DNA of 64,000 nucleotides from a virus. The position numbers were made by a program, and so were the translations under genes. The stretch covers positions 39,293 through 103,292 of IMG/VR virus record IMGVR_UViG_3300012228_000001, one strand, 5' to 3'. The notes below the pieces were generated by a model. The model made no database searches, was not told where the DNA came from, and saw nothing but the letters and a program-made list of their open reading frames with translations. This document shows, piece by piece, positions 1-64,000 of this stretch (positions are counted from its first letter, which is position 1; each line of letters opens with the position of its first letter).

Positions 1-2
1 AT

Positions 3-476
3 CGCCCGGTTCGCGCCGATCATTTGACGGTAGCTTTTGCTCTGCTTATAAAGATCGCCTAGCCCGCGAAGCCTGTCTGCGCCGAGCTGCTTTGCTCGCT
101 CGTAAATATCTGCTGGCATTGCGCCGCGCATCGCCCGCCCGCTTGAACTGACAGTGCCCGGCGTGAAGTGGCGGAACGGGATGACCATGTAGCCGCGCCC
201 CCGCTTGTTGCGGTGCGGCCAATTGGCGATCCGTGACGGTAAATGAAATCCCTGATGGCCCTCTTCGACAATGCCCGCGTAGGGCGAATGGTTTGCGATT
301 GACACCGACAGAGAATTGCCGCCGTAGGGATATTCCGTCGTCGCGTCGCGGATGCCACGGATATATTGCCCCGTGGCCGAATAGGGCATTGCCAGCGTGA
401 TCCACTCACGGCGGATAATGTCGGCCACCGGCCCGGCAAGGGATTCCTCAATGTGCGGATAGTCGCCTGCTGGCAT
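3..476 (-). CDS. Virion neck/tail-completion-like protein (runs off window start)
   Basis: Not in the ORF track. Read by hand from ATG 476 with GGAGGGA SD: MPAGDYPHIEE...SPYAGIVEEGHQGFHL...GYMVIPFRHFTPG, open to the window edge. Follows the neck genes. Confidence 0.6.
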   Translation of the reverse strand, partial: MPAGDYPHIEESLAGPVADIIRREWITLAMPYSATGQYIRGIRDATTEYPYGGNSLSVSIANHSPYAGIVEEGHQGFHLPSRIANWPHRNKRGRGYMVIPFRHFTPGTVSSSGRAMRGAMPADIYERAKQLGADRLRGLGDLYKQSKSYRQMIGANRA

Positions 477-506
477 CTATGCGTCCCTCCATGCTAAATT
501 TTTAGA

Positions 507-1112
507 ATGCCAGCAAAAACACATGGGCTTTATCAAACCCGCATATACAAAGTGTGGATCGGAATTAAGCAGCGATGTTTGAACCCCAACGATGGTGCCT
601 ACCCCGACTACGGCGGGCGTGGGATAACGATTTGCAATGAGTGGCGTACCTTCCCACCGTTTTATGCTTGGGTCACGAGCAAGTTCCCCGATGGAAACGT
701 TCCGACTGGATTGTCGATTGATAGATTCGACAACGATGGTCCCTATGCGCCCTGGAATTGCCGATGGGCGACGCGAGCTGAACAAAATAGAAACTCCCGG
801 CATAATCGCTTCGTGGAGTTTAATGGACAAAAACTTTGCCTTATGGATTGGGCGAATCAACTTGGTATTAGTTATCACTCCCTGTCGAAACGTCTGCAAA
901 AATGGCCGATTGATAGAGCATTGACGGAACAAAAGAATCATTTCACTGGACAGCGCCTTATTACTCACGCCGGACGAACGCAGTTTCTTTTTCAGTGGGC
1001 GAACGAAATCGGTATTAGCCTCAAAGGGCTGTCTTCTCGTTTGAATCGTGGTTGGTCCGTAGATCATGCTCTTACCGTTTCGCGTCGGCGCTCGCCTACT
1101 GCACGGCCCTGA
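507..1112 (+). CDS. Homing endonuclease-like protein (HNH-related, YGGRGI family)
   Basis: HGLYQTRIYKVW...RCLNPN...YGGRGITIC...SIDRFDNDGPYAPWNCRWAT motif plus repeated C-terminal HTH units; antisense to the structural operon. Confidence 0.8.
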   Translation: MPAKTHGLYQTRIYKVWIGIKQRCLNPNDGAYPDYGGRGITICNEWRTFPPFYAWVTSKFPDGNVPTGLSIDRFDNDGPYAPWNCRWATRAEQNRNSRHNRFVEFNGQKLCLMDWANQLGISYHSLSKRLQKWPIDRALTEQKNHFTGQRLITHAGRTQFLFQWANEIGISLKGLSSRLNRGWSVDHALTVSRRRSPTARP

Positions 1113-1812
1113 TAAAGTCGAGCCTCTTCGCAAGCCACTGCAAAGGTAGCGGTTGAAGATTCTCCGCTCGCGACCGCATCGGTGCCCAACAAATATATTC
1201 AGCTTCGGTCTTGAATCGAATTGAGTATCTGGCCCCTTCATCGGGAGCATTCCCGCCGTTGAGCCATGACACTTGGTTGTTGTTAATAATTTCAAAATCG
1301 GTTCCTGCCAATAATTCGGTCAGTACATAAGTGTACGGATGACCACTGCTCGGCGTCCTCTTCGTCCATATCGCCCGCTCGACGAAAAGAATTTTATCGA
1401 ATCGCGTTCGCTCTTGCGTGTTTCCAGTTAGCGGATTGACCGCACCTTTTGTTAGGAGTTCCGACACGCTAACAATCTCGGTTGGCACGGAAAAACGATC
1501 ATAGTGGGACATTGGCGTCCCTGTTGGGAAACTCCAAAGAGCATCCATCAAATCGATACTCCCCTGTTCATAATATGCTCGATTGATCCGTCTATTCGGC
1601 CCGAACGCCATAACGGTCGCCCCGGCATCCCACAAGAACCCCCAACCCGTGCATACTGAACAACTAGCATCCGGCTGACCCGATTCCTCAGTTGAGCAGG
1701 GACACTTGATTCCTTGCCGAAGAACAACCGGCACGCCATGCACGGCAATTTCTTCATCGAAATCGTCTTTCGATAGAACTTCATGGAATACGTTCGGGTT
1801 TTCAATTGCCAC
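1096..1812 (-). CDS. Neck/head-closure protein
   Basis: CPC...CSVCTGWG motif typical of large-myovirus neck proteins; synteny downstream of the capsid gene. Confidence 0.6.
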   Translation of the reverse strand: MAIENPNVFHEVLSKDDFDEEIAVHGVPVVLRQGIKCPCSTEESGQPDASCSVCTGWGFLWDAGATVMAFGPNRRINRAYYEQGSIDLMDALWSFPTGTPMSHYDRFSVPTEIVSVSELLTKGAVNPLTGNTQERTRFDKILFVERAIWTKRTPSSGHPYTYVLTELLAGTDFEIINNNQVSWLNGGNAPDEGARYSIRFKTEAEYICWAPMRSRAENLQPLPLQWLAKRLDFIRAVQ

Positions 1813-1813
1813 T

Positions 1814-2653
1814 TCACACCGTAACGAAAATCACTGACTTCTCGTGCGCCCGGAAACTCTCTCGAATCTCTTTCTCCTGCTCGACGGCGAGCTGGATTTG
1901 CCCGCTGTAGCGGCCATATTTGCCGCCAGCAAAGCCCCGTGAATGCGATAGCCCGTCCAGCCCTATCGACGTGCTCCCAACGCCCGCAAACGGCACGTTG
2001 CCGATAATCCCGCCGAGAAAAAGCAGAGTACGCAGCATTATCCCTTCGAGCAGGTCGGCGTTATCGCGCCGCAACCGAGTCGGGTCGTAGCCCGCCAGAT
2101 AATCGACGAAGATCACCTTGGGCAAACCGTAAGCCCCACCCGAAGCGATTGACAAAAAGAAAGCGTTGAAGCTGGCGTAGATCGCGGCGTTAGTCGGGAT
2201 TACGTTGATCTGCCCGTTCTTGAAATCGACCTTCAGCCATTGCTGCGGGACGTTGAATAACTTTTGCTCTGCCGAGGGGAAAGCGAAAAAGAGCTGCGTG
2301 ATTCCCGATGGCGCGTTCGGGTCTGGCACGACGGGCCGGTTGCGCAGCTTGAAGCCGCCCCACTTGTCGCCGAGATACCAGTCACGGTCGTAATCGTAGC
2401 CCGGCTCTTCGATCTCCGGTATGGCCGCATTCGGATCAATCGCAACACCCCGTTCGTGAGCGCCGCACTTGATCCGCTTGATGCCTAAAAAAATGTTGAG
2501 ATTCTTTTCGTAGAAATCTTCTGCCGCCCGAATTTTCCGCAATATTTCCGTGTCGGGATAGCTCTTTTGTTCCCCGCGTGCTGTTAAGAGGATGCCATAA
2601 AGCTGATTGCCCTTGATATCCTCAACCACCAAGCCGCTTTTGGTTTGCTCCAT
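1814..2653 (-). CDS. Head-tail adaptor/neck protein
   Basis: VDYLAGY and STSIGLDGLSHS motifs; position after the capsid genes. Confidence 0.6.
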   Translation of the reverse strand: MEQTKSGLVVEDIKGNQLYGILLTARGEQKSYPDTEILRKIRAAEDFYEKNLNIFLGIKRIKCGAHERGVAIDPNAAIPEIEEPGYDYDRDWYLGDKWGGFKLRNRPVVPDPNAPSGITQLFFAFPSAEQKLFNVPQQWLKVDFKNGQINVIPTNAAIYASFNAFFLSIASGGAYGLPKVIFVDYLAGYDPTRLRRDNADLLEGIMLRTLLFLGGIIGNVPFAGVGSTSIGLDGLSHSRGFAGGKYGRYSGQIQLAVEQEKEIRESFRAHEKSVIFVTV

Positions 2654-2660
2654 CGCATCA

Positions 2661-3245
2661 TTAAGGCAAATCGTTCAGGTTCGTAATTCCGGTCGCGGGA
2701 ATGATCGGCGTTGCCGGGTAGTAATTCGTTTCGCTCGCCGGATTGCCCGCCGCGCCGCCTTTCAGTGCATCAGTGGCACCGATCCACGCCAGCCCGGCAG
2801 CGGTTTTAACAGTGACGTAGCCCATGTCCGCCTCGTTCGCAGGCGTCACCGGAAGCGCGGCAATCGCCAGTTTTTCGGTGGCATAGCCAGTGACATTGCC
2901 TGCTGCCGGGGCCACGGTGATTGTCCCGTTGGCTTGAATCGATAAGCGATAAAGCGCCCATTTGTCCGCTGTCACCGTTTGCGCCGTTGGCGCAGTGCCC
3001 GCCACAACTGCGGCCTTAGTGTAGACCAAGCCGTTGATGCCAAAATTAAACGCGGCGCTGGCGATTTGATCGTCGGTCGAGCCGATGGCAAGCCCGGTGC
3101 TCTCAAAAACGCCAGAGCCGCCGACAAGAAAACTGCGCAACGAATTGACGGCGGTGATGAGTCCTTGAAGAGTCGTGCCGAGCAGCGCATTTTTCGCCGC
3201 TGGCATACTCTCGTCAAGGTCTTTCATATAGTCACGAAGAGCCAT
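2661..3245 (-). CDS. Putative virion structural (head decoration) protein
   Basis: A/G/T-rich 194 aa ORF with SD, in the head operon. Confidence 0.5.
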   Translation of the reverse strand: MALRDYMKDLDESMPAAKNALLGTTLQGLITAVNSLRSFLVGGSGVFESTGLAIGSTDDQIASAAFNFGINGLVYTKAAVVAGTAPTAQTVTADKWALYRLSIQANGTITVAPAAGNVTGYATEKLAIAALPVTPANEADMGYVTVKTAAGLAWIGATDALKGGAAGNPASETNYYPATPIIPATGITNLNDLP

Positions 3246-3251
3246 AGAAAA

Positions 3252-3746
3252 TTACCCCCTTTGCGCGATGCTTGCCTCGATCATTTCAAGGATTTCTTCC
3301 TTCGAAGTTCCTTGATTCACGATAAGGCCCAAATTCTCCGCGTAGTCAGCCAGCGACTTTCTCGACCACGTTAATGACGGCTCGCCGATCTGCTGCTTCA
3401 GCTTCGAGTTTTCTTCACGCAGCTCAAGAATCAGCATGTTCGCCTTGCCGAGCTGTTCGGAGTTGATCGATAGCGTGCGCTGCAATTCGGCGATGGTTCG
3501 ATCCTTGTCGCCGTCACCGCTTACAACCGCGTTTAGATTGTCCGCCTTGAAGGCCGCAACCGCTGTCTCGACTTCTTTCGGATCGGCGCGGAACAACTGG
3601 AAGCCGGGAATTTTCAGAAGCCGCTCCGCTTCGGCTTCCGTGAGCGCTTCGCTCACATGATGCACGCGGTCTTTAACCTTGACCGGCACGAATAGCTTGC
3701 CATCAATTCGATTACTGGCGTTCGGTAAACCGCAGACAACGTGCAT
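3252..3746 (-). CDS. Hypothetical protein, coiled coil with C-terminal helix-extension-helix-like motif
   Basis: Directly after the capsid gene; ends SRKSLADYAENLGL..TSKEEILEMI. Confidence 0.5.
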   Translation of the reverse strand: MHVVCGLPNASNRIDGKLFVPVKVKDRVHHVSEALTEAEAERLLKIPGFQLFRADPKEVETAVAAFKADNLNAVVSGDGDKDRTIAELQRTLSINSEQLGKANMLILELREENSKLKQQIGEPSLTWSRKSLADYAENLGLIVNQGTSKEEILEMIEASIAQRG

Positions 3747-3780
3747 GAAATCCCCCCTTGAAGAAGTTAATGGCCGAGTT

Positions 3781-5274
3781 TTAGTTGAACGGTCTCCACG
3801 TCGCCGTGCGCGGCAACACGTTATTCAAGATGACGTGCTGTTGCGGCTTGGCGACTCGCAGCGCGAAGAAGATCAACTGCGCCCACAAGATTTCCGCCGT
3901 GGTGCTTGGATAGAGCGGGAATTTCATCATCGGGAGCAAGCGCCGGATCGTAAGAGCGCCCATACCCGGCACCATGTTCAGGATGTACGCTTTCGACGTG
4001 CCGGGAATGTCGGTGTTGTAGTCGACATAGACGGTCGTTGCAGCGCCCGAATCGGCGACGCGGGTCATTTCGCGGAAGTCTGCGTCGGCATTGCCGCCGT
4101 TTAACTTGCTGCGATAAACAATCCAACCGCTCGGATGCGCGGTGCCCGCCGTGATCGTCAACGTGACTTTATCGCCAGACGCGACAGTTACTTGTGCGCT
4201 CTTGGTCAGGTTGCCGTGGCCGTCCTTGGTGATCGGCGCGACGGCGTAGTAGTACAAGCCCGCCTGCGCAGCGACAAACTCCGAAGCGGCATCCCCGGCT
4301 GCTACGCCCCCGAGGGTAGCGGCGGCTTCGATAGTCGCATTGAGAGCACCGGCAAAGATACCCGTGGCGGATTTCGCTGCCGGTTGAGATTCCAAAATCA
4401 GCTTGTCGAAACAAGCTTGGAGTCGGCCCTCGAAAGCGAAACTCGACTTGATGCCGATGACCGGCGCACCCTTCATAATGCCGAAGGCGCCGACTTCACT
4501 TGGCGAACCCATCATTACACGGAAAGCCGGATCGAGACCCTTGTCGAGATCGGCCTGAACGCCGGTAGACCAAAAGCCGTGAGAAACCATGCCGAAGTTT
4601 CCGAAGCGGCTCACCTGCTCGGCAGCGTCGACGATCTGCTCGCCGGAATTGCCGATAGGTTGGCCCTTCAGATTCACGATATTGGCCGGTGCGAGGGTCT
4701 TGATAATCTTGTAGAGACCGTCGAACTGTTCCGGCACAACAGACGAGTCGCCGTTGAACAAACCCCACTCACCAGAAGTAAGCAGTTCCAACGCGCCGCC
4801 AGTTTGCTGCACGGAAGTAGCCGAAGCGATGCCGCCTTCCAATTCCTTGACGAACGAAACGCGCCGCTTGGTCATCAGATATTTGATCTGCAACGTGCGA
4901 CGGCGCAGCGTAGCATCCTGCTCGCCGATTGCGCCGAGTTCGGAATTGAACGAACTGCCGGGATAGCCGCCGACAGCAGTCTCTTCCGTCCATTCGTCGA
5001 CAGTCGCGGTAGCGTTGCTCTTTTCAGCCATGTTCCACAGACGGAAATCCGTGAACTGCTGAATGACCGCGAGCAATGTGGCCTCCAAGCTTTGACGCCG
5101 CAAAGCGCCGCCGCCTGTTAAACTAGCCACGTCGGTCACGCCCGTACCAGACGTAAGGGCTTTGAAAAATCCCTCGTAAGCGTCATAGTCGAGTAGGTTG
5201 GGGATGCGCGGGATGCCGCTGCCACCCTCTACTGAACCAAACGGGATCAGTGGATATCCGCCTGCAAGTTCCAT
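3781..5274 (-). CDS. Major capsid protein (SPO1/Twort-like)
   Basis: FKALTSGTG..GGGALRRQSLE N-terminus, EWGLFNGDS..QFDGL, NIVNLKG, C-terminal HVILNNV; 497 aa; order protease-scaffold-MCP. Confidence 0.9.
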   Translation of the reverse strand: MELAGGYPLIPFGSVEGGSGIPRIPNLLDYDAYEGFFKALTSGTGVTDVASLTGGGALRRQSLEATLLAVIQQFTDFRLWNMAEKSNATATVDEWTEETAVGGYPGSSFNSELGAIGEQDATLRRRTLQIKYLMTKRRVSFVKELEGGIASATSVQQTGGALELLTSGEWGLFNGDSSVVPEQFDGLYKIIKTLAPANIVNLKGQPIGNSGEQIVDAAEQVSRFGNFGMVSHGFWSTGVQADLDKGLDPAFRVMMGSPSEVGAFGIMKGAPVIGIKSSFAFEGRLQACFDKLILESQPAAKSATGIFAGALNATIEAAATLGGVAAGDAASEFVAAQAGLYYYAVAPITKDGHGNLTKSAQVTVASGDKVTLTITAGTAHPSGWIVYRSKLNGGNADADFREMTRVADSGAATTVYVDYNTDIPGTSKAYILNMVPGMGALTIRRLLPMMKFPLYPSTTAEILWAQLIFFALRVAKPQQHVILNNVLPRTATWRPFN

Positions 5275-5325
5275 AAAAAACCCCCTCTTTTCTGCTTATA
5301 CAGCGTTAGTGATTACGGCTAGTTA

Positions 5326-6210
5326 TTAACCAACGTCTCTGATCGCCGACATGATATTCGACGGGACCGCCATGCCCTCGTTGACACAAGTCTCGGCAAG
5401 CGCAACGTCTTGGAAGCTGATCTTTTGCGACTTCTGCGCCTTCAGTAAACGCTCCGAGAATTCCAGCCGGGTCATCCCGCCGCCATCGTTGTTCGCGCCA
5501 GCGCCATTGACGCTTTTGTTGGTGGCCGCTGGTTTGTCGACCGCTGATAACATGCTGATGCGACCGCGCCCGGCGTTGCTCGCCCCTTCGAGGCTCTTCT
5601 TCATGCCGTTCAGCATGACGCTCAACCCGTAGGCGATAACTTCGACGGATTTTTCCAGCTTGGCCTGCGCCAAACGGACTTCGTGAATCTCGTTGAAGCC
5701 CTTGTCGAGCTGCTGGTTAATCACGAATACTTTTTCGTCTTCGCTCAAATCCGGGTCGTTGGAGATTTCATCGATGGATTTACGCACGTTGCGCTTCTCG
5801 TCGTAGTACGGCACTTCGGCGTTCGACGGAACATCGACATCATCGTCTTCCATCTTGGCGTCGTAGTTGAATTTCTTTTTGATTTTCTTGGGCGAGTCCA
5901 TGTCGCCGGTGTTGAGGCTATTTTGATCGCCATAAGGCTGCTTGGTCTCACCAGACTTTTTGGCGAACATCTTTTTGTCCATAACCTCGTCTTCTTCCTC
6001 GTCATCATCGCAGCCATCAGCCGGGTCGCCAATCGGCCCCATCGGCATCGCCTTTTTCAACCGGGGCGATGAAATCATGGAGCCGAGCAAGTCGAGCGCT
6101 TTCTGGACAATGCCCAACTGCGTGACCGGCTCTTTGGTTGCTTCCGGCGATTTACCGTCCAGCGATTTTTGAATCTCCGCTGCCTGCGCTTCGAGATCGG
6201 AAATTTTCAT
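5326..6210 (-). CDS. Capsid scaffolding-like protein
   Basis: Acidic, low-complexity, many KS/KA dipeptides; lies between protease and MCP. Confidence 0.65.
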   Translation of the reverse strand: MKISDLEAQAAEIQKSLDGKSPEATKEPVTQLGIVQKALDLLGSMISSPRLKKAMPMGPIGDPADGCDDDEEEDEVMDKKMFAKKSGETKQPYGDQNSLNTGDMDSPKKIKKKFNYDAKMEDDDVDVPSNAEVPYYDEKRNVRKSIDEISNDPDLSEDEKVFVINQQLDKGFNEIHEVRLAQAKLEKSVEVIAYGLSVMLNGMKKSLEGASNAGRGRISMLSAVDKPAATNKSVNGAGANNDGGGMTRLEFSERLLKAQKSQKISFQDVALAETCVNEGMAVPSNIMSAIRDVG

Positions 6211-6226
6211 AGACTCCCCCTTTTTG

Positions 6227-7087
6227 TTAAGCGACCAATTTGAAAATTTGGATCACTGTCTTTTTCGCAATATCGACCGGCTTGCCCGCGCACTTGACTA
6301 AATGCTCAAGCGCCTCTTTCGGATCGTCGGTCTCTTCGTCGTGCCCGCACTTCTTTTTGCCGCCCTGAATTTGCGCCATCGGTGCGCCGTGCAAGCTTTG
6401 GCGTCGCAATGCTTCGCCGCCAGCCATCGCGTTGCTATCCGTGCTGCCCGGCCCGGCGACAAGCGCTTTCGCCATGTCCGCCCATGCCCACGAGTTCACG
6501 GGCTTGGTCGTCAAGACAACGTTCGTGACCATGCAGGCTTTGCTTGACGGATCGCCGAGATTTTGCACCGGGAGATATGCGCCCTCGATTGAGTAGCCAA
6601 GCTTGCGATCAAACCCTGACTTGCGGATCGCTTGAATCAAATCCCATGCGTCGTCGGCGGCTTTCTTTACGCCCGCAGGGAATAGGTGGCCCCAAATCGC
6701 CGTGCCGGATTTCATCGCGCCGTTGATCGGATCGCGATACTGGACACCCTTCTCGACACGCTCTGGCACGCCGATAATGTTGGCCGTTTCACCGGCATGA
6801 CAAGTCGGGCATTCGCCGGAAAAATGTTCAAATTTAAGAAAGCCCTGGCGGGTTGAGAAGCGGTCGAAATCGATCTGGTCGGCGAGCGCCGCGCCGAGAT
6901 TTTTCCCCATCGCTTGAAGCATCGGGGAGTAGGTCGAAAATTGCTCAAGGATCACTTCGCCGTCCAAGTCGCGGTCTTCGGTCGAGATAATGCCGCAAAT
7001 CATCCGGTCGGTCGGGCTGGAAATCTCCACGGATTTCTCAACGTCAAGCGGCACCCAAAAACTAAACGGTTGGCGAGTTCTGTCCAT
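6227..7087 (-). CDS. Prohead (capsid maturation) protease
   Basis: ICGIISTEDRDLDGE, KFEH, LGYSIEG, TNVVLTTKPVN motifs of herpes/HK97-fold prohead proteases. Confidence 0.88.
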   Translation of the reverse strand: MDRTRQPFSFWVPLDVEKSVEISSPTDRMICGIISTEDRDLDGEVILEQFSTYSPMLQAMGKNLGAALADQIDFDRFSTRQGFLKFEHFSGECPTCHAGETANIIGVPERVEKGVQYRDPINGAMKSGTAIWGHLFPAGVKKAADDAWDLIQAIRKSGFDRKLGYSIEGAYLPVQNLGDPSSKACMVTNVVLTTKPVNSWAWADMAKALVAGPGSTDSNAMAGGEALRRQSLHGAPMAQIQGGKKKCGHDEETDDPKEALEHLVKCAGKPVDIAKKTVIQIFKLVA

Positions 7088-7091
7088 AAAC

Positions 7092-7126
7092 AAAAAAAGC
7101 CCGCCAGGGATTACCTGTGCGGGCTT
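7092..7126 (-). terminator. Intrinsic terminator-like hairpin directly upstream of the protease start
   Basis: Minus strand AAGCCCGCACAGG-TAATC-CCTGGCGGGCTTTTTTT. Confidence 0.65.
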
Positions 7127-7206
7127 GAAGCCACAATGACACGACTCACTTCGGAGTCGGCCTTCCTGTCTAATCGGTTTTACCGAAACAGCTTTCCAAA
7201 TTGTGA
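7092..7206 (-). ncRNA. Candidate structured 5' leader/small RNA
   Basis: Nested inverted repeats (7132-7137/7200-7205, 7142-7147/7154-7159, 7174-7178/7182-7186) between promoter and terminator. Confidence 0.4.
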
Positions 7207-7210
7207 TTCT

Positions 7211-7240
7211 CGTTTACCACCCCTGCTTATACATTGTCAA
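7211..7240 (-). promoter_or_regulatory. Sigma70-like promoter for the capsid operon
   Basis: TTGACA-N18-TAAACG, with TG just upstream of the -10. Confidence 0.5.
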
Positions 7241-7262
7241 GCGCTCTTTTTGGCCCCCTCGG

Positions 7263-7328
7263 AGAAAACGGAACACTGCGGGAATAAAGGGTTGAAGGGG
7301 CCAACCGGCCAATTATTAACGGGCGCAA
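7263..7328 (+). promoter_or_regulatory. Repeated bipartite early-region element, copy 1
   Basis: AGAAAACGGAACACTGCGGGAATAA-N24-ATTATTAACGGGCGCAA, upstream of the first plus-strand gene. Confidence 0.6.
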
Positions 7329-7345
7329 CAAGAAAGGGGTGGCAA

Positions 7346-7803
7346 GTGAAGAACGAAGTAATCGAGGCAATCAAGGTGGTGAAAGAGTTCACCAGCAAGT
7401 CTCAATTCGCTGCGATGCGCGAAGGGCTTAAAGACGATGACGGTCAATACTTCGCCGACAAGTTCATGGAGATCGCGACCACGATCAACGGCATGGCAAA
7501 GACTTACGAGCAGAGCGGCATGGGCGACGAGGCCATTGCTTACCTGCACTACTTTCTCGGATCGATGGATTTCTACATCACGGAGAAAGACATAGGCAGC
7601 GACGACGAGCCGGGACAGCATCAAGCTTTCGGCTTGGCCGATCACGGCTACGGCGCTGAACTTGGCTATATCTCAATCGTCGAGCTGGTTGAGAACGGCG
7701 TCGAGCTGGACTTGAACTCACGCCAAAGACGTTGGCGGAAATCAAAGCGGAGCGCGAGCCGGTAACGGACGAAGAACGAAGCAACGGGCCGAAGCGATAT
7801 TAA
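7346..7803 (+). CDS. DUF2958-family protein (apparent 1-nt frameshift near 7718)
   Basis: AYLHYF..DFYITEKD..AFGLAD..ELGYISIVEL..VELDL motif; GTG start after AAGGGG. As sequenced it stops at 7765; the family-like tail (F)TPKTLAEIK is in another frame. Confidence 0.7.
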
Positions 7804-7836
7804 CCCTAACCCAAAAGAAAGGATGGCAAGACGACA

Positions 7837-8235
7837 ATGGCAAACGTACACGAAGTCGACATTAAGGGAGCGCTGGCATTTGACGCGAACGGTGACGATA
7901 AGGTGCTCAAACTTTTAGGCTGGCTTTCGCTGCCGAGCGTCGGATTCAAACTGGAATGGTCGAATGAGTTTCGCGTGCCGAATCATCACGGCGGCGAAAC
8001 GACGTTCACGCGGTTTGCGATCTACGGCAGTGAAGCTGCGAGCAGCGCCGCGATCTTACAGGACTTGGAAATCTTGCAGCGTGCGGGAACGATCTATTCC
8101 GCCAGCTACAAAGACATTGAAAACGACGGTGGCTGGATTCACGTCAATTTGCATGAACGACGTTTTCGGAAAGTGTTCAATCCTATGAACACAAGTGCTT
8201 GTCGGTTCTGCAAGGCGGCGAGCGACGGAAACTAA
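7837..8235 (+). CDS. Hypothetical protein
   Basis: ORF with SD in the tightly packed early block. Confidence 0.55.
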   Translation: MANVHEVDIKGALAFDANGDDKVLKLLGWLSLPSVGFKLEWSNEFRVPNHHGGETTFTRFAIYGSEAASSAAILQDLEILQRAGTIYSASYKDIENDGGWIHVNLHERRFRKVFNPMNTSACRFCKAASDGN

Positions 8236-8255
8236 TCTTCAAGAAAGGGATGGCA

Positions 8256-8504
8256 ATGGAAAACGAATTTGAATCTATGCGGCGAACGCTGGCTGCGGAG
8301 ACCAACAGCGTCAAGGGCGACCGTGAGTTGCTTGAAGCAAAACACGGCAAGGTATGGGACACCGACGAACTGGCGAGGGACTTTGACGTGTTGGGGTTCA
8401 TGGCACCGTTCATCGTCGTGAAGCGCAAAGACAATGGCGACATGGGGAGTTTGCAATTTCAGCATTCTCCCCGGTTCTACTTCGGCTACAAAAAAGATCG
8501 ATAA
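8256..8504 (+). CDS. Conserved phage hypothetical protein
   Basis: VWDTDEL..DFDVLGFMAPFIVVKRK..GSLQFQHSPRFYF, a recurrent phage small protein; SD AAGGGA. Confidence 0.65.
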   Translation: MENEFESMRRTLAAETNSVKGDRELLEAKHGKVWDTDELARDFDVLGFMAPFIVVKRKDNGDMGSLQFQHSPRFYFGYKKDR

Positions 8505-8508
8505 CGAT

Positions 8509-8637
8509 ATGAAAAAATTCCGACTGATTAACCGCAATAAGTTCCGCGCCGCCATGAAGCGGCTGCGGGGAAAAGCTACCGACCGGACGTTCGCGGCGAT
8601 CCGCGAGTTGAAGGGAGAACGTTATGCCTCGATATAA
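8509..8637 (+). CDS. Small basic hypothetical protein
   Basis: MKKFRLINR...; fills the gap and is coupled to the next gene. Confidence 0.4.
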   Translation: MKKFRLINRNKFRAAMKRLRGKATDRTFAAIRELKGERYASI

Positions 8638-8821
8638 AGGCGACCCGCGATGGATGACGGCGAAGTACGACAGCGTTTGTTATGTCTGCAAAAAGCCGAT
8701 CAAAAAGTACGACCGAATTTTCTATTACCCGAACGGCAAGCACGTCTTGTGCTCCAAGATAGACTGCGGTGAAAAAGCGGCACGCGAATTCGCCAGCGCC
8801 GCGTTCGATGAGGGGAGTTAG
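8624..8821 (+). CDS. Small Zn-binding hypothetical protein
   Basis: AKYDSVCYVCKKPIKKYDRIFY..C..C; SD AAGGGAG. Confidence 0.6.
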   Translation: MPRYKGDPRWMTAKYDSVCYVCKKPIKKYDRIFYYPNGKHVLCSKIDCGEKAAREFASAAFDEGS

Positions 8822-8825
8822 TAAC

Positions 8826-9080
8826 ATGATAAAACCAACCATTCACAACAACGGCACGTCGCGGCAAGCGCTGTTCGATCAGGTCTTGAACGCCGGATAT
8901 AAAATTTACGACGCCCTCAAGGCGCTGGAAGCGGCGTGCCCCAATGGCCGGGATTATTACCCGCAAGGCGCGGACGCCATTAACAAAGCGATGGCTGAAC
9001 ACACCGTTCGTCATCACAAGCTAAAAGAAGTGTGGGACGACATGCAAGAGCTGGCCACGCACATTTCCGACGCCGAATAA
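8826..9080 (+). CDS. Hypothetical protein
   Basis: MIKPTIHNNGTS..PNGRDYYPQG, a recurrent phage small protein; SD GAGGGGAG. Confidence 0.6.
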   Translation: MIKPTIHNNGTSRQALFDQVLNAGYKIYDALKALEAACPNGRDYYPQGADAINKAMAEHTVRHHKLKEVWDDMQELATHISDAE

Positions 9081-9147
9081 GAAAACGGAACACTGCGGGA
9101 ATAAGAGTATGTAGGGGATGGGTAGGCGGATTATTAACCGGGCGCAA
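9080..9147 (+). promoter_or_regulatory. Repeated bipartite early-region element, copy 2
   Basis: First 25 nt identical to 7263-7287, then N25, then ATTATTAACCGGGCGCAA. Confidence 0.6.
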
Positions 9148-9161
9148 ACGAAGGGAGAGTT

Positions 9162-9329
9162 ATGAACGGGATGGCAAAAATCAGCATGGCCAACAAGGCT
9201 AGGTTTTACGATTACAAAGCGAGGCAAGCGCAGGCAAAGAAAGAAGCTGCACTAATCCTGAATAAGCTGCTTCGGGTACAGATCGCGGCGATTCCGCCAG
9301 CGCATCCGAAAGCGCGGGTGTCGGCATGA
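9162..9329 (+). CDS. Small hypothetical protein (55 aa)
   Basis: Read by hand; SD AAGGGAG; stop overlaps the next ATG. Confidence 0.5.
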   Translation: MNGMAKISMANKARFYDYKARQAQAKKEAALILNKLLRVQIAAIPPAHPKARVSA

Positions 9330-9547
9330 AGATCGTCAAACGCACGTTTGCGGCAAAGAAGCATCCGATAGGTAGCGCCGAAAGGGACGAGCTAAACAAA
9401 GACTGGCTTACCAGCGAGTATATGCCGTCGCACAAGTACGGCATACGAAACGATGACAACGGTCACACGCCGTTCACCTATCGGACAAAGGCCGAGGCTC
9501 TTGCAAAGAAATGCGAATTCGCAACGAAAGGGCGATTCTATGTCTGA
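9326..9547 (+). CDS. Hypothetical protein
   Basis: ATGA coupling to the previous ORF. Confidence 0.5.
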   Translation: MKIVKRTFAAKKHPIGSAERDELNKDWLTSEYMPSHKYGIRNDDNGHTPFTYRTKAEALAKKCEFATKGRFYV

Positions 9548-9824
9548 ACAGAAAGTCTGCGCCTGCCACGAGCAGGCCAAGGAATTAAAGGCGGACGATT
9601 ACCCGTACAAGTGCCCGACGATACCGGGCCGCGTCCATGTCCAGTGCAAGAAGTGCCACGAGCGGATCGCGCTCGACTTCGGCTCGCTGACCAAGGAAGA
9701 CGCGGAGAAAGCGCTGCGCGACGTTGCCCTAACCCCCGGCGAGTGTCCGGGCTACCACGTCGAGTTTAGCATGTGGACTTATTGGCAGTGCGCGAAAGCG
9801 CTCGAAGTAGCGTTCGCAAACTAA
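9540..9824 (+). CDS. Cys-rich hypothetical protein
   Basis: MSEQKVCAC.., CKKC; overlapping start. Confidence 0.5.
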   Translation: MSEQKVCACHEQAKELKADDYPYKCPTIPGRVHVQCKKCHERIALDFGSLTKEDAEKALRDVALTPGECPGYHVEFSMWTYWQCAKALEVAFAN

Positions 9825-9848
9825 CTCAAAAATACGAAGGGAGAATTT

Positions 9849-10325
9849 ATGGGATTTTGTTATACCGACACCGGCCTGCTCTGCTGCGATATTTGCGGTC
9901 GACATGGCGGCGTTCGGAAAATACGGTGCCCGTTTGGCTGGTGCGGGCCGTGCGCCGCTTGCCCGGATTGTCGGAAAGACCCGGACAAGAAAAAATACTT
10001 TTCCGCCGCGCATCATCGCGAGTCGGGTTGCGAGCGCGAGCATGCCAGGTTCGCCGCAAGCGAAAAGCTGCGATACGACTTGATAAACGCCGGACGTGCC
10101 GTTCGCTGCTCGGCCTTGAGCGTCAAGGTCGGCAAGAGAGATAAGGTTCACGTTCTGTTCGCCAAGAAAGACGGATCGTGCATCGGCTTCTACATGAGCG
10201 CCGAGACCTATCACGCCTTCCCGCTGGCCGAACCGAAAACGCCGGAAGACTACCGCAGGCACGGCAAGCTAACCAAAGCACCCGCCGAGTTTCATTTCGG
10301 CGGAACAACGAAGAGGGCTGCATAA
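9849..10325 (+). CDS. Cys-rich (Zn-binding) hypothetical protein
   Basis: CDIC, CPFGWC, CPDC; SD AAGGGAG. Confidence 0.6.
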   Translation: MGFCYTDTGLLCCDICGRHGGVRKIRCPFGWCGPCAACPDCRKDPDKKKYFSAAHHRESGCEREHARFAASEKLRYDLINAGRAVRCSALSVKVGKRDKVHVLFAKKDGSCIGFYMSAETYHAFPLAEPKTPEDYRRHGKLTKAPAEFHFGGTTKRAA

Positions 10326-10326
10326 T

Positions 10327-10872
10327 ATGAACGGGGAATTTCAACTACCGCCTTTGAAAACATTGGACGAAAAAGAAACGCTGGCGCTGCTCAAACTTAG
10401 CCTAGAAGAAATCCATCAACTCGATAGGGAGCTAGGCGGCATGGGCAAGTGGCGCATCAAGTCGCTGTGGCTATGTGAACTTTTGAATCAGCGCGAGAAA
10501 ACCCACGGCTTTCAGTACAACGCCGAATTTCTGCGCTGGTTCGAAAAAGAATACGGCGTTGGGCCGTTCGCCGAAAACGGCTCGACTCTATCGATATTGA
10601 TCTACAACGCGCAGGGATACCGACGCCATGATCGGCTCGTAGCCGAGGGGTGGCAACCGGGGAGCGAAGCATTGCTACAAGAAGCCTTCGAGCAGAATCG
10701 AATGCTTGAGATTCGCAAAAGCAGTCTCTTTGGCGGCGTTGGCATAACTCCGCTCAAGATTAAGAAAGTCGGCGACAAGCTTTATGCGATGGCCCCAAAG
10801 AAACGAAAGTATGCCGTCAACATTGTCGGCGAGCCGGTGCGGATGAAAGGCGAGGTTAATGCCACAAGCTGA
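10327..10872 (+). CDS. Hypothetical protein
   Basis: 181 aa ORF in the packed operon. Confidence 0.55.
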   Translation: MNGEFQLPPLKTLDEKETLALLKLSLEEIHQLDRELGGMGKWRIKSLWLCELLNQREKTHGFQYNAEFLRWFEKEYGVGPFAENGSTLSILIYNAQGYRRHDRLVAEGWQPGSEALLQEAFEQNRMLEIRKSSLFGGVGITPLKIKKVGDKLYAMAPKKRKYAVNIVGEPVRMKGEVNATS

Positions 10873-11134
10873 TAAGTGGGCAAAGCAATGGCAAGTGCAA
10901 GGGAGCGCCTCCGCTCCCTACACTGTGTCAGTCGATTGGAACAGCAATTGGGCTTGCAGTTGCGTCGGATGGATACGGCATTTCCCGCGCCAGGATTGCA
11001 AGCATATCAAGAAAATACGTTGTAGCTGCACCGGGCCGGGAATTTGTTGTCACATCAAACAAAGCATGTCGCCGGAAGTCGAGAAGCCTAAGTCGCGGCT
11101 ATCGATCCGGTCAGTCAGAAACGAGGGATTATGA
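10859..11134 (+). CDS. SWIM zinc-finger protein
   Basis: YTVS..WACSCVGW..CKHI SWIM signature. Confidence 0.7.
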   Translation: MPQADKWAKQWQVQGSASAPYTVSVDWNSNWACSCVGWIRHFPRQDCKHIKKIRCSCTGPGICCHIKQSMSPEVEKPKSRLSIRSVRNEGL

Positions 11135-11148
11135 AAGGGGGGAGAAAC

Positions 11149-11445
11149 ATGAAAGCGCAGGAAAAACACAAACTGTTTCGGGAGCAGGTCGCAAGCGGGG
11201 TGTGGCCGCAAGATAGCTGCGAGAAGTGCCTGCACAAATACTACGCCTGCAAGACATGCGGGCATAGCCAGTTCACCAAGCCGGATCAGCCGGACGAACT
11301 GTGCAGCAAGTGTCACGGCGGGGTTTTGGTCTATACCGAAACTCGCATCTGTTGCGAACGGTTCGGCCATCACTTGTACTCTTGCTGCCTGCACTGCGGC
11401 AACGATGAACGGAATATCCGCAACATGAACTTTAGGGGGGAATAG
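11149..11445 (+). CDS. Cys-rich hypothetical protein
   Basis: Multiple CxxC pairs. Confidence 0.5.
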   Translation: MKAQEKHKLFREQVASGVWPQDSCEKCLHKYYACKTCGHSQFTKPDQPDELCSKCHGGVLVYTETRICCERFGHHLYSCCLHCGNDERNIRNMNFRGE

Positions 11446-12299
11446 TGATTTTAGAGATACCGATTGAGCAGATAATGCCCGACCCGAACCAGCCCCGTAA
11501 AACTTTCGATCAAGCCAAGATCGACTCGCTTGGTCAATCGATCAAGCAAGTGGGGCTGATTCAGCCTATTCTTGTCCGGCCCGCCGACGCCAACGGCGTG
11601 CATCTTATCGTCGCGGGGGAGCGCCGCTACCGGGCGCATCTTTCCGCTTGCATCGGAGTAATCCGGTGTTGTATATATTACGGGGAAAATAAAGCTGAAA
11701 CATTGGCGGTTCAGCTAATTGAGAACCTTGACCGTGAAGACATGAACCCTGTCGACACGGCCAAGGGTTTTCAATCGTTGTTGGAAGCGGGATGGCAAAT
11801 CGAGACGGTCGCAGAGCGAACGGGATTAAGCCCAAGTACGATTCAATCGAAGTTGAATTTGCTTAATCTGGATCAACGGATTCAGAAGCAAGTCGCTGCC
11901 GGTCAACTCTTCGAGTCGGTTGCCATCGCCCTTTCACGACTAAGCAAGAACGGTCAGTTTCTAGCGCTGCGTAGGATCAAGTCGAAATCCTACGCGGAAG
12001 CAAGACCCGTGATCGACGCGGTGCTGTGCCAAGAACAGCAAGTCGATTTGTTCGCTGCGCCAGAATCTAAGCGCGACGCGAATAAGCTGGTTCGCGCCTA
12101 CACGATGGCGATGTTGTCGCTTGTGGCGTTCTGCAAGAAAGTCTACGGCGACGACTACCGGGTGCTGGCGGGCAGGCTGGACGATGGCCGGTTAGGCAAG
12201 CGGATCGACGAGATCGATCTGGCGATCAAAGGTTTGAAAAGAATCAAGCATGAACTGGAAGTCTACCAGCACGCGAAAAAACTTAGGAGAGTGGCATGA
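11445..12299 (+). CDS. parB: ParB/RepB/Spo0J-family protein
   Basis: PNQPRK, GLIQPILVR, VAGERRYRA, IENLDREDMNP and HTH. Confidence 0.9.
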   Translation: MILEIPIEQIMPDPNQPRKTFDQAKIDSLGQSIKQVGLIQPILVRPADANGVHLIVAGERRYRAHLSACIGVIRCCIYYGENKAETLAVQLIENLDREDMNPVDTAKGFQSLLEAGWQIETVAERTGLSPSTIQSKLNLLNLDQRIQKQVAAGQLFESVAIALSRLSKNGQFLALRRIKSKSYAEARPVIDAVLCQEQQVDLFAAPESKRDANKLVRAYTMAMLSLVAFCKKVYGDDYRVLAGRLDDGRLGKRIDEIDLAIKGLKRIKHELEVYQHAKKLRRVA

Positions 12300-12676
12300 A
12301 ATATACAACATACGATTCCCGCAAGCCGTTCAAGTCGGCAGACTTCGGGCAGGTCAAGCGCGATATTGGCGTGCTCGTATCGATACCGTTCCGTCACATG
12401 GGAATAATACCGGGCCGTCCGCGTTGCGTCGAAGTGTCCTACGAGACGCCGCGAATGTTCAACACGGAAACCTATGCGGCACTTGCGGTGCCGGAACATC
12501 ACTGGCGACCGGAAGCCATTGCGCAAACCGAAACGATTATCGGCAATATCGACAAGCTGATTGCTGACCTAAACAGCCATCGGTCGCGGCTCAAAGTGGC
12601 GGTCGGGCGGCTACGCGATATCGAGAACATGAAACAACGGATGATTTACCAAGCGATACAGGAGAACCTAACATGA
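12296..12676 (+). CDS. Hypothetical protein
   Basis: ATGA-coupled ORF. Confidence 0.5.
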   Translation: MKYTTYDSRKPFKSADFGQVKRDIGVLVSIPFRHMGIIPGRPRCVEVSYETPRMFNTETYAALAVPEHHWRPEAIAQTETIIGNIDKLIADLNSHRSRLKVAVGRLRDIENMKQRMIYQAIQENLT

Positions 12677-12951
12677 TCTATCTAACATGCTGCGTCGCTT
12701 CGACTGCGGCAAAGATTCGCGCAATGCGCGACCGGGAACGCCGGATTGGATACGCAACAGCCCGCAAGGCCATCGGCGGCGAGACGCTGGATGATTGGGC
12801 GAGCGCCATGCGGTATGACACCGGATCGGAACGCGGCGGCTTGCGGCTGCAAAACGATTTCGCCGTTTCGTACTATCGCAGCGTTTACGATGGGAAGCCA
12901 TGCGTGTTCATCGAGCATTCGGCAATCGAATATATTTTCGTGCGAGGGTAA
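12673..12951 (+). CDS. Conserved phage hypothetical protein
   Basis: D.AVSYYRSVY.G.PC.FI.HSAIEYIF motif. Confidence 0.6.
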   Translation: MIYLTCCVASTAAKIRAMRDRERRIGYATARKAIGGETLDDWASAMRYDTGSERGGLRLQNDFAVSYYRSVYDGKPCVFIEHSAIEYIFVRG

Positions 12952-12953
12952 AT

Positions 12954-13178
12954 ATGAGCTATCCAACACTCAAAGAAGTAAACGCGGCAGATCACGAGCA
13001 GATTTGCCGCTGGTGGCGCTTTCTACCGTCGCCCGGCACGGGCGCGATTGGCGAGCATAGCTTTAAGGCGGCGCTGGCACGCGAGGCAAAAATCATGGAT
13101 CGCATCGGCGAGCGCCTATACAAAGAGTTCGGCGGCTTTACGCCAGAAATCAGCAAAAAGATCGGATGGGAAAGATGA
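12954..13178 (+). CDS. Hypothetical protein
   Basis: WWRFLPSPG..GGFTPEISKKIGW; SD GAGGG. Confidence 0.6.
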   Translation: MSYPTLKEVNAADHEQICRWWRFLPSPGTGAIGEHSFKAALAREAKIMDRIGERLYKEFGGFTPEISKKIGWER

Positions 13179-13531
13179 CAAAACGTTGGGAAAGACGGCG
13201 CTATTTCAAGTTCACTTGGGCCGTGCCGCCGTCTGGCAAAGTGAGGCTCGGCGACATGGCGCTGGACTCGTTTCCGATCACCGACAAGCCGCTTGTAATC
13301 TACGGCTACGAGTCTGATTCGGAGTTCAACGACGATCACGGCTATATCGACGAGTGCCTATGGCACGGCAAGGTGCATGGCTACTGGTTCTCGATCAAGT
13401 GCGTTGACGGCGAGTGGGGGTCAAACCCGCTTGCCAGGATGACGCAGATTAGCGCGGAAGAATTTGAACTGGCGAAGAACGTCGGCTTCAAGGTCGACTG
13501 GACGCGAGCGCCGAGAAAGGAAGGGCTATGA
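13175..13531 (+). CDS. Hypothetical protein
   Basis: ATGA-coupled ORF. Confidence 0.5.
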   Translation: MTKRWERRRYFKFTWAVPPSGKVRLGDMALDSFPITDKPLVIYGYESDSEFNDDHGYIDECLWHGKVHGYWFSIKCVDGEWGSNPLARMTQISAEEFELAKNVGFKVDWTRAPRKEGL

Positions 13532-13677
13532 GATTTGTTTTTACCCTAGTGGCAGCAACGCTAATTGGCCTGACGCTGCGATTCCAAGGCGCACCCGATT
13601 GGGCCGCAACGATGTTCACAATCGCCTTCTGCGGCGTCATGGGTTATCTGGCGGGCCGAGACACAAAGAAAGGGTGA
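13528..13677 (+). CDS. Small two-helix membrane protein
   Basis: Read by hand: MRFVFTLVAATLIGLTL..WAATMFTIAFCGVMGYLAG; SD GGAAGG. Confidence 0.5.
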   Translation: MRFVFTLVAATLIGLTLRFQGAPDWAATMFTIAFCGVMGYLAGRDTKKG

Positions 13678-13683
13678 GGGGTC

Positions 13684-13872
13684 ATGGAGAACAAAAGACA
13701 TACCGAGTTGCATCAAGCGCTCGACGAGTTGTGCGCGTGCTACTTTTCGCAGACGCGCAAACTCTTTTCGCAGTCGACAATTTTGGAGCTGATGCAGTTC
13801 AGCTCGAAGCTGATGGACATGGAACAGGACGGCAAAATTCCGCCGTGCTTTGTGGAGGGAAAACATGATTGA
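13684..13872 (+). CDS. Hypothetical protein
   Basis: SD GAGGGG; packed operon. Confidence 0.5.
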   Translation: MENKRHTELHQALDELCACYFSQTRKLFSQSTILELMQFSSKLMDMEQDGKIPPCFVEGKHD

Positions 13873-14152
13873 ACTAAGCGCAGATAAGCCGCTCAAGCGC
13901 GGCATACCGGGCACGCATTTCTACGTCGAACTTTTTGCCGGACATTTTACCATCAAGGCTAGAGGGTCGCGCAGGTCGGGCGCGCATTGTAATTGGGTGC
14001 TCGTTCTCAAATCCCCCGAAGCGGTGGTGCCAATGAGCGCACCGGCCAAGATACGCAACGGGCTGGAATACCTACGGTGGATCGTTGAGCGGCAGGAACG
14101 AAAGGGGAAGCGTGAAAACAATAGACGCGCCGATGCTAAAGAGAATCCTTGA
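13865..14152 (+). CDS. Hypothetical protein
   Basis: SD GGAGGG. Confidence 0.45.
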   Translation: MIELSADKPLKRGIPGTHFYVELFAGHFTIKARGSRRSGAHCNWVLVLKSPEAVVPMSAPAKIRNGLEYLRWIVERQERKGKRENNRRADAKENP

Positions 14153-14531
14153 TACGCTGGTGCCGTCGTCCGACCGCGATTTCACTGTCGAGATCGTGGC
14201 CGGGCGGCATCGCCGCAGGCGCATCGCGGCGCAGTACCGCGTCATCGATAAGTCGATCAAGACATACGGCGAGTTTCATCCGTTGACAATCGTCGCGCTA
14301 GGCGTGCATGAGCTGGCTCACCACGTCGCCCGCAAGCGCGGGTACGGCGGGCACGGCAAGGGGTTTATCGACACGCTCGACAAACTGGTGCGCCTTTTCA
14401 ATCTCGGTTACGCCGAATCGATGAAAATGGATTTGAACTTCGACAAGCGTCAACCGTCGACGAAAATGCTCTTTTTCATCAAAAGGGAGAAAACGGAACA
14501 CCACGGGAATATAAGGGTAGAGAGGGGGTGA
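14112..14531 (+). CDS. SprT-like/zincin metallopeptidase domain protein
   Basis: VHELAHH (HExxH) followed by GHGKGF. Confidence 0.65.
   Translation: MKTIDAPMLKRILDTLVPSSDRDFTVEIVAGRHRRRRIAAQYRVIDKSIKTYGEFHPLTIVALGVHELAHHVARKRGYGGHGKGFIDTLDKLVRLFNLGYAESMKMDLNFDKRQPSTKMLFFIKREKTEHHGNIRVERG
14489..14511 (+). promoter_or_regulatory. Early-region element, copy 3, left half
   Basis: GAAAACGGAACACCACGGGAATA, two mismatches to copies 1 and 2; the right half lies at 15057-15072. Confidence 0.5.
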
Positions 14532-14537
14532 TCCGAA

Positions 14538-15053
14538 ATGATGGCGAAGGCCAAAGCAGAATACCAGCGACGATGGCGACGAGCTAATCTTGATAGGTTT
14601 GCGAAATGGCAAAGAGATTATAGATCGCGGCATCCCGAAAAAGTACGAGCGCAGTTAAACGCTTGGAGATTGAAGAATCCTGAATCATACAACGCCATCA
14701 TCGCTCGCTGGCGAGATACGCATCGCGCAGAATGGCAAGCCTACAGCGCCAGATGGCGCAGAGAGAATGCCGCAGCTAGGCGCGAGCATGACTTGAAACG
14801 GCGGGCCGCAAAACAGAAAGCGACAATTCGGGACAGAAAGAAAATTGCCGCATGGATCAAGTCATGGCACCGAAAGCCGAAGGTCCGCTGTCACTGGTGC
14901 CGAAAGTATTTGCCAGGGAGAAAGTGCCAAGTTGACCATGTAATCCCGCTGTCCAAGGGCGGGCGACACACGCTCAACAATCTGGTCAAATCGTGCGGCG
15001 ATTGCAACATGCGCAAGGGCGCAAAACTAATTGTGAGGGTGAAGGGAGAGTAA
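14538..15053 (+). CDS. HNH endonuclease (paralog 1)
   Basis: CHWC..VDHVIPLSKGG.H..NNLVKSCGDCN; Arg-rich N-terminus. Confidence 0.9.
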   Translation: MMAKAKAEYQRRWRRANLDRFAKWQRDYRSRHPEKVRAQLNAWRLKNPESYNAIIARWRDTHRAEWQAYSARWRRENAAARREHDLKRRAAKQKATIRDRKKIAAWIKSWHRKPKVRCHWCRKYLPGRKCQVDHVIPLSKGGRHTLNNLVKSCGDCNMRKGAKLIVRVKGE

Positions 15054-15096
15054 GGCTTACTAACGGGCGCAACCAAGGGAAGGGAGAAAGATCGAT

Positions 15097-15480
15097 ATGT
15101 CTCATATCGCGAATTACGCAACCGAGATTCAGAACCCCGACTTGAACCTGCTCGCGCAGGCTTTTCAAGTCGTGGCGCAAACCCACGGCGGGCAAGTAGG
15201 CTCGCAAGTTTTCGAGTACAGCAACAGCTACGCGCAGGACGTGCAGCTCGCGCTAACCACGCCGAACTTCAAGCGCGGCATCGGTATCAAGATCGGCGCA
15301 AACGGCAAGCTGGAATTTGTCGGCGATCCGTATAACGCGCAAAAGCAGTGGGCGGAATTACAGCAGGAAATACTAAACACGTTCACCGCGCTCGGCTTTA
15401 ACGACGCGCTGCTTGAACTCGGCTACGCCGTCGATATCGAACAGTCTAACGGCGAGATTCAACTAACGGCCCTGGCGTGA
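15097..15480 (+). CDS. DUF1257 (Ycf35-like) protein
   Basis: MSH...TEI..L..A start, IGI....LEFVGD, GY..E..NGEIQL end; upstream of DUF2997 and AAA genes. Confidence 0.6.
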   Translation: MSHIANYATEIQNPDLNLLAQAFQVVAQTHGGQVGSQVFEYSNSYAQDVQLALTTPNFKRGIGIKIGANGKLEFVGDPYNAQKQWAELQQEILNTFTALGFNDALLELGYAVDIEQSNGEIQLTALA

Positions 15481-16130
15481 CCGAGCACCAGCGATTATTA
15501 GCCTGCCAAGCAACGGCAAGATGGCGCTCGGCGCATCGTGAGCAAGCCAGAGAAGCTACGCGGAAATGGCGACGTAAACATAGAAAGGGGGTTGAGGCGT
15601 ACCGCAAGTTGTATCGAGAGCGAAACCGCAGCGCGATTTTAGCTTACAATGCACAATATCGAGTCAAACATAAAACGCGGCGCAATAAGTATAGTCGTCT
15701 GTGGTATGCGACTTATGGGAAAGAGTATCAAAATCAATGGTATGCCAGAAATCGGCACAGGTGTTTAACTTCTGCCGCCAAGTGGCGCGTAAAGCATTCT
15801 GACCGCATCCTTAAATGGCGGGCTAATAACCCGCACATCTTACGACAGCAATCGATGAAACGTCGCGCCCTGAAGCGCGGTGCTGCCGTTGGGGATGCAA
15901 AGGCCATCATCGCCTGGATAAAATCGTGGCAACGCAAGCGATGGGTTAAGTGCCACTGGTGCCGCAAATCATTTCTTGGCAAAAAGTGTCACGCCGATCA
16001 TGTGATACCGCTGTCCAAGGGCGGGGCGCATTCGAGAAGAAATCTGGTCGTGTCGTGTGCGACGTGCAATCGTCGAAAATTTACTCTGTTACCTAAATCA
16101 TGGAAGGAGAAACGTTATGGCGGGTTTTAA
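15477..16130 (+). CDS. HNH endonuclease (paralog 2)
   Basis: CHWC..ADHVIPLSKGGAH..NLVVSCATCN. Confidence 0.9.
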   Translation: MTEHQRLLACQATARWRSAHREQAREATRKWRRKHRKGVEAYRKLYRERNRSAILAYNAQYRVKHKTRRNKYSRLWYATYGKEYQNQWYARNRHRCLTSAAKWRVKHSDRILKWRANNPHILRQQSMKRRALKRGAAVGDAKAIIAWIKSWQRKRWVKCHWCRKSFLGKKCHADHVIPLSKGGAHSRRNLVVSCATCNRRKFTLLPKSWKEKRYGGF

Positions 16131-16329
16131 GATTGTTATTCAGAAATCGGGGAATGTAATCACCGAAGCGGAAGGGTTCGCGGGAGAGACTTGTGTCACT
16201 CGTGCGGGCGAAATCATGGAAGCCCTTAAACGGCGCGGCATCGGCGTTCACCTGGATACTTTTCACATGAAAGACCCTTCGTGCGAAGGCGTCGTTCACT
16301 TGGCCGACGTTTTGAAAAGCGGGAAGTAG
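16117..16329 (+). CDS. DUF2997-family protein
   Basis: I.I.KSGNVITEAEGFAGETC motif; SD AAGGAG. Confidence 0.7.
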   Translation: MAGFKIVIQKSGNVITEAEGFAGETCVTRAGEIMEALKRRGIGVHLDTFHMKDPSCEGVVHLADVLKSGK

Positions 16330-16336
16330 TGCGGGC

Positions 16337-17059
16337 ATGAGCAAGCGGAGCAAGCAGCGCGAATACGACGCGAAGCGGAGATACGACCCTCACCGGATCG
16401 CTTCGCGTCGAGAACAGGGGCGGCGCTACCTTATCGCCAATCGGGACCGGATCACGAAATATCAACGCGAATGGGATGCGAACAACCGTGGGAAGAAAAG
16501 GGGGTATCAACGAAAATACTACGCCACGCACCGCAAGCAAATTAAAGCGCGTCGAGCGAATGGACGACCGGCTATGTTGGCTTACCTAAAGAAATATAGG
16601 GCGGCGCACCGCGAAGAATTTGCCGCTCGCGACGCCGCATATCACCGGGCGCACCCGGAAGCCAATAGGGCTGCGGTTCGCAGATACTTCAAGCGGCATC
16701 GAAGGCGGATCATGGCACGGATTAAACGCTGGAATGCGGCTCACCCGGAAAATGGACGCCAGCGAGTAATGCGATATCACGCCAGGAAGAAAGGGGCGAA
16801 GGTTGGCGACGCAAAGGCAATCGCAGCATGGATTGCATCGTGGCACCGCAAGCCGAAAGTTCGCTGCCACTGGTGCCACAAGTATTTTCCCGGCAAGTCG
16901 TGCCATGCCGACCATGTTGTGCCGCTGTCCAAGGGCGGGGCGCATGTACTCAAAAACTTGGTTAAATCGTGCGGCGATTGCAACAGGCGTAAAAGCGCGA
17001 AGTTGCCGCAGAAATGGAGAAAGGAAATAAAACATGGACTGGTTTCACGAACTCGCTGA
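16337..17059 (+). CDS. HNH endonuclease (paralog 3)
   Basis: CHWC..ADHVVPLSKGGAH..NLVKSCGDCN. Confidence 0.9.
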   Translation: MSKRSKQREYDAKRRYDPHRIASRREQGRRYLIANRDRITKYQREWDANNRGKKRGYQRKYYATHRKQIKARRANGRPAMLAYLKKYRAAHREEFAARDAAYHRAHPEANRAAVRRYFKRHRRRIMARIKRWNAAHPENGRQRVMRYHARKKGAKVGDAKAIAAWIASWHRKPKVRCHWCHKYFPGKSCHADHVVPLSKGGAHVLKNLVKSCGDCNRRKSAKLPQKWRKEIKHGLVSRTR

Positions 17060-18743
17060 CAAGTTCAGCGCGGGCATCGCGCATTGCTTTGTCATCCACG
17101 GCAACACGCGAGATTACATCGATGTCGACGACAACTATCACCCCATAGCGCAAGCGCTCGCTCACTTGTTCAAGAAGCGCGATGCGGTGATCTTTTACAA
17201 TCGCTCGGCGGGCTGGCGATTTCGAAACGACAAAGAGCGGACGCTAGTCAAGAACATGATTAGCTCCGCGAGCGGTCAGACGCCTAACCCGCTGGCGGCA
17301 GTGGCGGCAAAAGATGAATTTCCGAAACAACCCGCCGCCGCGATACCGATGTTTGAAAAGTTGCTCGGTGCCGACGCCAAGATTGCCGTTGTGGTTGAGT
17401 ACGCAGAATCAGTGTTCGCCATGCCCAAGTGGGACGCGGCGGGCGCGAACGGCGAGCTAGGCACGCAGATCGTGTCGGTGCTGCGGTGGGCCACGGATGC
17501 GGCCATCGCGTCAAAGAGTAACCCGATTATCTTGTTGTGCGCCGATAGCTTGAGCGATCTTCATCCGTCGCTCCGGTCGCCGGAAGCCAAGATCGAGCCG
17601 ATCTTTATTCCGTACCCGAAGCGCGAGGAACGGATGAAATTCATTCAGTGGTATCTCTTGCACAAAGAGATCGACATGGACGGCGTATCGCCCTCGCAGT
17701 TGGCGAACCTAACGGCGGGATTGGCGCTGACCATGATCGAAGATATTTTGCTGCGTTCTCAACAGATGGGCGGCTTGCAGCTCTCGTTTGTGAAAGAGCG
17801 CAAAGACGAAATCATCGCGGCTGAATACCAAGACGTGATTGAAATCGTCGAGCCGCACCACGGTTGGGAAGCGGTCGGCGGGCTGGATTACATCGAAGAT
17901 TTTTTCACGAAGAACGTAATCGATCCGATGGCGAACGGTGATTGTGCCCGCGTGCCGATGGGTGTGCTACTGCCCGGCCCCCCTGGCACCGGCAAGTCAA
18001 TCATTGCCGAAGCGCTGGCGAAAGAATCCGGCGTCAACATGGTCAAGTATTCGCCGGGCCGGTCGATGGGCAAGTTCGTCGGCGACTCGGAGAAAAACAC
18101 CGAACGGGTGTTTCGCGCAATCGAAGCCATCGCGCCTTGCATCGTGTTTATCGATGAATTGGACAAGGCGGTTCCCCATGAAGATGCGTATCAAGGCGAT
18201 AGCGGCGTGTCGTCTCGGATATTGCAGCGCTTGCAGGATTTCATGTCGGACACTAAGCATCGCGGGAAGATCGTTTTCCTTGGTGCGACGAACCGGCCTG
18301 ACCGAATCTCTGCGGCGATGAAGCGGGCCGGGCGTTTCGACAAAAAGATTCCGGTGCTTGCGCCGAATAGCGAAGCGCGGCACGGGGTTTTCAAGGCGTT
18401 GTTCGGTAAGTACAAGATCGCGTTCAAGGGCAAGCTGGACGAAGCGGTTAAACTCACCGAGGGCTACGTCGGCGCTGATATCGAAGCCATCGTTACGAAG
18501 TCTTGGGAGATCGCGCAGGACGACGGCAAGACGACCGTGACGGAAAAGCACTTGGCCGAAGCGCAGGACTGCATGTTGCCGTCCGTCGACGCCAAGCAAA
18601 TCGAGTGGATGACGGCGTTGGCAATCAAAGAGTGCAACGACCGTTCGTTGCTACCGCCAGATTACCGCAAGGCAATGACGCGGGAGAAAGTCGAGACGGT
18701 GATAGCAGAGTATAAGCAGCGCGAGGGACACCGCGAGCTGTAA
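17034..18743 (+). CDS. AAA+ ATPase (Ycf46/CDC48-like)
   Basis: Walker A GPPGTGKS, Walker B VFIDE, SRH ATNRP..RAGRFD; degenerate N-terminal AAA module. Confidence 0.92.
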   Translation: MDWFHELADKFSAGIAHCFVIHGNTRDYIDVDDNYHPIAQALAHLFKKRDAVIFYNRSAGWRFRNDKERTLVKNMISSASGQTPNPLAAVAAKDEFPKQPAAAIPMFEKLLGADAKIAVVVEYAESVFAMPKWDAAGANGELGTQIVSVLRWATDAAIASKSNPIILLCADSLSDLHPSLRSPEAKIEPIFIPYPKREERMKFIQWYLLHKEIDMDGVSPSQLANLTAGLALTMIEDILLRSQQMGGLQLSFVKERKDEIIAAEYQDVIEIVEPHHGWEAVGGLDYIEDFFTKNVIDPMANGDCARVPMGVLLPGPPGTGKSIIAEALAKESGVNMVKYSPGRSMGKFVGDSEKNTERVFRAIEAIAPCIVFIDELDKAVPHEDAYQGDSGVSSRILQRLQDFMSDTKHRGKIVFLGATNRPDRISAAMKRAGRFDKKIPVLAPNSEARHGVFKALFGKYKIAFKGKLDEAVKLTEGYVGADIEAIVTKSWEIAQDDGKTTVTEKHLAEAQDCMLPSVDAKQIEWMTALAIKECNDRSLLPPDYRKAMTREKVETVIAEYKQREGHREL

Positions 18744-18775
18744 TTATTAACGTGCGCAAGAAAAGGAAAACAGGG

Positions 18776-19801
18776 ATGGCAAAGATAGCGAAAACAGTTA
18801 AGCCCAATTGGGGCGTTGTGCTTAGTAATAAAGGGCTAGTCGTGTCGCTGTCGATTCGTTGGTTCAAAGGCCAACGGAAGCTGACAGCCGAAGATTTGGA
18901 TTTGGAAAAGCAGTCCGAGGCTGCGGAATTTCAAAAGCTATTCTCGCTCGGACAGAAAAGCATCATTCCGAAAGAAGTCTTCAACGAGTTTCATCGGATG
19001 GAAACGCGAGCACGCTCGCTGCTCGATAAATACTCGTTCGAGACGCCGTTCGGACAGTTCGTGACCTATGAGGCTTTTCCGATCTTCGAAAAGAAGATCG
19101 AAGAGATCGAGAAAGAGTTTCGCGAAGCGGTGCATGAAACGATTGCGAAGTTTCCGAAGTATCGCGGGCAAGTCTTGGCGGATTACGCCAAGCTGTCCAA
19201 CGACTTGTTTACCAACGGCAACAAGCGCAACAACACGGCGCGGCTCTTGAACGCCGTGCGCAACTCGATGCCGTCGCGCAACTCGCTGCACGAGTATTAC
19301 AGCTTCGAGTGGGAGCCGTTTCATATCGCGACTCCGAGCGAGCTAGTGCAGGAGCAGAAGAAGGCGACAGTGTTGGCCGAAGGCAAGGCGGTCAAGTATC
19401 AAGTCAACAAGAAGCTTGCCGAGAAGTACGAGAAAAAATCGGCGCACGCGATTGACTCGTTTATCAGCGGGTCGATCAAGAAGATGCGCGGCGTCGTCAA
19501 CGAACTGGTTGTCGCGGCGCTGAAATCAATCGACAAGAACGACGGCGTGCTGGTGCCCCGGCTGTCGACCACGCTCAAAGGCATGGTTGACCAGTTCAAG
19601 CTAATGAACGCTTGGGGCGATCAGGATATCGAAGCGAAGCTGCTCAAGCTGAAAGAGTATTTGCATGAGACCGATGGCGACGGCCCGAAGCGCACGCCGG
19701 AAGTCAAGGCAATGTTGAAAGAGTTGCGCAGCAATCTTAAAGAGCGGATCAGCGAAAGCCAGTTGTCGATCCGGCAAGTGCGGAGCGGAGTCGAGCTGTG
19801 A
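18776..19801 (+). CDS. DUF3150-like helical protein
   Basis: W.GQRKLTAEDL..SLGQKSIIPK motif; follows the AAA gene. Confidence 0.55.
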   Translation: MAKIAKTVKPNWGVVLSNKGLVVSLSIRWFKGQRKLTAEDLDLEKQSEAAEFQKLFSLGQKSIIPKEVFNEFHRMETRARSLLDKYSFETPFGQFVTYEAFPIFEKKIEEIEKEFREAVHETIAKFPKYRGQVLADYAKLSNDLFTNGNKRNNTARLLNAVRNSMPSRNSLHEYYSFEWEPFHIATPSELVQEQKKATVLAEGKAVKYQVNKKLAEKYEKKSAHAIDSFISGSIKKMRGVVNELVVAALKSIDKNDGVLVPRLSTTLKGMVDQFKLMNAWGDQDIEAKLLKLKEYLHETDGDGPKRTPEVKAMLKELRSNLKERISESQLSIRQVRSGVEL

Positions 19802-19980
19802 AGAAGCGGCCATATCCGAAATGGGTTCTCGCGGATTGCCCGAAGTCACGGTGCCCGGACTGCCACGGCACCGTGACGCTTCTTTCTAAAAACGACGCGA
19901 TGCCAGCATTTTATATTTGCTGGACTTGCAAGGCAGTTGCAGAAGTCGGCAGCGGGCCGGTCAGAAAGGAAACCGAATGA
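19798..19980 (+). CDS. Small Zn-ribbon protein
   Basis: CPDC..CWTC. Confidence 0.5.
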   Translation: MKKRPYPKWVLADCPKSRCPDCHGTVTLLSKNDAMPAFYICWTCKAVAEVGSGPVRKETE

Positions 19981-20198
19981 ACACTTGGACTGCGTATTAC
20001 TTCGAGAAGACTAACCGTGACGATAGACCCTATCATTGGGTAGCGCTCACCAACTGCGATTCTGGCAAACCGGACGGCTATATTTGCATCACGCAAGGCT
20101 TCGGCGATCTGCCAGAACTGCTTGATATTTTCGGCCATAAGAGCCGCGTCCATGAAGGGCGCGAGATCAGCGTGTTTGTCGATGGTGTGAAGCAATGA
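19977..20198 (+). CDS. Hypothetical protein
   Basis: ATGA coupling, SD AAGGA. Confidence 0.45.
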   Translation: MNTWTAYYFEKTNRDDRPYHWVALTNCDSGKPDGYICITQGFGDLPELLDIFGHKSRVHEGREISVFVDGVKQ

Positions 20199-20491
20199 CG
20201 AAAATTTATACACGAGGAAAAACACCGGAAGGTCGTTGGGGCCGTTGGATGTTGTGGGCGACGTTTGCCGTTCAAATCGATGCCGAGGCTTTTGCCGCAA
20301 CGATTCGAAAAACACACCCGACTTGGCAAGTGGTAGTCGGCAACAAACACGCGCCGCGACAGCATGAGTGGAACGTCGAGCTATCCGAAGATGGACAGCT
20401 TGAAGTAGTGCGAACGCGCACCGGCAAACAGGAAAGCGAGCATGAGCGGCGCATGGAGAAGTGGGCGCGGCAGAATTACGAAAGAGATTAG
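20195..20491 (+). CDS. Hypothetical protein
   Basis: ATGA coupling. Confidence 0.45.
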   Translation: MTKIYTRGKTPEGRWGRWMLWATFAVQIDAEAFAATIRKTHPTWQVVVGNKHAPRQHEWNVELSEDGQLEVVRTRTGKQESEHERRMEKWARQNYERD

Positions 20492-20493
20492 CA

Positions 20494-20700
20494 ATGACTC
20501 TCAACGAAATGCTCGACTTCGAGTTGATAGGCAACCCTGACGTGAGTCATGCGGTTGCCGTGAACAACTCGACGATCTTGGTCACGTTCAAGGATGGTTC
20601 GTTAGGTGCGCTTGGGCGCACCGACGAAGAGGGCTGGCAGTGGCTAGGCGGCGGGCCAATAGACGCCGCAATAATAATGGCAGGGGGTTTTAACGCATGA
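20494..20700 (+). CDS. Hypothetical protein
   Basis: Packed operon ORF. Confidence 0.45.
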   Translation: MTLNEMLDFELIGNPDVSHAVAVNNSTILVTFKDGSLGALGRTDEEGWQWLGGGPIDAAIIMAGGFNA

Positions 20701-21182
20701 ATAAATTTCAACCGGCTAACTACGAAGTCAACCCGGAAAAGTTTGACGCGATGGTACGCAAAGCGATGGAAGTGCATGGCATAGACCGGCAAGACGCCGA
20801 ACGGTTTATCAAAACCACGCTGTCCGAGCCGGTGTTTTTGAACGACACCTATCAAGTGAGCACGCGGGGATTTCGCTTGCCGGACTTTGGCGGCGATTGG
20901 GTTCATTTATCAATCAAGCGTATCGACCGCGAAGCGATTCGAGACTGGCGCGATCTGCAAGAGATCAAAAATCAGCTCGTCGGCGAAGAGAACGAGGGCA
21001 TCGAATTGTTCCCGGCTGAATCGCGGCGTGTCGATACAGCGAACCAGTACCATTTATTTGTGCTCAAGAAGAAAGGCCAAAAAATCCCCATCGGGTTTAA
21101 CGAGCGCTGGATAATGGATCACGACGAGCACGATCCGGTGACTCAAGTGAAGCAACGGCCCTTCAAGAGTGATGATCTATGA
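20697..21182 (+). CDS. Conserved phage protein (DUF7694-like)
   Basis: HLSIKR..WRDLQEIKNQLVG....IELFPAESR.VDTANQYHL motif. Confidence 0.7.
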   Translation: MNKFQPANYEVNPEKFDAMVRKAMEVHGIDRQDAERFIKTTLSEPVFLNDTYQVSTRGFRLPDFGGDWVHLSIKRIDREAIRDWRDLQEIKNQLVGEENEGIELFPAESRRVDTANQYHLFVLKKKGQKIPIGFNERWIMDHDEHDPVTQVKQRPFKSDDL

Positions 21183-21337
21183 GCCGTGATCTTTGGGTCA
21201 TGCTCGTTCTCGGCGGATTTATCGGCTTCCTTGTCGGCATGTACGTCGGCGTTGGGGTTGCCTTAAAACAAGAAAGGAAATGGCATGAGTATGATGCGGC
21301 TTCGGTGGAAAACGCCCGCGACCGCCTATCCGAATAA
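21179..21337 (+). CDS. Small single-pass membrane protein
   Basis: Read by hand: MSRDLWVMLVLGGFIGFLVGMYVGVGVAL..; ATGA coupled. Confidence 0.4.
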   Translation: MSRDLWVMLVLGGFIGFLVGMYVGVGVALKQERKWHEYDAASVENARDRLSE

Positions 21338-21965
21338 GCGGGTCGGCAAGGCGCGGATTTTCAAATATCGGTGCCCGGTGAGGGACACCTATTGGGCTGA
21401 AGGCATGAAGGGCTATCTGTATTACCGCTTCGAGCCGGGACACAACAGGATCACGCAACTATCGATCAACGGCCAATGTTGGATGACCGATATGCCGCCT
21501 TACTTTTGGTCAATGGAACACTTTGCCGAGCAATCGCACGGGCATGTGCTCGTCGCGGGCTTGGGGCTTGGGCTGGTGGTTCACTGCCTTGCCAAGAATC
21601 CCACGGTCGAGAGTATCACGGTAATCGAAAGAGAACCGGACGTGATAAAACTGATTAAGCCGCTTTTACCGAAGGATATGAGTATCAAGATCATCAACGC
21701 CGATTTCTATGAATGGATGGAGCGAGACCGTTTACAGCGCGACGTGGTGATTTGGGACTTGGGCTTGTGGGGCTTGCCCGAAGACGGGGGCGAGCGCCAC
21801 GGCTGGCCGGAAGTTTTCATTATCAAGTTCAAGGTGGCCGACAAATACGGCGATGATTGCAAGTGCTTCCGTCACGGCCTCGACCGCGATCCGGCTGGCG
21901 CAGAGTTTATCAAAACGGAACGCTATAAGAGGGCGCGTGAGAGTTTATATCCGGGGGTTATATGA
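21285..21965 (+). CDS. SAM-dependent methyltransferase-fold protein (spermidine synthase-like)
   Basis: GHVLVAGLGLG, ITVIERE.DVI, IINAD motifs. Confidence 0.7.
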   Translation: MSMMRLRWKTPATAYPNKRVGKARIFKYRCPVRDTYWAEGMKGYLYYRFEPGHNRITQLSINGQCWMTDMPPYFWSMEHFAEQSHGHVLVAGLGLGLVVHCLAKNPTVESITVIEREPDVIKLIKPLLPKDMSIKIINADFYEWMERDRLQRDVVIWDLGLWGLPEDGGERHGWPEVFIIKFKVADKYGDDCKCFRHGLDRDPAGAEFIKTERYKRARESLYPGVI

Positions 21966-21987
21966 GCGACTTTTTACAGGAGAGAAC

Positions 21988-22596
21988 ATGGCAACTTCCA
22001 AGTGGTTGAAGTGGTATCGAGAACACATGAAAAAGCCAAAAGTTCGGAAAAAACGGAATGAGTATTTGCGACGCTACCGGGATCGGCCCGAAGTTCAACA
22101 GCGGGGGCGTGCCTATAGAACTAAAGAAGAAGTTAGAATTCGAAACAACGCAGTACATAGAGAAAGCCGAAGGCGGACTCGTCTTTCGGTTCTCTGTCAT
22201 TATGGTGGCAACCCGCCTAAATGCGCTTGCTGCGGGGAAACTATTGTGGAATTCCTTTCCATCGATCATATCAATGGCAGACCACCTGAACATCGTGGCA
22301 AGAATCGAGCGGTCGTTGGTGGCTATTGGCTATGTCGATGGCTAATCCGCAATAAGTTCCCGAAGGAGTATCAAGTCCTTTGCCTCAATTGCAATTTCGC
22401 CAAGGGGCACTATGGCGGGTGTCCACATAAAATCGGAAGTTCCTATAACAAGTTTCGAAAGTTCGAGAAGAAAATATGGACGCGAACCGGACGCCGGAAT
22501 AAAACTGGACTCGACTGGAACAATTCTAATGATCGTCGGAAGTATCATCGGGAATGGGCGCGTCGTACTAGGGGCTACAAGACGAAACGAGTTTAA
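21988..22596 (+). CDS. HNH endonuclease (separate subfamily)
   Basis: CACCGE..LSIDHING..QVLCLNCN; SD AGGAG. Confidence 0.8.
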   Translation: MATSKWLKWYREHMKKPKVRKKRNEYLRRYRDRPEVQQRGRAYRTKEEVRIRNNAVHRESRRRTRLSVLCHYGGNPPKCACCGETIVEFLSIDHINGRPPEHRGKNRAVVGGYWLCRWLIRNKFPKEYQVLCLNCNFAKGHYGGCPHKIGSSYNKFRKFEKKIWTRTGRRNKTGLDWNNSNDRRKYHREWARRTRGYKTKRV

Positions 22597-22634
22597 CTTG
22601 AAAAATCAAAGTGGAGTGAAAGAAAATACTTAAA

Positions 22635-23165
22635 ATGAATCCGAGAATCGCAAAACTAAAAACATACAAGGGCATCCCGATTGTTTTCTTCGCGACAATC
22701 GACAAGAAAGGCATTCCAGATTTCAAAGTAACCGACGAAGAGAAGCGGATGCGCTGCGGCAAGGAACATCTGTGCTGGATTTGCGGCGAACCGCTCACCA
22801 TGCCGATCTGCTTTATCGGCGGGCCGCACTCGGTTGCGCAAGGAACTTTTACCGATGGCCCCATGCACGCCGAATGCGCCGCCGACTCAATGGAAATGTG
22901 CCCGTGGCTTTTGGGACGCATGGACTATGCGCCGCCTGAATCGTTCAAGATGGACCGGCACAACAGGCCGGTGCGGTTTGTGACTGGTGCGGCGAGACCG
23001 GAAATGGTCAAGTCGCCTGACCGTGTTGCGATCTACAAGTGCTTGGGGTTTGACATACTAATCTTGCCGCTACAAGGCGGGCGCTGCGCTTGGTTCTTCA
23101 AAGCGTTCACTGCGCTATCCGTAGATTTTCGGGATCGGATTGCGCCAACTGCGAAAACAGCATAG
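22635..23165 (+). CDS. Conserved hypothetical Zn-binding protein
   Basis: CWICGEPL..FIGGP..PMHAECA..CPWL. Confidence 0.6.
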   Translation: MNPRIAKLKTYKGIPIVFFATIDKKGIPDFKVTDEEKRMRCGKEHLCWICGEPLTMPICFIGGPHSVAQGTFTDGPMHAECAADSMEMCPWLLGRMDYAPPESFKMDRHNRPVRFVTGAARPEMVKSPDRVAIYKCLGFDILILPLQGGRCAWFFKAFTALSVDFRDRIAPTAKTA

Positions 23166-24075
23166 CCATCCGATCCAATACAAATTCCTGATAGGCTTCC
23201 GGGTAGCCTCTCTTACTAGCGTTCTCAAGGCGGGCTAGGTTCATCAAGAATCTTTCTTGGTTGGACCTGCCGCCTTGGAACGCTTTTTTTATGTCCGGTT
23301 TCCGGTTCAATTTCCTGATCGCGTCTTTCGCGATTGCAAAATCATCGAACACCCGCGCCACCCCTATCCCAAGCTTCTCCGCAATATCCCGGTAACTCAT
23401 GTTGTCGACGGTTTTCATTTTGTAAATTTTAAGCTGCCGTTTGGCGAGACTCACATTTTTCCAAGTCGTGCGCGTCTTCTCTTTTTTCTTCAACTCGTCA
23501 CGGGCGTCTTTTAGCTTGATGTTGAATTCTTTTTCAATCTCGTCAAGCAAGTGATCGCGCTGCGATAGCGCGTATGCCTGCTCCATCATGCTTTCAATGC
23601 TGTTATTTTCGTCGGGGAGTGTTTCTGGTACTTCGGTGACTTCTGGAAAGCGGTCAATAATTTTCTGGCGCTGCTCGTCGGTTACTTCCCTATGGATCAA
23701 GTCGTATAACGTCCGGGTGCCCGTCATGCCGTGCCCGCGCTCCCATTGAAGATGCTTCAAGATACCGAACTTGATCGACGGCCTGATAAAATTCTCAATC
23801 GGCCCCGACTTTGGAGTATAGCGTCGCAACGCATGCAGGGCTTCGTGCATGCCAGCTTCGGCGGCGTCGTCGAACGATTGAAAGTGAACCCCTTTGGCTT
23901 TCTGATACGCGACGCTGATCGCCGACCATCTTTCGATATTGGGATAATGCTTCTCAAACAGTTTTTTCACACGCGGTGGGAACTTCGTGTTGCGATTATA
24001 GCCGCTGACCAAGCCGGTCCTGCGCCTGTATCCGCGCACGCGCTGAAAAGCCTTAACGCAGATCGCTATTATCAT
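23107..24075 (-). CDS. Phage RNA polymerase sigma-70-family factor
   Basis: Region 2-like DDAAEAGMHEALHALRRYTP..F..PSIKFGI; region 4 HTH MSYRDIAEKLGIGVARV. Confidence 0.75.
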   Translation of the reverse strand: MIIAICVKAFQRVRGYRRRTGLVSGYNRNTKFPPRVKKLFEKHYPNIERWSAISVAYQKAKGVHFQSFDDAAEAGMHEALHALRRYTPKSGPIENFIRPSIKFGILKHLQWERGHGMTGTRTLYDLIHREVTDEQRQKIIDRFPEVTEVPETLPDENNSIESMMEQAYALSQRDHLLDEIEKEFNIKLKDARDELKKKEKTRTTWKNVSLAKRQLKIYKMKTVDNMSYRDIAEKLGIGVARVFDDFAIAKDAIRKLNRKPDIKKAFQGGRSNQERFLMNLARLENASKRGYPEAYQEFVLDRMAMLFSQLAQSDPENLRIAQ

Positions 24076-24464
24076 GCGGGCACCACAACGGCGTCGGACA
24101 CATCTTGAGCATTCGCGCCTTCGCCGGATTCTGGAATGTCGAGATTCTCAAACACTCGAATCTCGGCAAATCCGTTATTGGGCACGGTTTGCCGACCGTC
24201 TGGATATCGCACCACCCACTCACCCCGATACAACCCCGCCTCGTTCGTGTCGCCCGGCTTCCATTCGTATTTAACCTGACCGCTGATCGGATCGTCAACG
24301 AGGATTGCCGCCCCGCCAATGATGGGCTTATCGGGACGATCCGGCCATCGCATCGCGAACCTGACCGTCGTGCCGGTCAAATCCATCACGCTATCATCGG
24401 CGTTCTTGAGCGTCGCATAGAGAGTCGGGAAGTTGTCTCCACGTTTCAAAAAAAAGTCAGCCAT
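24072..24464 (-). CDS. BppU N-terminal-like (baseplate/appendage) protein
   Basis: F.LKRGD..DLTG.TVRF..G.VKYEW..GDT..AG.Y.GE..V.YPDG..TVP motif. Confidence 0.7.
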   Translation of the reverse strand: MADFFLKRGDNFPTLYATLKNADDSVMDLTGTTVRFAMRWPDRPDKPIIGGAAILVDDPISGQVKYEWKPGDTNEAGLYRGEWVVRYPDGRQTVPNNGFAEIRVFENLDIPESGEGANAQDVSDAVVVPA

Positions 24465-27400
24465 CTTGAATCTCCGCGCTGGTGTGCGCTTGGTTTATTT
24501 CCGCGCTCGTATGCGCCCCGTTTATTATTTCGGCGCGATTATACGCTGGTGCGCCGTTCACGTCTACCGCCGTCGCTGATGTTCTCCCGCGCTGCGCGTT
24601 CACGAAGATTCCCGCCGAGTCAATCAATGCCCTAGCCAATGCGGCTTCAATCACACCAGCGAAGAAGATATTTCCGAGTGTCGAGTCTTCGTCATCCGCC
24701 GCGCTGGCGGCTTCGATTGCTTGCGCCGCTGTTACGTTGCCGCCATACGAAACGTCTTGGGCATTGGCCGCTTCGACCCGCGCCGCGACCGCATCTTGAA
24801 TGGCTGACGGTTGATCTGCCGCGCTGGCTGGCTCGCTCACCGCTGCGGCCACAACGATGACAGCGGATACATCGTCGAGCGCGATGCACTGCTCGCTTAC
24901 CGCCATGCCCGCCGTTGCTATTGCCGAAGGGGTATCTTGCGCGTTGGCCGGTTCGGAGATCGCATCCGCTTCGCCGGATATCGCTCCAAAGGACTCGTCG
25001 AGCGCCGCTGCCAGTTCTTCTATCGCCGCGCTTGTCGAATAGGTTGCGCCCGGCGAGTCTTGCGCTGTCGCCGGTTCGGCGCTCGATACCAGCGTAATGA
25101 CGGTCTGACTTGGCGCGTCAGTCGCCGACGCCGGTTCGGTGACGCTCGCCGCTTCGATGGTGTTGTTCCGATCTTGCGCGTCCGCCGCTTCGGTCGTTGA
25201 GGCAACTTGATTAGCAAGAGCGTCGGTCGTGTCTACAGCGTCGGCGGCTTCAACGATAGTTCCCAACAGGCCGACGACTATAATCTCTTGTGCAGTCGCC
25301 GCTTCGGTGATTGACGCGACCGCGTTTTGTATGGCGCTCGGCGCGTCGCTCGCTTCTGCTGATTCTGCACAAGCAGCCACAGCGAGCACAGTGGCCGATG
25401 GGTCGTCCTGCGCATTGGCGGCTTCGCTGATCGATGCCGGGCAAGTGGCGACGCCGCTCGGCGCATCTTCGGCTGTCGACGCTTCGCTGATCGATACGGG
25501 ACAAATTGCGACGCCAATAGGCGCGTCGGCGGCGTTTGCACCTTCGCTAATGTTGGCGACGAGCGTCGACGGCGCTGCGTTGCCCTGATCCTGCGCGGTG
25601 GCCGCTTCGCTGATCGACGCAGGAGTCTCGATGGTCCTGTCCGGCGAGTCCGCCGCGCTCGACGGCTCACTGATCGAGGCGACTTCGGTGGCAATGGCGC
25701 TTGGACTGTCGGCGGCGGCGGCGGCTTCGGTCGTCGACGGCACGCCGGTATAAATCGCCGATGGCGCGTCTTGAGCGGCGGCGGCTTCGGTCGTCGACGC
25801 GGCTGAAACCGCAGCGCCGGATGGATCGTCGGCAGCGCTCGCAGCTTCGGTGAGAGTCGCGACGGCGCTGGTGATTGCCGATGGCGCGTCGGTTGCGCTC
25901 GCGGCTTCGTCCGTCGAGGCGAGAAGCGTGCCAGCACCGCTCGGATCATCGGCGGCGCTCGCGGCCTCGCTGATCGACACCGAATGGGTCGTCGAGGGCA
26001 AAAACCACTGCGTCCCATCTTCCATCAACCCCGGCACACCCGGCGCGGCCTGCACGACAACCCTGCGGCCTATCGCATCCAGATTGTTGTCAAAAACGTC
26101 GTAGCCGTCCGCCGTGATTCCGACCTTGGTCGGCGGGACGGTTATATATTCGCTTGCGTTCGCCGCTTCGGTGATCGCAGCATTTATAAACAGGATTGCG
26201 TCCGGGTCGTCTTGGGCGTCGGCGGCTTCGGTCGTCGCGGAGAGAAGCGTACTGGCACCGTTCGGATCGTCGAGAGCGCTCGCAGCCTCGGTCGTCGACG
26301 GGACCATTGTGGCAATCGCCGATGGACTGTCGGCGGCGCTGTTGAGCGTCCCTTCTTCGATTGCAACTTGATGATCGGTGGCTGTCGACTTTTGAATGAA
26401 GGCGACTTCAACGCTGGCTGGATAGTTCGATGCTACGGGCAAGGCGGGTGTGGCATTGCCTACCGTGACCATGCTGTTATTCGAACTGGTCGTTGTAGCG
26501 TGGGTGTGACCGGGACTGGAAGCTGTAACCGCAGTGCCGGTTGCGCCGACAATGTTTGTGGTCGCGTTGATGGTCAGCGTGTGCTGGTGATCGGTAGCCG
26601 CCCAAGTGTGCGTATGGGCCGCGCCGGTGTGCGAATGGTCAGCACTCCCACCAGTGTTGAGCAGCTCGCTTAGAGCGTCGCAGCCCTTGATGAATAGCCC
26701 TTGGCAAAGATTCGGCGTGCCATTATTGCCGTCGCAGAGAATCCATCCCGTAGGAATGTCTGCAAGCACCTGAAGCCAAAGAGCGATCAACCCGCCCGGT
26801 GGTACTTCGCCACCTGCCGGTGGTGCGATGACTGCGAGTTTTATCCAAGGTGGTTCAGCCGCCGCTGCCGTGGCGTTGCCCGATTGCGAGAGCGCACCAG
26901 CATTGCAAAGGCCAAAATTGTTGGATGCTGCGCTGTAGCCGTGAGTATGCTGATCGCCCGCAACAGTGGCGCTGCCCTGCGCACTATTGGAAACGTTCCC
27001 GCCTGCGCCCGTAGTACCGCTTGGATGACCGTGAGTGCTTGAATGTTGGTGACTGCCGCCGACATGCGTATGATCGGCTCCACCACCAGTACCGCCGCCG
27101 TCGCCCGCTGCTGCCGCGCCGCGCAGAAATTTGTTCTTCCCATTGGCCGGTTGTGTCCACGAAGGCGGCAAAGTCGCGTTGTTGAAAAAAGTGATCGCGC
27201 CTTCAGGGATGGTCGTTGGCGAACCGTCCGATTCGATCCAAATCGTATCCCAACGAGCAGGGTCGAGATCGATACTGTCGCTGTTCGGCGCGGCGGTTCC
27301 GGTGACATCCGTACTGGCCGCGACTACGCCGACAGTGTGAGTATGAGTAAGGTTTGTCTGTGAATCGACGCCTGCGGCAGTGGAGTGTTGGGCGCTGCCC

Positions 27401-27630
27401 GAAGCGGCGGCGGTGCTGCCCCCGGTTAAGTGAGTGTGAGCTATTGTGTGATCGTGATTGGCAGTGGCGTGATAATGCTGCGCCGTGCCACCCGTACTGC
27501 CGGGGTCGGTGGATGAATTCGGGATGGACTTCGGGTGTTTTCCATCGAGCGCGGTGACACGACCCCACCCGCTAGGAATACTTCCCGCTGTGCTCGGCCA
27601 ACCAATTATTACATGAATGGGGATCGCCAC
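24457..27630 (-). CDS. Long fibre/appendage protein: collar-like and HxH domains plus Ala-rich repeats
   Basis: IPTGWILCDGNNGTPNL collar motif, many HTH metal-type triads, about 20-aa repeats in the C-terminal half. Confidence 0.7.
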   Translation of the reverse strand: MAIPIHVIIGWPSTAGSIPSGWGRVTALDGKHPKSIPNSSTDPGSTGGTAQHYHATANHDHTIAHTHLTGGSTAAASGSAQHSTAAGVDSQTNLTHTHTVGVVAASTDVTGTAAPNSDSIDLDPARWDTIWIESDGSPTTIPEGAITFFNNATLPPSWTQPANGKNKFLRGAAAAGDGGGTGGGADHTHVGGSHQHSSTHGHPSGTTGAGGNVSNSAQGSATVAGDQHTHGYSAASNNFGLCNAGALSQSGNATAAAAEPPWIKLAVIAPPAGGEVPPGGLIALWLQVLADIPTGWILCDGNNGTPNLCQGLFIKGCDALSELLNTGGSADHSHTGAAHTHTWAATDHQHTLTINATTNIVGATGTAVTASSPGHTHATTTSSNNSMVTVGNATPALPVASNYPASVEVAFIQKSTATDHQVAIEEGTLNSAADSPSAIATMVPSTTEAASALDDPNGASTLLSATTEAADAQDDPDAILFINAAITEAANASEYITVPPTKVGITADGYDVFDNNLDAIGRRVVVQAAPGVPGLMEDGTQWFLPSTTHSVSISEAASAADDPSGAGTLLASTDEAASATDAPSAITSAVATLTEAASAADDPSGAAVSAASTTEAAAAQDAPSAIYTGVPSTTEAAAAADSPSAIATEVASISEPSSAADSPDRTIETPASISEAATAQDQGNAAPSTLVANISEGANAADAPIGVAICPVSISEASTAEDAPSGVATCPASISEAANAQDDPSATVLAVAACAESAEASDAPSAIQNAVASITEAATAQEIIVVGLLGTIVEAADAVDTTDALANQVASTTEAADAQDRNNTIEAASVTEPASATDAPSQTVITLVSSAEPATAQDSPGATYSTSAAIEELAAALDESFGAISGEADAISEPANAQDTPSAIATAGMAVSEQCIALDDVSAVIVVAAAVSEPASAADQPSAIQDAVAARVEAANAQDVSYGGNVTAAQAIEAASAADDEDSTLGNIFFAGVIEAALARALIDSAGIFVNAQRGRTSATAVDVNGAPAYNRAEIINGAHTSAEINQAHTSAEIQDG
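24630..26370 (-). repeat. Coding tandem repeat, ~60 bp (20 aa; S[IT]xEAAxAxDxPSA)
   Basis: More than 20 degenerate units visible in the translation. Confidence 0.8.
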
Positions 27631-27643
27631 GACCGGCTCCCCC

Positions 27644-27850
27644 CTAATGCGGCGGCGCGCACTCTTCGCCGAAATGCTCTATGACGCTGTGAATCGCGTA
27701 GACGTTCTTGCGAACCAGTTTCTTTGCCCGCGTCAATGCCTCGTCGCTGTCGGAAGCGATCAAATCGATTGACGCATTATCGATGAAATTCCCGGTCGAG
27801 ATATCGACTCTCTCGCAAGCCCAAACGATAAAGTGGAAATGAGTTTTCAA
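27644..27850 (-). CDS. Hypothetical protein
   Basis: TTG start overlapping the upstream stop; C-terminal part of the listed 170-aa ORF. Confidence 0.45.
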   Translation of the reverse strand: MKTHFHFIVWACERVDISTGNFIDNASIDLIASDSDEALTRAKKLVRKNVYAIHSVIEHFGEECAPPH

Positions 27851-28326
27851 TTTGGAGTCGTCCCAAAGACAAAACGCAGCACGATATATGTCGCAACGCC
27901 GCCCGCCGTGGTTATGTTCGCGTCGAGCGTGCAAGGCGTCGTTCCGCACGTCGCGCCGTCGAGCGCGAACGAGTGAAGTATTGGCGAACCATTGACCGTT
28001 CCCGCTGCCCATGCCGCCGTGCCGCAAGTAAGAGCGCCGGTCAAGATCGACGTGCCGCTTCCGCCCGTAAGAATAGGCGTGACGGTCGGCGATCCCGCGT
28101 TGGCGTAGCAGGCAACGCCTTTGATAACGAGATCGCGCCCGCGCACGTTGCCGCACACCCTTGGTATGTCTTCGTCGTTAGCAAGCACCGCTGCCGTGCT
28201 CGATACGCTTCCAATGGCAACTTCGCAGGTGTAGCGATTCTGCTCGCCCCCTCGCGCTGGCACTTGCGCGTGTGCGCTAACGCAGAGCAGCGCGAAAAGA
28301 ATCGCCGCCGAAACTATGCGCTTCAT
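27847..28326 (-). CDS. Signal-peptide-bearing beta-rich protein
   Basis: MKRIVSAAILFALLCVSAHA|Q. Confidence 0.6.
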   Translation of the reverse strand: MKRIVSAAILFALLCVSAHAQVPARGGEQNRYTCEVAIGSVSSTAAVLANDEDIPRVCGNVRGRDLVIKGVACYANAGSPTVTPILTGGSGTSILTGALTCGTAAWAAGTVNGSPILHSFALDGATCGTTPCTLDANITTAGGVATYIVLRFVFGTTPN

Positions 28327-28685
28327 TTCACCACCACCCCGTCGTAGCAGATGCGCTTGCTGCCCGCGTCGAGATTTTTGATGCGCAGATAATTGGCGTT
28401 GGTAACGCGGATGCCAGGAGAAAAGTTTTGCCAGTCTGGACCGAGCATCGAGATGGTGCCAATCAGATTCGACCCGTCGTAGCGCTCGATCTGGATGTTG
28501 GCCTCAAAATAGATATTCTGAATTAGCCACTCCGCACCGGCCCCCGGCTGAATCGCGAGCGTGTTACCCGTGGTAATCTGCGAGTTTGTCCCGCAAGTAA
28601 CAGCATCGCCTACGGCTGCATAGACAGGACTGGCGACGAGCAGCGCCAAGGCGCACGCCGCCGCCAGAAACAATCGACGTGTCAT
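28323..28685 (-). CDS. Signal-peptide-bearing protein
   Basis: MTRRLFLAAACALALLVASPVYA|A. Confidence 0.6.
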   Translation of the reverse strand: MTRRLFLAAACALALLVASPVYAAVGDAVTCGTNSQITTGNTLAIQPGAGAEWLIQNIYFEANIQIERYDGSNLIGTISMLGPDWQNFSPGIRVTNANYLRIKNLDAGSKRICYDGVVVK

Positions 28686-28696
28686 AGCACCCCCGA

Positions 28697-29404
28697 TTAC
28701 AGAGTTGCCGTGTACGATACGTTGAGCGTATCGCCGACCTCAACTACTTTATCACCCCCGCTGAACACACCTGCCGAATAAAGCTTGCCGTTCGTGTCGG
28801 CAATCGTGCTCACCGCGCTTGGGCCATAGATCAAAAACGACCCCTTCACGGTCCCGCCAGTGGTGATGATCGGGAACGGGAGCGCGGCGCTTAACGCCTT
28901 GCTCTTGTTGCTCGCCGCTGCCCACGCGGCGGTTTTGCGCGGCGTAGTGTAGAGCGGAAAGTTCGTTGACGACCCCGCCTCTTTCCAACCGTTCGCGCCG
29001 TTGATACCAGCCGCCGTATCGGTGATCGCCGTTGTCGAGTAGGACACTGAACTAATCAGGCCCATAAAGGGACCAACGACCGTGTAGCCCGACCCGGCCA
29101 GAAACGTATCGAGCGCCAGTTGCGCCCCCTCGTTGGTGACATGGTTGGGGGCTTCGGCCCGCCATTTTTCTTCGAGCAAGCTTTCGGCCCGCTCGCGTAG
29201 GCGCAACGCTTTGGCAAAGTTGCCCTCGGCTTCGAGCGCGGCCACTTCTTCCAAGAGCGCCAGATATGTCTGCCGCTCGGCTTCCCGTGGCCCGATATTG
29301 ATGGCGTCGAACCGCCCGCTCAAGAATCCGGCCTCGACATGCTGCGCCCCGCGCAGGATCACCGCATCGGAAAAAACCTTCGCATCAACTCTCTCTGTGT
29401 TCAT
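28697..29404 (-). CDS. Conserved phage structural protein
   Basis: N.VTNEG..LD..GDTLNVSYT motif, common upstream of Ala-rich fibre genes. Confidence 0.65.
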   Translation of the reverse strand: MNTERVDAKVFSDAVILRGAQHVEAGFLSGRFDAINIGPREAERQTYLALLEEVAALEAEGNFAKALRLRERAESLLEEKWRAEAPNHVTNEGAQLALDTFLAGSGYTVVGPFMGLISSVSYSTTAITDTAAGINGANGWKEAGSSTNFPLYTTPRKTAAWAAASNKSKALSAALPFPIITTGGTVKGSFLIYGPSAVSTIADTNGKLYSAGVFSGGDKVVEVGDTLNVSYTATL

Positions 29405-29426
29405 AAAACAATCCCCCCTGTGTTTA

Positions 29427-29675
29427 TTATTTCTGCATATACACTATTTTCAACCGATTGTGCGACTTTTTCGCTTTGGGTTCCTGTTGCGGCGGCTCGC
29501 AAGCCTCGAACTTCCCCAAGTGCGTGTGCCCCTTGCACTTCAAGCACAGCGCGAATATCGAGTCGCCATCCGTCTTGACGATTGTCTGTCGGATCGCCTT
29601 GCCATCGGCGTTGAATAGATTCTCGCCGCATGAGCAATTGACGGCCTTGGACAGTTGTCGTATGGTTTCAGACAT
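29427..29675 (-). CDS. Small Zn-ribbon protein
   Basis: CSC..CLKC. Confidence 0.5.
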   Translation of the reverse strand: MSETIRQLSKAVNCSCGENLFNADGKAIRQTIVKTDGDSIFALCLKCKGHTHLGKFEACEPPQQEPKAKKSHNRLKIVYMQK

Positions 29676-29776
29676 GATGGATGACGCCGCTCAAAGAATC
29701 CTTAAAATCATCGATAAACATTTAGCTTCACAGCCCCCCGAACACGCGGCCAAGCTGCGCAAGGCCGGGCGTCGCG

Positions 29777-31228
29777 CTATCGAGCGAATCGTTTCCGGTG
29801 CTCACGGAAAGCCTCTTCCGCAAGCGTCCACTCCTGACTTCCCTGCTGAATCCCATACGCCAGAAGCACGCGGCTGATATCACCCCAATTGCCGGTCTTG
29901 AGTAGGTCACGCATTTCGCGCAACCGCTTGTTGGTTTTCTCGCGGGCTTCTTCGGACATTGGCGGTTTGCGCCCCCTCGATTGATCTTCTTTCATCGCCT
30001 GATGCACGTCGGCTTTCTTCTTGGCCTCTTCGTCGTCGGGATATTCATACTTGTACTTTCCCGGCGTGCCCTCGCGTGTAATGTAATCGTGCGTCGGTCG
30101 CACGGTGCCGAGCGGCATGGCTTTGACCGCCACGGCCATCTTGATCGGCTGCGGCGTGGCGACCGGGCGGGCGAAGTATTGACCGTCCCGGTAAACGATC
30201 TTGTCGACGCGCACCGCCTTGCGCAGCGGCGTGACCACGATGGGCTTGTGTACCGGCGCGATCCAATACACCGACACCGACTTGGCAAACTTGGACAGCT
30301 CTTTGTTGATCCATAACGAACTGGCGCGAAAGCCGTCGATAGGCTCCTTGTTCAAAAACAACAGCTCGAAGCCGTGCTCGGCTGGCTTGGTGTTGAGAAC
30401 GACCTGCTCAAACTCGCCGACCGGCTCGATAAAACTTGACCGGATATCGGGAGTCTTCCATGAATGCGCGATGCCGTCTTTGGCTTTATGGCTGGCGTTC
30501 TTTTCAAAGAACTTGATAAGCTGCTCGGCCTCACCCGGCTCGCCCGGCTTGAACGCGAGCGCATACTGGACGCTGCGGCCAAACGTTTGATCGCCGATCT
30601 TTTCAAGCTTGATGTTCGCGTCGCCGTGCCAGCTATCCTTCCACGCGACGACCGTGGCGACCGGCACGACTTCGTAGGGCACTTCGATGCCAAGCTTCGA
30701 CAACCGGCGCAACAGCTCTTCGCCGTGATCGGTGTGACCTTGGTACTGGTGATAAACGATCCGGTTCGTGCCTTGCCGCAATAAATTTGCGTAATCAGCT
30801 TTAGCGACGTTGTAGGCGTCTATCGGATAGCCGACCTTTTGGGCGACACTGATAATATGATCGCCCTCTTTCTTGATCGATGCCGGAACAAACTCGTCGA
30901 AGCTTTTCGGAATATCGCCGATGGTCTTTTGGAACGGCTCGAAGTAATTATGCTCGCCGCGCCCGGCACCGTGGAGCGCCGTCGCGCTGTGATCGCCATC
31001 GTTGCAGGCGTCGAGAAGCTTCTTTAGTTCCGCCGCCTTAATATCGAGCGGCTTGCCCTTGAACTCCCGGCGCACGCGCTCGCATAGGTGATCGAGCATC
31101 TTTTGATCGATTGGCCCCTTGCCGAAGTCGAGCGCCCGCGTGCCGTCCGGCCTGCGGTGCTCTTTCCAGGGTGCTTGCGGCTGCTGGTCTTTTGGACTGC
31201 TCTTTCCTGGCGCGTTCATCATGGTCAT
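29777..31228 (-). CDS. Putative internal virion (cargo) protein
   Basis: Several KS/KA sites followed by leader-like motifs (KAVRVDKIVYRDG; KAMP..HDYITREGTPGKYKYEY). Confidence 0.55.
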   Translation of the reverse strand: MTMMNAPGKSSPKDQQPQAPWKEHRRPDGTRALDFGKGPIDQKMLDHLCERVRREFKGKPLDIKAAELKKLLDACNDGDHSATALHGAGRGEHNYFEPFQKTIGDIPKSFDEFVPASIKKEGDHIISVAQKVGYPIDAYNVAKADYANLLRQGTNRIVYHQYQGHTDHGEELLRRLSKLGIEVPYEVVPVATVVAWKDSWHGDANIKLEKIGDQTFGRSVQYALAFKPGEPGEAEQLIKFFEKNASHKAKDGIAHSWKTPDIRSSFIEPVGEFEQVVLNTKPAEHGFELLFLNKEPIDGFRASSLWINKELSKFAKSVSVYWIAPVHKPIVVTPLRKAVRVDKIVYRDGQYFARPVATPQPIKMAVAVKAMPLGTVRPTHDYITREGTPGKYKYEYPDDEEAKKKADVHQAMKEDQSRGRKPPMSEEAREKTNKRLREMRDLLKTGNWGDISRVLLAYGIQQGSQEWTLAEEAFREHRKRFAR

Positions 31229-31242
31229 GCTATAGAACCCGA

Positions 31243-31677
31243 ATGGCTGATCGACGATACGTTCACGGCATGGCCGGAACAAAGCTTTATTTTCTCTGGC
31301 GTAACATGCTTAGTCGCTGTTACAACTCCAACGATTCTCATTATCAATGGTGGGGCGGGCGCGGCATCACCGTCTGCGATGAATGGCAAACGTTTCCACC
31401 GTTCTACGCTTGGGTGCTGACGATTTATCCCGATGGTCAAATCCCCAAAGGCTTGACGCTGGATCGCAAAGAGAATGAAGGTCATTACTCGCCGGACAAT
31501 TGCCGCTGGATTACTCATAAAGAACAATGCAACAATCGTCGCTCTAATCGCTGGCTCACGCACAACGGGAAAACGCAGAACGTCGTCCAGTGGGCGAAAG
31601 AGTTGAATGTGCCCGCGCCAACTCTGTATGACCGTCTTCGTAAGGGATGGCCTGCTCATAAAATCCTAGTGTCTTGA
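31243..31677 (+). CDS. Homing endonuclease-like protein (YGGRGI family)
   Basis: HGMAGTKLY..MLSRCYN..WGGRGITVCDEW..TLDR..YSPDNCRW; paralog of 507-1112. Confidence 0.8.
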   Translation: MADRRYVHGMAGTKLYFLWRNMLSRCYNSNDSHYQWWGGRGITVCDEWQTFPPFYAWVLTIYPDGQIPKGLTLDRKENEGHYSPDNCRWITHKEQCNNRRSNRWLTHNGKTQNVVQWAKELNVPAPTLYDRLRKGWPAHKILVS

Positions 31678-31953
31678 AAATTTCCCTTGATATTGAATTT
31701 GGTATTGGGGCGGAACTTCTTTCCCCTGCTCGTCGACCGCTGCCTGCGGCTGGCGATTCTTCATGCTCTGGACCGCCGCTGCCTGCGCTTCCTTGCGCCG
31801 CTTGTCTTCTTCCTTGTCGAGTTGCTTGACGCGCTGATTGTTGCCGTAGCGCTCGTGCGTCGTCATGCGCGGCGACACGGCGAGATAGGCTTCGAAGTCG
31901 GCCTTCTTGACCGGCTTGACGATCTGCGACTTCTTGACGTTGAAGACGTTCAT
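31666..31953 (-). CDS. Hypothetical protein (possible cargo)
   Basis: N-terminal VKKS..VKKA; coupled to the upstream gene. Confidence 0.5.
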   Translation of the reverse strand: MNVFNVKKSQIVKPVKKADFEAYLAVSPRMTTHERYGNNQRVKQLDKEEDKRRKEAQAAAVQSMKNRQPQAAVDEQGKEVPPQYQIQYQGKFSRH

Positions 31954-32792
31954 TACTTTGGGTCTGCCAAAACGTCGACGAAATGCGCCCCGCGTTGCAC
32001 CATGCGCTTTGCGCCATCTTCGCTAAGGCGCACCCTGTCACCGTCCGATTCCGTCCAATACTCCCAAGCGCCGCCCGATCTGTCGCGGAAGACCTTGTTG
32101 CCAGCTAGGGCCGACGATGTTGGCTTGGGCATAGACGGTCTATCAACGTCCGGGTCGGCGTCTTTCCCACGCTGCGTGTACCCCCCGACCGCGTGCCCCC
32201 CGCGAACGTGCGGCTTGACCTGCTTAATCGCTTTTAGCAGCGACACGACGACAAAAAATCCATCGCCGAGAAGCGACTTGCGATAGGGCTTGTCGCCGGG
32301 ACCGGGCCGATACATGACGTTATGCCTTGGTTCTGGCGCGTCGGGATTCTTCGCGTCGGTCATCACGTCGCCCTCGGCCACGCTCGGATCGAGGCTCGGC
32401 GCCGCCCCGTGCCCGACCACGCTCTGCACGATCTCTTTTTTGCGATAGGGCTGATTACGCTGCACCATTGGGCGGTCGGTTGAGCCGTACTCTAACCGCT
32501 TCGTTTTCTTGTCCGGGTTTTGATGACGCTGCACTGCCGGATTTTTCTTCGACGGTTGAAGCGGGAGATTGCGGATGGCCTTCGCCGCCATGCCGTTGCG
32601 CTTCTTCTTGGCGGCATTGACGTTGTGCTCCTGCTCGTCGTTGTAGGCGTGACTCTGCGGATGGCGGTTCTGCTTATCCCATTCTGGCTCTTCTTCGCTT
32701 ATGCCCGTGCTGCCCGCCTTGCCTTCATCCTCGACGCCATTGGACGACTTGATTAAAACGCGCTTCCCGCGCAAGGAAATCATTGGTAGCAT
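31953..32792 (-). CDS. Putative internal virion protein with leader repeats
   Basis: Contains KAIRNLPLQPSKKNPAVQRHQ and KAIKQVKPHVRGGHAVGGYTQR. Confidence 0.6.
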   Translation of the reverse strand: MLPMISLRGKRVLIKSSNGVEDEGKAGSTGISEEEPEWDKQNRHPQSHAYNDEQEHNVNAAKKKRNGMAAKAIRNLPLQPSKKNPAVQRHQNPDKKTKRLEYGSTDRPMVQRNQPYRKKEIVQSVVGHGAAPSLDPSVAEGDVMTDAKNPDAPEPRHNVMYRPGPGDKPYRKSLLGDGFFVVVSLLKAIKQVKPHVRGGHAVGGYTQRGKDADPDVDRPSMPKPTSSALAGNKVFRDRSGGAWEYWTESDGDRVRLSEDGAKRMVQRGAHFVDVLADPK

Positions 32793-32802
32793 AAAACCCC
32801 CT

Positions 32803-33018
32803 TCAAGCAGCCAGCACTAAAATCCCCGTTTCACTGTAAACGATTTTGACGATTGTCTTGCAGCGTCGGCATCGTATTTCGATTTGATAAGACCCCTGCC
32901 CGCGTAGATCGCCGACGACTTCTGCGTTCGTCGCCAGCAACGTTCCACGCGGCTGTCCCGTCTTCGGGTCGATCCCGCAATGCCGGTTAGGGCAACGTAT
33001 CAAATCAATCTTCGGCAT
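32803..33018 (-). CDS. Com-family Zn-ribbon regulator-like protein
   Basis: IRCP..CG..LLA..IEIRCRRCKTI. Confidence 0.6.
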   Translation of the reverse strand: MPKIDLIRCPNRHCGIDPKTGQPRGTLLATNAEVVGDLRGQGSYQIEIRCRRCKTIVKIVYSETGILVLAA

Positions 33019-33238
33019 TCTCGGTCACACGTCCTATCACTTCGGCAAACTGCCCCATTCGATCTACCGGCCCAATGACCACGAGCAATTCCTTGCCTCG
33101 TAGCTGCGCCAGTTCGTTGATATGCTCGCCGACATAACAATGCAGCGAAAGGGTTACGGCCTCACCCGCGCCCCCGGCCATTTTTATCGCTGAACTTGTC
33201 GGCGGTATCGCCGCCTGAAAGGTTAGAATCTCTGCCAT
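33005..33238 (-). CDS. Hypothetical protein
   Basis: SD AGGAG; overlaps the next gene. Confidence 0.5.
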   Translation of the reverse strand: MAEILTFQAAIPPTSSAIKMAGGAGEAVTLSLHCYVGEHINELAQLRGKELLVVIGPVDRMGQFAEVIGRVTENAED

Positions 33239-33365
33239 CCCCCTGTTCTCCTTTCCCGTCGCGTTCCTGTAGCCGTGCTTTGATTCGCTCCAATAGTTTC
33301 TGCGTGATCGCGTCGATCATCGGTTCGTCACTCTCGTCGATATAATCTTTTGCCTGTTCAGCCAT
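33162..33365 (-). CDS. Small acidic protein downstream of the zeta toxin
   Basis: MAEQAKDYIDESDEP..; start overlaps the toxin 3' end; SD GGAG. Confidence 0.4.
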   Translation of the reverse strand: MAEQAKDYIDESDEPMIDAITQKLLERIKARLQERDGKGEQGDGRDSNLSGGDTADKFSDKNGRGRG

Positions 33366-34473
33366 CGCGTTTCTCCAAAAGCACCGGCTCGTGGCCCTTC
33401 GGCACGTCGTTATCGTAAGCCTCAAAAAAATCCGCGAGCTGTTTTAGCTTCTCGTATGATCTGCGATTTTTATGGTCGTGCGTGGCAATGTAACGGGGAT
33501 CGACAAACCGATGGTCGCCTTCGGGATTGACATATCGGTCTATCGCACGGGTGATTGCTTTCTCTGGCGGCAAATCGGCAAACACGACACCGACCTTGTA
33601 ACCTAGTTTTCGAAACGTATCGATCTGCGCAATGTATTGTTCAGGGGTTTTGAGCGTGCAGTCGATCAAGATGTTCTTCCGCCCCTCTTCGGCTTGGGAA
33701 ATGATCTCGCTTACAACGTCGGTCGCTTCGTCTTGGAGAAGTGCCGCGTTCCAGCCTTGATATTCCGGCAGTTGGCGCTTCACGTCGTCCGAGTCGATAT
33801 GGACGAAATCGTTGAAGCCTCGCATCTTAACGATGGTTGACTTGCCGCTGCCGGGCACCCCGCCCATGTAAATTACACTCGGTTCGGCTTGAGACGGTAT
33901 TTGGTGAAGCGCCCCTTCGATGATCCGGTTGTGGCGCTGGCGTCGCGAAGACGTGTATTCCCCCGCTTCGGTGTGCAATTCTTTGGTTTGTTTCCCGGCG
34001 TTGACCCTATCGCGCAGACTATTAAATTCTTCGTTTAACCCGCGCTCGTCGACGATCTCATCGGCAAACTGGCGCACACGCCGGGCCTCGATATCGATTA
34101 CCGTATCCGGCTTGTTCCAATCCTCTTTCTTGCCCGGCTGGACGCTGGTGCGCGGCGGCTCGGCTTTGGGCTGCTCTTGCTGTGGCTGTTGCGGCTGCGG
34201 CTGCTTTTGCACCGCGACGCCGACGTTGACCTTGCCCTGGCGCTCTTGCGGCTCTGGCTTCGGCCCGCCTTGCCAGCGGCGGACCATCGGGTTTGTCTTG
34301 GACGGAATGAGCTGCAAGCCCGGTCCCGGCGCTGCGCCAGCCTGATACGGCTTGGCGGCGGGCATGGCCTTGGACGCGCCGGACTGCTCGGCCATGATGG
34401 CGTCGACGAGCATATCGATTGCCTCGTCTTCGTCAGTCTCGTCGTTTATGCCGACTAGCGCGATTCTCTTCAT
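33358..34473 (-). CDS. Zeta toxin-family P-loop kinase
   Basis: MGGVPGSGKST, IDSDDVK..LPEY, NILIDCT, RFVDP..I, YDN motifs. Confidence 0.85.
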   Translation of the reverse strand: MKRIALVGINDETDEDEAIDMLVDAIMAEQSGASKAMPAAKPYQAGAAPGPGLQLIPSKTNPMVRRWQGGPKPEPQERQGKVNVGVAVQKQPQPQQPQQEQPKAEPPRTSVQPGKKEDWNKPDTVIDIEARRVRQFADEIVDERGLNEEFNSLRDRVNAGKQTKELHTEAGEYTSSRRQRHNRIIEGALHQIPSQAEPSVIYMGGVPGSGKSTIVKMRGFNDFVHIDSDDVKRQLPEYQGWNAALLQDEATDVVSEIISQAEEGRKNILIDCTLKTPEQYIAQIDTFRKLGYKVGVVFADLPPEKAITRAIDRYVNPEGDHRFVDPRYIATHDHKNRRSYEKLKQLADFFEAYDNDVPKGHEPVLLEKRDG

Positions 34474-35228
34474 GCCGCCATCTGTATCGTTTCGTTCTTC
34501 TCAAGGTCATAGATTGCCAATTGATTTGCTTGCAGGGCGAGCTGCCGCGCCTGTTGGAAATCGTCTACAACGGTCGAGATGTCGAGATATACTTTCCCGG
34601 TCGTTTCGTCTTTCCACCCGCCGAGATAGTTCCGCGACGCCTTGATCTGATCCCAATGCTCCCGCACATAGGTCTTGACCCGCGCCCGTAGCGCTTGCGG
34701 CTCAATCGGCCCGTCGATCACTTCTTCGGTGTTCTTGGCGAGCGATAACGCATAGCCCCGGCGCGGCGCTTCTCGCTCTTTGTGGCGCACCGGGTTATAA
34801 GTGACCCCGCCCTGCTTTTGGATAACGTCAGCCAGCCCGCCACCCCGGTTGGCATGGGTGTGTTGATCGTGCCAGCCTTGCAGGTGCTTCTCCATCGGCT
34901 CAAGCCCCAATTCCCGCGATAGATGGCCCTGGCTGCCCCGTGGCGTGAAGCTACCCGAACCTGAACGTACATCATGCCTCGGCGACGGCACTAACGCGGA
35001 CGGTCCAAATTGAGAGGCGTGCCCATTGAATCGGAGCAGGCCGATAGTCTCGTTCATGGAGTACATGGCGTTTTCGATCTCTTTGGCCTTCTCGATATCC
35101 CCCGCCTTGATGGCCTGCTCGCGCTCGACTCTGGCCCCGTCCATGAACATTTCGGCCCGGTTCATAAGATCGACAAGATCGCGGTCGGCCTCGGCTGCGG
35201 CTCGGCCTGTTTCCGGTGAGGGTTCCAT
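34470..35228 (-). CDS. Putative cargo protein with conserved C-terminal domain
   Basis: KHLQGWHDQHTHAN leader, then GGVT..GYALS..YLGGWKD..G.VYLDIS..A..LA..NQLAIYDL. Confidence 0.6.
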   Translation of the reverse strand: MEPSPETGRAAAEADRDLVDLMNRAEMFMDGARVEREQAIKAGDIEKAKEIENAMYSMNETIGLLRFNGHASQFGPSALVPSPRHDVRSGSGSFTPRGSQGHLSRELGLEPMEKHLQGWHDQHTHANRGGGLADVIQKQGGVTYNPVRHKEREAPRRGYALSLAKNTEEVIDGPIEPQALRARVKTYVREHWDQIKASRNYLGGWKDETTGKVYLDISTVVDDFQQARQLALQANQLAIYDLEKNETIQMAA

Positions 35229-35229
35229 T

Positions 35230-38200
35230 TTATTGCGCCACTCCGAAAAACTCCAAGATTCTGCGGCCCAAGATGCTTTTAACGTATTGCTCCATTGCTA
35301 ATCCTACATGCACTGGATTAGCAAGCGATTTCAAAAGCGCAGGCGTGATCGCGCCGATGACCTTCATTTCGTTTTCGATCTCGGTCCAGTGCGCGTCCTC
35401 GAACGGGCTGTCGGTATAGCGGTAGTGGTGCAGAGCGATATCGCCCTTGCGCGGTGCCCGGTCTACCCGCCCAATGCCCTGATAGTAACCCGCCGCGTCC
35501 TGCGGGCGTCCGGCCTGATGGAAGGAATCGGCGGTCTGCAAGTTATGCCCGGCCTGACTTGTCTTGTCGATAAACATGATGCCCGCTTCGCCCTTGTTCT
35601 TCTCAGCGGCCCACTGCTCTTTGCGCTGTGCGACGACGCGCTCAAGCGCTTGGTCGGGGGTCAAGTTTTCTGTCTTGGCGATCTGCTCGGCTTCCTCTTT
35701 GAACTTGGCCCGCTTGTTCAGCTCGGTCAAATCGTAGGCTTTGATCTTCGCCTTGCGCAGTAGGGTGTTGAGCGCGACCCGCTGCGGTTCGCTATCGATG
35801 AAAACGACGTGGTGCGTCTTGCCCTCTTTGATCTCCGATAGGATGGTCTTGGCGACTTCCTTGGCCTTCGCGTTATCCTCGCCGCCGTGCAGATTGTTCC
35901 AGTGCCGCGTGTCCATTTCCTTCATAACCAAGTGATTGATGCGCTGACCTATCTGCGCTTTGGTCCGCCCCATGCGCTTGCCCTTGGCGGTTTCCTCTTC
36001 GGTGATCTTCGCCAGAAGCGTGTTGTAGCCAGCCTCGATCTCTTTCTGCCGGGCGATCTGCATTTGGCTACGCTTGACGGTGTGATCGTTGGTGACGACC
36101 TTGTACGGCTTATCGCCCGCTTTGCCGCTTTCGGTTCGTGTCTTGAATTGATCGCCGGAAACGTAGGGCGATATTTTCTGGAAAATTTGCTGTTGGATCG
36201 CTTCGTCTTGCGCGTTGGTGCCGTTGCCGCCGCCCGCGTACATGCGGCCAAAGCCGACCTTGCTGCCGATCTTGGAATGAAAAATCGGGTTCCCTTGAGA
36301 GCCGTCTTTTTTCCTCTGATACCCGGCAAATTCTTTCGTCGCCCAATTGACCCACTCGTAAATTTCGTCCAACGATTCGCGGGCCGGTGATGCCGATAGC
36401 GCGACGCGATGTTTGAACGGGATGTTGACGATGCGCTTTGCCGCCGAGCCTAACCGTTCCGACGTTTGGCTTTTCAAGTTCTGCGGTTCGTCGATACTGG
36501 CAAAGTCAAACCCGTGGCCGGTGATCGCGTCAACGTCCCACTGCGAGCGCAGCGCGTCCGAATGCGAGGCGATGACGAGCTGGCCGGGCTTGATCTGTTT
36601 CCAAAATTTCTGCCTTTCTTCCTTGGTCGTTTTCTCTGGAATGACGAGAATGTCTAAATCGGTCGCCCGGTGAAGCTGATCCGCCCATTGCGCCGTCAAG
36701 CCATCCGGGCAAAGCACGATGCCTTTGTAGTGCGGGTTTTTGGCGAGCAAGTGCGACCACCAGCCCGCCGTCGTGAGAGTCTTGCCAGCGCCGGTCGTGC
36801 GCGTGAGAAGACCGCCGCCCGTCTTGTTGAGCCAGTTGATATCGTTGCGCTGCGGCAAGCGTAACGCGAAATCCTCTTTTACGCCCGCGTCGTTTATCCA
36901 TTCGCGTTTGAAGTGCGGCGGGCGGTCCATCGGCGTGAAAGGCGTATTATCGGTCTTGATCTTGTTCAGCTCGGCGACTTCCCTGCTGAGAATCGGCGAT
37001 TGCGTGCCCCACCGATTTGCAAGATAGCTGGCGTTCCCGGTGATCTGATATTGGAGAATCGCTTCCCCGGTCGTCGCGTCGGTGCCGATAATGTTGTGCG
37101 CGATCTTGATCTGTTCGGGAATTTTGCTTGGCGAAACGTTCAGCTTTTCTTTGAGAATCCGATAGGCGTTGTCTTTCGACATGCCGACGTTGATCGTGAC
37201 TCGCTCGTCAATACCGGCCTGCGCATGCTTCATGGCAAGCAACAGCGATCCGCTGGCCGCGAGCGATCCGTAAGCCCGCCCGATGTTCTGCCGCCGCTGT
37301 AAAATGTTGTATGCCTCTTGGCGCATGATCGTCGCTTCGGCGGTCAACTCGCCGTTTGCCTTCTGGCGCTGAATTTCCTGATACGTCGCCTTGAGTTTCT
37401 TGTCTTCGTCGAGCGCCTTTTGCTCCTGTGCTAGTAGGTTTGTCTTGTTGTCGTTTTCGATTGCCTGAATGATCGCGGTGATCGACTGGCCTTTAAGCTG
37501 GCGCTGGCGGGCTTGGCCGACAAGCCAGTAGCCGACTATCGATGCGGTCACTTGAGGCGAGAAGGCGTCCGACAACCGGCCAACGTCAAGTTCGATGCCG
37601 GTATGCTTTCCCACTAATCCTGTAAGTGCAGCCGCAGCCGCGCCGCTGACAAAGCCCTTGCGGCGCTTTAATAAACCATTGAGATATTCGCTGCCGCCGT
37701 TGGCGACCGCGCCGTTGAGCGCATAGCCGACTTCATCGTTCCAATGTTCATGGACGACGCTGTAAAACGATTCGTCGCCGTTGATCTTGGTCCGCGCCGC
37801 GTAGCGTTCAAGGGCGTTGCGCACGTCTTCATCGGTGACTCGCTCCACGGCACTCTGGCGCAGCGCTTCGAGGGCGTTGGCTACGACGACCGTTTCGGGG
37901 CGGGGGAGTCGCGGCGGAATGATTTTGAGAATCTCTTTCTTTTCCGCCATTGCGCGGGTGAACGCATTGAAATCGTCGAGCGCGGTCTTGGCCGCTTCCT
38001 TGTCTTGGGTCAACAGGACTCTATCAAGCGGATCGCGGGCCTTCTTGGTTGGGATGATTACGATGGCGTCTTTCTTTGCCTCTTCGCGCAGCTCTTGATT
38101 TTCCTCGCGGCGCTTTGCCGCCTGCGCGGCTTTCTTGTGCATGTCTTCGGTAGTGGCGAGTTCCACTTCCTGCGGCGTATTGGCTTGGAGCGGCACTTCC

Positions 38201-41200
38201 GGCGCTTCCATTTCAAGCGGCTGCTCGTCGCGGGCAACGACTTCTTGGATCGCTTCGATATTCGCGAACCGATCATCTATCGCCTGCGCAGCTTCTTCTG
38301 CCGTGTTGAACGTGCCAATCACATTGTCGTCGCCAACGTAGGCGTCATAGACCGCCGCCGTGCTGTCGCCCTCGGCTTCACGCGGCACAACCGCCGCTGA
38401 CGCCGCTTCAACCGTTTCGCTGTCCCTAATCCACATGGGTTCATTGGGTGTTGGGCCAACGTCAGCCTTCCAACCTTCGGGCGGCTTGTCCGGCACTGCC
38501 GATAGCGGCGTGCCCGCGAGCGGCTCTTCGCGTTCCGGCTTGGGCGGGTGAATGATCTCTTCCAAAACTTTCTTGTAATAGTTGAACTTCCGAAGCGCCG
38601 CCTCGCGCTGCATGCGCTTCATAATCTGATCTTGGACCTTGGCGACGGTCTTGGCGTAGCCCTCGATCAACGATTCTTCCATCCCGGCATTCGTCGCTTG
38701 GCGCTTGGCGCTCTCGACGACTACTTTCTGTTGGACTTGGGTGAGACCGAGTTTGGATATGCCGACCGACTCCAAAAACTTCTGTTCAAGTTCTTTCGTC
38801 TTGGCGCTGGCCTCGTGGCGGACTTCTTTAAGCTTTGCCTCGTAGGGTGCGCGTTCTTCGCGGCGCTTCTCGTATGCCGCCCATTGTTCTACGTCTTTGC
38901 GCTGCTCTTTCAACGCGCCCATCTGGAAACTCGCGTGCGCCAGCCCGGACTCTTCTTGCCAGTCGCCGACTTTGTAACCAGCACGACGCGCTTCGCCCGG
39001 ATCGATGACGGCCTGATTGTCGGCCCGCTTGGTGATTAAGATATGGCGACCGGCGAGCGGCGAACTTGGATCGGTTACGGTAATCCAAACGGACGCGCCG
39101 ACCGGCACGTTGGCCCAATCAATCTTGTTGCTGCCGGGAAGATGCGGCGTTGAGATAATGCCTTTGCGCACCGATGGCATGATCGCGAAGATGACGTTGC
39201 CAAGCTTGACGCCGTTGGGCGTCGGCGTGACGACGAACGCAACGCTTTTCTTGATAGGCTTGGCGACCTTGGCGGCATACTCGGCTTCCATCCAAACATC
39301 CTTGAATTTATCGCTCGCGTGCATACGGTAAATCTGCTGGCGTGTCATGCGCAAACCGATCTTTGCCAGGGCCGCTTCGGTGGCCGTAATCATCTTTCGC
39401 CAACCGTCGTCTGTGCTCAAATTAAACGAGCTAGATTTAACCGTCTTGAGCTGTTCCTTGATTTTATCTTCGAGCGCATTCTGTGCCGCCAGCCCCGGAT
39501 TGCGCCGGTGCATTTCGGCCCATCGTGCTTCACGACGCGCCTTAGCCTCGGCCATGTATTGCGCGTCCAGCTCTTCATCGGTTTGATGGCGCATGACTGA
39601 GGGATTTTTCTTCGATGGCTTGAGCGGCAAGTCGCGGATCGCCTTGTCAATCTCCACGTCGCGTGCGCGGATAAAATGTTCGGGGTGATCCTTTGGATGA
39701 TAGCCGCGCTCGCCGTGCTCTTCGTTGCCGTAGAAAGACTCGGAGAATTTGCCGAACGCCGGGTCGGTGACACTGCCCTGCGGGTTTTTATGCTTGTACG
39801 CTCTTTGAATCGCGGCGTTGTGATCGAGCCAAGACGAATGCACCGTGCCGTCTTTGAGCCGTACCGCCCGAAACGCGCCGGGGGGGATGGCCGGTTGCCG
39901 TGGCGGGGCGTTCCACTCCATGCGGTTGCTTCCCTGATGCCGCATGACTGCCGGGTTCTTCTTCGAGGGTGATAGCGGCAAATCGCCGATTGCTTTCTTC
40001 GCGTGATCCATGAAGCGGAAATCTTTGCCGCTCCAATTGTCATGCCAGCAATTCTCGCATACTGACGCATGCTGCCCGGTTGCCGAGTTCTGATACTGCG
40101 CGTGTCTAGTCCGCTCGCCGCAATTCTCGCAGTTGTCGTCGTGTTCACGAATCAGCGAATGCAACTCGCCGCCCATCTTGAGCGGGTTCTTGCCGACAAG
40201 CTGGTGACGGCGCACTGCGGGGTTTGACGGAGCTGGCAGTAACGGAAGATTCCCTATCGCCTTGATGGCGATGACAATGCCCTTCCACAATGAAGTGCTA
40301 GGGCCGCATTTCTTCATCGTGCGATAGAGAGAAAAATCATTCTCCATAAACTCGCGCATGGAGAATTCGTAGTACCGATTCTTTGAGCGGTTATCGGATG
40401 AAAAGTCTAAAACGACCGTTTGCTTTGGTGCCTGCGGGAATTTTCTAAGACTTGCCATAATACAGTCTTCCACAATACGGAATGCGCTTTCGGTTCCGAC
40501 TTCGTAATCAAAGGACGCACCACGCCTCACCCAACCATCTGTAAGCAATTTCCTAATGCTACGTTCACCGTCGCCCCGCGGTCGCCCATGTATGGCGATA
40601 TTGGCTATGTCTTCGTGTTCCTGGCGACCACCATGATAAAACGGTTTTCCTACCGCTTTCCTATCTGGCGTGATGAATGCGCCGGACCACAACTCATCTG
40701 TGATCGGCACACCTGCCCGTCCAAGATTATTTTTGTATTTCTCAAGCTGCGCGTCTGAGTGTTGCACCGGGCTGACTTCGCGCTGTTGCGTAACGGGTTT
40801 GTTTAATTGCTGGTGTCGCTTCACCGTTGGATTCTTTTTCGATGGAAGCAAGGGCAAGTCGCGGATCGCCTTCCACGCATCGGGCAACGCGGAGTACACT
40901 TTCGGCTTCCAAGGTTTCTCCCGGTAATCGAAATCGAGCGAGCCGAGTTTCTTGTCGAGCGCTTCAAGAATCTTGTCTTCGTTCTTGAGAACGCCGCGAT
41001 GAAAAATTTCGCTGTCTTTGTCGCCCATGATAGCCTTCGCCAGTAAGTGCCGAGCCTTTGCCTTTTGTTCGTTGACGCATAGCTTGAAAATCTTCTCGTG
41101 CGGAACGTGAGCGTTAAACTTGAATTCGCCGTTCCAATCGCCCATGTCGAGCAAAAAGTCCCTGCCGATCTTCTCGCCGTTGATTCTAAACCGGGCAATG

Positions 41201-43542
41201 TCCCATGCGTAAGTGCATTTCTCTGCGGCTTCAATGATCTTGTTCTTTTGCTGGCGGGTAAACTTCGCATCGTTTGACCGCACGAAGTCGTTCACCACCG
41301 ATTGAAAGTTTTCCAGCATCCCGGCGCGTCGATCTTCGTCGGTGAAGTCAAACCCGTAAAGCGCCCATGCGTACTTTCCAACGTCGCCATCGGCGAGCAA
41401 GTCAACGCGCTCAATTCCAGCTTTTTTGTAATACGCGAAGCTTTGCTCAAGCAGGTCGGCAGCGATGCCCTTGCCCTGATACTTATTTTTGAGAAAGAAA
41501 CTGCTGATGTACGCCCGACCAGCTCCTAAATAAATGCTTTGCAGCGCCGAGCCAGCGACGGCATTATCGGAGCGGCGGCGGATCAGCGCGTAGACTTCAA
41601 GTTCGTTCGCGTTGGTCGGCGCGGTGATCGTGAGTTCGCCGGTATAAAATTCATCGTGCTTGAGACTGAACGCTGCGGCAATCTTATCGATTGACGTGCC
41701 GTAGCTGTAAAGCAGATTGTCGTCCAGTTCTTGCCGATCTTCGGTGCGAACAGTTAGTTCCGTTTCTGATGTGACGCTGCCCTTAGTGCGCCCGCGAGCC
41801 TGACGCTTTTCGGTCGTCGTTCGCGCCCGCTCGGCCTGCGTCGGCGCTTCGCGTTGGAGCTGCGTCCAGGCGGTGCCGATCTCTGGCGGCATTTCGTTGC
41901 CGTAATGCTCCCAATGGCGCGACCATCGGGTGTAGATTCTCTCCACTTCTCCATTGTGTTCGGGGTGCTCTCTGCCCTGTTCGCGAAAATACTCCCGAAT
42001 GTCCTGCGAGTGAGCATTGCTTCGCATCATGCCGTCGACGTGAGTGGTGATCTGCGGCTCAAGGTCTTCCCAACCGATTGTCTGTTGCCGTTCCTTGCCA
42101 AACGCTTCGTCGACTCGCGCCCCCTGCTCCACGGCGGGGTCAATATCGGTGCGCTGATGACGGCGGATTCGCGGGTTAGCGTGCGACGGGAGAAGCGGAA
42201 GATCGCGGATAGATTTTGAGACATCCTGCTGTTGCTGCTTAAACAGGCTTTCCGCCTGCTCCCATCCGCCCGCGTCATACGCATCTTCGATATCCCGTGC
42301 GCCCTGAGAGTCGCCCTTGAACCGGCGCTGGTTTGCCATGCCGACGACGCGGCTTAGTTCGTTGCCCTTCTGAAAAGCTTCGGTCGTCGCCAGCTTGTCC
42401 AATTGTCCCGATGATCGCTGCTTGGCGATGGTTCGCGCATCGTGCACCGCTTCGAGAATATCCTTTGCCTGCTCGTCCGACATAAAGCCCCGGTCGTCAA
42501 AGAACGTGACTTGATACGCGCCGGGGTTCTTCGTGCTCGCATGGATCACAGCGCCCTTGTTCGTTTGCGGATCGAAGTATTCGATCACGCCGATGGTCTT
42601 GGGCGATACTTTGGCGGCGAGTTCCTTGAGCCTCGCTTCGAGTTCTTGCATTTGCCCTTTGGCGTCGGGGTCTTTGCCGCCCTTGAGATATTCATGCCAC
42701 TTCGCTTCGATCTGTTCTTTCAACGAGGCAATCTGATCGACCACCATGTTCGCATTCAGCGCTTGAGCTGCGGTGCGCTGATGGCGGCGCACGGCTGGAT
42801 TCTTCTTAGACGGCAACAAGGGTAAGTCGCGGATGGCCTTTAAGACGACGCCGATGGTCGTGCGGTCGAGTGCCTTGTTGCAAATACCGCTCATGGTCGG
42901 TTCGTCGCCGCAGATTAAACAACGCGGATGGCCGTTCTTGTGCGTCCACTGCGCGGGCTTGAACTTGTGCGGCTGCAAAGCTTCGGGCTTTTTCTTGGCT
43001 TCGCGGATGACGGCATCTTCGGCCAACTTGCGCGCTTCGTCATCGAGGATTAGCCCCTTGATCGCTTCGTCGGTGCGCCCGTTCTTGAGCCAGTGCTTGA
43101 ATTCTTCGAGGGTCTTTTCCTTAATGCTGCTTAATCCGTTCCAGCCTGGTTTGTAATTCGACAAATATATCTCGCGGGCTTCCTGCTCGCTGTCGACGCC
43201 GAGAATAACCTTATGCTCGTCCCACTGGCCGTCGACCACTTGATTGATGACAAAGACTTTTTCGGATTCAGGATGCGGCCCGACGTAGCAATCGATCTGC
43301 TCGTCATCACCACCGTTGGTGCCGCGAATGTAGCCGTAGTCGGTAGTGATCTTTTGCGACCACTTCTCGCCGTGCCGGTCGACGCCGGAACGAGTCGACC
43401 CCTTGGGGTTCTCGATTGATATGTTAAATCCGTGAAGCCAAAGGTGCCGCTTCGGATAGTTCCCCGCTTCAATCTGCGCGGGTGTAGGACTAGCCTTGAT
43501 CGCTATCAGCATGGGCTTCTTGCGGCGCATGATCGTGACCAT
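35230..43542 (-). CDS. Giant polyvalent virion protein (InPase-like, GNAT, Zn-ribbon, SNF2-like helicase; DarB-like)
   Basis: N-terminal PTPAQIEAGNY.K..ISIENPKGS.R..YGYIRGT..DEHKV; GNAT YQGKGIA..WALYGF; helicase TTGAGKT, IDEPQ, SASP, QGIGRVDR. Confidence 0.85.
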   Translation of the reverse strand: MVTIMRRKKPMLIAIKASPTPAQIEAGNYPKRHLWLHGFNISIENPKGSTRSGVDRHGEKWSQKITTDYGYIRGTNGGDDEQIDCYVGPHPESEKVFVINQVVDGQWDEHKVILGVDSEQEAREIYLSNYKPGWNGLSSIKEKTLEEFKHWLKNGRTDEAIKGLILDDEARKLAEDAVIREAKKKPEALQPHKFKPAQWTHKNGHPRCLICGDEPTMSGICNKALDRTTIGVVLKAIRDLPLLPSKKNPAVRRHQRTAAQALNANMVVDQIASLKEQIEAKWHEYLKGGKDPDAKGQMQELEARLKELAAKVSPKTIGVIEYFDPQTNKGAVIHASTKNPGAYQVTFFDDRGFMSDEQAKDILEAVHDARTIAKQRSSGQLDKLATTEAFQKGNELSRVVGMANQRRFKGDSQGARDIEDAYDAGGWEQAESLFKQQQQDVSKSIRDLPLLPSHANPRIRRHQRTDIDPAVEQGARVDEAFGKERQQTIGWEDLEPQITTHVDGMMRSNAHSQDIREYFREQGREHPEHNGEVERIYTRWSRHWEHYGNEMPPEIGTAWTQLQREAPTQAERARTTTEKRQARGRTKGSVTSETELTVRTEDRQELDDNLLYSYGTSIDKIAAAFSLKHDEFYTGELTITAPTNANELEVYALIRRRSDNAVAGSALQSIYLGAGRAYISSFFLKNKYQGKGIAADLLEQSFAYYKKAGIERVDLLADGDVGKYAWALYGFDFTDEDRRAGMLENFQSVVNDFVRSNDAKFTRQQKNKIIEAAEKCTYAWDIARFRINGEKIGRDFLLDMGDWNGEFKFNAHVPHEKIFKLCVNEQKAKARHLLAKAIMGDKDSEIFHRGVLKNEDKILEALDKKLGSLDFDYREKPWKPKVYSALPDAWKAIRDLPLLPSKKNPTVKRHQQLNKPVTQQREVSPVQHSDAQLEKYKNNLGRAGVPITDELWSGAFITPDRKAVGKPFYHGGRQEHEDIANIAIHGRPRGDGERSIRKLLTDGWVRRGASFDYEVGTESAFRIVEDCIMASLRKFPQAPKQTVVLDFSSDNRSKNRYYEFSMREFMENDFSLYRTMKKCGPSTSLWKGIVIAIKAIGNLPLLPAPSNPAVRRHQLVGKNPLKMGGELHSLIREHDDNCENCGERTRHAQYQNSATGQHASVCENCWHDNWSGKDFRFMDHAKKAIGDLPLSPSKKNPAVMRHQGSNRMEWNAPPRQPAIPPGAFRAVRLKDGTVHSSWLDHNAAIQRAYKHKNPQGSVTDPAFGKFSESFYGNEEHGERGYHPKDHPEHFIRARDVEIDKAIRDLPLKPSKKNPSVMRHQTDEELDAQYMAEAKARREARWAEMHRRNPGLAAQNALEDKIKEQLKTVKSSSFNLSTDDGWRKMITATEAALAKIGLRMTRQQIYRMHASDKFKDVWMEAEYAAKVAKPIKKSVAFVVTPTPNGVKLGNVIFAIMPSVRKGIISTPHLPGSNKIDWANVPVGASVWITVTDPSSPLAGRHILITKRADNQAVIDPGEARRAGYKVGDWQEESGLAHASFQMGALKEQRKDVEQWAAYEKRREERAPYEAKLKEVRHEASAKTKELEQKFLESVGISKLGLTQVQQKVVVESAKRQATNAGMEESLIEGYAKTVAKVQDQIMKRMQREAALRKFNYYKKVLEEIIHPPKPEREEPLAGTPLSAVPDKPPEGWKADVGPTPNEPMWIRDSETVEAASAAVVPREAEGDSTAAVYDAYVGDDNVIGTFNTAEEAAQAIDDRFANIEAIQEVVARDEQPLEMEAPEVPLQANTPQEVELATTEDMHKKAAQAAKRREENQELREEAKKDAIVIIPTKKARDPLDRVLLTQDKEAAKTALDDFNAFTRAMAEKKEILKIIPPRLPRPETVVVANALEALRQSAVERVTDEDVRNALERYAARTKINGDESFYSVVHEHWNDEVGYALNGAVANGGSEYLNGLLKRRKGFVSGAAAAALTGLVGKHTGIELDVGRLSDAFSPQVTASIVGYWLVGQARQRQLKGQSITAIIQAIENDNKTNLLAQEQKALDEDKKLKATYQEIQRQKANGELTAEATIMRQEAYNILQRRQNIGRAYGSLAASGSLLLAMKHAQAGIDERVTINVGMSKDNAYRILKEKLNVSPSKIPEQIKIAHNIIGTDATTGEAILQYQITGNASYLANRWGTQSPILSREVAELNKIKTDNTPFTPMDRPPHFKREWINDAGVKEDFALRLPQRNDINWLNKTGGGLLTRTTGAGKTLTTAGWWSHLLAKNPHYKGIVLCPDGLTAQWADQLHRATDLDILVIPEKTTKEERQKFWKQIKPGQLVIASHSDALRSQWDVDAITGHGFDFASIDEPQNLKSQTSERLGSAAKRIVNIPFKHRVALSASPARESLDEIYEWVNWATKEFAGYQRKKDGSQGNPIFHSKIGSKVGFGRMYAGGGNGTNAQDEAIQQQIFQKISPYVSGDQFKTRTESGKAGDKPYKVVTNDHTVKRSQMQIARQKEIEAGYNTLLAKITEEETAKGKRMGRTKAQIGQRINHLVMKEMDTRHWNNLHGGEDNAKAKEVAKTILSEIKEGKTHHVVFIDSEPQRVALNTLLRKAKIKAYDLTELNKRAKFKEEAEQIAKTENLTPDQALERVVAQRKEQWAAEKNKGEAGIMFIDKTSQAGHNLQTADSFHQAGRPQDAAGYYQGIGRVDRAPRKGDIALHHYRYTDSPFEDAHWTEIENEMKVIGAITPALLKSLANPVHVGLAMEQYVKSILGRRILEFFGVAQ
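39583..42840 (-). repeat. Six dispersed 63-bp coding repeats (KAIRDLPLLPSKKNPAVRRHQ)
   Basis: Copies at 42778-42840, 42154-42216, 40810-40872, 40201-40263, 39934-39996, 39583-39645. Confidence 0.92.
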
Positions 43543-43792
43543 TGCCCTGCGCCTGTGCCTGCGCCTGTGCCTTGCGGATTTTAACGATGTTGTCCATCGC
43601 GGTATTCAATTTGGCAACGTCGAACTTCTCAAGCCGCTTCTGCGCATTGAGCGTCGTGACCAGCGCCGAGATCGTGCATTCGAGCCGGTCGATACGCAGC
43701 TCTTGATTAACGACGATCTGTTGCCAAGTCAGTAGTTCCTCGCGCAATCGAGTTATTTTTTCCATGCGCTTAATCTGTGTCGACTCTTTCAT
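43490..43792 (-). CDS. Coiled-coil hypothetical protein
   Basis: MKESTQIKRMEK..; SD AAGGG. Confidence 0.5.
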   Translation of the reverse strand: MKESTQIKRMEKITRLREELLTWQQIVVNQELRIDRLECTISALVTTLNAQKRLEKFDVAKLNTAMDNIVKIRKAQAQAQAQGNGHDHAPQEAHADSDQG

Positions 43793-43826
43793 TTTAGAAC
43801 CCTTCGGACTATAAATTCTTCCAATT

Positions 43827-44501
43827 ATGTCTGAACGTATCGATTTGACTAACCGACTCTTCGGCCACTGGACCGTTCTGAAATACATCGGCAATCGTTT
43901 TTGGTTTTGCAAGTGTGACTGTGCGAACGCCACCGAAAAAAACGTTCATGGCGATTCGCTTAGGCGCGGCGGAAGTACAAGTTGCGGTTGTGAACAGCGA
44001 ACCCTGGCCGCTCAAAAACGATTGAAGCACGGGAATGCCAGACGGAAGCGGATGACAACCGAATATACGATATGGCTTTCGGCTAAAAACCGATGCTCCA
44101 ATCCGCAGTGCAAATCCTTTGAACGATACGGCGGACGCGGTATTTACATGTGTCGCGGATGGAAGGAGAACTTTGAGCAGTTTTTGGCGGATATGGGCGC
44201 ACGGCCAAAGGGGATGACTCTTGATCGCAGAGATAATAATAAGGGTTACTGGTGCGGCCACTGCGACGAATGCAAGCAAAATAGTTGGACTGCGAACTGC
44301 CGATGGGCAACTCGCGAAGAGCAAGCAAATAACAAGGAAGTCAATCACAGGATTTCCATTGCAAACGAAACGATGACCGTCGCGGAGGCGGCTGATCGAT
44401 TTAGAGTTGACGATAAAATCATTTATCAGCGTATCGGGCGCGGCTGGACTGCCGAGAGAGCCGTTTTTACCCCAATTCGAACGTTTACCTTTCGCGACTA
44501 A
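43827..44501 (+). CDS. Homing endonuclease-like protein (YGGRGI family)
   Basis: DLTNRLFGHWTV..CKCDC..SCGC..YGGRGIYMC..TLDRRDNNKGY..NCRWAT. Confidence 0.8.
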   Translation: MSERIDLTNRLFGHWTVLKYIGNRFWFCKCDCANATEKNVHGDSLRRGGSTSCGCEQRTLAAQKRLKHGNARRKRMTTEYTIWLSAKNRCSNPQCKSFERYGGRGIYMCRGWKENFEQFLADMGARPKGMTLDRRDNNKGYWCGHCDECKQNSWTANCRWATREEQANNKEVNHRISIANETMTVAEAADRFRVDDKIIYQRIGRGWTAERAVFTPIRTFTFRD

Positions 44502-44521
44502 ATCTTGCCGGATGGCAGTTT

Positions 44522-44800
44522 TCATTTGCTTGCCTTGGTCTTCTTCGCGTCGTCGTCAATCTGCTTAATCGCGATTACCAGAGCCGACTCGCGTTGTGAC
44601 AGCTCCACGATTTGCCGCTCGGCTTCGGACATCATCATTTGTCCCAAGTTGTATCGCGCTGCGTACTTTTCTTTTTGAGACCGCACCGCTTGCAGGGTCA
44701 AGTCAAGTTCCCGGCGCGTCGCCGGTGGATCGTCCTGTGCATAGACCGGCGCGGCGCACAACGCTAAAGCAACAACGAAAATTAACGCCATTCTACTCAT
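44522..44800 (-). CDS. Signal-peptide/coiled-coil protein (possibly lysis accessory)
   Basis: MSRMALIFVVALALCAAPVYA|Q followed by a helix. Confidence 0.5.
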   Translation of the reverse strand: MSRMALIFVVALALCAAPVYAQDDPPATRRELDLTLQAVRSQKEKYAARYNLGQMMMSEAERQIVELSQRESALVIAIKQIDDDAKKTKASK

Positions 44801-45095
44801 GTTCAATTCTTTCTTTATCTTCCGCTTGTTGATCTGTGCGCCCTTTTACTTCACCCTCGATGAGCGCCATTTTCCTAGTGGCTTCAACGAGCGCTGTCTG
44901 CATCCCGTTGGTATGCTCTTGAATTCTGTTGACAAGAACCAAGACAGCGCCCACTCCCAACGCGACAAGTGCGGCTATAAGGATCAAAGTGACCAGCAGC
45001 CAGTTAGTGAGAAACGCGCTGCGCTGCGCTTCAAGCGCGGCCAAGACCGCGTTGATTACCGGCTCCGGGTTTGCTATTCCATCTGCTACTTGCAT
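44793..45095 (-). CDS. Membrane protein, holin-like
   Basis: One long TM segment, then HTNGM motif and charged tail. Confidence 0.45.
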   Translation of the reverse strand: MQVADGIANPEPVINAVLAALEAQRSAFLTNWLLVTLILIAALVALGVGAVLVLVNRIQEHTNGMQTALVEATRKMALIEGEVKGRTDQQAEDKERIEHE

Positions 45096-45099
45096 TGGT

Positions 45100-45405
45100 T
45101 TAATTCCTCTTGTAGAGCCAGGATGGCACGCAGGCATATAATCCCACGTCCATGTTTGTCCACTCAATGTTCACCTTACCGTCCGGCTGTCTCGGCGTCG
45201 TATAGACAAAAATCGCTAACTTCGTCGAGCACATGATCTGTTCGTGTTCTATACGCCTCTGAACGTGCTCCCAAAGCGTAACGCCAATATTTAAGGCAAG
45301 AACGAGGAGTAAAAAGAAAAATAACGAATTGCCGCCAAATAATTTTAGAGTTCCCCCAAATCCGCTAACTTCGACGCCAGCTTTTTCTTGATTCGGTTCT
45401 GTCAT
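45100..45405 (-). CDS. Single-pass membrane protein
   Basis: SLFFFLLLVLALNIGVTLW. Confidence 0.5.
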   Translation of the reverse strand: MTEPNQEKAGVEVSGFGGTLKLFGGNSLFFFLLLVLALNIGVTLWEHVQRRIEHEQIMCSTKLAIFVYTTPRQPDGKVNIEWTNMDVGLYACVPSWLYKRN

Positions 45406-45421
45406 AACGCATCGCTCTCTT

Positions 45422-47548
45422 TTACCAGCCCGCGATATAGGCTCCAACGGTGAGTCTCGCCGTCACAACGGTATCCAACGGCGTGCCATCGGACTTGAAC
45501 ACTTGGAAATCGTAAGTCGTGCCCTTGGTTACTTTGTTATCGAGTTTCAAAACATACTCGCATTCGGTCTCACTGTTGTTCAAATCGATTAGTGGAAAGT
45601 CGGCGGAACTGCGGACAACGGCGCACGCCGTATTGGAAGCTTTGTGGCTTGTGAGCAGTTCGGTCGTCGCGGTGCCCGCCGCTGGAATATCGGCGCTTCC
45701 GGTTGTGCCGTACCACAAGATCAAATTGTTGCCAACCGTGTCGGGAATGCTCGCGTATGCTGCCGCATCCTTGGAGTTTTGAAGAACAAACGCGGTAGGC
45801 GGCGGGTCGCCATCGGTCTGAAATTTGAAACGCAAACGGAACGCCGCGCCCGGTGGTAACTCTATGCTGACGTTTTGCGTGCAAGTGGCGCAAAGCAATG
45901 CTGGCGCTGCTTCGGTCCCTCGTAGTTGATGAAATCTGAAATCCGATGGAGCGATAGGAACAGGTCCGCCGCCGCCCAAGTCGTTTGCCCCCCCCGTGGC
46001 GGCATAGGTGCGAACGTAGGCGTTGAAGTAGTTTGTCCCAAGCGCGCCGTTGGGATCGCCAATCGCCACGGAGTCCATGAGCGACGGCGGTGCGCTGCGG
46101 TTGTAAGCATCCTTGACCGTGCTGTCCGATGAATAGGCGGGACTGACCAAAACGTTCACGGTAGACGTTCCCACGACAGAGCAACTACTCTCGGTTTTTC
46201 CAACGTCGCCGCCACCAGTATTTTCGGTGAGCGCTATATTGGTAGCCGTGCAGGTCTGTAGCCCCACGTTGTTGCGGGTGGCTTGGATCGGTAAGTCGTA
46301 TATGACGCTATAGTGCGTGCTGTCCGCCACTTCTCCCCTATTTCGCTTTGATGCTATGAGGGCACCAGCGTCACAAGTGCCGACGCAATGACTGGCGAAT
46401 CCTGAAATCGCCACGCCGTAACCGATAGCCGCGCTGCCTTCCTTGAGATTGAAATTCAACGTCGATGGACTGACGAAAATGTCGGTCGGCGTGCCGGTCG
46501 TTAGGTTGTTCGATGAATTGGTCGAACTTCCGCTTATGGCCGTGGAGCAATTGTGAATAGTATTATTTTTGGCGAGCGGATTGTTTGCGGCAAATACGAG
46601 ACCTTGCGTGCCGGACTCCCCTGAGCAGTAAATCGTGTTGTTGAAAACCATGCTCGCGCTGCCGCCGACATAAATTCCGCGACTGCCCCGCGAGTTGATA
46701 ATGTTGTGATGGATGATGTTTCCATTTCCATCATTTGCGTAAATGCCGCCTTCCTCATAGATGGAACCGTAACGCTGCCCAACGAGTTCAAAAAACGAAT
46801 ACCGGATCGTGTGATTCGATGAAGAGACACGCGAATTGTGAAGCTGGATGCCATAGCCAAAGATATTTTTGAAATGAACACGCTCGATCAATGCTCCGCT
46901 AGACCCCATGTAAATCCCATGATTTCCCGGCGACTCCCCAATTGGATCATGGATAGGGGTTTGGATTATGTCGTGAATATAGGTGTCTTTTATTACAACG
47001 TTGGTTACGCCCTCTTGAAAACCCATCCCATCCCCGCCATCGGCTTCCACGTTGCCGCAATCTACATTTATGAACGTCAAGTAGCTCTGCGTTTGATTGC
47101 TGCCCGCCTCTACGCATTTTTCGTTCGATGGATTGCTGATCGACCCCATATCGATCTTCATGCCGTCGACCGTGAAATAGTTCGTCGTGGCACCAAACTT
47201 TATAGCGATCCAGTCATTTGTCTGACTGGTGACAGGCTTGATTACGGCCATGCGCCGGTTTTCCGCTCTGAGAGTCGTGGGCGAATTGATAGATGCCCCC
47301 GATTTCAAAAGCGAATCCCATAGCGTTTCGTCGTAATCGCCGTTGCCGACTACTACCGTGTCGCCATTGCCAGCCGTGGTGCAAGCAAGCCCCTGCGCAA
47401 TGGTCAGCTTGCGGTTTGTGCCAGTCGGACTCTGTGCGGTCGTACATGAGTTTCCGGTGCTGCCGGACTTGCCGACGTAGTAGGTCGTCGCCGCCCAACC
47501 GGGAGAGACTACAAGTAGAAGGAACCAAATCAAGAATAGTTTTTTCAT
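45422..47548 (-). CDS. Right-handed beta-helix (pectin lyase-like) protein with signal peptide
   Basis: MKKLFLIWFLLLVVSPGWA|ATTYYV..TIAQG..GDTVVV..G.Y; HGIY, NNTI repeats; F.L..GS.AI.G. Confidence 0.75.
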   Translation of the reverse strand: MKKLFLIWFLLLVVSPGWAATTYYVGKSGSTGNSCTTAQSPTGTNRKLTIAQGLACTTAGNGDTVVVGNGDYDETLWDSLLKSGASINSPTTLRAENRRMAVIKPVTSQTNDWIAIKFGATTNYFTVDGMKIDMGSISNPSNEKCVEAGSNQTQSYLTFINVDCGNVEADGGDGMGFQEGVTNVVIKDTYIHDIIQTPIHDPIGESPGNHGIYMGSSGALIERVHFKNIFGYGIQLHNSRVSSSNHTIRYSFFELVGQRYGSIYEEGGIYANDGNGNIIHHNIINSRGSRGIYVGGSASMVFNNTIYCSGESGTQGLVFAANNPLAKNNTIHNCSTAISGSSTNSSNNLTTGTPTDIFVSPSTLNFNLKEGSAAIGYGVAISGFASHCVGTCDAGALIASKRNRGEVADSTHYSVIYDLPIQATRNNVGLQTCTATNIALTENTGGGDVGKTESSCSVVGTSTVNVLVSPAYSSDSTVKDAYNRSAPPSLMDSVAIGDPNGALGTNYFNAYVRTYAATGGANDLGGGGPVPIAPSDFRFHQLRGTEAAPALLCATCTQNVSIELPPGAAFRLRFKFQTDGDPPPTAFVLQNSKDAAAYASIPDTVGNNLILWYGTTGSADIPAAGTATTELLTSHKASNTACAVVRSSADFPLIDLNNSETECEYVLKLDNKVTKGTTYDFQVFKSDGTPLDTVVTARLTVGAYIAGW

Positions 47549-47558
47549 ATATAACTCT

Positions 47559-48593
47559 CTACGGAAAATGGATAGGTCCGACGTGCCTTGCCGTCGCTCC
47601 TGCGTAAGATGGTGCCCGGAACGCATAGTATTGCATCACCACCGAACTTTCGTTTACCGCCGTACTCGATCCCACTGAAAAGCCATCCGCGTCAATCGTT
47701 GCGCCCCCGGTGCCGCAAGTCGTGGCGTCTGTCCTACAACGCACGTCCGTAGTCATGGATGGAATTTTTATTGCGGTAGCCGTTGTTGCCGAGTTGCCTT
47801 TGACAAAAATAACTTGTGGCTGAAAGGTAAAGGATGTGAATGACTGACTGGTGCCGTTGCCCGTGTAATTACCAGACTTCGAGAAACTCGCGGATACTTG
47901 CTTGGTACAGATATAAAAATAGTTTGAGTCTAATTCGTTGACTAGCCCACTGGTGCCAACGACGATCCCGTTGGCGTCAAACGATTCGATTGCGTTGGCG
48001 TCGAACGCCGAAGCAGAGAAATTGGCGCTAGAATTAGCGGCGAAATTGCTCGAACGCCACGAACCGTCATTGGCGGTCCCGGCACTTTGCTCAAATATCG
48101 CACACCATTCCGGTTGGAAATCCGGCACGCTGCCAACACTGGTCGCGCTGATATCAATGGGCCGGGCATCCGTCGTGCCATCGCCAACGTAAGTCCCGAC
48201 TGCCATATCATTGTTCGCGTCGTAGCCCCACGCGACGAAATAACAACTCGCACCCGATGCGTTGGCGCGTGCGTCCGAACCGACGACGAAACCGTTGGTG
48301 GTAAAGCTTTGAATCGTGTTGCTAATCATCGTGACGTTGCCGACCGCCATTTGGAGCGCTTCGCTGCTCCCCATCGAAGAATTCCGAAACATGGCATGGT
48401 TGGCCGAGTCGCACTTAACCACCACGGCATCAGGTTGAAAATCGGCAACGGTCGGGTTCGACCAGTCGGAAATATCGATTGTCCTATCATCGGCTATATT
48501 TCCGGTGTAGCGGCCTGTCGCCAGTTTGTAAGCCAGCGCCGGATCGGCGTAGAGCAAGACCGCGAGGATGGCAGTAGTGAGAAGTTTTTTCAT
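47559..48593 (-). CDS. Repeat beta-domain virion appendage protein with signal peptide
   Basis: Three G.YTG[ND]..FQP..GF.VG..N repeats; MKKLLTTAILAVLLYADPALA|Y. Confidence 0.65.
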   Translation of the reverse strand: MKKLLTTAILAVLLYADPALAYKLATGRYTGNIADDRTIDISDWSNPTVADFQPDAVVVKCDSANHAMFRNSSMGSSEALQMAVGNVTMISNTIQSFTTNGFVVGSDARANASGASCYFVAWGYDANNDMAVGTYVGDGTTDARPIDISATSVGSVPDFQPEWCAIFEQSAGTANDGSWRSSNFAANSSANFSASAFDANAIESFDANGIVVGTSGLVNELDSNYFYICTKQVSASFSKSGNYTGNGTSQSFTSFTFQPQVIFVKGNSATTATAIKIPSMTTDVRCRTDATTCGTGGATIDADGFSVGSSTAVNESSVVMQYYAFRAPSYAGATARHVGPIHFP

Positions 48594-48595
48594 GG

Positions 48596-50098
48596 CTAAT
48601 CCGATAGTGATACGACTGTATATTCCATTGTAACGTCGACGATCTTCACGTTAGCGACTTGAGTCGTTGTCGTTGCGGTAGCATCGATTTGCCCCTGTAT
48701 GCGTAGCAAATTGCCGCCAGCACAAGTGCCATTCGGTGTGACCGCTGCGCTTATTTTTTTCACAAGGGCGTTCTGCACGCAGGCCGAACCGCCGCAAGTC
48801 CCACCGGCGTCAAAATCGACATTGACCGGCTGCTCACCAGTAGTTGAAATCGTTGTCGCTATCGCGGTTCCAAGCGGCACGCAGCTCGCCGAGAAGTCTA
48901 TCTCGAAATCATTGGCTGGACTCGCGTTGACATTCGTTAAACCCACTTCAAACGTGAGCGTTCCGCCGTCCCAACTTTTTGGCATTTTATAGCTACGGTG
49001 GAATCCGTCGCTATTTGAATCCGTGCAGGTAATGTACGGCTCGATTAAGCCGCCACTGATTAACGCCAAGGTGGTGTTTAGAGCGCAAGAACCTTGCATG
49101 TAAAACGAATCCGCTGTCAAAACTACGGTTTTCTTCGGCCTGTGCGCTGGAGCAAAAAGATACTTATCGAGTTGCGTAGCCGCACCGGGATTAAAGGTGA
49201 GAATCGGCGTCGCGCCTTCTTCGTCGTATAGCTCGATTTTATGGCCGGTTCGCGCTCTTATCCGAAAGTCGCCCGCCACCGAAGTCTCGAAGTAACAGAC
49301 GTTCACGTCGTCGCAATAAATATCCCAAAATACATTCCCATTGCCGAACTGACATTTATCCGTCTGCGTACAATTATCGGTCGTGTTGCCACGCGCCATC
49401 ACTGTATCGAGCGTATCGATTTCGCCGAGCAACGTTGCGCCGGTAAAGTCTTGAGTTCCGCTCCATGCGAAATTCGCCGTTTCATCTATCTGGTTTGGCC
49501 CTATAGAGTTTCCAACAACGTTCCACTTGGCCTGCCCGGCAGTGCCAATATCAACGTCAATGGTTGCGGTATCGGTCGCGACGCGCTCCCCGGTAATTGC
49601 TCCGGTTGCCGTGCCGACCACGAAGTCAATCGCGTTGGCATTTGCCTGACTGAATTTTTCGGTGTCTAACTCTTGAATTGCCCCCTGCACGTCGTTCGCG
49701 GCGATATTGCCCGTTGGCGTAAATGGCACTTCGGATGCTATCTGATCGTCACTGCCGACCCCACCGCCACCCCCAATGGTCGCCCAAGTATCGGGCGCCA
49801 AGCATCCCATCAGGACTTCTGAAGCTGGCACTCCCGTCTTAAAATGCTGATCGCCGATTGCGCAGGTTGCGGGCGGCGTCGGCCCTATCGTTGTCGGCGC
49901 GGTATGCAAAGCCCCACCCAAGCGAAAGATCAAGTCGGCGTCCGATACGACCGTGCCCTTGAGAACCGGCGCGAGAAGCGTCTTGTTCGACAACGTTTGC
50001 GGCGCATCGGTCGTGACGTATTCTTGAGAATCCGCTGCGAATGCTTGGGCCTGTATAAACAGAATCAGCGGGAGCAAAATCGTTTTGACTACTCGCAT
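48596..50098 (-). CDS. Fibre-like structural protein with signal peptide
   Basis: MRVVKTILLPLILFIQAQAFA|A; QTLSNKTL and A.DVQGAIQELDTEK fibre motifs. Confidence 0.65.
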   Translation of the reverse strand: MRVVKTILLPLILFIQAQAFAADSQEYVTTDAPQTLSNKTLLAPVLKGTVVSDADLIFRLGGALHTAPTTIGPTPPATCAIGDQHFKTGVPASEVLMGCLAPDTWATIGGGGGVGSDDQIASEVPFTPTGNIAANDVQGAIQELDTEKFSQANANAIDFVVGTATGAITGERVATDTATIDVDIGTAGQAKWNVVGNSIGPNQIDETANFAWSGTQDFTGATLLGEIDTLDTVMARGNTTDNCTQTDKCQFGNGNVFWDIYCDDVNVCYFETSVAGDFRIRARTGHKIELYDEEGATPILTFNPGAATQLDKYLFAPAHRPKKTVVLTADSFYMQGSCALNTTLALISGGLIEPYITCTDSNSDGFHRSYKMPKSWDGGTLTFEVGLTNVNASPANDFEIDFSASCVPLGTAIATTISTTGEQPVNVDFDAGGTCGGSACVQNALVKKISAAVTPNGTCAGGNLLRIQGQIDATATTTTQVANVKIVDVTMEYTVVSLSD

Positions 50099-50100
50099 AT

Positions 50101-50301
50101 TTACACCGTCACTTCCGTCGCCGTGAGAATTCCATCGTCGTCGATAGTCAGTTTCCAAACCTTAGTCGGCGACGCGAGAATCGCATAGGGCAAAATCGAG
50201 TCGCCGGTGGCTAGGGCATACACGCCCCCATGAGGATCAGTGGTTGTCTCGTGATAGATAAGTTCATCACGGGCTACTTGGTCGATTACTTCAACTGCCA
50301 T
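50101..50301 (-). CDS. Small structural protein
   Basis: ILASPTKVWKLTIDDDGILT, a gp53-like tail motif. Confidence 0.5.
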   Translation of the reverse strand: MAVEVIDQVARDELIYHETTTDPHGGVYALATGDSILPYAILASPTKVWKLTIDDDGILTATEVTV

Positions 50302-50305
50302 GTTT

Positions 50306-50926
50306 TCACCTATGGCGACGCTCTCCGTAGAAATGCGCGTTGATATTGGCTGGCACCGTCGCGACCGTTTGCGTGTCATTGCCGACCGGCAAGTCGGCGA
50401 CCGTCACAACGACCGTGATAGATTTCGGCGTTTCGACTTCGGGGTCTGTGCCGTCGAGCAAGGTAAACTCGCCGCCTGCGCCGACTGCTACCGCTGTGCC
50501 GATAACCCCGCCCGGCGAAGTCCATTTCAGGGTTTGCCCAACCGCCGTGAAAGTCAGCGTGCCGTTGCCCGTCCCATTGTTGGCCGATACCGATTTGATC
50601 GCGACGCCGGTCATGCCGCTGGCGACAAGCGGGATGTTTAGCTTCATGGCATACGCGGGAAACTTTAGTTCGTTGCGGCCAAACAAGTCGTCAAGCGCCG
50701 TCGACTCGCCCATCCATACGAAGTTTTGGCCGTCCGGCGAAGAGAAGATATCAACCTTGGCGAAGATGCCGAGCGATCCGAAAAAGCTGATGCTCGGCTC
50801 CCATCCCTGCGTAAGCAGGATCGGACTATCGCCCGCTGATTCGCTCGCGTCGAAGAACGCGAACCGTTCGTCGAAATTGTCCAGCCGGTAGATCGGGCTG
50901 TCAATCGAGTTGCCGAGCAGCTCCAT
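50306..50926 (-). CDS. Putative structural protein
   Basis: Beta-rich; paralogous to 50927-51322. Confidence 0.55.
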   Translation of the reverse strand: MELLGNSIDSPIYRLDNFDERFAFFDASESAGDSPILLTQGWEPSISFFGSLGIFAKVDIFSSPDGQNFVWMGESTALDDLFGRNELKFPAYAMKLNIPLVASGMTGVAIKSVSANNGTGNGTLTFTAVGQTLKWTSPGGVIGTAVAVGAGGEFTLLDGTDPEVETPKSITVVVTVADLPVGNDTQTVATVPANINAHFYGERRHR

Positions 50927-51322
50927 TTACTTGCGGCGCTCCGCGTAGACTTGGGCGCTCACGTTGCCGCCAGCCGCCGCCGTCAAGTCAACAATGATTG
51001 AATGGATAGGGAAGTGCAGCTCATTTCGCCCAAGCGATTTGATCGCCGTTGCTTGCGTAACCGTCGCGACCTTGATCCAATTCACGCCGTCCGGCGACGT
51101 GTAAACGTCAAGGCTGAAAGTCGCTGCCGTGTGATAAATGAATAGGTTCGGCTCGAAGCCCGCGACAACTGCGGCCCGGCCATTTTCTGCGGCGCTCTTG
51201 GCGTCAAGTAGCAGCGCGTTAAGAGATTGATTTTGAAATAGATGCGTCGGCCCGTCTATCGTCTTGAAGCCGAGCGAACCATCCGCTTGAGTAACGGGTG
51301 TCAGCGTTGCGCCTAGCGCCAT
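50927..51322 (-). CDS. Putative structural protein
   Basis: SPDGVNW..GRNELHFP..YAERR shared with the neighbour. Confidence 0.55.
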   Translation of the reverse strand: MALGATLTPVTQADGSLGFKTIDGPTHLFQNQSLNALLLDAKSAAENGRAAVVAGFEPNLFIYHTAATFSLDVYTSPDGVNWIKVATVTQATAIKSLGRNELHFPIHSIIVDLTAAAGGNVSAQVYAERRK

Positions 51323-51352
51323 TCATAGGTTGGTCTCATTGGACTCGGCTCC

Positions 51353-51574
51353 TTAGTATTTTATTTCCACGTCTTCGCACTCGTTTGCATTGTCGGTGAG
51401 CGTTGCTTTGACTTTGCGGATCATCGCTTCCCGCGCCATGTCACGATTCAACTCTTTGACTTCTAACGGTATCCGATTCACCACGGCTTTGCATTTCACG
51501 CAACCATCCCCCGTGTCGTAGTACAAGAATCGAACAGTCTCGTGCATAGCTCTCTCCGCAGTCAAATCCACCAA
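51353..51574 (-). CDS. Hypothetical protein
   Basis: ORF in the packed operon. Confidence 0.4.
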   Translation of the reverse strand: MVDLTAERAMHETVRFLYYDTGDGCVKCKAVVNRIPLEVKELNRDMAREAMIRKVKATLTDNANECEDVEIKY

Positions 51575-51753
51575 CTATCAAGTTTGCCATTTAGCGAACC
51601 GAGGATCGTAATAATTACGAGAAACACCACGATCCCCAACAATAGTTGAGGCGGCACCGTCAAGCCCAACAAGCCAAGCACCCAAATTACAGCATGGTAA
51701 CAAATAAAACCGAGTACAATCGCCGCCAAAATTTGCAGCACTCGTCGTAGCAT
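51562..51753 (-). CDS. Small two-TM membrane protein
   Basis: Hydrophobic 63 aa; SD AAGGGG. Confidence 0.55.
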   Translation of the reverse strand: MLRRVLQILAAIVLGFICYHAVIWVLGLLGLTVPPQLLLGIVVFLVIITILGSLNGKLDSWWI

Positions 51754-51766
51754 AACGCCCCCTTGG

Positions 51767-52948
51767 TTAATATGCCGTGATCGGCTCGGTGCCGGTCGGT
51801 CGTAACGGCTCGGTTGGTATTGGCCCCTCTACGTCCAGCCCCATTTGTTCACGCCCCGCACGGTATGGTCCGGCGTGCTGCTCGAATAGCGTGTTGGTTA
51901 CTTCGCCCCAATACTTTTGCCAGTCCGAGCACATTTCGTTCGGATGCGTCGCGCCAATTACGGCGCGGTATAGCCGTTCCTTGCGCACGCCAATATCTAT
52001 TTCTGGCGCAGTGCCGTTCTCAAGATCGCGAACACGATAGAGTCTCGGCGTGCCATCCGGGTTGGTGTAGAGCGCGAGACAGATTTTGCAGGCGTTCGGT
52101 CGCGTGATGCGGTAGACTCTATCTTGGAGCGTAAACTTTCCACTAGCTCGGTCTGCCCGCCAGCTTCCAACGCTGTACGCATTCGCGATTTCAGTACGCG
52201 CAATTCTCTCGAAGTCACGGTATATCCCGCCTGCTCTTTCCTCTTTGAACATATCGCGGGCAAGCGCTAACGGATGAATTCGCCGCTCGATGCCTTGCCT
52301 TATCATGTTGCGAAGCAACTCGCGCTCGCGCCGTAAAGCCGCCCCACGGATAAGCCTGCCCGCTTGGTCATAAACTGGCATAAGCAGGTTCAAGCTTTCA
52401 CTGCGGGCAATATTTATCGCCTGCCGCTCTGCCGCCGATACAGGATGCGCCATCGCGGCCCGGACAAGTTCGTCGAACGTCCGCAACCGTCGCGCTTGAA
52501 TCAAGTGGCGAATAAGCGCGAAGCGATAAGCTAAACCGGGAAAGTCTAAAACTTCTTGTTGAGTCCAGCCCCATCGGCGCAACCGGCGCTCGACTGCCGG
52601 GTCAACCGGAATGCCGACCATGCGCGAAGTGTGCGCCAAGCCGACTTCGAACATCGTGGTTTCCAGTTCCGATAGCTGCGCGGGTGTTAAGTTAGCGAAC
52701 GTGCCGCCGTGCTGGCGTAAATAATCCTCGACAACACGCCAGATATGGCGCTGTGCGCTCACGAAATGCTGCCGCGCCCGGCCTGCAAGCTGATTCAAAA
52801 ACCATTCGTCAAACTCTTCGGACATGGCTTGTCCCGTAGGAGTCCGCACGGCCTTGCATACCGGGTCATGCAAGTCTTGGACTATAAACAAAAGCGCCTC
52901 GATCTGTTCGGGCGAAGCACTCTCAAGGTTCTCTATTCGCAGGTTCAC
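51767..52948 (-). CDS. MuF/gp7-like head morphogenesis protein
   Basis: ERIARTEIANAY..G, ACKICL.LY...DG.PR, HPN..C motifs; near the portal gene. Confidence 0.75.
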   Translation of the reverse strand: MNLRIENLESASPEQIEALLFIVQDLHDPVCKAVRTPTGQAMSEEFDEWFLNQLAGRARQHFVSAQRHIWRVVEDYLRQHGGTFANLTPAQLSELETTMFEVGLAHTSRMVGIPVDPAVERRLRRWGWTQQEVLDFPGLAYRFALIRHLIQARRLRTFDELVRAAMAHPVSAAERQAINIARSESLNLLMPVYDQAGRLIRGAALRRERELLRNMIRQGIERRIHPLALARDMFKEERAGGIYRDFERIARTEIANAYSVGSWRADRASGKFTLQDRVYRITRPNACKICLALYTNPDGTPRLYRVRDLENGTAPEIDIGVRKERLYRAVIGATHPNEMCSDWQKYWGEVTNTLFEQHAGPYRAGREQMGLDVEGPIPTEPLRPTGTEPITAY

Positions 52949-52950
52949 TT

Positions 52951-53211
52951 TTACTCGTCTTTTTTAGCTGTCCGGCTTCCCCCTAAGTGGCGCGTTTGAT
53001 CGGCCATGCTTTCTCCAGATTCCGCTCTGTCGGCCCCTAAGAATTCATCGGTCAACCGATCACCTGATCGTGATGGCATGGGCGTCCGTTCCAGCGGGTC
53101 GACTATTACCGTTTCCACGACGGCTGCGCTTCGAGCGACTTCAGACGGATCGACTATCAGTGCCAACGCTCTAAGCTTGCTGCGCACTCGATCTTGATCC
53201 GTGTGAGTCAT
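52951..53211 (-). CDS. Hypothetical protein
   Basis: Fills the gap between the peptidase and MuF-like genes. Confidence 0.4.
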   Translation of the reverse strand: MTHTDQDRVRSKLRALALIVDPSEVARSAAVVETVIVDPLERTPMPSRSGDRLTDEFLGADRAESGESMADQTRHLGGSRTAKKDE

Positions 53212-54124
53212 GCCGTCGCCGCCGTCGCGTGCCGCGCCCCTTTTCTAAATGCTCGGCCTGATCTTCTTTGCTCTCCCCCGACTCTTGCCTGTCGGCTTCA
53301 AGTTCGTCGCCCGCCTCTTGGTAATCTTCGGGAGCGCCAGGGTCATCTGTCCGCTGCGGCTCTGTCACCGGCACCGCGTTCGCGTCCGGTTCCGCTTCCC
53401 GCTCTTCGTCGACTCGCTCCAAGAACTTGTCGAGTAAGCCCAAGTCCAACAGGCTCTTTCGCTTGGTCGTGTTTTGGGCGTCGATGATCGCGTAAGCTTC
53501 ATCGCAGTATCGTTGGAAAAACGCCCACGTCATCGGTTGCTTGCGGCCCCACGTCACGCAGGTCAGCCACGTCGCGTTGTAGCCCAAGATGTAAACGTAG
53601 TGGCCGTTGTACGGGTTCGGCGCGAAACTGGTATCGCTCCACGGCTTACCCGCATCGATTGCCTCTTGCCAGTTATCCGGCAGTGACAGCCCAATGCCGA
53701 TACCGAGATCGGCGAAGATACCGGCCTTCACTTCGTTGGGGTTGTGGTGATCGATTTCCGCATACGCCCTGCACTGATACTTCCCGCCGCCAGCTTCCCA
53801 TCCCTTGCGCCGCCAAGTGCGAAGCGAACGCAACAAAACAAGCCCGCTGTCCTCTCCGTGAGTCTCGCGCAAGTATTGATCGATAACTTCTTGATCGGTG
53901 ATCGGCAGTATTTTCTGTTGTTCGATCAATTCGAAGCGCAAGGTCTGGTGCGCCCGCCCGGCAATCACGCAATTGCCATACTGATCGTTGGCGAACATCG
54001 GCGTCGGCACACCGGGATGTATCGTGTCGAAGTCGTACTCTTCGGGCACTTCGAACGCCCTAAGCAAGCTTTTCAGTTTCAGATTGCGCTCGTCATGCTC
54101 CGCTATCAGTTTTCCTAGTTTCAT
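53171..54124 (-). CDS. Papain-like cysteine peptidase domain protein
   Basis: MFANDQYGNCVIAG (Cys), GHYVYILGY (His), CVTWG. Confidence 0.7.
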   Translation of the reverse strand: MKLGKLIAEHDERNLKLKSLLRAFEVPEEYDFDTIHPGVPTPMFANDQYGNCVIAGRAHQTLRFELIEQQKILPITDQEVIDQYLRETHGEDSGLVLLRSLRTWRRKGWEAGGGKYQCRAYAEIDHHNPNEVKAGIFADLGIGIGLSLPDNWQEAIDAGKPWSDTSFAPNPYNGHYVYILGYNATWLTCVTWGRKQPMTWAFFQRYCDEAYAIIDAQNTTKRKSLLDLGLLDKFLERVDEEREAEPDANAVPVTEPQRTDDPGAPEDYQEAGDELEADRQESGESKEDQAEHLEKGRGTRRRRRHDSHGSRSSAQQA

Positions 54125-54149
54125 GGATTTGCCCCACGTTTGAATTGAG

Positions 54150-54177
54150 AATAAAGCGCGGCCCGTGAAGGCCGCGC
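54150..54177 (-). terminator. Possible terminator hairpin
   Basis: GCGCGGCC-TTCACG-GGCCGCGC followed by TTTATT. Confidence 0.4.
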
Positions 54178-54204
54178 CCATCACCATTACGCTTGCCTCA
54201 TGGC

Positions 54205-54417
54205 TTACGGCACGTTCGCCGCCATAGCGTCAGCGATTTTCTGCCTGTTGGCTAATACGTTCGCCAGGACTCCATCAACAATTGCCTGCGCTGATGGATC
54301 ACCGGCCAACGCATCGGCTAACTGCGTCTTGAGCTGGTCGACGAAAGTAACAAACGAATCCAGACTTGTCGTTTCCGCTGTTACCGCATCAACAAGCGGC
54401 TGTAAATCTACTGCCAT
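54205..54417 (-). CDS. Small helical protein
   Basis: SD AAGGGGG; ends A.AANVP. Confidence 0.55.
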   Translation of the reverse strand: MAVDLQPLVDAVTAETTSLDSFVTFVDQLKTQLADALAGDPSAQAIVDGVLANVLANRQKIADAMAANVP

Positions 54418-54434
54418 AATAATTCCCCCCTTTC

Positions 54435-54689
54435 CTATTTTTTCGCCTCTTCGATCTTCTCCCTGTTCGCCCTAATTCGCGCTGCCTGCTCATCGATCTG
54501 CGCTTGCGTAATCCCCCCGCTGCTAATGCTTTCAATGGCTTGGTGAATGTTGGTCAACGTGGCGCTTATTGTCTTTAGCACCGTGACAAGTTCGATGAAG
54601 CTTGACTCGCTCATCGCCAATTCAACCCTAGTCACGCGCACGTTGAGCGCCGCGACGCCCTTTTCAACCTGATCGAGTCTTGTTGCCAT
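54435..54689 (-). CDS. Small coiled-coil protein
   Basis: SD GAGGA. Confidence 0.5.
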   Translation of the reverse strand: MATRLDQVEKGVAALNVRVTRVELAMSESSFIELVTVLKTISATLTNIHQAIESISSGGITQAQIDEQAARIRANREKIEEAKK

Positions 54690-54698
54690 ACGGTATCC

Positions 54699-55286
54699 TC
54701 ACGGCGCTGGCGGATTGCATGGCGGGGTCGCCGTATTGAGATTCACCCACGAACCAACAAAGCGCCACCACGTTTTCGACCGACCGAGCACATGGACTGT
54801 CCCGTTGCACAATGCCAGCTTACTGCCGCTCGCATCGAACACGCGGGCATTATTGCGCAGCACCCAATAATTGCCCGGCGTTGCTAAGTTTTCCGATCCT
54901 AAACTCCACACGTCGGCGCGGGTCACAACGTTCGATATGTTCGCGGCTGGCGGAACGAACGTGCCATCGGGAGTCTGCGCTCCCGCCAGTGTCTTGCACG
55001 CCGCATTCGAATACGCGGACGCGCCTACCGCGTTAAACGCGGCCACGCGGTAACAGTAGGTGTTTGGCAATATGCCGTCCTGTAGCGTGCTGTCGCTGTA
55101 AGCCGTGATGTTCGCGCCTATCGCTGCGGCCACCACTTGCCACGGCGAACCGTTCAATTGCCGCTCAAGCACAAAGCCGTCTTCGTTGTTCGCGTTGTCG
55201 GTCCATGCAAGATCGGCGGTTGCGGCCAATGCCATGCGCCCACAAAGCATGAGCCCGAGTAAAATAATCAATGGCGTTTTCATCAT
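54699..55286 (-). CDS. Fibronectin type III domain protein with signal peptide
   Basis: LAWTDNANNEDGF.LER..YCYRVAAFN.VG.S.YSN; N-terminal ..ALA|A. Confidence 0.75.
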   Translation of the reverse strand: MMKTPLIILLGLMLCGRMALAATADLAWTDNANNEDGFVLERQLNGSPWQVVAAAIGANITAYSDSTLQDGILPNTYCYRVAAFNAVGASAYSNAACKTLAGAQTPDGTFVPPAANISNVVTRADVWSLGSENLATPGNYWVLRNNARVFDASGSKLALCNGTVHVLGRSKTWWRFVGSWVNLNTATPPCNPPAP

Positions 55287-57121
55287 AACGTCCAGTTATC
55301 GTAGCGATCCTTGCCTTTGTTTACGACAACCAAAAACTTTTCCTTGGCGCTCTTGGTCGCCGCCTGCGCTATGTTTTGCTGCCCCTGCTCGCCTGCGGCC
55401 ATGCCGTTGTTCTGCCGTCCGGCCATCGCGCCGCCGCCCTGACTCTCCTGATCGCCGCCCTCTTCATCGTCGCCAAGATTGTTGAGCACGTCCTGCGGTA
55501 AACCCATCTGTTGCGCTTGCCCCCCCATGCCCATAGCCTCTTGTTGCTCTTGCATTAGCTTGCCCTGATAAACCTGCATAAGCACGGGGTTGAGCGGCGC
55601 GTTGCCCAAGTCTTCGTCTTCCATTTCGTCGTCGCCTAGCGCGTGCCGCATTTCGTTTACGGTCCACGCGAGTTTCTTCATTTCGAAGATGTTCTTTTGC
55701 TCTTCGGGATGAAGCCCCATGTACCGCATGACATAGCAAGGATTGTAGACCGGGATGATAAACTCGTTGTAGATTCCCTCAATCCAAGACGCCAGCGGTT
55801 CAAGCCCCTTGTCTCTGGCGTGCGCCAGTTTCTCGCTGGTATCTTCGCCGCCAAGTGGCGTTGACGACCGCGACGTAAAAGCGTCGCTGTTGATCTCTTC
55901 AGGCGACATGCCCCATATCGCGCAGATAATGCTCGTCAAGAAAGTCATCCACTTGGCGAACATCATTTCGTTCACTTCGCCATCGATCTTAGTGAACGTG
56001 CTTGATGCCTCTTTGTTCGGTGAAACGAACACGGGTAAACGCCAGCGCTGCGCCGGGCCTGATAGGCTCGCGTTCCACATACGCTTGAAGTCGTTTAACT
56101 GGCTCTGATCGAAGTTGCCGAATACCGTCAAGATGCCCCGTGGAATGTTGTTCCGATCAAAGAACGCTTGGTTGTACGTCAATGCGTTCAAAAAGCCGGT
56201 CACAAGCTTGACGACCATTTCGGTCTCGCCGTAGCCGTAGCGGCTCGCTTGAATGTCGGTGCGCGGGTTGCGCACTTCGTAGATGATATCCTGCGGCGTG
56301 TAAAACGAGCACACCATATCGTTGTAAATTTGCAGCGCAATAATCCGGTCATCGCCAAGATAGCCCTCTTCATGCGCGATGCGGATGGTCTCGGCGGCAA
56401 TGTTGTAGATGCCGCTGATCTTTGAACCGTCCTGTGTCATTTCGGTTTCGATAGGCGCGGCGTCGCAAGTCAGTGTGTCGCGCACAAGCTTGGCGATAAA
56501 CGTCGACATATTATCGCGGTGCTTGATCCACTTGCGCTTGCGCGGGTCGGGTTCATCGCCGCAATTCATTATGAACGTTTGGATATCCTCGGCGGTTTTC
56601 TTCTCTTCGTCGGTAAGCCTGTCGCCGACTTTTTTGTGCTTGGGAATACAGACAAAACCTAGCGGGTGTTCGTCCTGCGAGTCGTAGGCGCATGACATGC
56701 TGTTCAGTTGCCGAATGCGCGTGATGATCGCTGCGTTCAAGATCGGACAATGCTCGACCATCATTTTAAGCGCGGTGAATCCAAAGGGTGAAAGTTTCTC
56801 CACCCAATGATTCATGTGACCGCCGCTGATAATGCCGAGTTCGTCGATATACAGATACGACCGATGCGATCCCTTGCGGTGCATGACCGGCAAGACACCG
56901 GGCGGGTTGGCCTTGACGGCCTTCTCAACAACCGCGTCGGTTGGCCCCATGCCGGTGCGCCATTGCCCTATCTGCGGGACTTGATAAGTGCCGTCCACAG
57001 ACTTCTGCAACTCCAATTGCTGTTGGAGCATGAGCACTTCTTCGGAACGAACGACGCCTGCTTTCGCTTCGTCTAAGAACTCGCGAAATAGTTCGTTATT
57101 CACGTCGCGCCGTTCAGCCAT
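55283..57121 (-). CDS. Portal protein
   Basis: YEVRNPRTD..YGYGETE, YNQAFF..PRGIL, ICAIWGMSPEEIN, GLEPL, TVNEMR; ATG 57121 has an SD (ORF is open to 57196). Confidence 0.9.
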   Translation of the reverse strand: MAERRDVNNELFREFLDEAKAGVVRSEEVLMLQQQLELQKSVDGTYQVPQIGQWRTGMGPTDAVVEKAVKANPPGVLPVMHRKGSHRSYLYIDELGIISGGHMNHWVEKLSPFGFTALKMMVEHCPILNAAIITRIRQLNSMSCAYDSQDEHPLGFVCIPKHKKVGDRLTDEEKKTAEDIQTFIMNCGDEPDPRKRKWIKHRDNMSTFIAKLVRDTLTCDAAPIETEMTQDGSKISGIYNIAAETIRIAHEEGYLGDDRIIALQIYNDMVCSFYTPQDIIYEVRNPRTDIQASRYGYGETEMVVKLVTGFLNALTYNQAFFDRNNIPRGILTVFGNFDQSQLNDFKRMWNASLSGPAQRWRLPVFVSPNKEASSTFTKIDGEVNEMMFAKWMTFLTSIICAIWGMSPEEINSDAFTSRSSTPLGGEDTSEKLAHARDKGLEPLASWIEGIYNEFIIPVYNPCYVMRYMGLHPEEQKNIFEMKKLAWTVNEMRHALGDDEMEDEDLGNAPLNPVLMQVYQGKLMQEQQEAMGMGGQAQQMGLPQDVLNNLGDDEEGGDQESQGGGAMAGRQNNGMAAGEQGQQNIAQAATKSAKEKFLVVVNKGKDRYDNWTL

Positions 57122-57198
57122 CGGCGCACCCTCGTTGGTGATAATCGCAAATTTGTCGGAGAAGTTCATCCGGGCCTTTAAGGCATGGACGGACAAGT

Positions 57199-57465
57199 CT
57201 ACGGCGCTGATCCGCCGACCGGCTCGTCAAACCGCTGCCGTTTTCGAACGTAAAAAACTTCGATATCGCTGTCGACGCGCTGGACGATTTGCTCGCAGTC
57301 TGCCGGGTCAAGGTCGCCGTACTTGGCAATGAACGCAGCTAGAATTTCTTCACGCTGCGCGAGGATACGGCGTCGACGTTCGATGGCAAGATTGTAGATT
57401 TGCGCGGCCATATAAGACAACTCTCGGCTTGAGTCCAATAACGGGTTGCAGGCGAATGGTGACAT
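57199..57465 (-). CDS. Hypothetical protein
   Basis: ORF between the promoter cluster and portal. Confidence 0.45.
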   Translation of the reverse strand: MSPFACNPLLDSSRELSYMAAQIYNLAIERRRRILAQREEILAAFIAKYGDLDPADCEQIVQRVDSDIEVFYVRKRQRFDEPVGGSAP

Positions 57466-57507
57466 GGTTATGGCGGCTCGATAATTGCTAAGACTGCTTA
57501 GTCCTAC

Positions 57508-57536
57508 GCAATAGCCGCAAACGGCGGGTTTGTCAA
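57508..57536 (-). promoter_or_regulatory. Sigma70-like promoter
   Basis: TTGACA-N17-TATTGC. Confidence 0.45.
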
Positions 57537-57630
57537 ACTAAAACGCAGCCGATTAGCCAGATGACGCCGACAACTCGAATCCAGAAAATGACTTCGAGTA
57601 GCCATGCGCGGTCGTCCTGTCGGTCCATAA

Positions 57631-57725
57631 ACAAAAACGCCACCGGAGTCCCTCCGATGGCGCTTTTGCTCCGATGCATTCCCAAGCAACGGATTGAACC
57701 GGGATGGCAAGATCGGCGGTTCAAT
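57631..57725 (-). ncRNA. Candidate three-hairpin small RNA
   Basis: Starts at the predicted +1 with a 9-bp hairpin (ATTGAACCG/CGGTTCAAT), has a second hairpin, and ends in a 10-bp hairpin plus TTTTT. Confidence 0.6.
57633..57662 (-). terminator. Intrinsic terminator
   Basis: CGCCATCGGA-GGGAC-TCCGGTGGCG-TTTTT. Confidence 0.7.
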
Positions 57726-57729
57726 AGGG

Positions 57730-57818
57730 TTTATAGCTTAGGGTCTTTTGCTTGTCAAGAATTCGATAGAGCACCAGCCCGCTAGGTTGGTTCTAGCTTA
57801 GGGCTTTTGGGCTGTCAA
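57730..57818 (-). promoter_or_regulatory. Tandem sigma70-like promoters
   Basis: TTGACA-N17-TATAAA (57758-57730) and TTGACA-N17-TAGAAC (57818-57790), with similar spacers ending CCCTAAGC. Confidence 0.65.
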
Positions 57819-58099
57819 GGCGATCTTGGTTTCTCGCCGTTCGGCAAACAAACAAGCCATTGCTCGGTATATTTCTTCGCGGCGGCTTCGCACTCTTTCA
57901 ACGTATCGAAGAACAGCCCGGACTTGTGCCATAGCGTCTGTCCCGCTTGCGGTTGTTTTGAGGGCAACGAATCGGCTGCGGGGCCACTGTGGAGTCCACC
58001 GCGATACGTCCATCCACCTTGATCGTTCTTGGTTACAACTGTCGCGCTCCACAAAACCCAATAGAGCAAGACGATTGCTCTGCCGCGTTTGTGGTTCAT
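57815..58099 (-). CDS. Hypothetical protein
   Basis: ATGA coupling; F.T.KEC..A..CLP motif. Confidence 0.45.
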   Translation of the reverse strand: MNHKRGRAIVLLYWVLWSATVVTKNDQGGWTYRGGLHSGPAADSLPSKQPQAGQTLWHKSGLFFDTLKECEAAAKKYTEQWLVCLPNGEKPRSP

Positions 58100-58401
58100 A
58101 GCTCCCCCTCTCCGCGCCGGATGCTGCGGATGCTCGGCGCGTCGTCATCGCTGTCGTCACGGCTCTTTCTCGGCATGACGTGGCTCAAGGTCATCGTCCG
58201 ATAGTACAGGTCGATCATGGAATACTTCGGGTCGAACTTCGCTTCGATCACATAGAACAGTTCGTCGCCAACTTTAACGACGTGCGCCTTGTCGTCGCGC
58301 CGTAGATGCTGCTTTGCTTCGGTCCATTCGGCCTGACTCATGCGCCGGGACAAGACCTTGCCAAGATCGTAAATGCGCTGGCCTATCGTGATGCGGTTCA
58401 T
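58096..58401 (-). CDS. Hypothetical protein
   Basis: MNRITIGQR..; coupled overlap. Confidence 0.45.
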   Translation of the reverse strand: MNRITIGQRIYDLGKVLSRRMSQAEWTEAKQHLRRDDKAHVVKVGDELFYVIEAKFDPKYSMIDLYYRTMTLSHVMPRKSRDDSDDDAPSIRSIRRGEGEL

Positions 58402-58580
58402 TTCCGAAACGCCATGCAAGACTTGCACGCTAAACAACGCGGCGCGTCGTTGCCACGCTGCACCCCATGATGATCGCGCCGGTGCCCGCACTTGCAAACG
58501 TCGGCGCTCGCGGGCTTGAATATCTCGTAGAGCGTTTTGGCCTTGGCCTTACGCTTACTCTTGGCTTTGCGCTTTTTCAT
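58398..58580 (-). CDS. Small basic Cys/His protein
   Basis: CKCGH..H..C..C.SC.AF. Confidence 0.5.
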   Translation of the reverse strand: MKKRKAKSKRKAKAKTLYEIFKPASADVCKCGHRRDHHGVQRGNDAPRCLACKSCMAFRK

Positions 58581-59194
58581 AGCCCCTCTTTGCGGGCGTT
58601 GCGGATCGATAGCTCGCGGGAAAATTCTAGGCTTTCTTCATCCTGCTTATTCAGTTTTGACTCGGCGATACGGTGCAAGGCTTCGCATTGGTCACGGTCG
58701 TCTTGATTAGCAAACCGCTTGTCGCAAACCGCACAGTGTAACAGCCACGGCTCGCGCCTATCTTCGGGATGGTTGATTTGACAGAAGTCGCGGTCACGAA
58801 CGGTCGGATACCACCTGCGACAAATGTTGCACTGATAGACCGTTACTCGCGGCGGATTAACGTATGGCGGCTCGACAACCCACGGGTTTGCCGCTTCGTT
58901 GGCCGTTTCTATTGCGCCAAGCAATTCCCGCGCTTCGTTGAACGTGTGGTCTACTGCATGGTTATAGAGATCGGTCTCGCTGGCAAACGATAGGCTACAG
59001 AGCGGACAGCGGTGCTCGGGCGTGGGCGGTAAGATTCGGTTCGAGCATTGATGCCGGTAATGATTGTGAAAGGCAAGATCATAACCGCTGAAACGATTAA
59101 CATCGCAAATCGTACAAGCAATGGGGCTGATGATCGTATCATCGCCGATTATTTGCCCCCCGCAGTCGCGACAATTTGATTCGAGCTGTGCCAT
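58577..59194 (-). CDS. Multi zinc-finger protein (C2H2-like)
   Basis: CPLC..F.....L..H...H, plus two CxxC-x12-CxxxH units. Confidence 0.6.
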   Translation of the reverse strand: MAQLESNCRDCGGQIIGDDTIISPIACTICDVNRFSGYDLAFHNHYRHQCSNRILPPTPEHRCPLCSLSFASETDLYNHAVDHTFNEARELLGAIETANEAANPWVVEPPYVNPPRVTVYQCNICRRWYPTVRDRDFCQINHPEDRREPWLLHCAVCDKRFANQDDRDQCEALHRIAESKLNKQDEESLEFSRELSIRNARKEGL

Positions 59195-59246
59195 CCGATT
59201 ATACCGCCTGTAATACTATCAGAGCGGTGCAGGCATGCGCAAGGAT

Positions 59247-59438
59247 TTACTTCGCGGCATGCTTCTCAAAGAACAAGTCAACGGCGTGATCCGGGCATAC
59301 GTCGCGATTCTTGCCGATACTCTCCGCGTGTTGATCGCAAATACTAGCGTCGCACGTCTTGCCATTCGCAAGCGGGAAGTCGCAAAGCTTCAGATGTTCA
59401 TTCCCCTCAACTCACAACCAACAATGGCGCGATGGCAT
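59247..59438 (-). pseudogene. Cys/His-rich small protein with an in-frame TGA at codon 9
   Basis: MPSRHCWL*VEGNEHLKLCDFPLANGKTCDASICDQHAESIGKNRDVCPDH..; starts 1 nt after the terL stop. Confidence 0.5.
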
Positions 59439-59439
59439 A

Positions 59440-61506
59440 TTACACTGGAAGAAATTCTTCGCATTTCGGATCAACGGCCATGATTTTCTGATTGTTCCAA
59501 GTCATTCCCTGGCACCGGCCATTGGCGCACGTCGGGTCGTCGGGGTCGTCCGGCTTGAAGTTACAGCACGCCCCACAAGTCTCGCGCACGATGCGCCCGG
59601 CGCTCGGCAGCACGGCCCTGATTTGAACCATCTCGGGATTGTTCTCCCGCAGGTCTTTCGCCGCTTCGGTCTCGGCCTTTGCCTCATGGTCCATCTCGGA
59701 CGTGAGCAAGCGGGTTGTCCCGTAGGCGCGGGCGATGGCAACATCGCAACACATATTCGCATAGGCGAAATGCGGGTCTTCGCTGCCGATCTTTTCCACG
59801 CGGTTCGTTCGCTTTTCCTCTTTCTCATTCTTACGCTCGCTGATTAGAGCTATTCTTGTCAAGTGTTTTGTAAACAGCGAGGCAAGATTATCCTCTTGAA
59901 ATCGCCCGTGGATTATCCGGCGCTGTAGCAGCGGATGGCGCTGCGGGTCGGGCATGCGCAAATTGCTGTCTTGAATCTTGCCCATAGCGTAGGACATGAA
60001 CCGATACTGCTCGGTTCTGACAACGTATTTATTGCGTGCCTCGTCGCTTGTCTTGCGGATAGCCTGCGGGTCGCTTGTGTCGCGGTCCATCCAACGCAGC
60101 ATTTCGCCCTGCATCGCTTGCGAATACTCGACAACGAAAACACGTCCAGGGAAGTTTTTGGCAAACTTAAACGCCTCGTTGAAGTTCGGCAGCGCTTCAA
60201 GACTCGCGAACCGGATGCCGTATTCGTCCATGAGTTCCGCGCTGCGCTTGAACGGGTCTTCATCCTCGGTCCATTCCAGATGCTTCAAACGTTCGTAGCC
60301 GCCCGGCAAGCGCTCTTTGATTACATGAACGTTCAAGTTCCCCATGTGATCCAAGCCCATGTAATTCTCGCCGTCGCGCTTTTGCCGCAAAGATAAATTT
60401 CTCGGCCAATCGTTATCCTGATAAATCTTTTTAAGCAGTTCCAGCGTGATCGGTATTTCGTTGGGATTGCTATACGGCCTGCCGAGTTTGCGATTGTAAA
60501 AGTTTTGCCTGTCGTGACTATCTTCCCATGCGCGAAGCATTTCGTAGGGATGGACGCGCTTCGATATACACTGCGACCAAGTGAAGCCGGGCACTAAGCT
60601 GGCGTCGTTGTGTTTGATGTACCGGCCATTCCACGGCTCAAGTAAGTCAGTGTCGCAATGCGGGCAACGGTAATACACGCGCCCATCGCGGGCCTGCGCG
60701 ATAACGTTCGGCCATTCGTCGGCCAAGTCGATCCCGTCGCTGCACTTGCAATCGCTGTGAAAATGGCGCTGATCGGTCTCCTGATACCATTCGTCAATAT
60801 CCCCTTCGGGCCAACGCGGCGTCGATACCTTGCCGACTATCTTTAGCTTCGAGGCCGATATGCGCTCTTGAGTTTTCTCAATCTGCCCCCGGCTCATTCC
60901 CTGCACTTCGTCGAACACCAGCGCATCAAGCGGCATGGACTCCGTTCGCATCGTTTGTTGCTCGCGGCCCTGACTCTGATTCATGCCGGTGTATAAAAAC
61001 ATGATCGTTGACAGACCAAGTCGCCGGATCGCCTTTGAGCCTATATCGCGATGACCCTGCGAGTCTTCCATGAGTTGCAGCAAGTCCGGGTTAGACTTGA
61101 TTAACGATTTGTAGCGTGTGTCGCTAAAGGCATAGGTCGTGAATTCATCCGGCAAGTAATAGCCCAAGTTCATGTTGAAGCGCAGCGGCATGTAAATGCC
61201 AAGCCACATGAGAAAGAAAATGCTTCCGCCTGCTTGTGCAGGTTTACGCAGGACGAATTCGTAGCCAAATAAATCCTCGATATCGGTCGGCGGCGCTTGA
61301 TAGATCGGTTCGAGATATGGAAAGTCCGTGAAGTTAAACGTCTCACGGTCAATCCAAAGTCCAGAACCTAGCGCCCAATCGTGGAACGATTGTTCACGCG
61401 CTCGGCGCTGCAACTCTGGCGTCTGTGATCGCTGGCTGTTCTGTCCCAAGTAATCCAGAATCCCGCTCAAGAACGCTTGAGAGAAGTCTAAGCCTTGCGA
61501 TTGCAC
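59440..61506 (-). CDS. terL: Terminase large subunit (GpA-like)
   Basis: RKPAQAGGS Walker A, LVFDEV Walker B, STP, CxC/CPHC, NRKLGRPY, nuclease MGLDHMG..DPHF. Confidence 0.92.
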   Translation of the reverse strand: MQSQGLDFSQAFLSGILDYLGQNSQRSQTPELQRRAREQSFHDWALGSGLWIDRETFNFTDFPYLEPIYQAPPTDIEDLFGYEFVLRKPAQAGGSIFFLMWLGIYMPLRFNMNLGYYLPDEFTTYAFSDTRYKSLIKSNPDLLQLMEDSQGHRDIGSKAIRRLGLSTIMFLYTGMNQSQGREQQTMRTESMPLDALVFDEVQGMSRGQIEKTQERISASKLKIVGKVSTPRWPEGDIDEWYQETDQRHFHSDCKCSDGIDLADEWPNVIAQARDGRVYYRCPHCDTDLLEPWNGRYIKHNDASLVPGFTWSQCISKRVHPYEMLRAWEDSHDRQNFYNRKLGRPYSNPNEIPITLELLKKIYQDNDWPRNLSLRQKRDGENYMGLDHMGNLNVHVIKERLPGGYERLKHLEWTEDEDPFKRSAELMDEYGIRFASLEALPNFNEAFKFAKNFPGRVFVVEYSQAMQGEMLRWMDRDTSDPQAIRKTSDEARNKYVVRTEQYRFMSYAMGKIQDSNLRMPDPQRHPLLQRRIIHGRFQEDNLASLFTKHLTRIALISERKNEKEEKRTNRVEKIGSEDPHFAYANMCCDVAIARAYGTTRLLTSEMDHEAKAETEAAKDLRENNPEMVQIRAVLPSAGRIVRETCGACCNFKPDDPDDPTCANGRCQGMTWNNQKIMAVDPKCEEFLPV

Positions 61507-61930
61507 TTGGTAGTTTCTCCTTTGCCACGAACTCTTCGAGGATTTGTCCGATGCCGGTCATCAAGCTGCGTATTTTCGGATCGCTGCGGATAAGCACGTT
61601 GATATCAACCTTCTCGCCGTACTTCGCCCGGTTGAGCGATTTGAGCAGAAAAATTATCAGAGTGTCGCTCGACGTGTATGCCCGGCGCAACGCCTCGTCT
61701 TCGAGCGCCGGTAATCCTTGGGCCACCAGCGCGTCCCACTTCTCGGCGAACGCAGGTGCCTCTTTGCGCCAGCGATAAGCAGTGTCTTTGGAAATCTTAG
61801 CCGACTTGCAGGCGTAGGTCACAGCCGGGAGACGTTCAAGCGCCTTTAGAAATGCCTCGCGCTTGCTTGCCCGCCTTTTGAATCTAGGGTTCCTAGTCCG
61901 ATTTGTCCGACCTATTGCCGCTTCAGCCAT
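61394..61930 (-). CDS. terS: Terminase small subunit-like protein
   Basis: HTH AFL..L..AC..A.I...AY.WR; LEDEALRRA..SDTL.IFLLK; directly upstream of terL. Confidence 0.7.
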   Translation of the reverse strand: MAEAAIGRTNRTRNPRFKRRASKREAFLKALERLPAVTYACKSAKISKDTAYRWRKEAPAFAEKWDALVAQGLPALEDEALRRAYTSSDTLIIFLLKSLNRAKYGEKVDINVLIRSDPKIRSLMTGIGQILEEFVAKEKLPSAIARLRLLSSVLERDSGLLGTEQPAITDARVAAPSA

Positions 61931-61939
61931 TGCCTAATC

Positions 61940-62569
61940 CTACCACGCGATCGTGCCAGTTGCGCTGCTCATTGTTCCCGCATTGAAACTTACAGAGAAT
62001 AAGCTTGCTACTGATTTTTCTTCGTAGTGTTGGAGTATTCCAAGCGCCTTTGTCCGCACTTCCATTTCGGCCTCGATATGGGCGATGACGGCGGTTTCTT
62101 CCCTGACCTGATCGTCGATTAAATTCTCCCAAAGGTTTACGCCTTGGCTAACGGTGAAGCGAAAGCGATATTTTTCAAAGCGCCGGATGTCGACTTTGAT
62201 GGCTTGAATTTTGGTACGGAGCGCATCGCGGTCTTGGTTAAGAGCATGGAGCATGCGGCCCTTGAGATTGTCGTCGACGTTGGCCCTTATGAGTTCGAGG
62301 AAAATCTGCATGAGTAGGGCGTAAGCTTTCTCTGTGCAGTTATCCAAGGCTGGCCCTTCGCCGGTTTGATCGTAGGTCAACCGCGCCACGGGGCTGCTTA
62401 AACATGCGTAAGCTTTGCTGATTTCGGCCATTTCGCTGCCGTCGCCGCCCTTATCGGGATGGACCTTGCGGGCCTTGGCGCGATAGGCGCGTTTGATTTG
62501 TTCGGGTGAGGCATTTTTGTCGACACCCAAAGCTTTGTAATAATCTTTCTTTAGTTTTGATTGCGCCAT
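61940..62569 (-). CDS. DnaJ-domain protein
   Basis: DYYKALGV..IKRAYR..HPDKGG..AY..LS..R..YD J-domain. Confidence 0.88.
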   Translation of the reverse strand: MAQSKLKKDYYKALGVDKNASPEQIKRAYRAKARKVHPDKGGDGSEMAEISKAYACLSSPVARLTYDQTGEGPALDNCTEKAYALLMQIFLELIRANVDDNLKGRMLHALNQDRDALRTKIQAIKVDIRRFEKYRFRFTVSQGVNLWENLIDDQVREETAVIAHIEAEMEVRTKALGILQHYEEKSVASLFSVSFNAGTMSSATGTIAW

Positions 62570-62572
62570 GTC

Positions 62573-62785
62573 TTAATTTGGTACTTGCACTTCGGGCACG
62601 TCGCGCCACTGACCACTGTTCAGATGCGGATCGGAAATCGGGCCTACCGACCATAACTGTTGGAGTGTGCGATTACCGGACCAATCCACGCGCCAGCGGA
62701 AATAAAGCGTTGGAGTCGCCGGAAGCGTGTGCGTGTGTACGCCAACGTCGCTGGCAAAGCCACTGTGCTGCTCTCGTTCATTCAT
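62573..62785 (-). CDS. Hypothetical protein
   Basis: RW..LQQLW..WRDVP, a recurrent phage motif. Confidence 0.5.
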   Translation of the reverse strand: MNEREQHSGFASDVGVHTHTLPATPTLYFRWRVDWSGNRTLQQLWSVGPISDPHLNSGQWRDVPEVQVPN

Positions 62786-62845
62786 ATTCTAACTCATTAT
62801 CGCCATTGAAGATTTTCCGCAATAGATCATTTACTGCCGAGCCTT

Positions 62846-63172
62846 TCAGTTTGCAAGAATCGAACTATGGCCGAGACAGATTGCCGCTGTTGCAATGGCG
62901 AGATCGACATGGTTTTCCATCGCCCGGCAGAGCGCTTCGTGGCATGCGCTGGCGTCTTTTTGATTTCGCCAATCGTGCAACCACACCACGCCTTCGGCGC
63001 TAGACATAACGACGGTGTGCATGGGTTTACCGATCCCCACCCAAGCCGTGATGATTTCAAACCCGCCGCGAGCATAAACCGCTGCGGCTGTATAATCCCC
63101 GCTGTTGGAGAGCGCCAGCCAATGCTCGTAACTGATTCGCACGCCGTCGCGGTCGTAGAATGCAAGCGGCAT
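62846..63172 (-). CDS. Hypothetical protein
   Basis: FYDRDG..I.TAWVG..T.V..A.A.H motif. Confidence 0.5.
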   Translation of the reverse strand: MPLAFYDRDGVRISYEHWLALSNSGDYTAAAVYARGGFEIITAWVGIGKPMHTVVMSSAEGVVWLHDWRNQKDASACHEALCRAMENHVDLAIATAAICLGHSSILAN

Positions 63173-63176
63173 AGCC

Positions 63177-63428
63177 CTAAACATCCCGCACCTTACGAAT
63201 ATCGTGATACCGGATTTCCCGTTCAATATCGTCTGCGCAGTAACGCAACATCCCTGGTATCGAAAGAACGACATCGGCATGCACCTGAACCGAAAATCCC
63301 ATGCCCTTAGCGCCGTCGAGCACGAGCAATATAACGCTGCCACCCGTTTTGAGCCGCACCGCTTCGGCCTCGTCATCGTACTTGCCTTTACCGGGCGTGA
63401 CTTGGACAACTTTGTAGTTTGTTTCCAT
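63177..63428 (-). CDS. Hypothetical protein
   Basis: GKGKYDDEA..G..GMGFSVQ; SD AAGGA. Confidence 0.5.
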   Translation of the reverse strand: METNYKVVQVTPGKGKYDDEAEAVRLKTGGSVILLVLDGAKGMGFSVQVHADVVLSIPGMLRYCADDIEREIRYHDIRKVRDV

Positions 63429-63789
63429 GCGCTTTTCCTTTTTGTTCTGGCAACTTATCAGCGATCTTGCGCAGCACGACATTAGCTTCAAGATCGAGCG
63501 CTAAACACGCTCTGCGAAATGAGAACGTCCAGCTCTCGTCTTCGGACAAAAACCAATCGATAGTTTCCTGCCGTAAGACTTCGGCACTGCCGTTGGATTT
63601 GACTACCGCTCTGTGGCCTTGGAGAACTTCCAAGGCGTCCGTTAGGATAACGTAGAACAGCATCCGTTCGGGCGATAACTGATCGTTGCGCCGCGCCGTC
63701 TCAAACTCATGGCATAGGGTCGCGCCAAGAACGTCCGGCAATAGCTCGTATGCCTGAAACCCCTTATTCGCAATTCGCTGGCCCCTCAT
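63388..63789 (-). CDS. Conserved hypothetical protein
   Basis: ERML..IL.DA..WFLS..W.FSF..C..L.L motif. Confidence 0.55.
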   Translation of the reverse strand: MRGQRIANKGFQAYELLPDVLGATLCHEFETARRNDQLSPERMLFYVILTDALEVLQGHRAVVKSNGSAEVLRQETIDWFLSEDESWTFSFRRACLALDLEANVVLRKIADKLPEQKGKAHGNKLQSCPSHAR

Positions 63790-64000
63790 GCTTCAACCCT
63801 CTTTTTCTCACTTTTGCGAATGCCCTTAGAACGCGCACAATTCGATTTTAACGCATTTTGAGGGTCGGCACACTAAACCCCACGGCTTGAAGCGTAGCGT
63901 TTCAATTTGCCCTGGTTCCGTTCGCCGTGCCTAATCGTCCATCGGGTTGGTGTCCGTGTCGCCGAGAATCCAATCGATTCCGGCTCGCAAGCCTTGCTCG

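Follow-up and report, generated by a model that had tools for sequence, protein, structure and literature searches.

Results

Eight copies of one peptide in three adjacent virion-module genes

An uncultured 103-kb phage carries eight copies of a conserved peptide, here called the tag, in three adjacent genes of its virion module, downstream of candidate cut sites for its own head protease. The interpretation that we favor, with modest confidence, is that each tag junction combines a protease cut site with a leader retained by the released module of a head-packaged effector; we only infer that the tagged proteins, as putative virion cargo, are packaged and cut, and that the tag acts as a leader. 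Coordinates refer to the window, i.e. the whole stretch of 64,000 nucleotides that was analyzed (positions 39,293 to 103,292 of IMG/VR record IMGVR_UViG_3300012228_000001).

In the complete 103,292-bp genome, scanned with a regular expression in all six reading frames, the core, L-x-L-x-P-S-K-x-N-P-x-V-x-R-[W/H]-Q, occurs eight times, in all eight cases in frame within three adjacent minus-strand genes; no match was found outside these genes. The full motif, K-[A/S]-I-x-x-L-P-L-x-P-S-K-K-N-P-x-V-x-R-H-Q, is likewise present in eight copies, including one R-W-Q variant. The conserved peptide is 16–20 residues long, ends with an invariant Gln and is absent from curated motif libraries. The tags may be linkers by nature, but the evidence is weak, both structure models being poor (pLDDT 41 and 40).

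Six copies occupy module junctions of a 2770-aa polyvalent protein (35230..43542, minus strand), at aa 235-255 (42778..42840), 443-463 (42154..42216), 891-911 (40810..40872), 1094-1114 (40201..40263), 1183-1203 (39934..39996) and 1300-1320 (39583..39645). The domains of this protein are InPase (aa 22-153; PF18823, E = 1e-49), GNAT (aa 651-736) and an SNF2 helicase (aa 2240-2404), and its N-terminal 17 residues (43492..43542, minus strand; alternative start M11) end in a hydrophobic strand followed by K|A. The seventh copy, described in the initial annotation as near-exact, was confirmed at 32520..32582 on the minus strand; it is of the R-H-Q type and lies in a 279-aa protein (31953..32792) with candidate K|[A/S] sites at K15, K71 and K187 and a layout that is kept in the homologue P0018. 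The variant noted in the zeta toxin is also real: at 34270..34371 (minus strand), an upstream K|A is followed by a tag of the R-W-Q type, which is found more often than R-H-Q in other phages. The gene concerned (33358..34473, minus strand) encodes a zeta-toxin-like kinase that starts with an N-terminal helix, K35|A36 and the tag, and contains the Zeta_toxin P-loop kinase domain (PF06414, aa 192-346, E = 1.9e-27), with a weak match to NF041574. The small ORFs downstream of this gene have no Pfam match, and several modules of the tagged proteins have no recognizable function.

Given that the tag repeats within one gene and its neighbors, the copies could be functionless remnants of a recent tandem duplication or of cassette recombination. 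This is extremely improbable, inasmuch as amino acid identity among the seven canonical copies is 72% whereas their synonymous sites are saturated, the same codon being used for identical residues in 43% of pairs vs. 40% expected from codon usage; moreover, the core is conserved in distant phages. Thus, selection acts on the tag at the level of the peptide rather than the DNA.

The tagged genes form a single block on the late strand within the virion module, surrounded on the same strand by tail fiber, tail, portal (55283..57196, minus strand), terminase, capsid and protease genes. An anchoring of the tagged proteins as MuF toxins was considered and rejected: the effectors are not fused to a MuF/SPP1 gp7 head domain, Pfam detects no MuF domain in any tagged protein, and a MuF-like gene identified by eye (51767-52948; no Pfam match) is separate.

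A predicted head-protease site upstream of the tags

The major capsid protein (3781..5274, minus strand; phrog_752) is related to the capsid proteins of staphylococcal phage 812 and SPO1 (Gp6.1), with matches to 5lii, 9row and 9vel at E values of 1e-18 to 1e-20, and its predicted maturation cut is K38|A39 (5158..5163, minus strand). The deposited mature chain of the staphylococcal phage capsid protein 9row starts right after the Lys aligned to K38, and h-x-K|A-[LV] is kept at this position in five related capsid proteins. The head maturation protease (6227..7093, minus strand; phrog_1028) contains sites K20|S and K209|A, the latter followed by a copy of the N-arm motif of the capsid protein; the proteases each hold a copy of the site of their own capsid protein. 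In the probable scaffold (5326..6210, minus strand), seven K-[AS]-[ILMV] sites were found vs. 1.24 expected (P = 0.0004), and in relatives, 13 vs. 2.7. Because of these observations on capsid proteins, proteases and scaffolds, it is very probable that prohead proteases of the SPO1/Twort-like capsid lineage cut at K|[A/S] after hydrophobic residues, an identification by homology and statistics that makes the cargo junctions candidate sites. A homologue of the T4 capsid targeting sequence (CTS) with the gp21 site (I/L-x-E) was rejected, the site here being K|[A/S] and the capsid and protease (phrog_752 and phrog_1028) being of the SPO1/phage 812 type.

The generic count of hydrophobic-x-K[AS] sites proposed in the initial annotation is a weak measure, exceeding shuffled expectation in head proteins (z = 4.6) but not in the cargo (z = 1.1); when the sharper K-[AS]-[ILMV] is counted per 1000 residues, both cargo and head are enriched (5.0 and 6.2, respectively, vs. 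2.2 elsewhere).

Hydrophobic K|A starts and other candidate leaders

The 2770-aa protein, a sigma-70-like protein and an internal start in a 501-aa protein each open with 6–8 hydrophobic residues followed by K|A, a candidate cut site. The sigma factor (23107..24075, minus strand) continues with a basic leader, V-R-G-Y..V-S-G-Y-x-R. Its orthologue P0014 (38% identical) also opens with a hydrophobic strand and K|A but differs in the leader, having a P-S-K-x-N-P tag at the equivalent place; P0029 begins exactly at the residue that cleavage would expose. A second leader type, V-R-G-G-H..V-G-G-Y-x-R, follows a hydrophobic strand and K|A at 32169-32234 (minus strand) and is paralogous to the N-terminus of the sigma factor. 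The 501-aa protein (29777..31282, minus strand) lacks the tag but contains two K|A sites, at aa 355 and 387; P0005 has a homologue of its central domain at the C-terminus, where it is led by a tag. In the 252-aa protein (34470..35228, minus strand), an H-L-x-G-x-H-D-Q-x-x-H peptide (34848-34889) directly precedes the conserved domain phrog_17808 (aa 138-248); this protein is a candidate member of the tag system only, and its membership is unproven. The peptides singled out earlier at 32169-32234, 34848-34889 and 30038-30124 are all present, and the suggestion that every such Lys-initiated basic peptide is a leader holds for only one further type, the paralogue of the sigma factor leader, whereas recurrence of the H-D-Q and P-G-K-Y peptides was not verified.

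The core in other phages

When a profile derived from the eight copies was searched against 1.84 billion representative proteins (E ≤ 0.001), 43 representatives, from other uncultured phages, proved to contain the core, many of them in 2–6 copies. The core-bearing relatives contain InPase, ART-PolyVal, ddrB-ParB, RadC, LPD1 and PBECR3 domains as well as HD, kinase, SAM lyase, topoisomerase IB and sigma70_r4 domains. The tag, a peptide without an earlier description, marks multi-enzyme proteins of several phages. Among 68 proteins, the tag is never C-terminal, and a stretch the size of a domain follows it in every case (no fewer than 56 residues, mostly 90 or more); consecutive tags are at least 77 residues apart, and 36 of the 68 proteins have their first tag inside the N-terminal 80 residues. 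Many relatives have a single tag per protein of 1400–1850 residues and, thus, the tag is not required at every junction. Upstream of 37 of 56 foreign tags, h-x-K-[AGS] occurs within 22 residues, compared to a 14% background (p about 1e-19), and control dipeptides are not enriched; about one third of the foreign tags have no obvious upstream Lys site. K-[AGS] is a common dipeptide. Among the six fetched tag-bearing IMG/VR records, homologues of this phage's portal, capsid protein and protease are present in 6, 5 and 3, respectively.

Thermus phage MN1 is the one cultured core-bearing phage. Its capsid family, phrog_1005, is unlike that of the phage analyzed here, and BLASTP detected no head proteins common to the two. 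The two tags of MN1, both in MN1_750, the product of the gene after the portal, are preceded by R-G-Y-[A/S] rather than K|[A/S]. The tagged protein is enriched in R-x-[YF]-[AS] (6 sites, P < 0.0002), as is the protease-scaffold protein (3 sites, P = 0.005), and this motif enrichment suggests that R-x-[YF]-[AS] is the MN1 cutting site.

These data bear on a reading in which the core is an exosite recognized by the head protease, or is removed through a further cut behind its terminal Gln, such that its sole role is to mark polyprotein cuts. The K-[AS] dipeptide is too common to dispense with extra specificity, the core always lies about 0–25 residues from a candidate site, and it ends in the invariant Gln; yet an exosite is hard to reconcile with the pairing of the same core with a different upstream motif in MN1, with the sites of the capsid protein, protease and scaffold, which have no core beside them, and with the long polyproteins of relatives, where many K|S sites accompany a single tag. 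We regard this possibility as quite unlikely.

Still more doubtful is that the tagged proteins are ordinary, unpackaged intracellular proteins whose repeats have nothing to do with the head and serve as flexible linkers or interaction motifs. Packaging is indeed a prediction, and the modules without recognizable function leave room for this reading, but it sits poorly with the location of the tagged genes between tail-fiber, tail and head genes on the late strand, the polyvalent-protein domain repertoire, and the upstream sites that fit the motif of the head protease. Furthermore, tags adjoin the portal in MN1 and occur among baseplate genes in another phage, L071, whereas none were found in 72,556 plasmids.

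In its extreme conservation among head lineages that are unrelated, the core points to a universal partner (DNA or a host protein) more than to a lineage-specific head receptor. The core might be a lineage-independent delivery or docking code that is exposed by the head protease of each phage, a possibility that we consider tentative and rather improbable. If it were true, any module could exit the capsid together with the DNA or bind a universal target (DNA, sliding clamp); phages with unrelated heads would have a single plug-in address in common for the effectors that they inject, and the virion could carry even a sigma factor.

A narrower proposal, which we deem unlikely, is that the core docks, after injection, on a host target that is universal, such as the DNA sliding clamp, and is merely exposed by the cut. 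The bacterial sliding-clamp-binding motif, Q-L-[S/D]-L-F, starts with Gln and is hydrophobic at positions 2, 4 and 5, and the hydrophobic residues in the first half of the core have the same spacing. Q-[LIM]-x-[LM]-F, which we take to be the pattern of this pentapeptide, occurs 20 times in the relatives vs. 0.8 expected; 14 of the 20 occurrences directly follow K-[AGS] and, in 12, the core follows within 45 residues. The near-identity of the core among phages with unrelated head proteins and hosts that extend from Thermus to Bacteroidota, Planctomycetota, Bacillota and Enterobacteriaceae bins is also in keeping with this proposal. However, the tags of this phage read D/N-L-P-L-x-P and have neither the Gln nor the Phe of the pentapeptide, the cargo includes enzymes unconnected to DNA (zeta kinase, ADP-ribosyltransferases), and the likeness of the leaders to clamp-binding peptides is putative.

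Discussion

Under the favored combination of cut site and retained leader, proteins encoded in the ~23.1–43.5 kb block would enter the procapsid and later reach the host, the cargo consisting of the InPase-GNAT-SNF2 polyvalent protein, the zeta-toxin kinase, small proteins and, probably, the sigma factor. Modules would be joined or headed by a two-part junction. The first part would be hydrophobic or amphipathic and terminate in K|[A/S], the site of the phage's own prohead protease, which would trim the scaffold, the capsid protein and itself at the same kind of site; the second, directly downstream, would be the conserved basic core that, after cutting, becomes the N-terminal leader of the released module. 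The cut site would vary with the head lineage, whereas the leader would stay constant across lineages and could be exchanged for other leader types among orthologues. Most likely, the leader would be an address that either brings the module into the head contents or keeps it there, or else lets it exit along with the DNA.

The initial annotation interpreted the peptides as a removable capsid-targeting propeptide followed by an ejection leader. This interpretation is partly supported: the polyvalent domains in a virion block, the probable protease site and the CTS-like N-termini are compatible with it, but the internal junctions are not, because there the upstream side is another domain rather than a removable propeptide. 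After the predicted cutting at K|[A/S], each module would start with the conserved peptide; a role of this peptide in ejection and one of the hydrophobic strand in capsid targeting are putative.

To our knowledge, the T4 capsid targeting sequence is the only system of this sort that has been worked out. A conserved, putatively portable junction of a cut followed by a leader offers a concrete handle on the entry of polyvalent proteins into the head, their splitting into working enzymes and their delivery to the host: the peptide is defined, the protease site is predicted, and one of the phages, Thermus phage MN1, is in culture. The junction could serve as a search key for injected effectors in metagenomes, including counter-defense enzymes and a putative virion-borne sigma factor and, if it proves portable, for loading chosen proteins into phage heads in laboratory strains.

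In encapsulins, short conserved cargo-loading peptides dock unrelated enzymes inside an HK97-fold shell. These peptides differ from the tag in sequence, are usually C-terminal and involve neither a protease step nor ejection, so that the likeness is an analogy only.

Polyvalent proteins combine unrelated effector domains in one polypeptide, are encoded among virion genes and are predicted to be injected (Iyer, Burroughs, Anand, de Souza, Aravind 2017, PMC5512222), and a zeta-toxin-like kinase is among their listed member domains (PMC5512222). The 2770-aa protein, with InPase, GNAT and SNF2 domains, and the tag-bearing relatives, with ART, ddrB-ParB, RadC, PBECR and LPD1, resemble them in their signature domains; the 2770-aa protein also has at least two unrelated effector domains and is encoded among virion structural genes. 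Processing of polyvalent proteins has been proposed to occur mainly via internal zincin-like metallopeptidase domains, and we found no mention of a conserved junction peptide where that work deals with cleavage, linkers, junctions or motifs (PMC5512222); here, by contrast, there is no zincin-like peptidase domain, and the junctions consist of a putative prohead-protease site and a leader.

In the giant phages SPN3US and phiKZ, many head-internal ejected proteins are reported to be cut by an essential prohead protease at a lineage-specific motif (PMC10052503, PMC5694885). Their protease specificity differs from that predicted here, and the abstracts report no retained cross-lineage leader peptide. 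In the Dar system of phage P1 (DarB, DdrB, DarA), the myovirus head contains a large anti-restriction protein with a helicase domain, which is injected, and some components are processed before or during packaging (PMC5512222). The likeness to the present phage lies in the large helicase-containing protein, for which packing in the head is predicted here; no common motif is known for Dar, and P1 loads its components in order via helper proteins.

The T4 CTS is a short peptide common to unrelated anti-host proteins, the internal proteins IPI-III and Alt, which it directs into the scaffolding core before being cut off by the prohead protease gp21 (PMC3012670). The short hydrophobic N-terminal peptides described here, ending in a P1 residue (predicted K|A), are similar to it in form but show no sequence similarity, and P1 is Lys rather than the Glu of T4. 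Unlike the T4 CTS, the conserved peptide in this phage follows the cut, would be retained and is repeated inside polyproteins.

A conserved candidate leader peptide in the putative cargo genes

The long form of the leader motif is K-[A/S]-I-[R/G]-[D/N]-L-P-L-x-P-S-K-K-N-P-x-V-x-R-H-Q. Six copies are located in the giant gene, one in ORF 31953-32792 (279 aa) and one, an R-W-Q variant, in ORF 33358-34473, the product of which matches Pfam Zeta_toxin; a six-frame scan of the whole genome yielded no further copies, and the coordinates in the initial annotation were all right on checking. The copies show 72% residue identity, and identical residues share a codon in 43% of the pairs, compared to the 40% expected from codon usage. 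Because codon agreement is this close to the expectation despite the high residue identity, recent duplication of the copies was ruled out, and it is the peptide itself that is conserved. The tag falls outside every Pfam, NCBIfam and named PHROG family.

The genome in question, a 103,292-bp IMG/VR record with direct terminal repeats, is that of a myovirus. The window extends from base 39293 to base 103292, and the tail sheath and baseplate are encoded immediately upstream of it. The window includes the genes for the major capsid protein (3781-5274), a probable scaffold (5326-6210, − strand), the head maturation protease (6227-7093), a tail-fibre-like protein (24457-27630), the portal (55283-57196) and the large terminase (59440-61506). 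The tagged block (29777-35228) and the adjoining gene for the giant protein of 2770 residues (35230-43542) are on the same strand, flanked by tail-fibre and tail genes. Two paralogous ORFs on the opposite strand, one inside the cargo block (31111-31677, +) and the other at its edge (43827-44501, +), share 32% identity (E = 2 × 10−23) and look by eye like homing endonucleases, with no Pfam match; neither was a Pfam match found for the small ORFs at 33005-33425 (−), downstream of the zeta-toxin gene.

Neither the block nor ORF 51767-52948 (−, 393 aa) had a match by megablast or tblastn among 50,697 phage records. By eye, the latter ORF resembles MuF/SPP1 gp7 head proteins, with C-x-x-C and H-P-N motifs towards its end; BLASTP detected homologues in two of the compared records (G001 and G012), and there was no Pfam match. 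Between this gene and the portal, ORF 53171-54187 (−, 338 aa) displays by eye a papain-like Cys...His pattern and an acidic tail. It was considered as the processing enzyme and discarded as a conserved partner, given the lack of matches in PDB, Pfam or the relatives, with homologues in 0 of the 13 tag-bearing records.

A probable prohead-protease site upstream of the tag

The capsid protein of this phage has relatives in staphylococcal phage 812 (5lii, 9row) and SPO1 (9vel). Chain 9row, as deposited, equals 5lii with its first 24 residues removed and starts directly after the Lys that aligns with K38 of the capsid protein analyzed here; at this position, the capsid proteins of five IMG/VR phages with the tag all conserve h-x-K|A-[L/V] (h, hydrophobic). 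The proteases of this phage and of those relatives each copy the site of their own capsid protein plus residues downstream, in this phage K209|A followed by G-G-x-A-L-R-R-Q-S-L. This repeat of the capsid N-arm spans protease residues 204-236 (6386-6484, −) and may serve self-cleavage or, alternatively, mimic the capsid protein for co-assembly. The probable scaffold of this phage contains 7 K-[A/G/S]-[ILMV] sites compared to 1.24 expected (p = 0.0004), and the scaffold regions of the relatives contain 13 in two cases and 7 in a third, compared to 2.7 expected in each. Judging from these sequence patterns across capsid protein, protease and scaffold, K|[A/S] is very probably the prohead-protease motif.

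In the window, K-[A/S] is found upstream of every canonical tag, with a hydrophobic strand additionally present before three. Among foreign tags, h-x-K-[AGS] occurs within 22 residues upstream in 37 of 56, compared to 14% of random windows (p ~ 1 × 10−19), where, as in the other counts, the motif instances are partly non-independent; the control dipeptides, namely R-, E- or D-[AGS], K-[LIV] and K-[DE], showed no enrichment upstream of foreign tags. The initial annotation had inferred a removable capsid-targeting propeptide followed by an exposed ejection leader, with a count of hydrophobic-x-K[AS] sites as the proposed check; this count supports it in part. In the loose form, the sites are no more frequent in cargo proteins than the shuffled expectation. 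The tighter K-[AS]-[ILMV] is enriched, at 5.0 per 1000 residues in cargo and 6.2 in head proteins compared to 2.2 elsewhere.

The sequence K|A-M-P follows the candidate cut in the scaffold (5326-6210, −), the zeta protein (34270-34371, −) and ORF 29777-31282 (30038-30124, −), and may represent a sub-type of the site. The R-R-x-Q motif common to the tag and the capsid N-arm was considered as a protease exosite and rejected: it is retained in the tags of the relatives and missing from their capsid proteins.

Distribution and placement of the tag

A profile of the eight copies, searched against 1.84 billion representative proteins, produced 43 matches at E ≤ 0.001, of which 3 were the window's own; a word-indexed search for homologues contributed just 17 more. 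The 43 proteins are 189 to 2760 residues long, many with 2 to 6 tag copies, and have in common the core L-x-L-x-P-S-K-x-N-P-x-V-x-R-[W/H]-Q, mostly in the R-W-Q form seen in the zeta gene. The domains in the 40 foreign proteins include InPase, ART-PolyVal, ddrB-ParB, RadC, LPD1, PBECR3, HD, protein kinase, GNAT, SAM lyase, topoisomerase IB and sigma-70 region 4.

DNA-pattern scans located the tag in 17 IMG/VR stretches, and it also turned up in metagenome-assembled bins classified as Planctomycetota, TA06, Ignavibacteriaceae, Bacteroidetes, Enterobacteriaceae and Bacillota. The DNA pattern for the R-H-Q form gave three true matches among metagenome contigs and none in IMG/VR, where a peptide-pattern scan for the giant protein was likewise without a match. 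No tag was found among 72,556 plasmids, their polyvalent proteins included, and Thermus phage MN1 was its sole carrier among the 50,697 phage records.

Among the 68 tag-bearing proteins, the first tag lies within the initial 80 residues in 36. The tag is C-terminal in none, being followed by no fewer than 56 residues and usually by 90 or more, and consecutive tags are separated by 77 residues or more; hence, the tag is the head of the module downstream.

A different upstream element in Thermus phage MN1

The cut site was compared with the tag-upstream pair, genome by genome, in six IMG/VR records and MN1 (LC754405), a cultured phage with T. thermophilus HB8 as its host. The capsid protein of MN1 belongs to a different PHROG family (phrog_1005), and BLASTP detects no head protein shared with the present phage. 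The gene directly after the MN1 portal, MN1_750 (14761-15849, + strand, in the MN1 record L057), has two tags and encodes two repeats. In each, an amphipathic helix is followed by R-G-Y-[A/S], then the tag and finally a helical domain about 150 residues long, so that R-G-Y-[A/S] at the helix end takes the place of K|[A/S]. MN1_750 contains six R-x-[YF]-[AS] sites (p < 0.0002) and MN1_790, the protease-scaffold protein (phrog_976), contains three (p = 0.005), compared to 0.96 per 1000 residues over the whole MN1 proteome. Because MN1 swaps the upstream motif and keeps the core, the upstream element seems to depend on each phage's own head machinery, with the core unchanged, R-x-[YF]-[AS] being the putative MN1 cut site.

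Exchangeable leaders and the possible role of the core

At the N-terminus of the sigma-70-like protein (23107-24075, −), a hydrophobic strand and then K|A precede a basic V-R-G-Y..V-S-G-Y-x-R peptide that resembles the one after K187|A of ORF 31953-32792. In P0014, a 38%-identical sigma orthologue from another phage, a similar strand and K|A are followed by the P-S-K-x-N-P tag. This exchange at one position in orthologous proteins argues that both leader types would do the same job. With its head-cargo-type N-terminus, the phage's own sigma factor may be shipped in the virion. The same kind of N-terminal hydrophobic-K|A peptide occurs in the giant protein and at an internal start of ORF 29777-31282, which has no tag and no usable match in the Atlas search, and the central domain of which is tag-led in P0005, a protein from another phage. 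All three candidate sites of ORF 31953-32792 are kept in its homologue P0018, and the foreign protein P0029 begins at the exact residue that the predicted cutting would expose. In ORF 34470-35228, an H-D-Q peptide, with no match in phage records, immediately precedes the conserved domain.

Basic (net charge +4) and Pro-rich, the core lies in predicted coil in single-sequence AlphaFold models of the zeta protein and of giant-protein residues 160-1350, both too poor for domain definition. Its conservation in phages with unrelated heads and distant hosts suggests a universal partner or property; it could be a signal for head loading, a DNA hitch used to leave with the genome or a peptide that docks on a host protein. 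Absent from this phage's own tags, Q-[LIM]-x-[LM]-F, which fits the pattern of the bacterial clamp-binding pentapeptide, occurs 20 times in the relatives compared to 0.8 expected, 14 of these directly after K-[AGS]. Such Q-L-x-L-F-like pentapeptides after K-[AGS] mark module junctions of the foreign proteins P0002, P0022, P0034, P0038, P0052, P0058 and others. Some occur on their own, followed by V-K-A-H-T-R-type peptides. A wider family of leader types is suggested by these sequences.

Relation to known systems

Neither Pfam, NCBIfam and PHROGs nor a term search of PMC5512222 yielded a description of this conserved leader, of its being paired with a probable prohead-protease site specific to the lineage, or of its exchangeability. 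Already known are the T4 capsid targeting sequence (PMC3012670), the protease-processed ejection proteins of giant phages (PMC10052503) and the polyvalent injected proteins (Iyer et al. 2017; PMC5512222), with which the foreign tagged proteins share the same domain repertoire.

Follow-up and report, generated by a model that had tools for sequence, protein, structure and literature searches.

An uncultured phage, known from a 103-kb virus genome that is complete and bears terminal repeats, encodes a giant protein of 2,770 residues (P0001, positions 35230-43542, minus strand) in whose uninterrupted reading frame a 21-residue motif recurs six times, each time ahead of a different module. On balance, and with some reserve, we favour reading P0001 as a polyvalent cargo polyprotein with bipartite junctions, which would be cut after a lysine by the prohead protease of the phage and would leave the conserved core of each junction as a tag on the piece that follows. 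Coordinates throughout are those of the window, the 64,000-nucleotide stretch of DNA that was analysed, and all features described lie on its minus strand.

Both ends and one internal module of P0001 were assigned by Pfam: an InPase domain at residues 22-153 (43084-43479; PF18823, E = 1.1e-49), a GNAT acetyltransferase at residues 651-736 (41335-41592; PF00583, E = 7.4e-7, 29.9 bits against a cut-off of 20.7) and a SNF2-related helicase domain at residues 2240-2404 (36331-36825; PF00176, E = 5.8e-12), together with a weak Helicase_C match (35455-35622; PF00271, E = 0.026). Two or more unrelated enzymatic domains (InPase, GNAT and SNF2) are in this way combined with orphan modules in one chain, and the InPase-like N-terminus, GNAT-like module and SNF2-like C-terminus of the original prediction are all recovered. 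The zinc ribbon proposed alongside them stands as a putative one, a CxxC-x20-CxxC pair being evident on inspection at residues 1138-1165 (40048-40131) but matching no family. When P0001 was compared with cultured phages by megablast and tblastn, the InPase domain alone was matched, and its match to phrog_10089 likewise spans only residues 16-161, that is, the InPase. Word-indexed homologue searches with residues 225-1340, and with near and shorter lengths, returned P0001 itself or nothing, and the ESM Atlas held no credible relative of the module at residues 912-1093.

The gene for P0001 lies in the late region, with the portal gene (55283-57196) on one side and the protease and capsid genes on the other. 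The tail proteins, terminase (59440-61506), portal, protease, scaffold and capsid protein are all encoded on one strand, and the same late-region placement of the gene is found in a prophage-like region of a Bacteroidetes MAG. A well-known giant head-borne protein is DarB of phage P1, a methyltransferase-helicase that travels in the head and, once injected, acts against host defence. P0001 is like DarB in being giant and helicase-containing, and in its predicted head carriage, but no methyltransferase domain was matched in it by Pfam; the N6-adenine methyltransferase joined to a helicase that marks DarB-like proteins is thus absent, and the PHROG link to these proteins runs through the InPase only.

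A closer comparison is offered by the polyvalent proteins of phages and conjugative elements, for which processing via embedded zincin metallopeptidase domains has been proposed (Iyer et al., 2017; PMC5512222). Signatures of the class include an InPase clade lacking the β-hairpin insert, and an embedded zincin is frequent but not obligatory (PMC5512222). P0001 carries the InPase, a signature domain of the phage-type polyvalent class (by its match to PF18823), and, like the proteins so described, joins unrelated effector domains, is encoded among portal-terminase phage virion genes, and is expected to travel in the virion and to enter the host by injection. Unlike them, it has no zincin, as neither a peptidase family match nor an HExxH or HExxxH motif was found in P0001-P0004, and has instead a bipartite junction composed of a lysine site and a 16-residue core; term searches of PMC5512222 retrieved no such junction motif. 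Domains and virion-gene context support P0001 as a polyvalent protein encoded in a virion module, and of the polyvalent or DarB-like nature first suggested for it, it is the polyvalent one that they bear out.

Within P0001, the full motif, K[AS]I[RG][DN]LPLxPxxxNPxVxRHQ, was located by profile and pattern at residues 235-255 (42778-42840), 443-463 (42154-42216, the K|S variant), 891-911 (40810-40872), 1094-1114 (40201-40263), 1183-1203 (39934-39996) and 1300-1320 (39583-39645); the six positions originally reported are exact, each being the low end of a 63-nucleotide copy, and the claim that each copy leads into a different module is upheld, including by Pfam. Against a profile built from the copies, these score 56-65 bits (domain E-values of 1e-16 to 2.5e-19). 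In AF2 models, the InPase is confident (pLDDT 74-95 over residues ~31-154, from an 8-row alignment), and copy 1 falls into a low-confidence stretch (block pLDDT 43-61) between it and a confident helical hairpin at residues 258-311. Structure prediction by segment, as suggested at the outset, thus places copy 1 in a linker between two folds, but the single-sequence model of residues 225-1340 has a mean pLDDT of 41, too low to place the other five boundaries.

Over the 21 motif codons, pS is 0.78 and pN 0.19, as compared with 0.66 and 0.69 in the flanks, which rules out a recent DNA duplication; the copies are old and have been maintained by selection on the peptide. These values weigh heavily on the idea that the repeats are by-products of module shuffling, either recombination joints or recent duplications, with no function as a peptide. 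The flanking modules are indeed unrelated and recur elsewhere as separate genes, as such shuffling would have it; yet with unrelated flanks and saturated synonymous sites the copies offer no identity at the DNA level for recombination to act on, and the peptide is conserved across 44 protein clusters of distant phages, so that we hold this explanation to be very improbable. An origin of the motif as a recombination scar was rejected on the same saturation of pS.

Over the whole 103-kb genome, the motif profile finds only two copies beyond the six, both in neighbours of P0001. P0002 (279 residues, 31953-32792) carries a seventh full copy at residues 71-91 (32520-32582; profile domain E = 3.5e-15), and K|A-I or K|S-I is present in 7/7 full copies. 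In P0003 (33358-34473), a zeta-toxin-like kinase protein (PF06414, E = 1.9e-27, residues 192-346), a profile match and a regular expression identify a degenerate core at residues 53-68 (34270-34317), with K35|A36 upstream. Both are single-module proteins with the same layout of leader, K|A site and core. A further neighbour, P0004 (252 residues, 34470-35228), lies downstream of P0001 and is homologous at its N-terminus to the tag-bearing P0044, with 51% identity over residues 1-103 of both proteins; in P0044 the tag then follows at residues 116-136.

Beyond this genome, a profile search of 1.84 billion proteins collected motif-bearing proteins that form 44 protein clusters from distant phages, many with 2-4 copies each, and that carry typical polyvalent-protein domains (ART-PolyVal, ddrB-ParB, PBECR3, LPD1, RadC and HD). 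Similarity to other proteins does not extend beyond the motif, and units of tag and module also stand as separate genes (P0050, P0019 and P0031); P0050, for example, is a stand-alone homologue of the tag and GNAT unit that aligns to residues 677-798 of P0001. The position of the core follows simple rules: in 24/45 proteins the first one is no more than 80 residues from the N-terminus (16% expected), and none lies within 90 residues of any C-terminus in the same 45. When the profile was tried as a marker of domain boundaries in other phages, as had been proposed, copies fell between domains; in 11 large relatives, no mapped copy lies inside a Pfam domain, except in P0038, where an end overlaps DUF5661 marginally.

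The relatives further show that the motif is bipartite, with an upstream element, hydrophobic-x-K-[A/G/S], set at variable spacing from a core, LxLxPSKKNPxV(R/K)R(W/H)Q. The upstream element, as [ILVMF]-x-K-[AGS], is found 4-24 residues before the core in 35/60 foreign copies, as opposed to 7% of control windows (p = 1e-24), and no enrichment upstream of foreign cores was seen for R[AGS], E[AGS], K[DE] or K[LIV]. The 21-residue motif originally described is real, but what is conserved are two elements, the core being more widely kept than KAI. In a stand-alone protein, P0034, the start methionine sits exactly at the predicted P1, so that its removal would yield the same N-terminus as a cut. 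A tblastn search with one 33-residue motif copy found Thermus phage MN1 only, in which the core is kept and the upstream element differs (R|GY), and in which no similarity to the head proteins of the P0001 phage was found.

The lysine element has counterparts in the head module. The major capsid protein (3781-5274; phrog_752, E = 4.6e-65) and the prohead protease (6227-7093; phrog_1028, E = 2.8e-23, with tblastn matches to Herelleviridae prohead proteases) are, judged by sequence, Herelleviridae-like: they matched 775 and 680 phage records, respectively, mostly from Staphylococcus, Bacillus, Listeria and Enterococcus phages, and the capsid protein matches PDB 5lii with E = 1.3e-20. The capsid protein of phage phi812 is present in the PDB at its full length of 463 residues (5lii) and as a 439-residue chain from Ser25 (9row), implying a cut at K24|S25, a position that we take from these chain lengths, our search for a usable statement on the A511 or phi812 cleavage site in the literature having returned none. 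Maturation after a lysine (K|S) in Twort-like phages, as the original prediction had it, is implied by this chain, and in alignments to both entries K24|S25 coincides with K38|A39 (5158-5163) of our capsid protein, its predicted maturation site. The C-terminal part of the protease contains a 27-residue segment that mimics the N-arm of the capsid protein and starts with K|AL, and three relatives have K|AL or K|SL before both the capsid N-arm and the capsid mimic of the protease, their scaffold parts being rich in xK|S[ILV]. Between the protease and capsid genes, and for this reason interpreted as a scaffold, lies the gene for a scaffold-like protein with no family match (5326-6210), in which K[AS][ILVM] occurs 7 times against 0.84 expected (p = 2.8e-5), the highest excess among 106 ORFs. 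In P0001, K[AS]-hydrophobic sites number 13 against 7.9 expected (p = 0.06), six of them being the motif copies; this modest excess, and the shortness of the pattern, count against the cleavage reading. Maturation after a lysine also occurs in gp5 of HK97 (K103|S104), and in the Twort-like phages, whose capsid protein and protease are homologous to those described here and whose lysine site aligns, the known use of this site is restricted to the capsid protein; we know of no report of a capsid-type lysine site punctuating a cargo polyprotein.

Cutting of P0001 at K|A/S by the head protease is plausible on these similarities. Each module past the N-terminal InPase would have a bipartite junction ahead of it, whose first part, a hydrophobic-x-K|[A/S]-[I/L] site, would terminate a helix of hydrophobic or amphipathic character and is identical in form to the predicted trimming site of the capsid protein. 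It would be recognised by the lysine-specific, Herelleviridae-type prohead protease, which would also cut its own C-terminal capsid mimic and degrade the scaffold. The second part, the 16-residue basic core LxLxPSKKNPxVxR(H/W)Q, would remain as a portable tag at the N-terminus that the cut creates on the following piece, and the six predicted cuts would release pieces of 26.6, 23.1, 51.6, 23.2, 10.0, 13.2 and 163.8 kDa. Of the prohead-protease cutting put forward originally, the part that stands is the form of the sites, which is that of the capsid and scaffold sites and whose K-[AGS] is kept in foreign copies; cleavage itself is a prediction from that form, and the role in ejection or DNA binding first proposed for the tag is conjectural.

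The length of the core, however, invites another explanation, namely that P0001 stays whole and that the motif is a docking peptide repeated in flexible linkers, K-A-I marking a helix end, which would tether the chain at multiple points to one partner, be it the capsid interior, the portal, packaged DNA or a post-injection host factor. With 16 residues, the core exceeds the needs of a protease site and could therefore function independently of cutting; it is longer and far more conserved than known prohead-protease sites, is kept together with a different head type, and is basic (net charge +4), and the stretch after it contains few hydrophobic residues. Moreover, 21/68 tallied cores have no K[AGS] in the 30 residues upstream, and the virion RNA polymerase of phage N4 is described as packaged unprocessed (PMC5512222). 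We nonetheless consider docking of an intact chain unlikely, given that the strongly enriched upstream element shares its form with the sites in capsid protein, protease and scaffold, that the tag is always N-terminal to modules and never C-terminal, and that P0034 starts with its methionine at the predicted P1.

Improbable, too, is a cut by some other phage protease or by a host protease, possibly only after injection, with the core as its recognition element. Processing of polyvalent proteins after injection was proposed by Iyer et al. (2017; PMC5512222), the core persists among phages whose head proteases are unrelated, and a weak zincin match is seen in some relatives (P0037); P0001 and its three neighbours, however, bear no such signature, and it is the upstream element, not the core, that differs between head lineages (R|GY in MN1 as against K|A/S here), a pattern that reading of this element by the head protease would predict. 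Two protease-free mechanisms were rejected: self-cleavage, as the motif has no conserved catalytic-type residues and its Asn is replaceable, and a eukaryote-style 2A skipping peptide, as NP is present but NPGP is not.

Under head-protease processing, the nearest precedents are internal head proteins. The internal proteins and Alt of T4 carry an N-terminal leader followed by a site for the prohead protease gp21 and are packed in the head and injected; their targeting leader is conserved and removed, the cut falls after Glu (L/I-x-E), and each protein has its own gene. P0001 shares with them a leader ahead of a (predicted) prohead-protease-type site, but what is conserved in it, the core, follows the predicted cut and would stay on the product, P1 is Lys, and the units form one polyprotein; neither the removed leader nor the Glu cut of T4-type capsid targeting is found in it. 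In the jumbo phages phiKZ, 201phi2-1 and SPN3US, the prohead protease recognises a simple consensus in many of the internal head proteins and cuts them there, some into several retained fragments (PMC7411985, PMC10052503); unlike in P0001, this consensus ends in Glu, the abstracts describe no long conserved tag that is retained, and the proteins cut do not consist of polyvalent-type enzyme domains in series.

The comparisons suggest that P0001 belongs with both the polyvalent proteins and the protease-processed head cargo, with the bipartite junction as the new element. To our knowledge, embedded metallopeptidases are the only processing agents proposed so far for polyvalent proteins, and the locus bears on how such proteins are loaded, separated into single effectors and released from the capsid, offering a testable code, a capsid-type lysine site plus a retained tag, in at least 44 protein clusters. 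If this code holds, sequence would suffice to place effector boundaries in many uncultured phages, small head-cargo proteins would be revealed by their tag, and a short tag would become available for packing foreign proteins into phage heads. Phages that differ widely in host and head type share an almost unchanged core, and its probable partner is therefore one that all of them have, namely packaged DNA or the exit path, and not a capsid protein peculiar to one lineage. Going one step further, the core may be a universal portable delivery tag that co-ejects its module via packaged DNA or the exit channel, whether it comes to the N-terminus by the cut of a lineage's own head protease or straight from the translation start; we entertain this possibility only tentatively, but it would amount to a common address system for injected effectors in phages of Thermus, Bacteroidota and other hosts.

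Some further observations concern the occurrence of the motif. Motif strings have no occurrence in the searchable literature. The end of the tag (A-V-R-R-H-Q) weakly resembles the capsid N-arm (A-L-R-R-Q-S), a resemblance without significance by the motif profile. The motif was not found in any of the five cultured phages searched as the nearest with this capsid type, among them Bordetella phage PHB04 with its giant gene annotated as N-6 DNA methylase, a result that counts against the favoured reading of P0001. Among viral contigs searched by DNA pattern, the RHQ form occurs in no other contig and the RWQ form in four.

P0001, the 2,770-residue cargo protein, is encoded on the minus strand at window positions 35230-43542; the window spans bases 39293-103292 of the source record, which is complete (103,292 bp, with 123-bp terminal repeats) and comes from an uncultured virus. 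Its gene lies within a late region that also holds the terminase (59440-61506), the portal (55283-57196), tail-fibre-like and β-helix proteins listed between the portal and P0001 genes, three to four small genes directly after P0001 and, following these, a 1,057-residue tail protein. An inverted island separates the P0001/tail stretch from the genes for the prohead protease (6227-7093, minus strand), a scaffold-like protein (5326-6210) and the major capsid protein (3781-5274, minus strand). Three of the modules originally predicted for P0001 were recovered by Pfam: InPase (residues 22-153, E 1e-49), GNAT (residues 651-729, E 7e-7, above the cut-off) and an SNF2-related domain (residues 2240-2404, E 6e-12), together with a weak Helicase_C match.

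The 21-residue motif K[AS]I[RG][DN]LPLxPxxxNPxVxRHQ starts at P0001 residues 235, 443, 891, 1094, 1183 and 1300, corresponding to the six copies first reported, each of which scores 56-65 bits with a profile built from them. Run over the six frames of the whole genome, this profile has just two additional hits, a full copy in a 279-residue ORF (P0002, 31953-32792; residues 71-91) and a degenerate one (LQLIPSKTNPMVRRWQ) in a zeta-toxin-like protein (P0003, 33358-34473; residues 53-68). The copies diverge at most synonymous sites, with pS 0.78 and pN 0.19 in the motif codons versus 0.66 and 0.69 in the flanks, so that it is the peptide, not the DNA, that is conserved. The adjoining P0004 (34470-35228, minus strand) is 51% identical over residues 1-103 to P0044, a foreign protein that next bears a normal tag; all that P0004 shows at the matching position is a possible relic, L-G-L-E-P ... 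W-H-D-Q.

When 1.84 billion representative proteins were searched with a profile, 44 passed E < 1e-3, and many of these have two to four copies. The wider core consensus is LxLxPSKKNPxV(R/K)RWQ; W is replaced by H in the window phage and in a few close relatives. Apart from InPase in those that have it, these carriers resemble P0001 in the motif only, and their domains are those of the classic polyvalent-protein set (InPase, ART-PolyVal, ddrB-ParB, HD_4, RadC, LPD1, PBECR3, DRAT, kinase, GNAT, SAM lyase, topoisomerase I and HipA_C). In other phages, too, the motif marks the starts of modules: in 11 large carriers, all mapped copies lie outside Pfam domains, except for a marginal overlap in P0038 with the end of DUF5661. 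In P0001 itself, an AF2 model from an eight-row alignment folds InPase (residues about 31-154) and a helical hairpin (residues 258-311) with confidence and puts the first copy in the low-confidence stretch between them. Where placement is testable, by this model and the Pfam maps, copies thus lie outside folded domains, so that the placement which would have spoken against the original proposal was not seen; a single-sequence model of residues 225-1340, in which K-A-I ends a helix and leads into coil in five of the six copies, is of too poor quality to judge the matter. AF2 model m521b9d0443f1 draws the core at P0001 residues 242-254 as a small β-hairpin of low confidence (pLDDT 43-61), L-L-P pairing with R-R-H around a K-K-N-P turn. 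DUF5661, a domain of unknown function, ends right at the K-[AG] element ahead of the core in two large carriers, P0037 and P0038, and may be a common pre-junction module.

Core position is strongly asymmetric, with an N-terminal bias: 24 of 45 proteins have their first core at most 80 residues from the N-terminus (16% expected), and none of the 45 has a core less than 90 residues from its C-terminus. The 10-30 residues that follow the core include few hydrophobic ones. Units of tag and module also occur as stand-alone genes, namely P0050, whose GNAT module resembles P0001 residues 677-798, and P0019 and P0031, which resemble the beginning of P0001 module 6 and of module 3, respectively. According to its predicted gene start, P0034 begins Met-Ala-Ile-Lys-Asp-Leu-Pro-Leu, so that translation initiation and Met removal would give an N-terminus identical to that of the predicted cut product, a natural case that supports an N-terminal role of the tag. 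Very probably, the motif serves polyvalent cargo modules as a conserved N-terminal junction tag.

Judged from sequence, the junction is bipartite, with an upstream Lys element and a core at variable spacing. Among 60 foreign copies, 35 have the pattern [ILVMF]-x-K-[AGS] at 4-24 residues ahead of the core, versus 7% of control windows (p = 1e-24). No enrichment ahead of foreign cores is seen for R[AGS], E[AGS], K[DE] or K[LIV], and about a quarter of tallied cores have no upstream Lys element. The spacer ranges from 5 to about 20 residues and is short in the window phage, which is why the whole unit there looked like a single 21-residue motif. No Pfam entry matched the bipartite junction, nor was it found in searchable papers. 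Several foreign spacers between K-[AG] and core read Q-L-S-L-F, Q-L-G-M-F or Q-L-G-L-F (P0009, P0029, P0043, P0030, P0032, P0035, P0041), which is how the bacterial sliding-clamp-binding pentapeptide is built; such a spacer is absent from the window phage.

The window capsid protein and protease are Herelleviridae-like, with tblastn matches to 775 and 680 records, respectively, mainly from Staphylococcus, Bacillus, Listeria and Enterococcus phages; the nearest come from phages of 90-95 kb that infect Gram-negative hosts and Thermus. Capsid maturation after Lys in Twort-like phages, on which the original prediction drew, is implied for phi812 by deposited chains, from which we infer the cut: the capsid protein has its full 463 residues in PDB 5lii and 439 in 9row, and residue 4 of 9row aligns with residue 28 of 5lii, so the 9row chain begins at Ser25, consistent with a K24|S25 cut. 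Window capsid K38|A39 falls on this site in the alignment. Near its C-terminus (residues about 208-236), the window protease has a 27-residue mimic of the capsid N-arm segment (capsid residues 38-66) that starts at the predicted capsid site (K-A-L ... G-G-x-A-L-R-R-Q-S-L), possibly a means of targeting the protease into the procapsid, where it would then be cut.

In three tag-bearing relatives (two viral contigs and a region of a Bacteroidetes MAG that resembles a prophage), K|AL stands ahead of the capsid N-arm and K|SL ahead of the protease's capsid mimic; the fused scaffold part contains many xK|S[ILV] sites, and the tags have K|SID or K|AVD. The mimicry recurs in the protease-scaffold fusions of two relatives, L024 and L032. 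The latter, the MAG region (JAKAGV010000002.1, 157432-184175), encodes a portal, two adjacent giant polyvalent proteins (2,248 residues with two tags; 2,235 residues with InPase and a degenerate tag), and a protease-scaffold fusion and capsid protein homologous to the window counterparts. No other of the 106 ORFs in the window genome is as enriched in K[AS][ILVM] as that of the scaffold-like protein (7 versus 0.84 expected, p = 2.8e-5). As a limit on the cleavage reading, K[AS]-hydrophobic is a short pattern. Neither an HExxH motif nor a peptidase domain was found in P0001 to P0004.

The sole cultured carrier found is Thermus phage MN1, whose MN1_750 (L008:11947-13035), a tandemly duplicated 362-residue protein whose gene directly follows that of the portal, contains two tag cores along with three R-G-Y-(S/A)-L elements, of which the third stands core-less at the extreme C-terminus. 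Its upstream element is R|GY(S/A)L, not K|A, and BLAST of MN1 head-region genes showed no similarity to the window capsid protein or protease; no copy occurs in the five cultured phages closest to the window phage in capsid protein. On these comparisons the core appears not to be tied to the window phage's head type, and the pattern, with few genomes behind it, agrees with a universal tag preceded by a cut site that differs between lineages.

In the proposed mechanism, P0001 and neighbouring tagged proteins would be loaded into the prohead, where the protease would cut after the Lys of each junction, giving seven P0001 pieces of 10-164 kDa, all but the first starting with the basic core (net charge +4). 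Since the core is near-invariant across phages of distant hosts, its partner is presumably universal, for example DNA or the exit path. We put this full model, head-protease cutting of cargo into tagged pieces, at slightly better than even. Polyvalent proteins are already known, as is protease processing of head cargo (PMC5512222; the T4, phiKZ and SPN3US literature); what is distinct here is the long core, predicted to be retained, and its occurrence in phages with different head types. A further limit on the cleavage reading is that another giant cargo protein, the virion RNA polymerase of N4, is packaged uncut (PMC5512222). P0001 further contains core-less K|A or K|S sites at residues 16 (I-A-I-K|A-S-P, close to the N-terminus), 223 (N-K|A-L-D-R, shortly ahead of the first copy), 836 (L-L-A-K|A-I-M-G-D, inside module 2) and 1432 (I-K-K|S-V-A), which may be additional cut sites or chance occurrences.

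Follow-up and report, generated by a model that had tools for sequence, protein, structure and literature searches.

Among described systems, those closest in logic to the locus reported here are c4 of P1/P7 and CI of P4, phage RNAs of about 77–100 nt whose exposed loops pair with short repeats located elsewhere on transcripts of the same phage, which leads to a translational block and to polarity. Both RNAs are processed from the operon that they control, both govern one antirepressor or early operon, and both belong to temperate elements. To our knowledge, almost every phage RNA that regulates genes of the phage itself is either cis-antisense (OOP, sar and aQ) or operon-internal (c4 and CI) and governs just one switch gene, in a temperate phage. 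Among bacterial RNAs, RsaE and RNAIII of Staphylococcus, which are chromosomal and host-encoded, use unpaired UCCC or C-rich loops to pair with the G-rich ribosome-binding sites of several mRNAs. ColE1 RNAI is a cis-encoded antisense to the replication primer. The lambda 6S RNA, for which we know of no trans target, is produced at PR′–tR′. For c4 of P1/P7, the loops have been described to pair with repeated targets and to cover the ribosome-binding site (PMC12197685), terminated ncRNAs derived from 5′UTRs have been reported in virulent Pseudomonas phages (PMC10914365), and T4 RegA is an example of a phage translational repressor (PMC3014915).

The unit described here was found in a 64,000-nt window, i.e. 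the whole stretch of DNA analyzed, which corresponds to bases 39293–103292 of an IMG/VR virus record. Like c4 and CI, the candidate RNA has a loop complementary to short repeated targets over ribosome-binding sites of its own phage; unlike them, it has its own promoters and at least five separate predicted targets located 39–50 kb away, in a phage in which no lysogeny genes were found. It resembles ColE1 RNAI in size (about 100 nt) and in its stem-loop/stem-loop/terminator layout, but not in being a cis-encoded antisense to a primer. In function, it would be comparable to T4 RegA, since one phage factor would address many early/middle mRNAs of the same phage at their start regions and shut off their translation; RegA, however, is a protein for AU-rich start regions, whereas the factor proposed here is a base-pairing RNA. 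Finally, RsaE and RNAIII, from Gram-positive bacteria, pair by a similar chemistry; the candidate RNA has no sequence relationship to them, and its predicted pairing extends across start and second codons. Our tentatively preferred reading is that the unit, as judged from its sequence, may be a trans-acting antisense small RNA (sRNA) that blocks the initiation of translation on a set of transcription units of the same phage. The first-pass annotation of this DNA had proposed an antisense RNA that silences several early genes at once; its observation was confirmed by our analysis, and its interpretation is, overall, partly supported.

Genome organization

The source record is a 103,292-bp IMG/VR virus genome with a 123-bp terminal overlap and is rated complete. 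Most phage genes lie on the minus strand, the exceptions including two blocks that are inverted relative to them and thus read from the plus strand. The landmarks relevant to this work are as follows (all coordinates are those of the window):

59440–61506, minus-strand block: terminase large subunit gene
55283–57196, minus-strand block: portal gene
7346–23165, plus strand: larger of the inverted blocks, referred to below as the island
23107–24075, minus strand: gene for a 322-aa protein with weak sigma-factor signals, a candidate phage sigma factor for the island promoters

The minus-strand genes also encode a 2770-aa virion protein, a tail sheath protein, baseplate proteins, lysin-type tail proteins, a DnaC-like loader and a RecE-like exonuclease. 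The island contains many small ORFs annotated without function, together with genes for a ParB-like protein, an HNH endonuclease, an AAA+ ATPase and a DUF3150 protein. A tyrosine integrase and a ParA-type ATPase were looked for in the phage genome and neither was found, so that a lytic lifestyle is the simpler reading; the quiescent or plasmid-like state evoked in the first-pass annotation is unsupported. The label 'early' that it gave to the target genes was a guess; these genes sit in the inverted plus-strand island, with its non-sigma70 motifs.

More specifically, a promoter-like pair of non-sigma70 type heads the gene blocks of the island: it consists of AAAACGGAACAC..CGGGAATA followed, about 25 nt further on, by ATTATTAAC(N)GGCGCAA. 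The copies are:

7263–7287, 9080–9104 and 14488–14511, plus strand: AAAACGGAACAC..CGGGAATA, with TATTAAC boxes at 7312, 7798, 9130 and 18743 and a variant at 15057

The promoter class of the target genes differs from the sigma70 consensus of the unit. The protein encoded at 23107–24075, which reaches 25.2 bits for Sigma70_r4_2 (cut-off 25.7), 16–17 bits for Sigma70_r2 and an E-value of about 1e-4 for PHROG sigma families, possibly serves this island promoter class.

A promoter-to-terminator unit between the terminase and portal genes

The unit occupies part of a non-coding gap, about 330 nt long, that separates an ORF of 94–120 aa (end at 57798) from the ORF (start at 57465) preceding the portal gene. 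Its elements and their immediate surroundings are, in the direction of transcription:

57788–57818, minus strand: P1, an upstream promoter-like copy (TTGACA-N17-TAGAAC) that overlaps the stop codon of the preceding ORF
57730–57758, minus strand: P2 promoter (TTGACA-N17-TATAAA), with the −35 box at 57758–57753, a 17-nt spacer and the −10 box at 57735–57730
57693–57725, minus strand: stem-loop 1, with a 9-bp stem (57725–57717/57701–57693) and the 15-nt loop CCGAUCUUGCCAUCC (57716–57702)
57666–57692, minus strand: weak second hairpin (UUGCUU/GAGCAA) or linker, with only 3 + 3 bp in the minimum-energy fold
57629–57667, minus strand: intrinsic terminator (57667–57634, with the U tract at 57637–57629), with a long G+C-rich stem, a GGA loop and a U5-G-U3 tail
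57533–57628, minus strand: 31-codon ORF (P0001) with a hydrophobic C-terminal half, starting 4 nt past the U tract, within the junction TTTTTGTTTATGGAC
57505–57536, minus strand: P3, a promoter-like site (TTGACA-N17-TATTGC) ahead of the ORF starting at 57465 and of the portal gene

The promoter, the stem-loop, the second hairpin and the terminator that had been picked out in the first-pass annotation are thus all in place. The second hairpin is present as a sequence but is weak: the minimum-energy fold assigns its 3′ arm to an extended terminator stem, and it is not robust because of this competition. P2 is the sole match to TTGACA-N15-19-TAnnn[AT] in the whole 103-kb genome, and its transcription start is predicted at about 57725–57722. 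P1 is a diverged direct repeat of P2, both carrying CCTAAGCTA, which is found nowhere else in the genome. With a folding energy of −24.6 kcal/mol, the terminator is the strongest terminator-like hairpin in a genome-wide scan, and the fold of the whole unit reaches −49.6 kcal/mol (z = −5.2). The duplicated, genome-unique consensus promoter and the strongest terminator count in favor of the sRNA reading. Searched against PHROG and Pfam, the ORFs overlapping the unit matched no family, which speaks for a non-coding nature. Altogether, the discrete non-coding promoter-to-terminator unit previously proposed is borne out in silico, and, at the level of sequence prediction, it displays what characterizes a trans-acting base-pairing sRNA, namely its own promoter and intrinsic terminator and no coding capacity. 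Regarding the 31-codon ORF downstream of the terminator, its status as a gene is uncertain: it could encode a small membrane protein made from read-through transcripts alone, or it could be a chance ORF.

Stem-loop 1 by itself folds with −10.5 kcal/mol, and the opening of nucleotides 16–25 costs 3.8 kcal/mol. Its loop is the reverse complement of GGGATGGCAA, and the stretch available for pairing, UCUUGCCAUCCCG, spans 57712–57700; the last pairing base of the native RNA sits in the stem, which counts against the sRNA reading. Note that 15 nt of the 5′ stem and loop of the unit (AACCGCCGATCTTGC) recur in the same orientation at 55207–55221 (minus strand), inside the ORF directly downstream of the portal gene, with no similarity in the flanks.

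A sibling unit in front of the head protease gene

A second unit of similar layout is present in the window:

7090–7240, minus strand: sibling unit, in which a TTGACA promoter precedes a three-way-junction RNA (about 115 nt; z = −4.5) and its strong terminator

The tail of the sibling terminator runs straight into the ATG (7087) of a gene for a 286-aa head protease-like protein, which has no Shine-Dalgarno sequence, so that the head operon seems to need terminator read-through. The junction TTTTTGTTTATGGAC, composed of the U tract and ATG GAC, is identical over 15 nt at 57623–57637 and 7082–7096 (both on the minus strand), the only two occurrences in the genome, and may be a common translation-start or processing signal after terminators. 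Tested for complementarity to start regions, the sibling RNA gave a best value of −7.9 kcal/mol, with none at or below −11.5.

The sibling unit counts against the sRNA reading in that it suggests another primary role for such units. Besides a role in trans, or in place of it, the 57758–57629 unit may have that of a terminated late leader, or it may form the 3′ end of the terminase operon. We consider it unlikely, though by no means negligible, that the unit is mainly such a leader or operon end of the late (structural) programme and that its loop match is functionless in trans; according to this logic, which would deserve the same unlikely-but-serious standing, the short RNA would stop at the terminator unless RNA polymerase is made termination-resistant, as at lambda PR′–tR′. 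The shared layout of the unit at 7240–7090 (minus strand), whose TTTTTGTTTATGGAC junction leads into the protease ATG, the presence of the same junction in front of the 31-codon ORF, and the placement of the unit, which lies where the terminase gene block ends on its 3′ side and whose terminator may simply end that operon, are consistent with this explanation, as is the finding that ncRNAs produced by premature termination in 5′UTRs are common in virulent Pseudomonas phages (PMC10914365). The arrangement is also that of a lambda-type late leader, with a strong host-type promoter, a short terminated RNA and a terminator directly upstream of late/structural genes. Unlike in lambda, however, the terminator is followed by a further promoter-like site, P3, that could drive the portal operon alone, and the searches turned up no Q-type antiterminator family: neither PF06530 nor PF03589 matched while their controls were positive, the search with PF06323 being uninformative as its control was silent. 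Moreover, a leader role leaves unexplained why the loop contains the exact reverse complement of a repeated start-region motif, and it is compatible with a role in trans, as neither excludes the other. Should the unit be merely a terminated late leader, the finding would be ordinary.

The loop is complementary to the start regions of island genes

Exact plus-strand copies of GGGATGGCAA are found at 8247, 9168, 11789 and 18773, the fifth, at 57701, being the RNA gene itself; all five lie on the plus strand, as required for pairing with a minus-strand RNA. Copies with one mismatch include those at 7336 and 7820. The predicted pairing sites are the following:

7336–7346, plus strand: GGGGTGGCAAG, 11 bp with one G-U, at −10 to +1 of GTG 7346 (phrog_5203 protein); TATTAAC box at about 7312–7314
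7821–7831, plus strand: GGATGGCAAGA, 11 bp, at −16 to −6 of ATG 7837; TATTAAC box at 7798
8247–8256, plus strand: GGGATGGCAA, 10 bp, covering the Shine-Dalgarno region and ATG 8250 or 8256 (about −9 to +1 of 8256)
9167–9177, plus strand: CGGGATGGCAA, 11 bp, at +6 to +16 of ATG 9162; TATTAAC box at about 9130–9132
18773–18782, plus strand: GGGATGGCAA, 10 bp, at −3 to +7 of ATG 18776 (DUF3150 protein); TATTAAC box at about 18743–18745
11788–11798, plus strand: exact 11-nt match inside the ParB-like coding sequence, not over a start codon
33228–33241, minus strand: predicted target at a minus-strand gene start (ATG 33238), with 9 bp (GGGATGGCAG), a bulge, then AGAT (4 bp)

The pairing lengths announced in the first-pass annotation for 7821, 8247, 9167, 18773 and 7336 were all confirmed; its list of five sites was correct, but had missed the ParB site (11788–11798) and the minus-strand gene start (33241–33228). 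In keeping with its central claim, the loop can pair in silico with a common motif inside the ribosome footprint of five plus-strand genes, as the motif falls in the −30 to +20 window of the starts at 7346, 7837, 8256, 9162 and 18776. The complement of the loop is the union of the target variants, i.e. CGGG... as at 9167 and ...CAAGA as at 7821, and the two internal variants among the predicted targets (7336 and 33232) are A-to-G changes opposite a U, which keep a G-U pair. Part of the motif corresponds to generic start-region sequence, a Shine-Dalgarno-like GGGA and ATG GCA A (Met-Ala), and this counts against the sRNA reading. The motif copy at 11788–11798 is out of frame with the ParB-like gene and heads a 15-codon mini-ORF.

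Four of the five target sites lie 22, 22, 36 and 28 nt behind a repeated (AT)TATTAAC promoter-like box, mostly followed by GGGCGCAA, and the longer motif AAAACGGAACAC..CGGGAATA precedes two of these four target-associated boxes. The motif thus belongs to a promoter-leader module, yet the 10-mer is exact throughout at varying distances: 22, 22, 28 or 36 nt from the TATTAAC box and −17 to +16 relative to the start codon. The shifting position of an exact 10-mer points to selection on the 10-mer itself.

Could GGGATGGCAA be instead a signal at the DNA level, for example the operator of a regulator downstream of promoters, or an orientation-specific motif? This is improbable in our view, and the same low probability holds for the corollary that the copy in the unit is one more site, with the flanking 9-bp inverted repeat being part of a protein-binding palindrome. 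A DNA signal would account for the placement of each promoter-associated copy, including the one behind P2, at about +10 to +30 from the putative −10 box, for the presence of the motif with all four island TATTAAC boxes and for the single DNA orientation of the exact copies. It is at odds with the exact copy deep in the ParB coding sequence, with the lack of a box at 8247, with the non-palindromic nature of the motif and with a motif-to-box spacing that varies by 14 nt. In addition, the sole internal variants are wobble-compatible transitions, and RNA loops are typically displayed by just such a hairpin, placed between promoter and terminator. A Chi-like orientation-specific motif is unlikely, since the copies cluster at gene starts within 11 kb. 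We also discarded a relic plus-strand start region at the locus as a sufficient explanation, since there is no plus-strand TATTAAC box upstream and the plus-strand ORF is out of frame.

Exact complementarity exceeds chance expectation

In the genome, GGGATGGCAA has 14 matches with at most one mismatch, compared to 4.5 expected. For the exact 10-mer, the four additional plus-strand copies compare to about 0.1 expected; three of them are at start regions, where two copies with one mismatch are also found. Using 130 crude gene calls to define start regions, we counted contiguous Watson–Crick pairs to the native 19-nt loop region: six start regions can form at least 9 bp with it, and four at least 10 bp. 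After shuffling of the 19-nt loop region, the mean counts were 0.24 and 0.05, respectively, and none of the 300 shuffles reached the native counts. Furthermore, when about 206,000 windows of 19 nt from both strands are ranked by their matches of at least 10 nt to start regions located elsewhere, the loop stands alone at the top, the runner-up windows being either antisense to start regions themselves or coding repeats. Repeated 10-mers are common in this genome, with 678 strand-specific 10-mers occurring at least four times. It is nonetheless very unlikely that the loop bears by chance the reverse complement of the 10-mer common to four start regions.

Predicted binding energies are not distinctive

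Targets were ranked with a windowed scheme of our own, which adds to the duplex energy the opening energies reflecting accessibility; a ranking by full-length RNAduplex was dropped, as it yielded over-long, meaningless duplexes. In the genome-wide target ranking, a check suggested by the first-pass annotation, five of the top six among the 130 start regions are island genes, with energies of −14.7 to −11.5 kcal/mol, all through nucleotides 10–25 of the RNA, the best total energy among the targets being that of the 7821 site (−14.7). Among about 1,540 internal coding windows, just three that are genuinely internal reach the scores of the island targets. As a control, the 15 loop bases were shuffled (composition-matched) with the remainder of the RNA unchanged (n = 37). 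Five of the 37 loop shuffles gave at least the native count of start regions at or below −11.5, and three matched or beat the native RNA for the count at or below −13 and for the top-six mean. In other words, 8–14% of the C-rich loop shuffles do equally well, and the native energy ranking is unexceptional; any C-rich loop binds the G-rich Shine-Dalgarno regions of this phage. One shuffle that recreated UGCCAUCCCC wholly within the loop far outscored the native loop. The two seed tests therefore diverge, the exact-match test being strongly positive and the accessibility-corrected energy not significant versus shuffled loops; thermodynamic target prediction alone would not have singled out this RNA.

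These controls bear on the possibility that the RNA is real but that its C-rich loop is broadly anti-Shine-Dalgarno-like or acts on host mRNAs, the five sites being the best of many weak matches. Shuffled C-rich loops do reach similar predicted binding to many start regions, and, by eye, the loop CCAUCCC resembles the anti-Shine-Dalgarno sequence CACCUCC. We nevertheless give this explanation little credence, since the exact 10–11-nt matches are far above shuffle expectation.

Proposed mode of action of the candidate RNA

Starting from the sequence anatomy and the exact complementarity, both established above, we infer the following scheme of transcription, in vivo pairing, repression and timing for the trans-acting antisense sRNA that we favor. 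The host sigma70 RNA polymerase would transcribe a non-coding RNA of about 95 nt from tandem strong promoters, ending at the strong intrinsic terminator; a start at P1 would lengthen it to about 155 nt and leave stem-loop 1 as it is. With its consensus sigma70 promoter, the RNA may be made from the onset of infection onwards. The 15-nt loop and the first stem base would present UCUUGCCAUCCCG, which would nucleate a contiguous helix of 10–11 bp with (C)GGGAUGGCAA(GA), a sequence located in the short leaders of the putative targets or in their first codons. The putative targets would be the promoter-proximal island cistrons starting at 7346, 7837, 8256, 9162 and 18776, and possibly the gene starting at 33238 and the site inside parB. 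As the pairing lies wholly within the ribosome footprint, binding should block 30S loading. A secondary effect may be exposure of the mRNA to decay or to Rho-dependent polarity, by which whole transcription units would be lowered.

Pushed one step further, the RNA might be a counterpart of T4 RegA: an sRNA located inside the structural block would silence each island unit through a 10-nt tag. This we regard as a possible but somewhat doubtful extension, and we are equally reserved about its details, in which duplicated consensus promoters would serve the sRNA while the island units would depend on different, possibly phage-sigma-dependent, promoters. If it holds, a lytic myovirus would shut off translation genome-wide by means of a sequence-addressed circuit. 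More generally, if the preferred reading is true, the unit would be a stand-alone trans sRNA that addresses several separate units of a large lytic phage via a common leader tag, and phages would apply the logic of bacterial multi-target sRNAs to their own temporal programme. It would also provide a simple and portable repressor-and-tag pair for phage engineering and suggest a function for the promoter-plus-terminator 'ncRNA candidates' of many phage transcriptomes.

RNA families and relatives

Although c4 and CI are the closest systems in logic, membership of the C4 family is excluded by the covariance model and by the context. The C4 model (RF01695) gave no hit at the gathering score (45 bits), and none at E ≤ 10 in the region or the whole genome; as to context, the unit, located between terminase and portal genes, is equipped with promoters of its own, and its predicted targets are 39–50 kb off. 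The RNAI model (RF00106) scored 22.4 bits (gathering score 47; E = 0.022 in a 181-nt search), below its threshold, with an alignment spanning the whole unit, and the locus has no replication-origin context of the kind implied by a cis-antisense to a replication primer. The Burkholderia sRNA ncS01 (RF02865) scored 23.1 bits where 58 are needed, its alignment being mostly on the terminator. Altogether, Rfam searches at permissive E-values returned only sub-threshold RNAI, ncS01 and rteR.

A similarity search of 57000–58500 against the phage collection retrieved nothing alike, and nhmmer and blastn searches of the unit against 24 portal-linked loci gave no match. Scanning IMG/VR for the exact pattern of the 18-nt loop returned two matches, both in unrelated coding sequence. 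Among the portal relatives, identity is 66–67% at best in IMG/VR, JGI metagenomes and GTDB genomes, and none of them has the unit; the closest portal by protein search (P0004, 79% identity) is on a 50.5-kb Logan contig. In IMG/VR, no relatives of the DUF3150 target gene were found, and a scan for the island promoter motif gave none. The motif GGRTGGCAA occurs in one or two copies in each of three relatives' records, which is the chance level. Scans for 19-mers complementary to start regions yielded nothing useful in one relative (G001), and in a second, distant one (G002) their matches stem solely from an GCGATCGC-type repeat. The absence of a homologue of the RNA or the motif among the relatives searched counts against the sRNA reading. 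That the unit has no function at all, its promoter- and terminator-like sequences not being used as a unit and the complementarity being a by-product of repeated start-region sequence, would agree with this absence of detected conservation and with the 678 repeated 10-mers, but it is hard to credit, as it requires an improbable coincidence, within 130 nt, of a duplicated sole consensus promoter, the strongest terminator and top-ranked complementarity.

Two further observations were made on the relatives. In L002 (66% portal identity), the stretch 3640–3990 directly upstream of the portal gene contains a hairpin and a strong terminator whose loop reads CCGCCAUC, together with a TTGACA promoter and an acidic ORF of 30 codons; this positional analogue was not counted, since the flanking genes are non-homologous and the promoter is doubtful, and the L002 contig is without an island. 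A terminator in L007 was set aside as well, being bidirectional and in a different context. Finally, the distant relative G002 (L045–L049; portal identity 44%; 93.5-kb record) is rich in an GGCGATCGCC-type palindromic repeat, which dominates any repeated-10-mer statistic in that genome.
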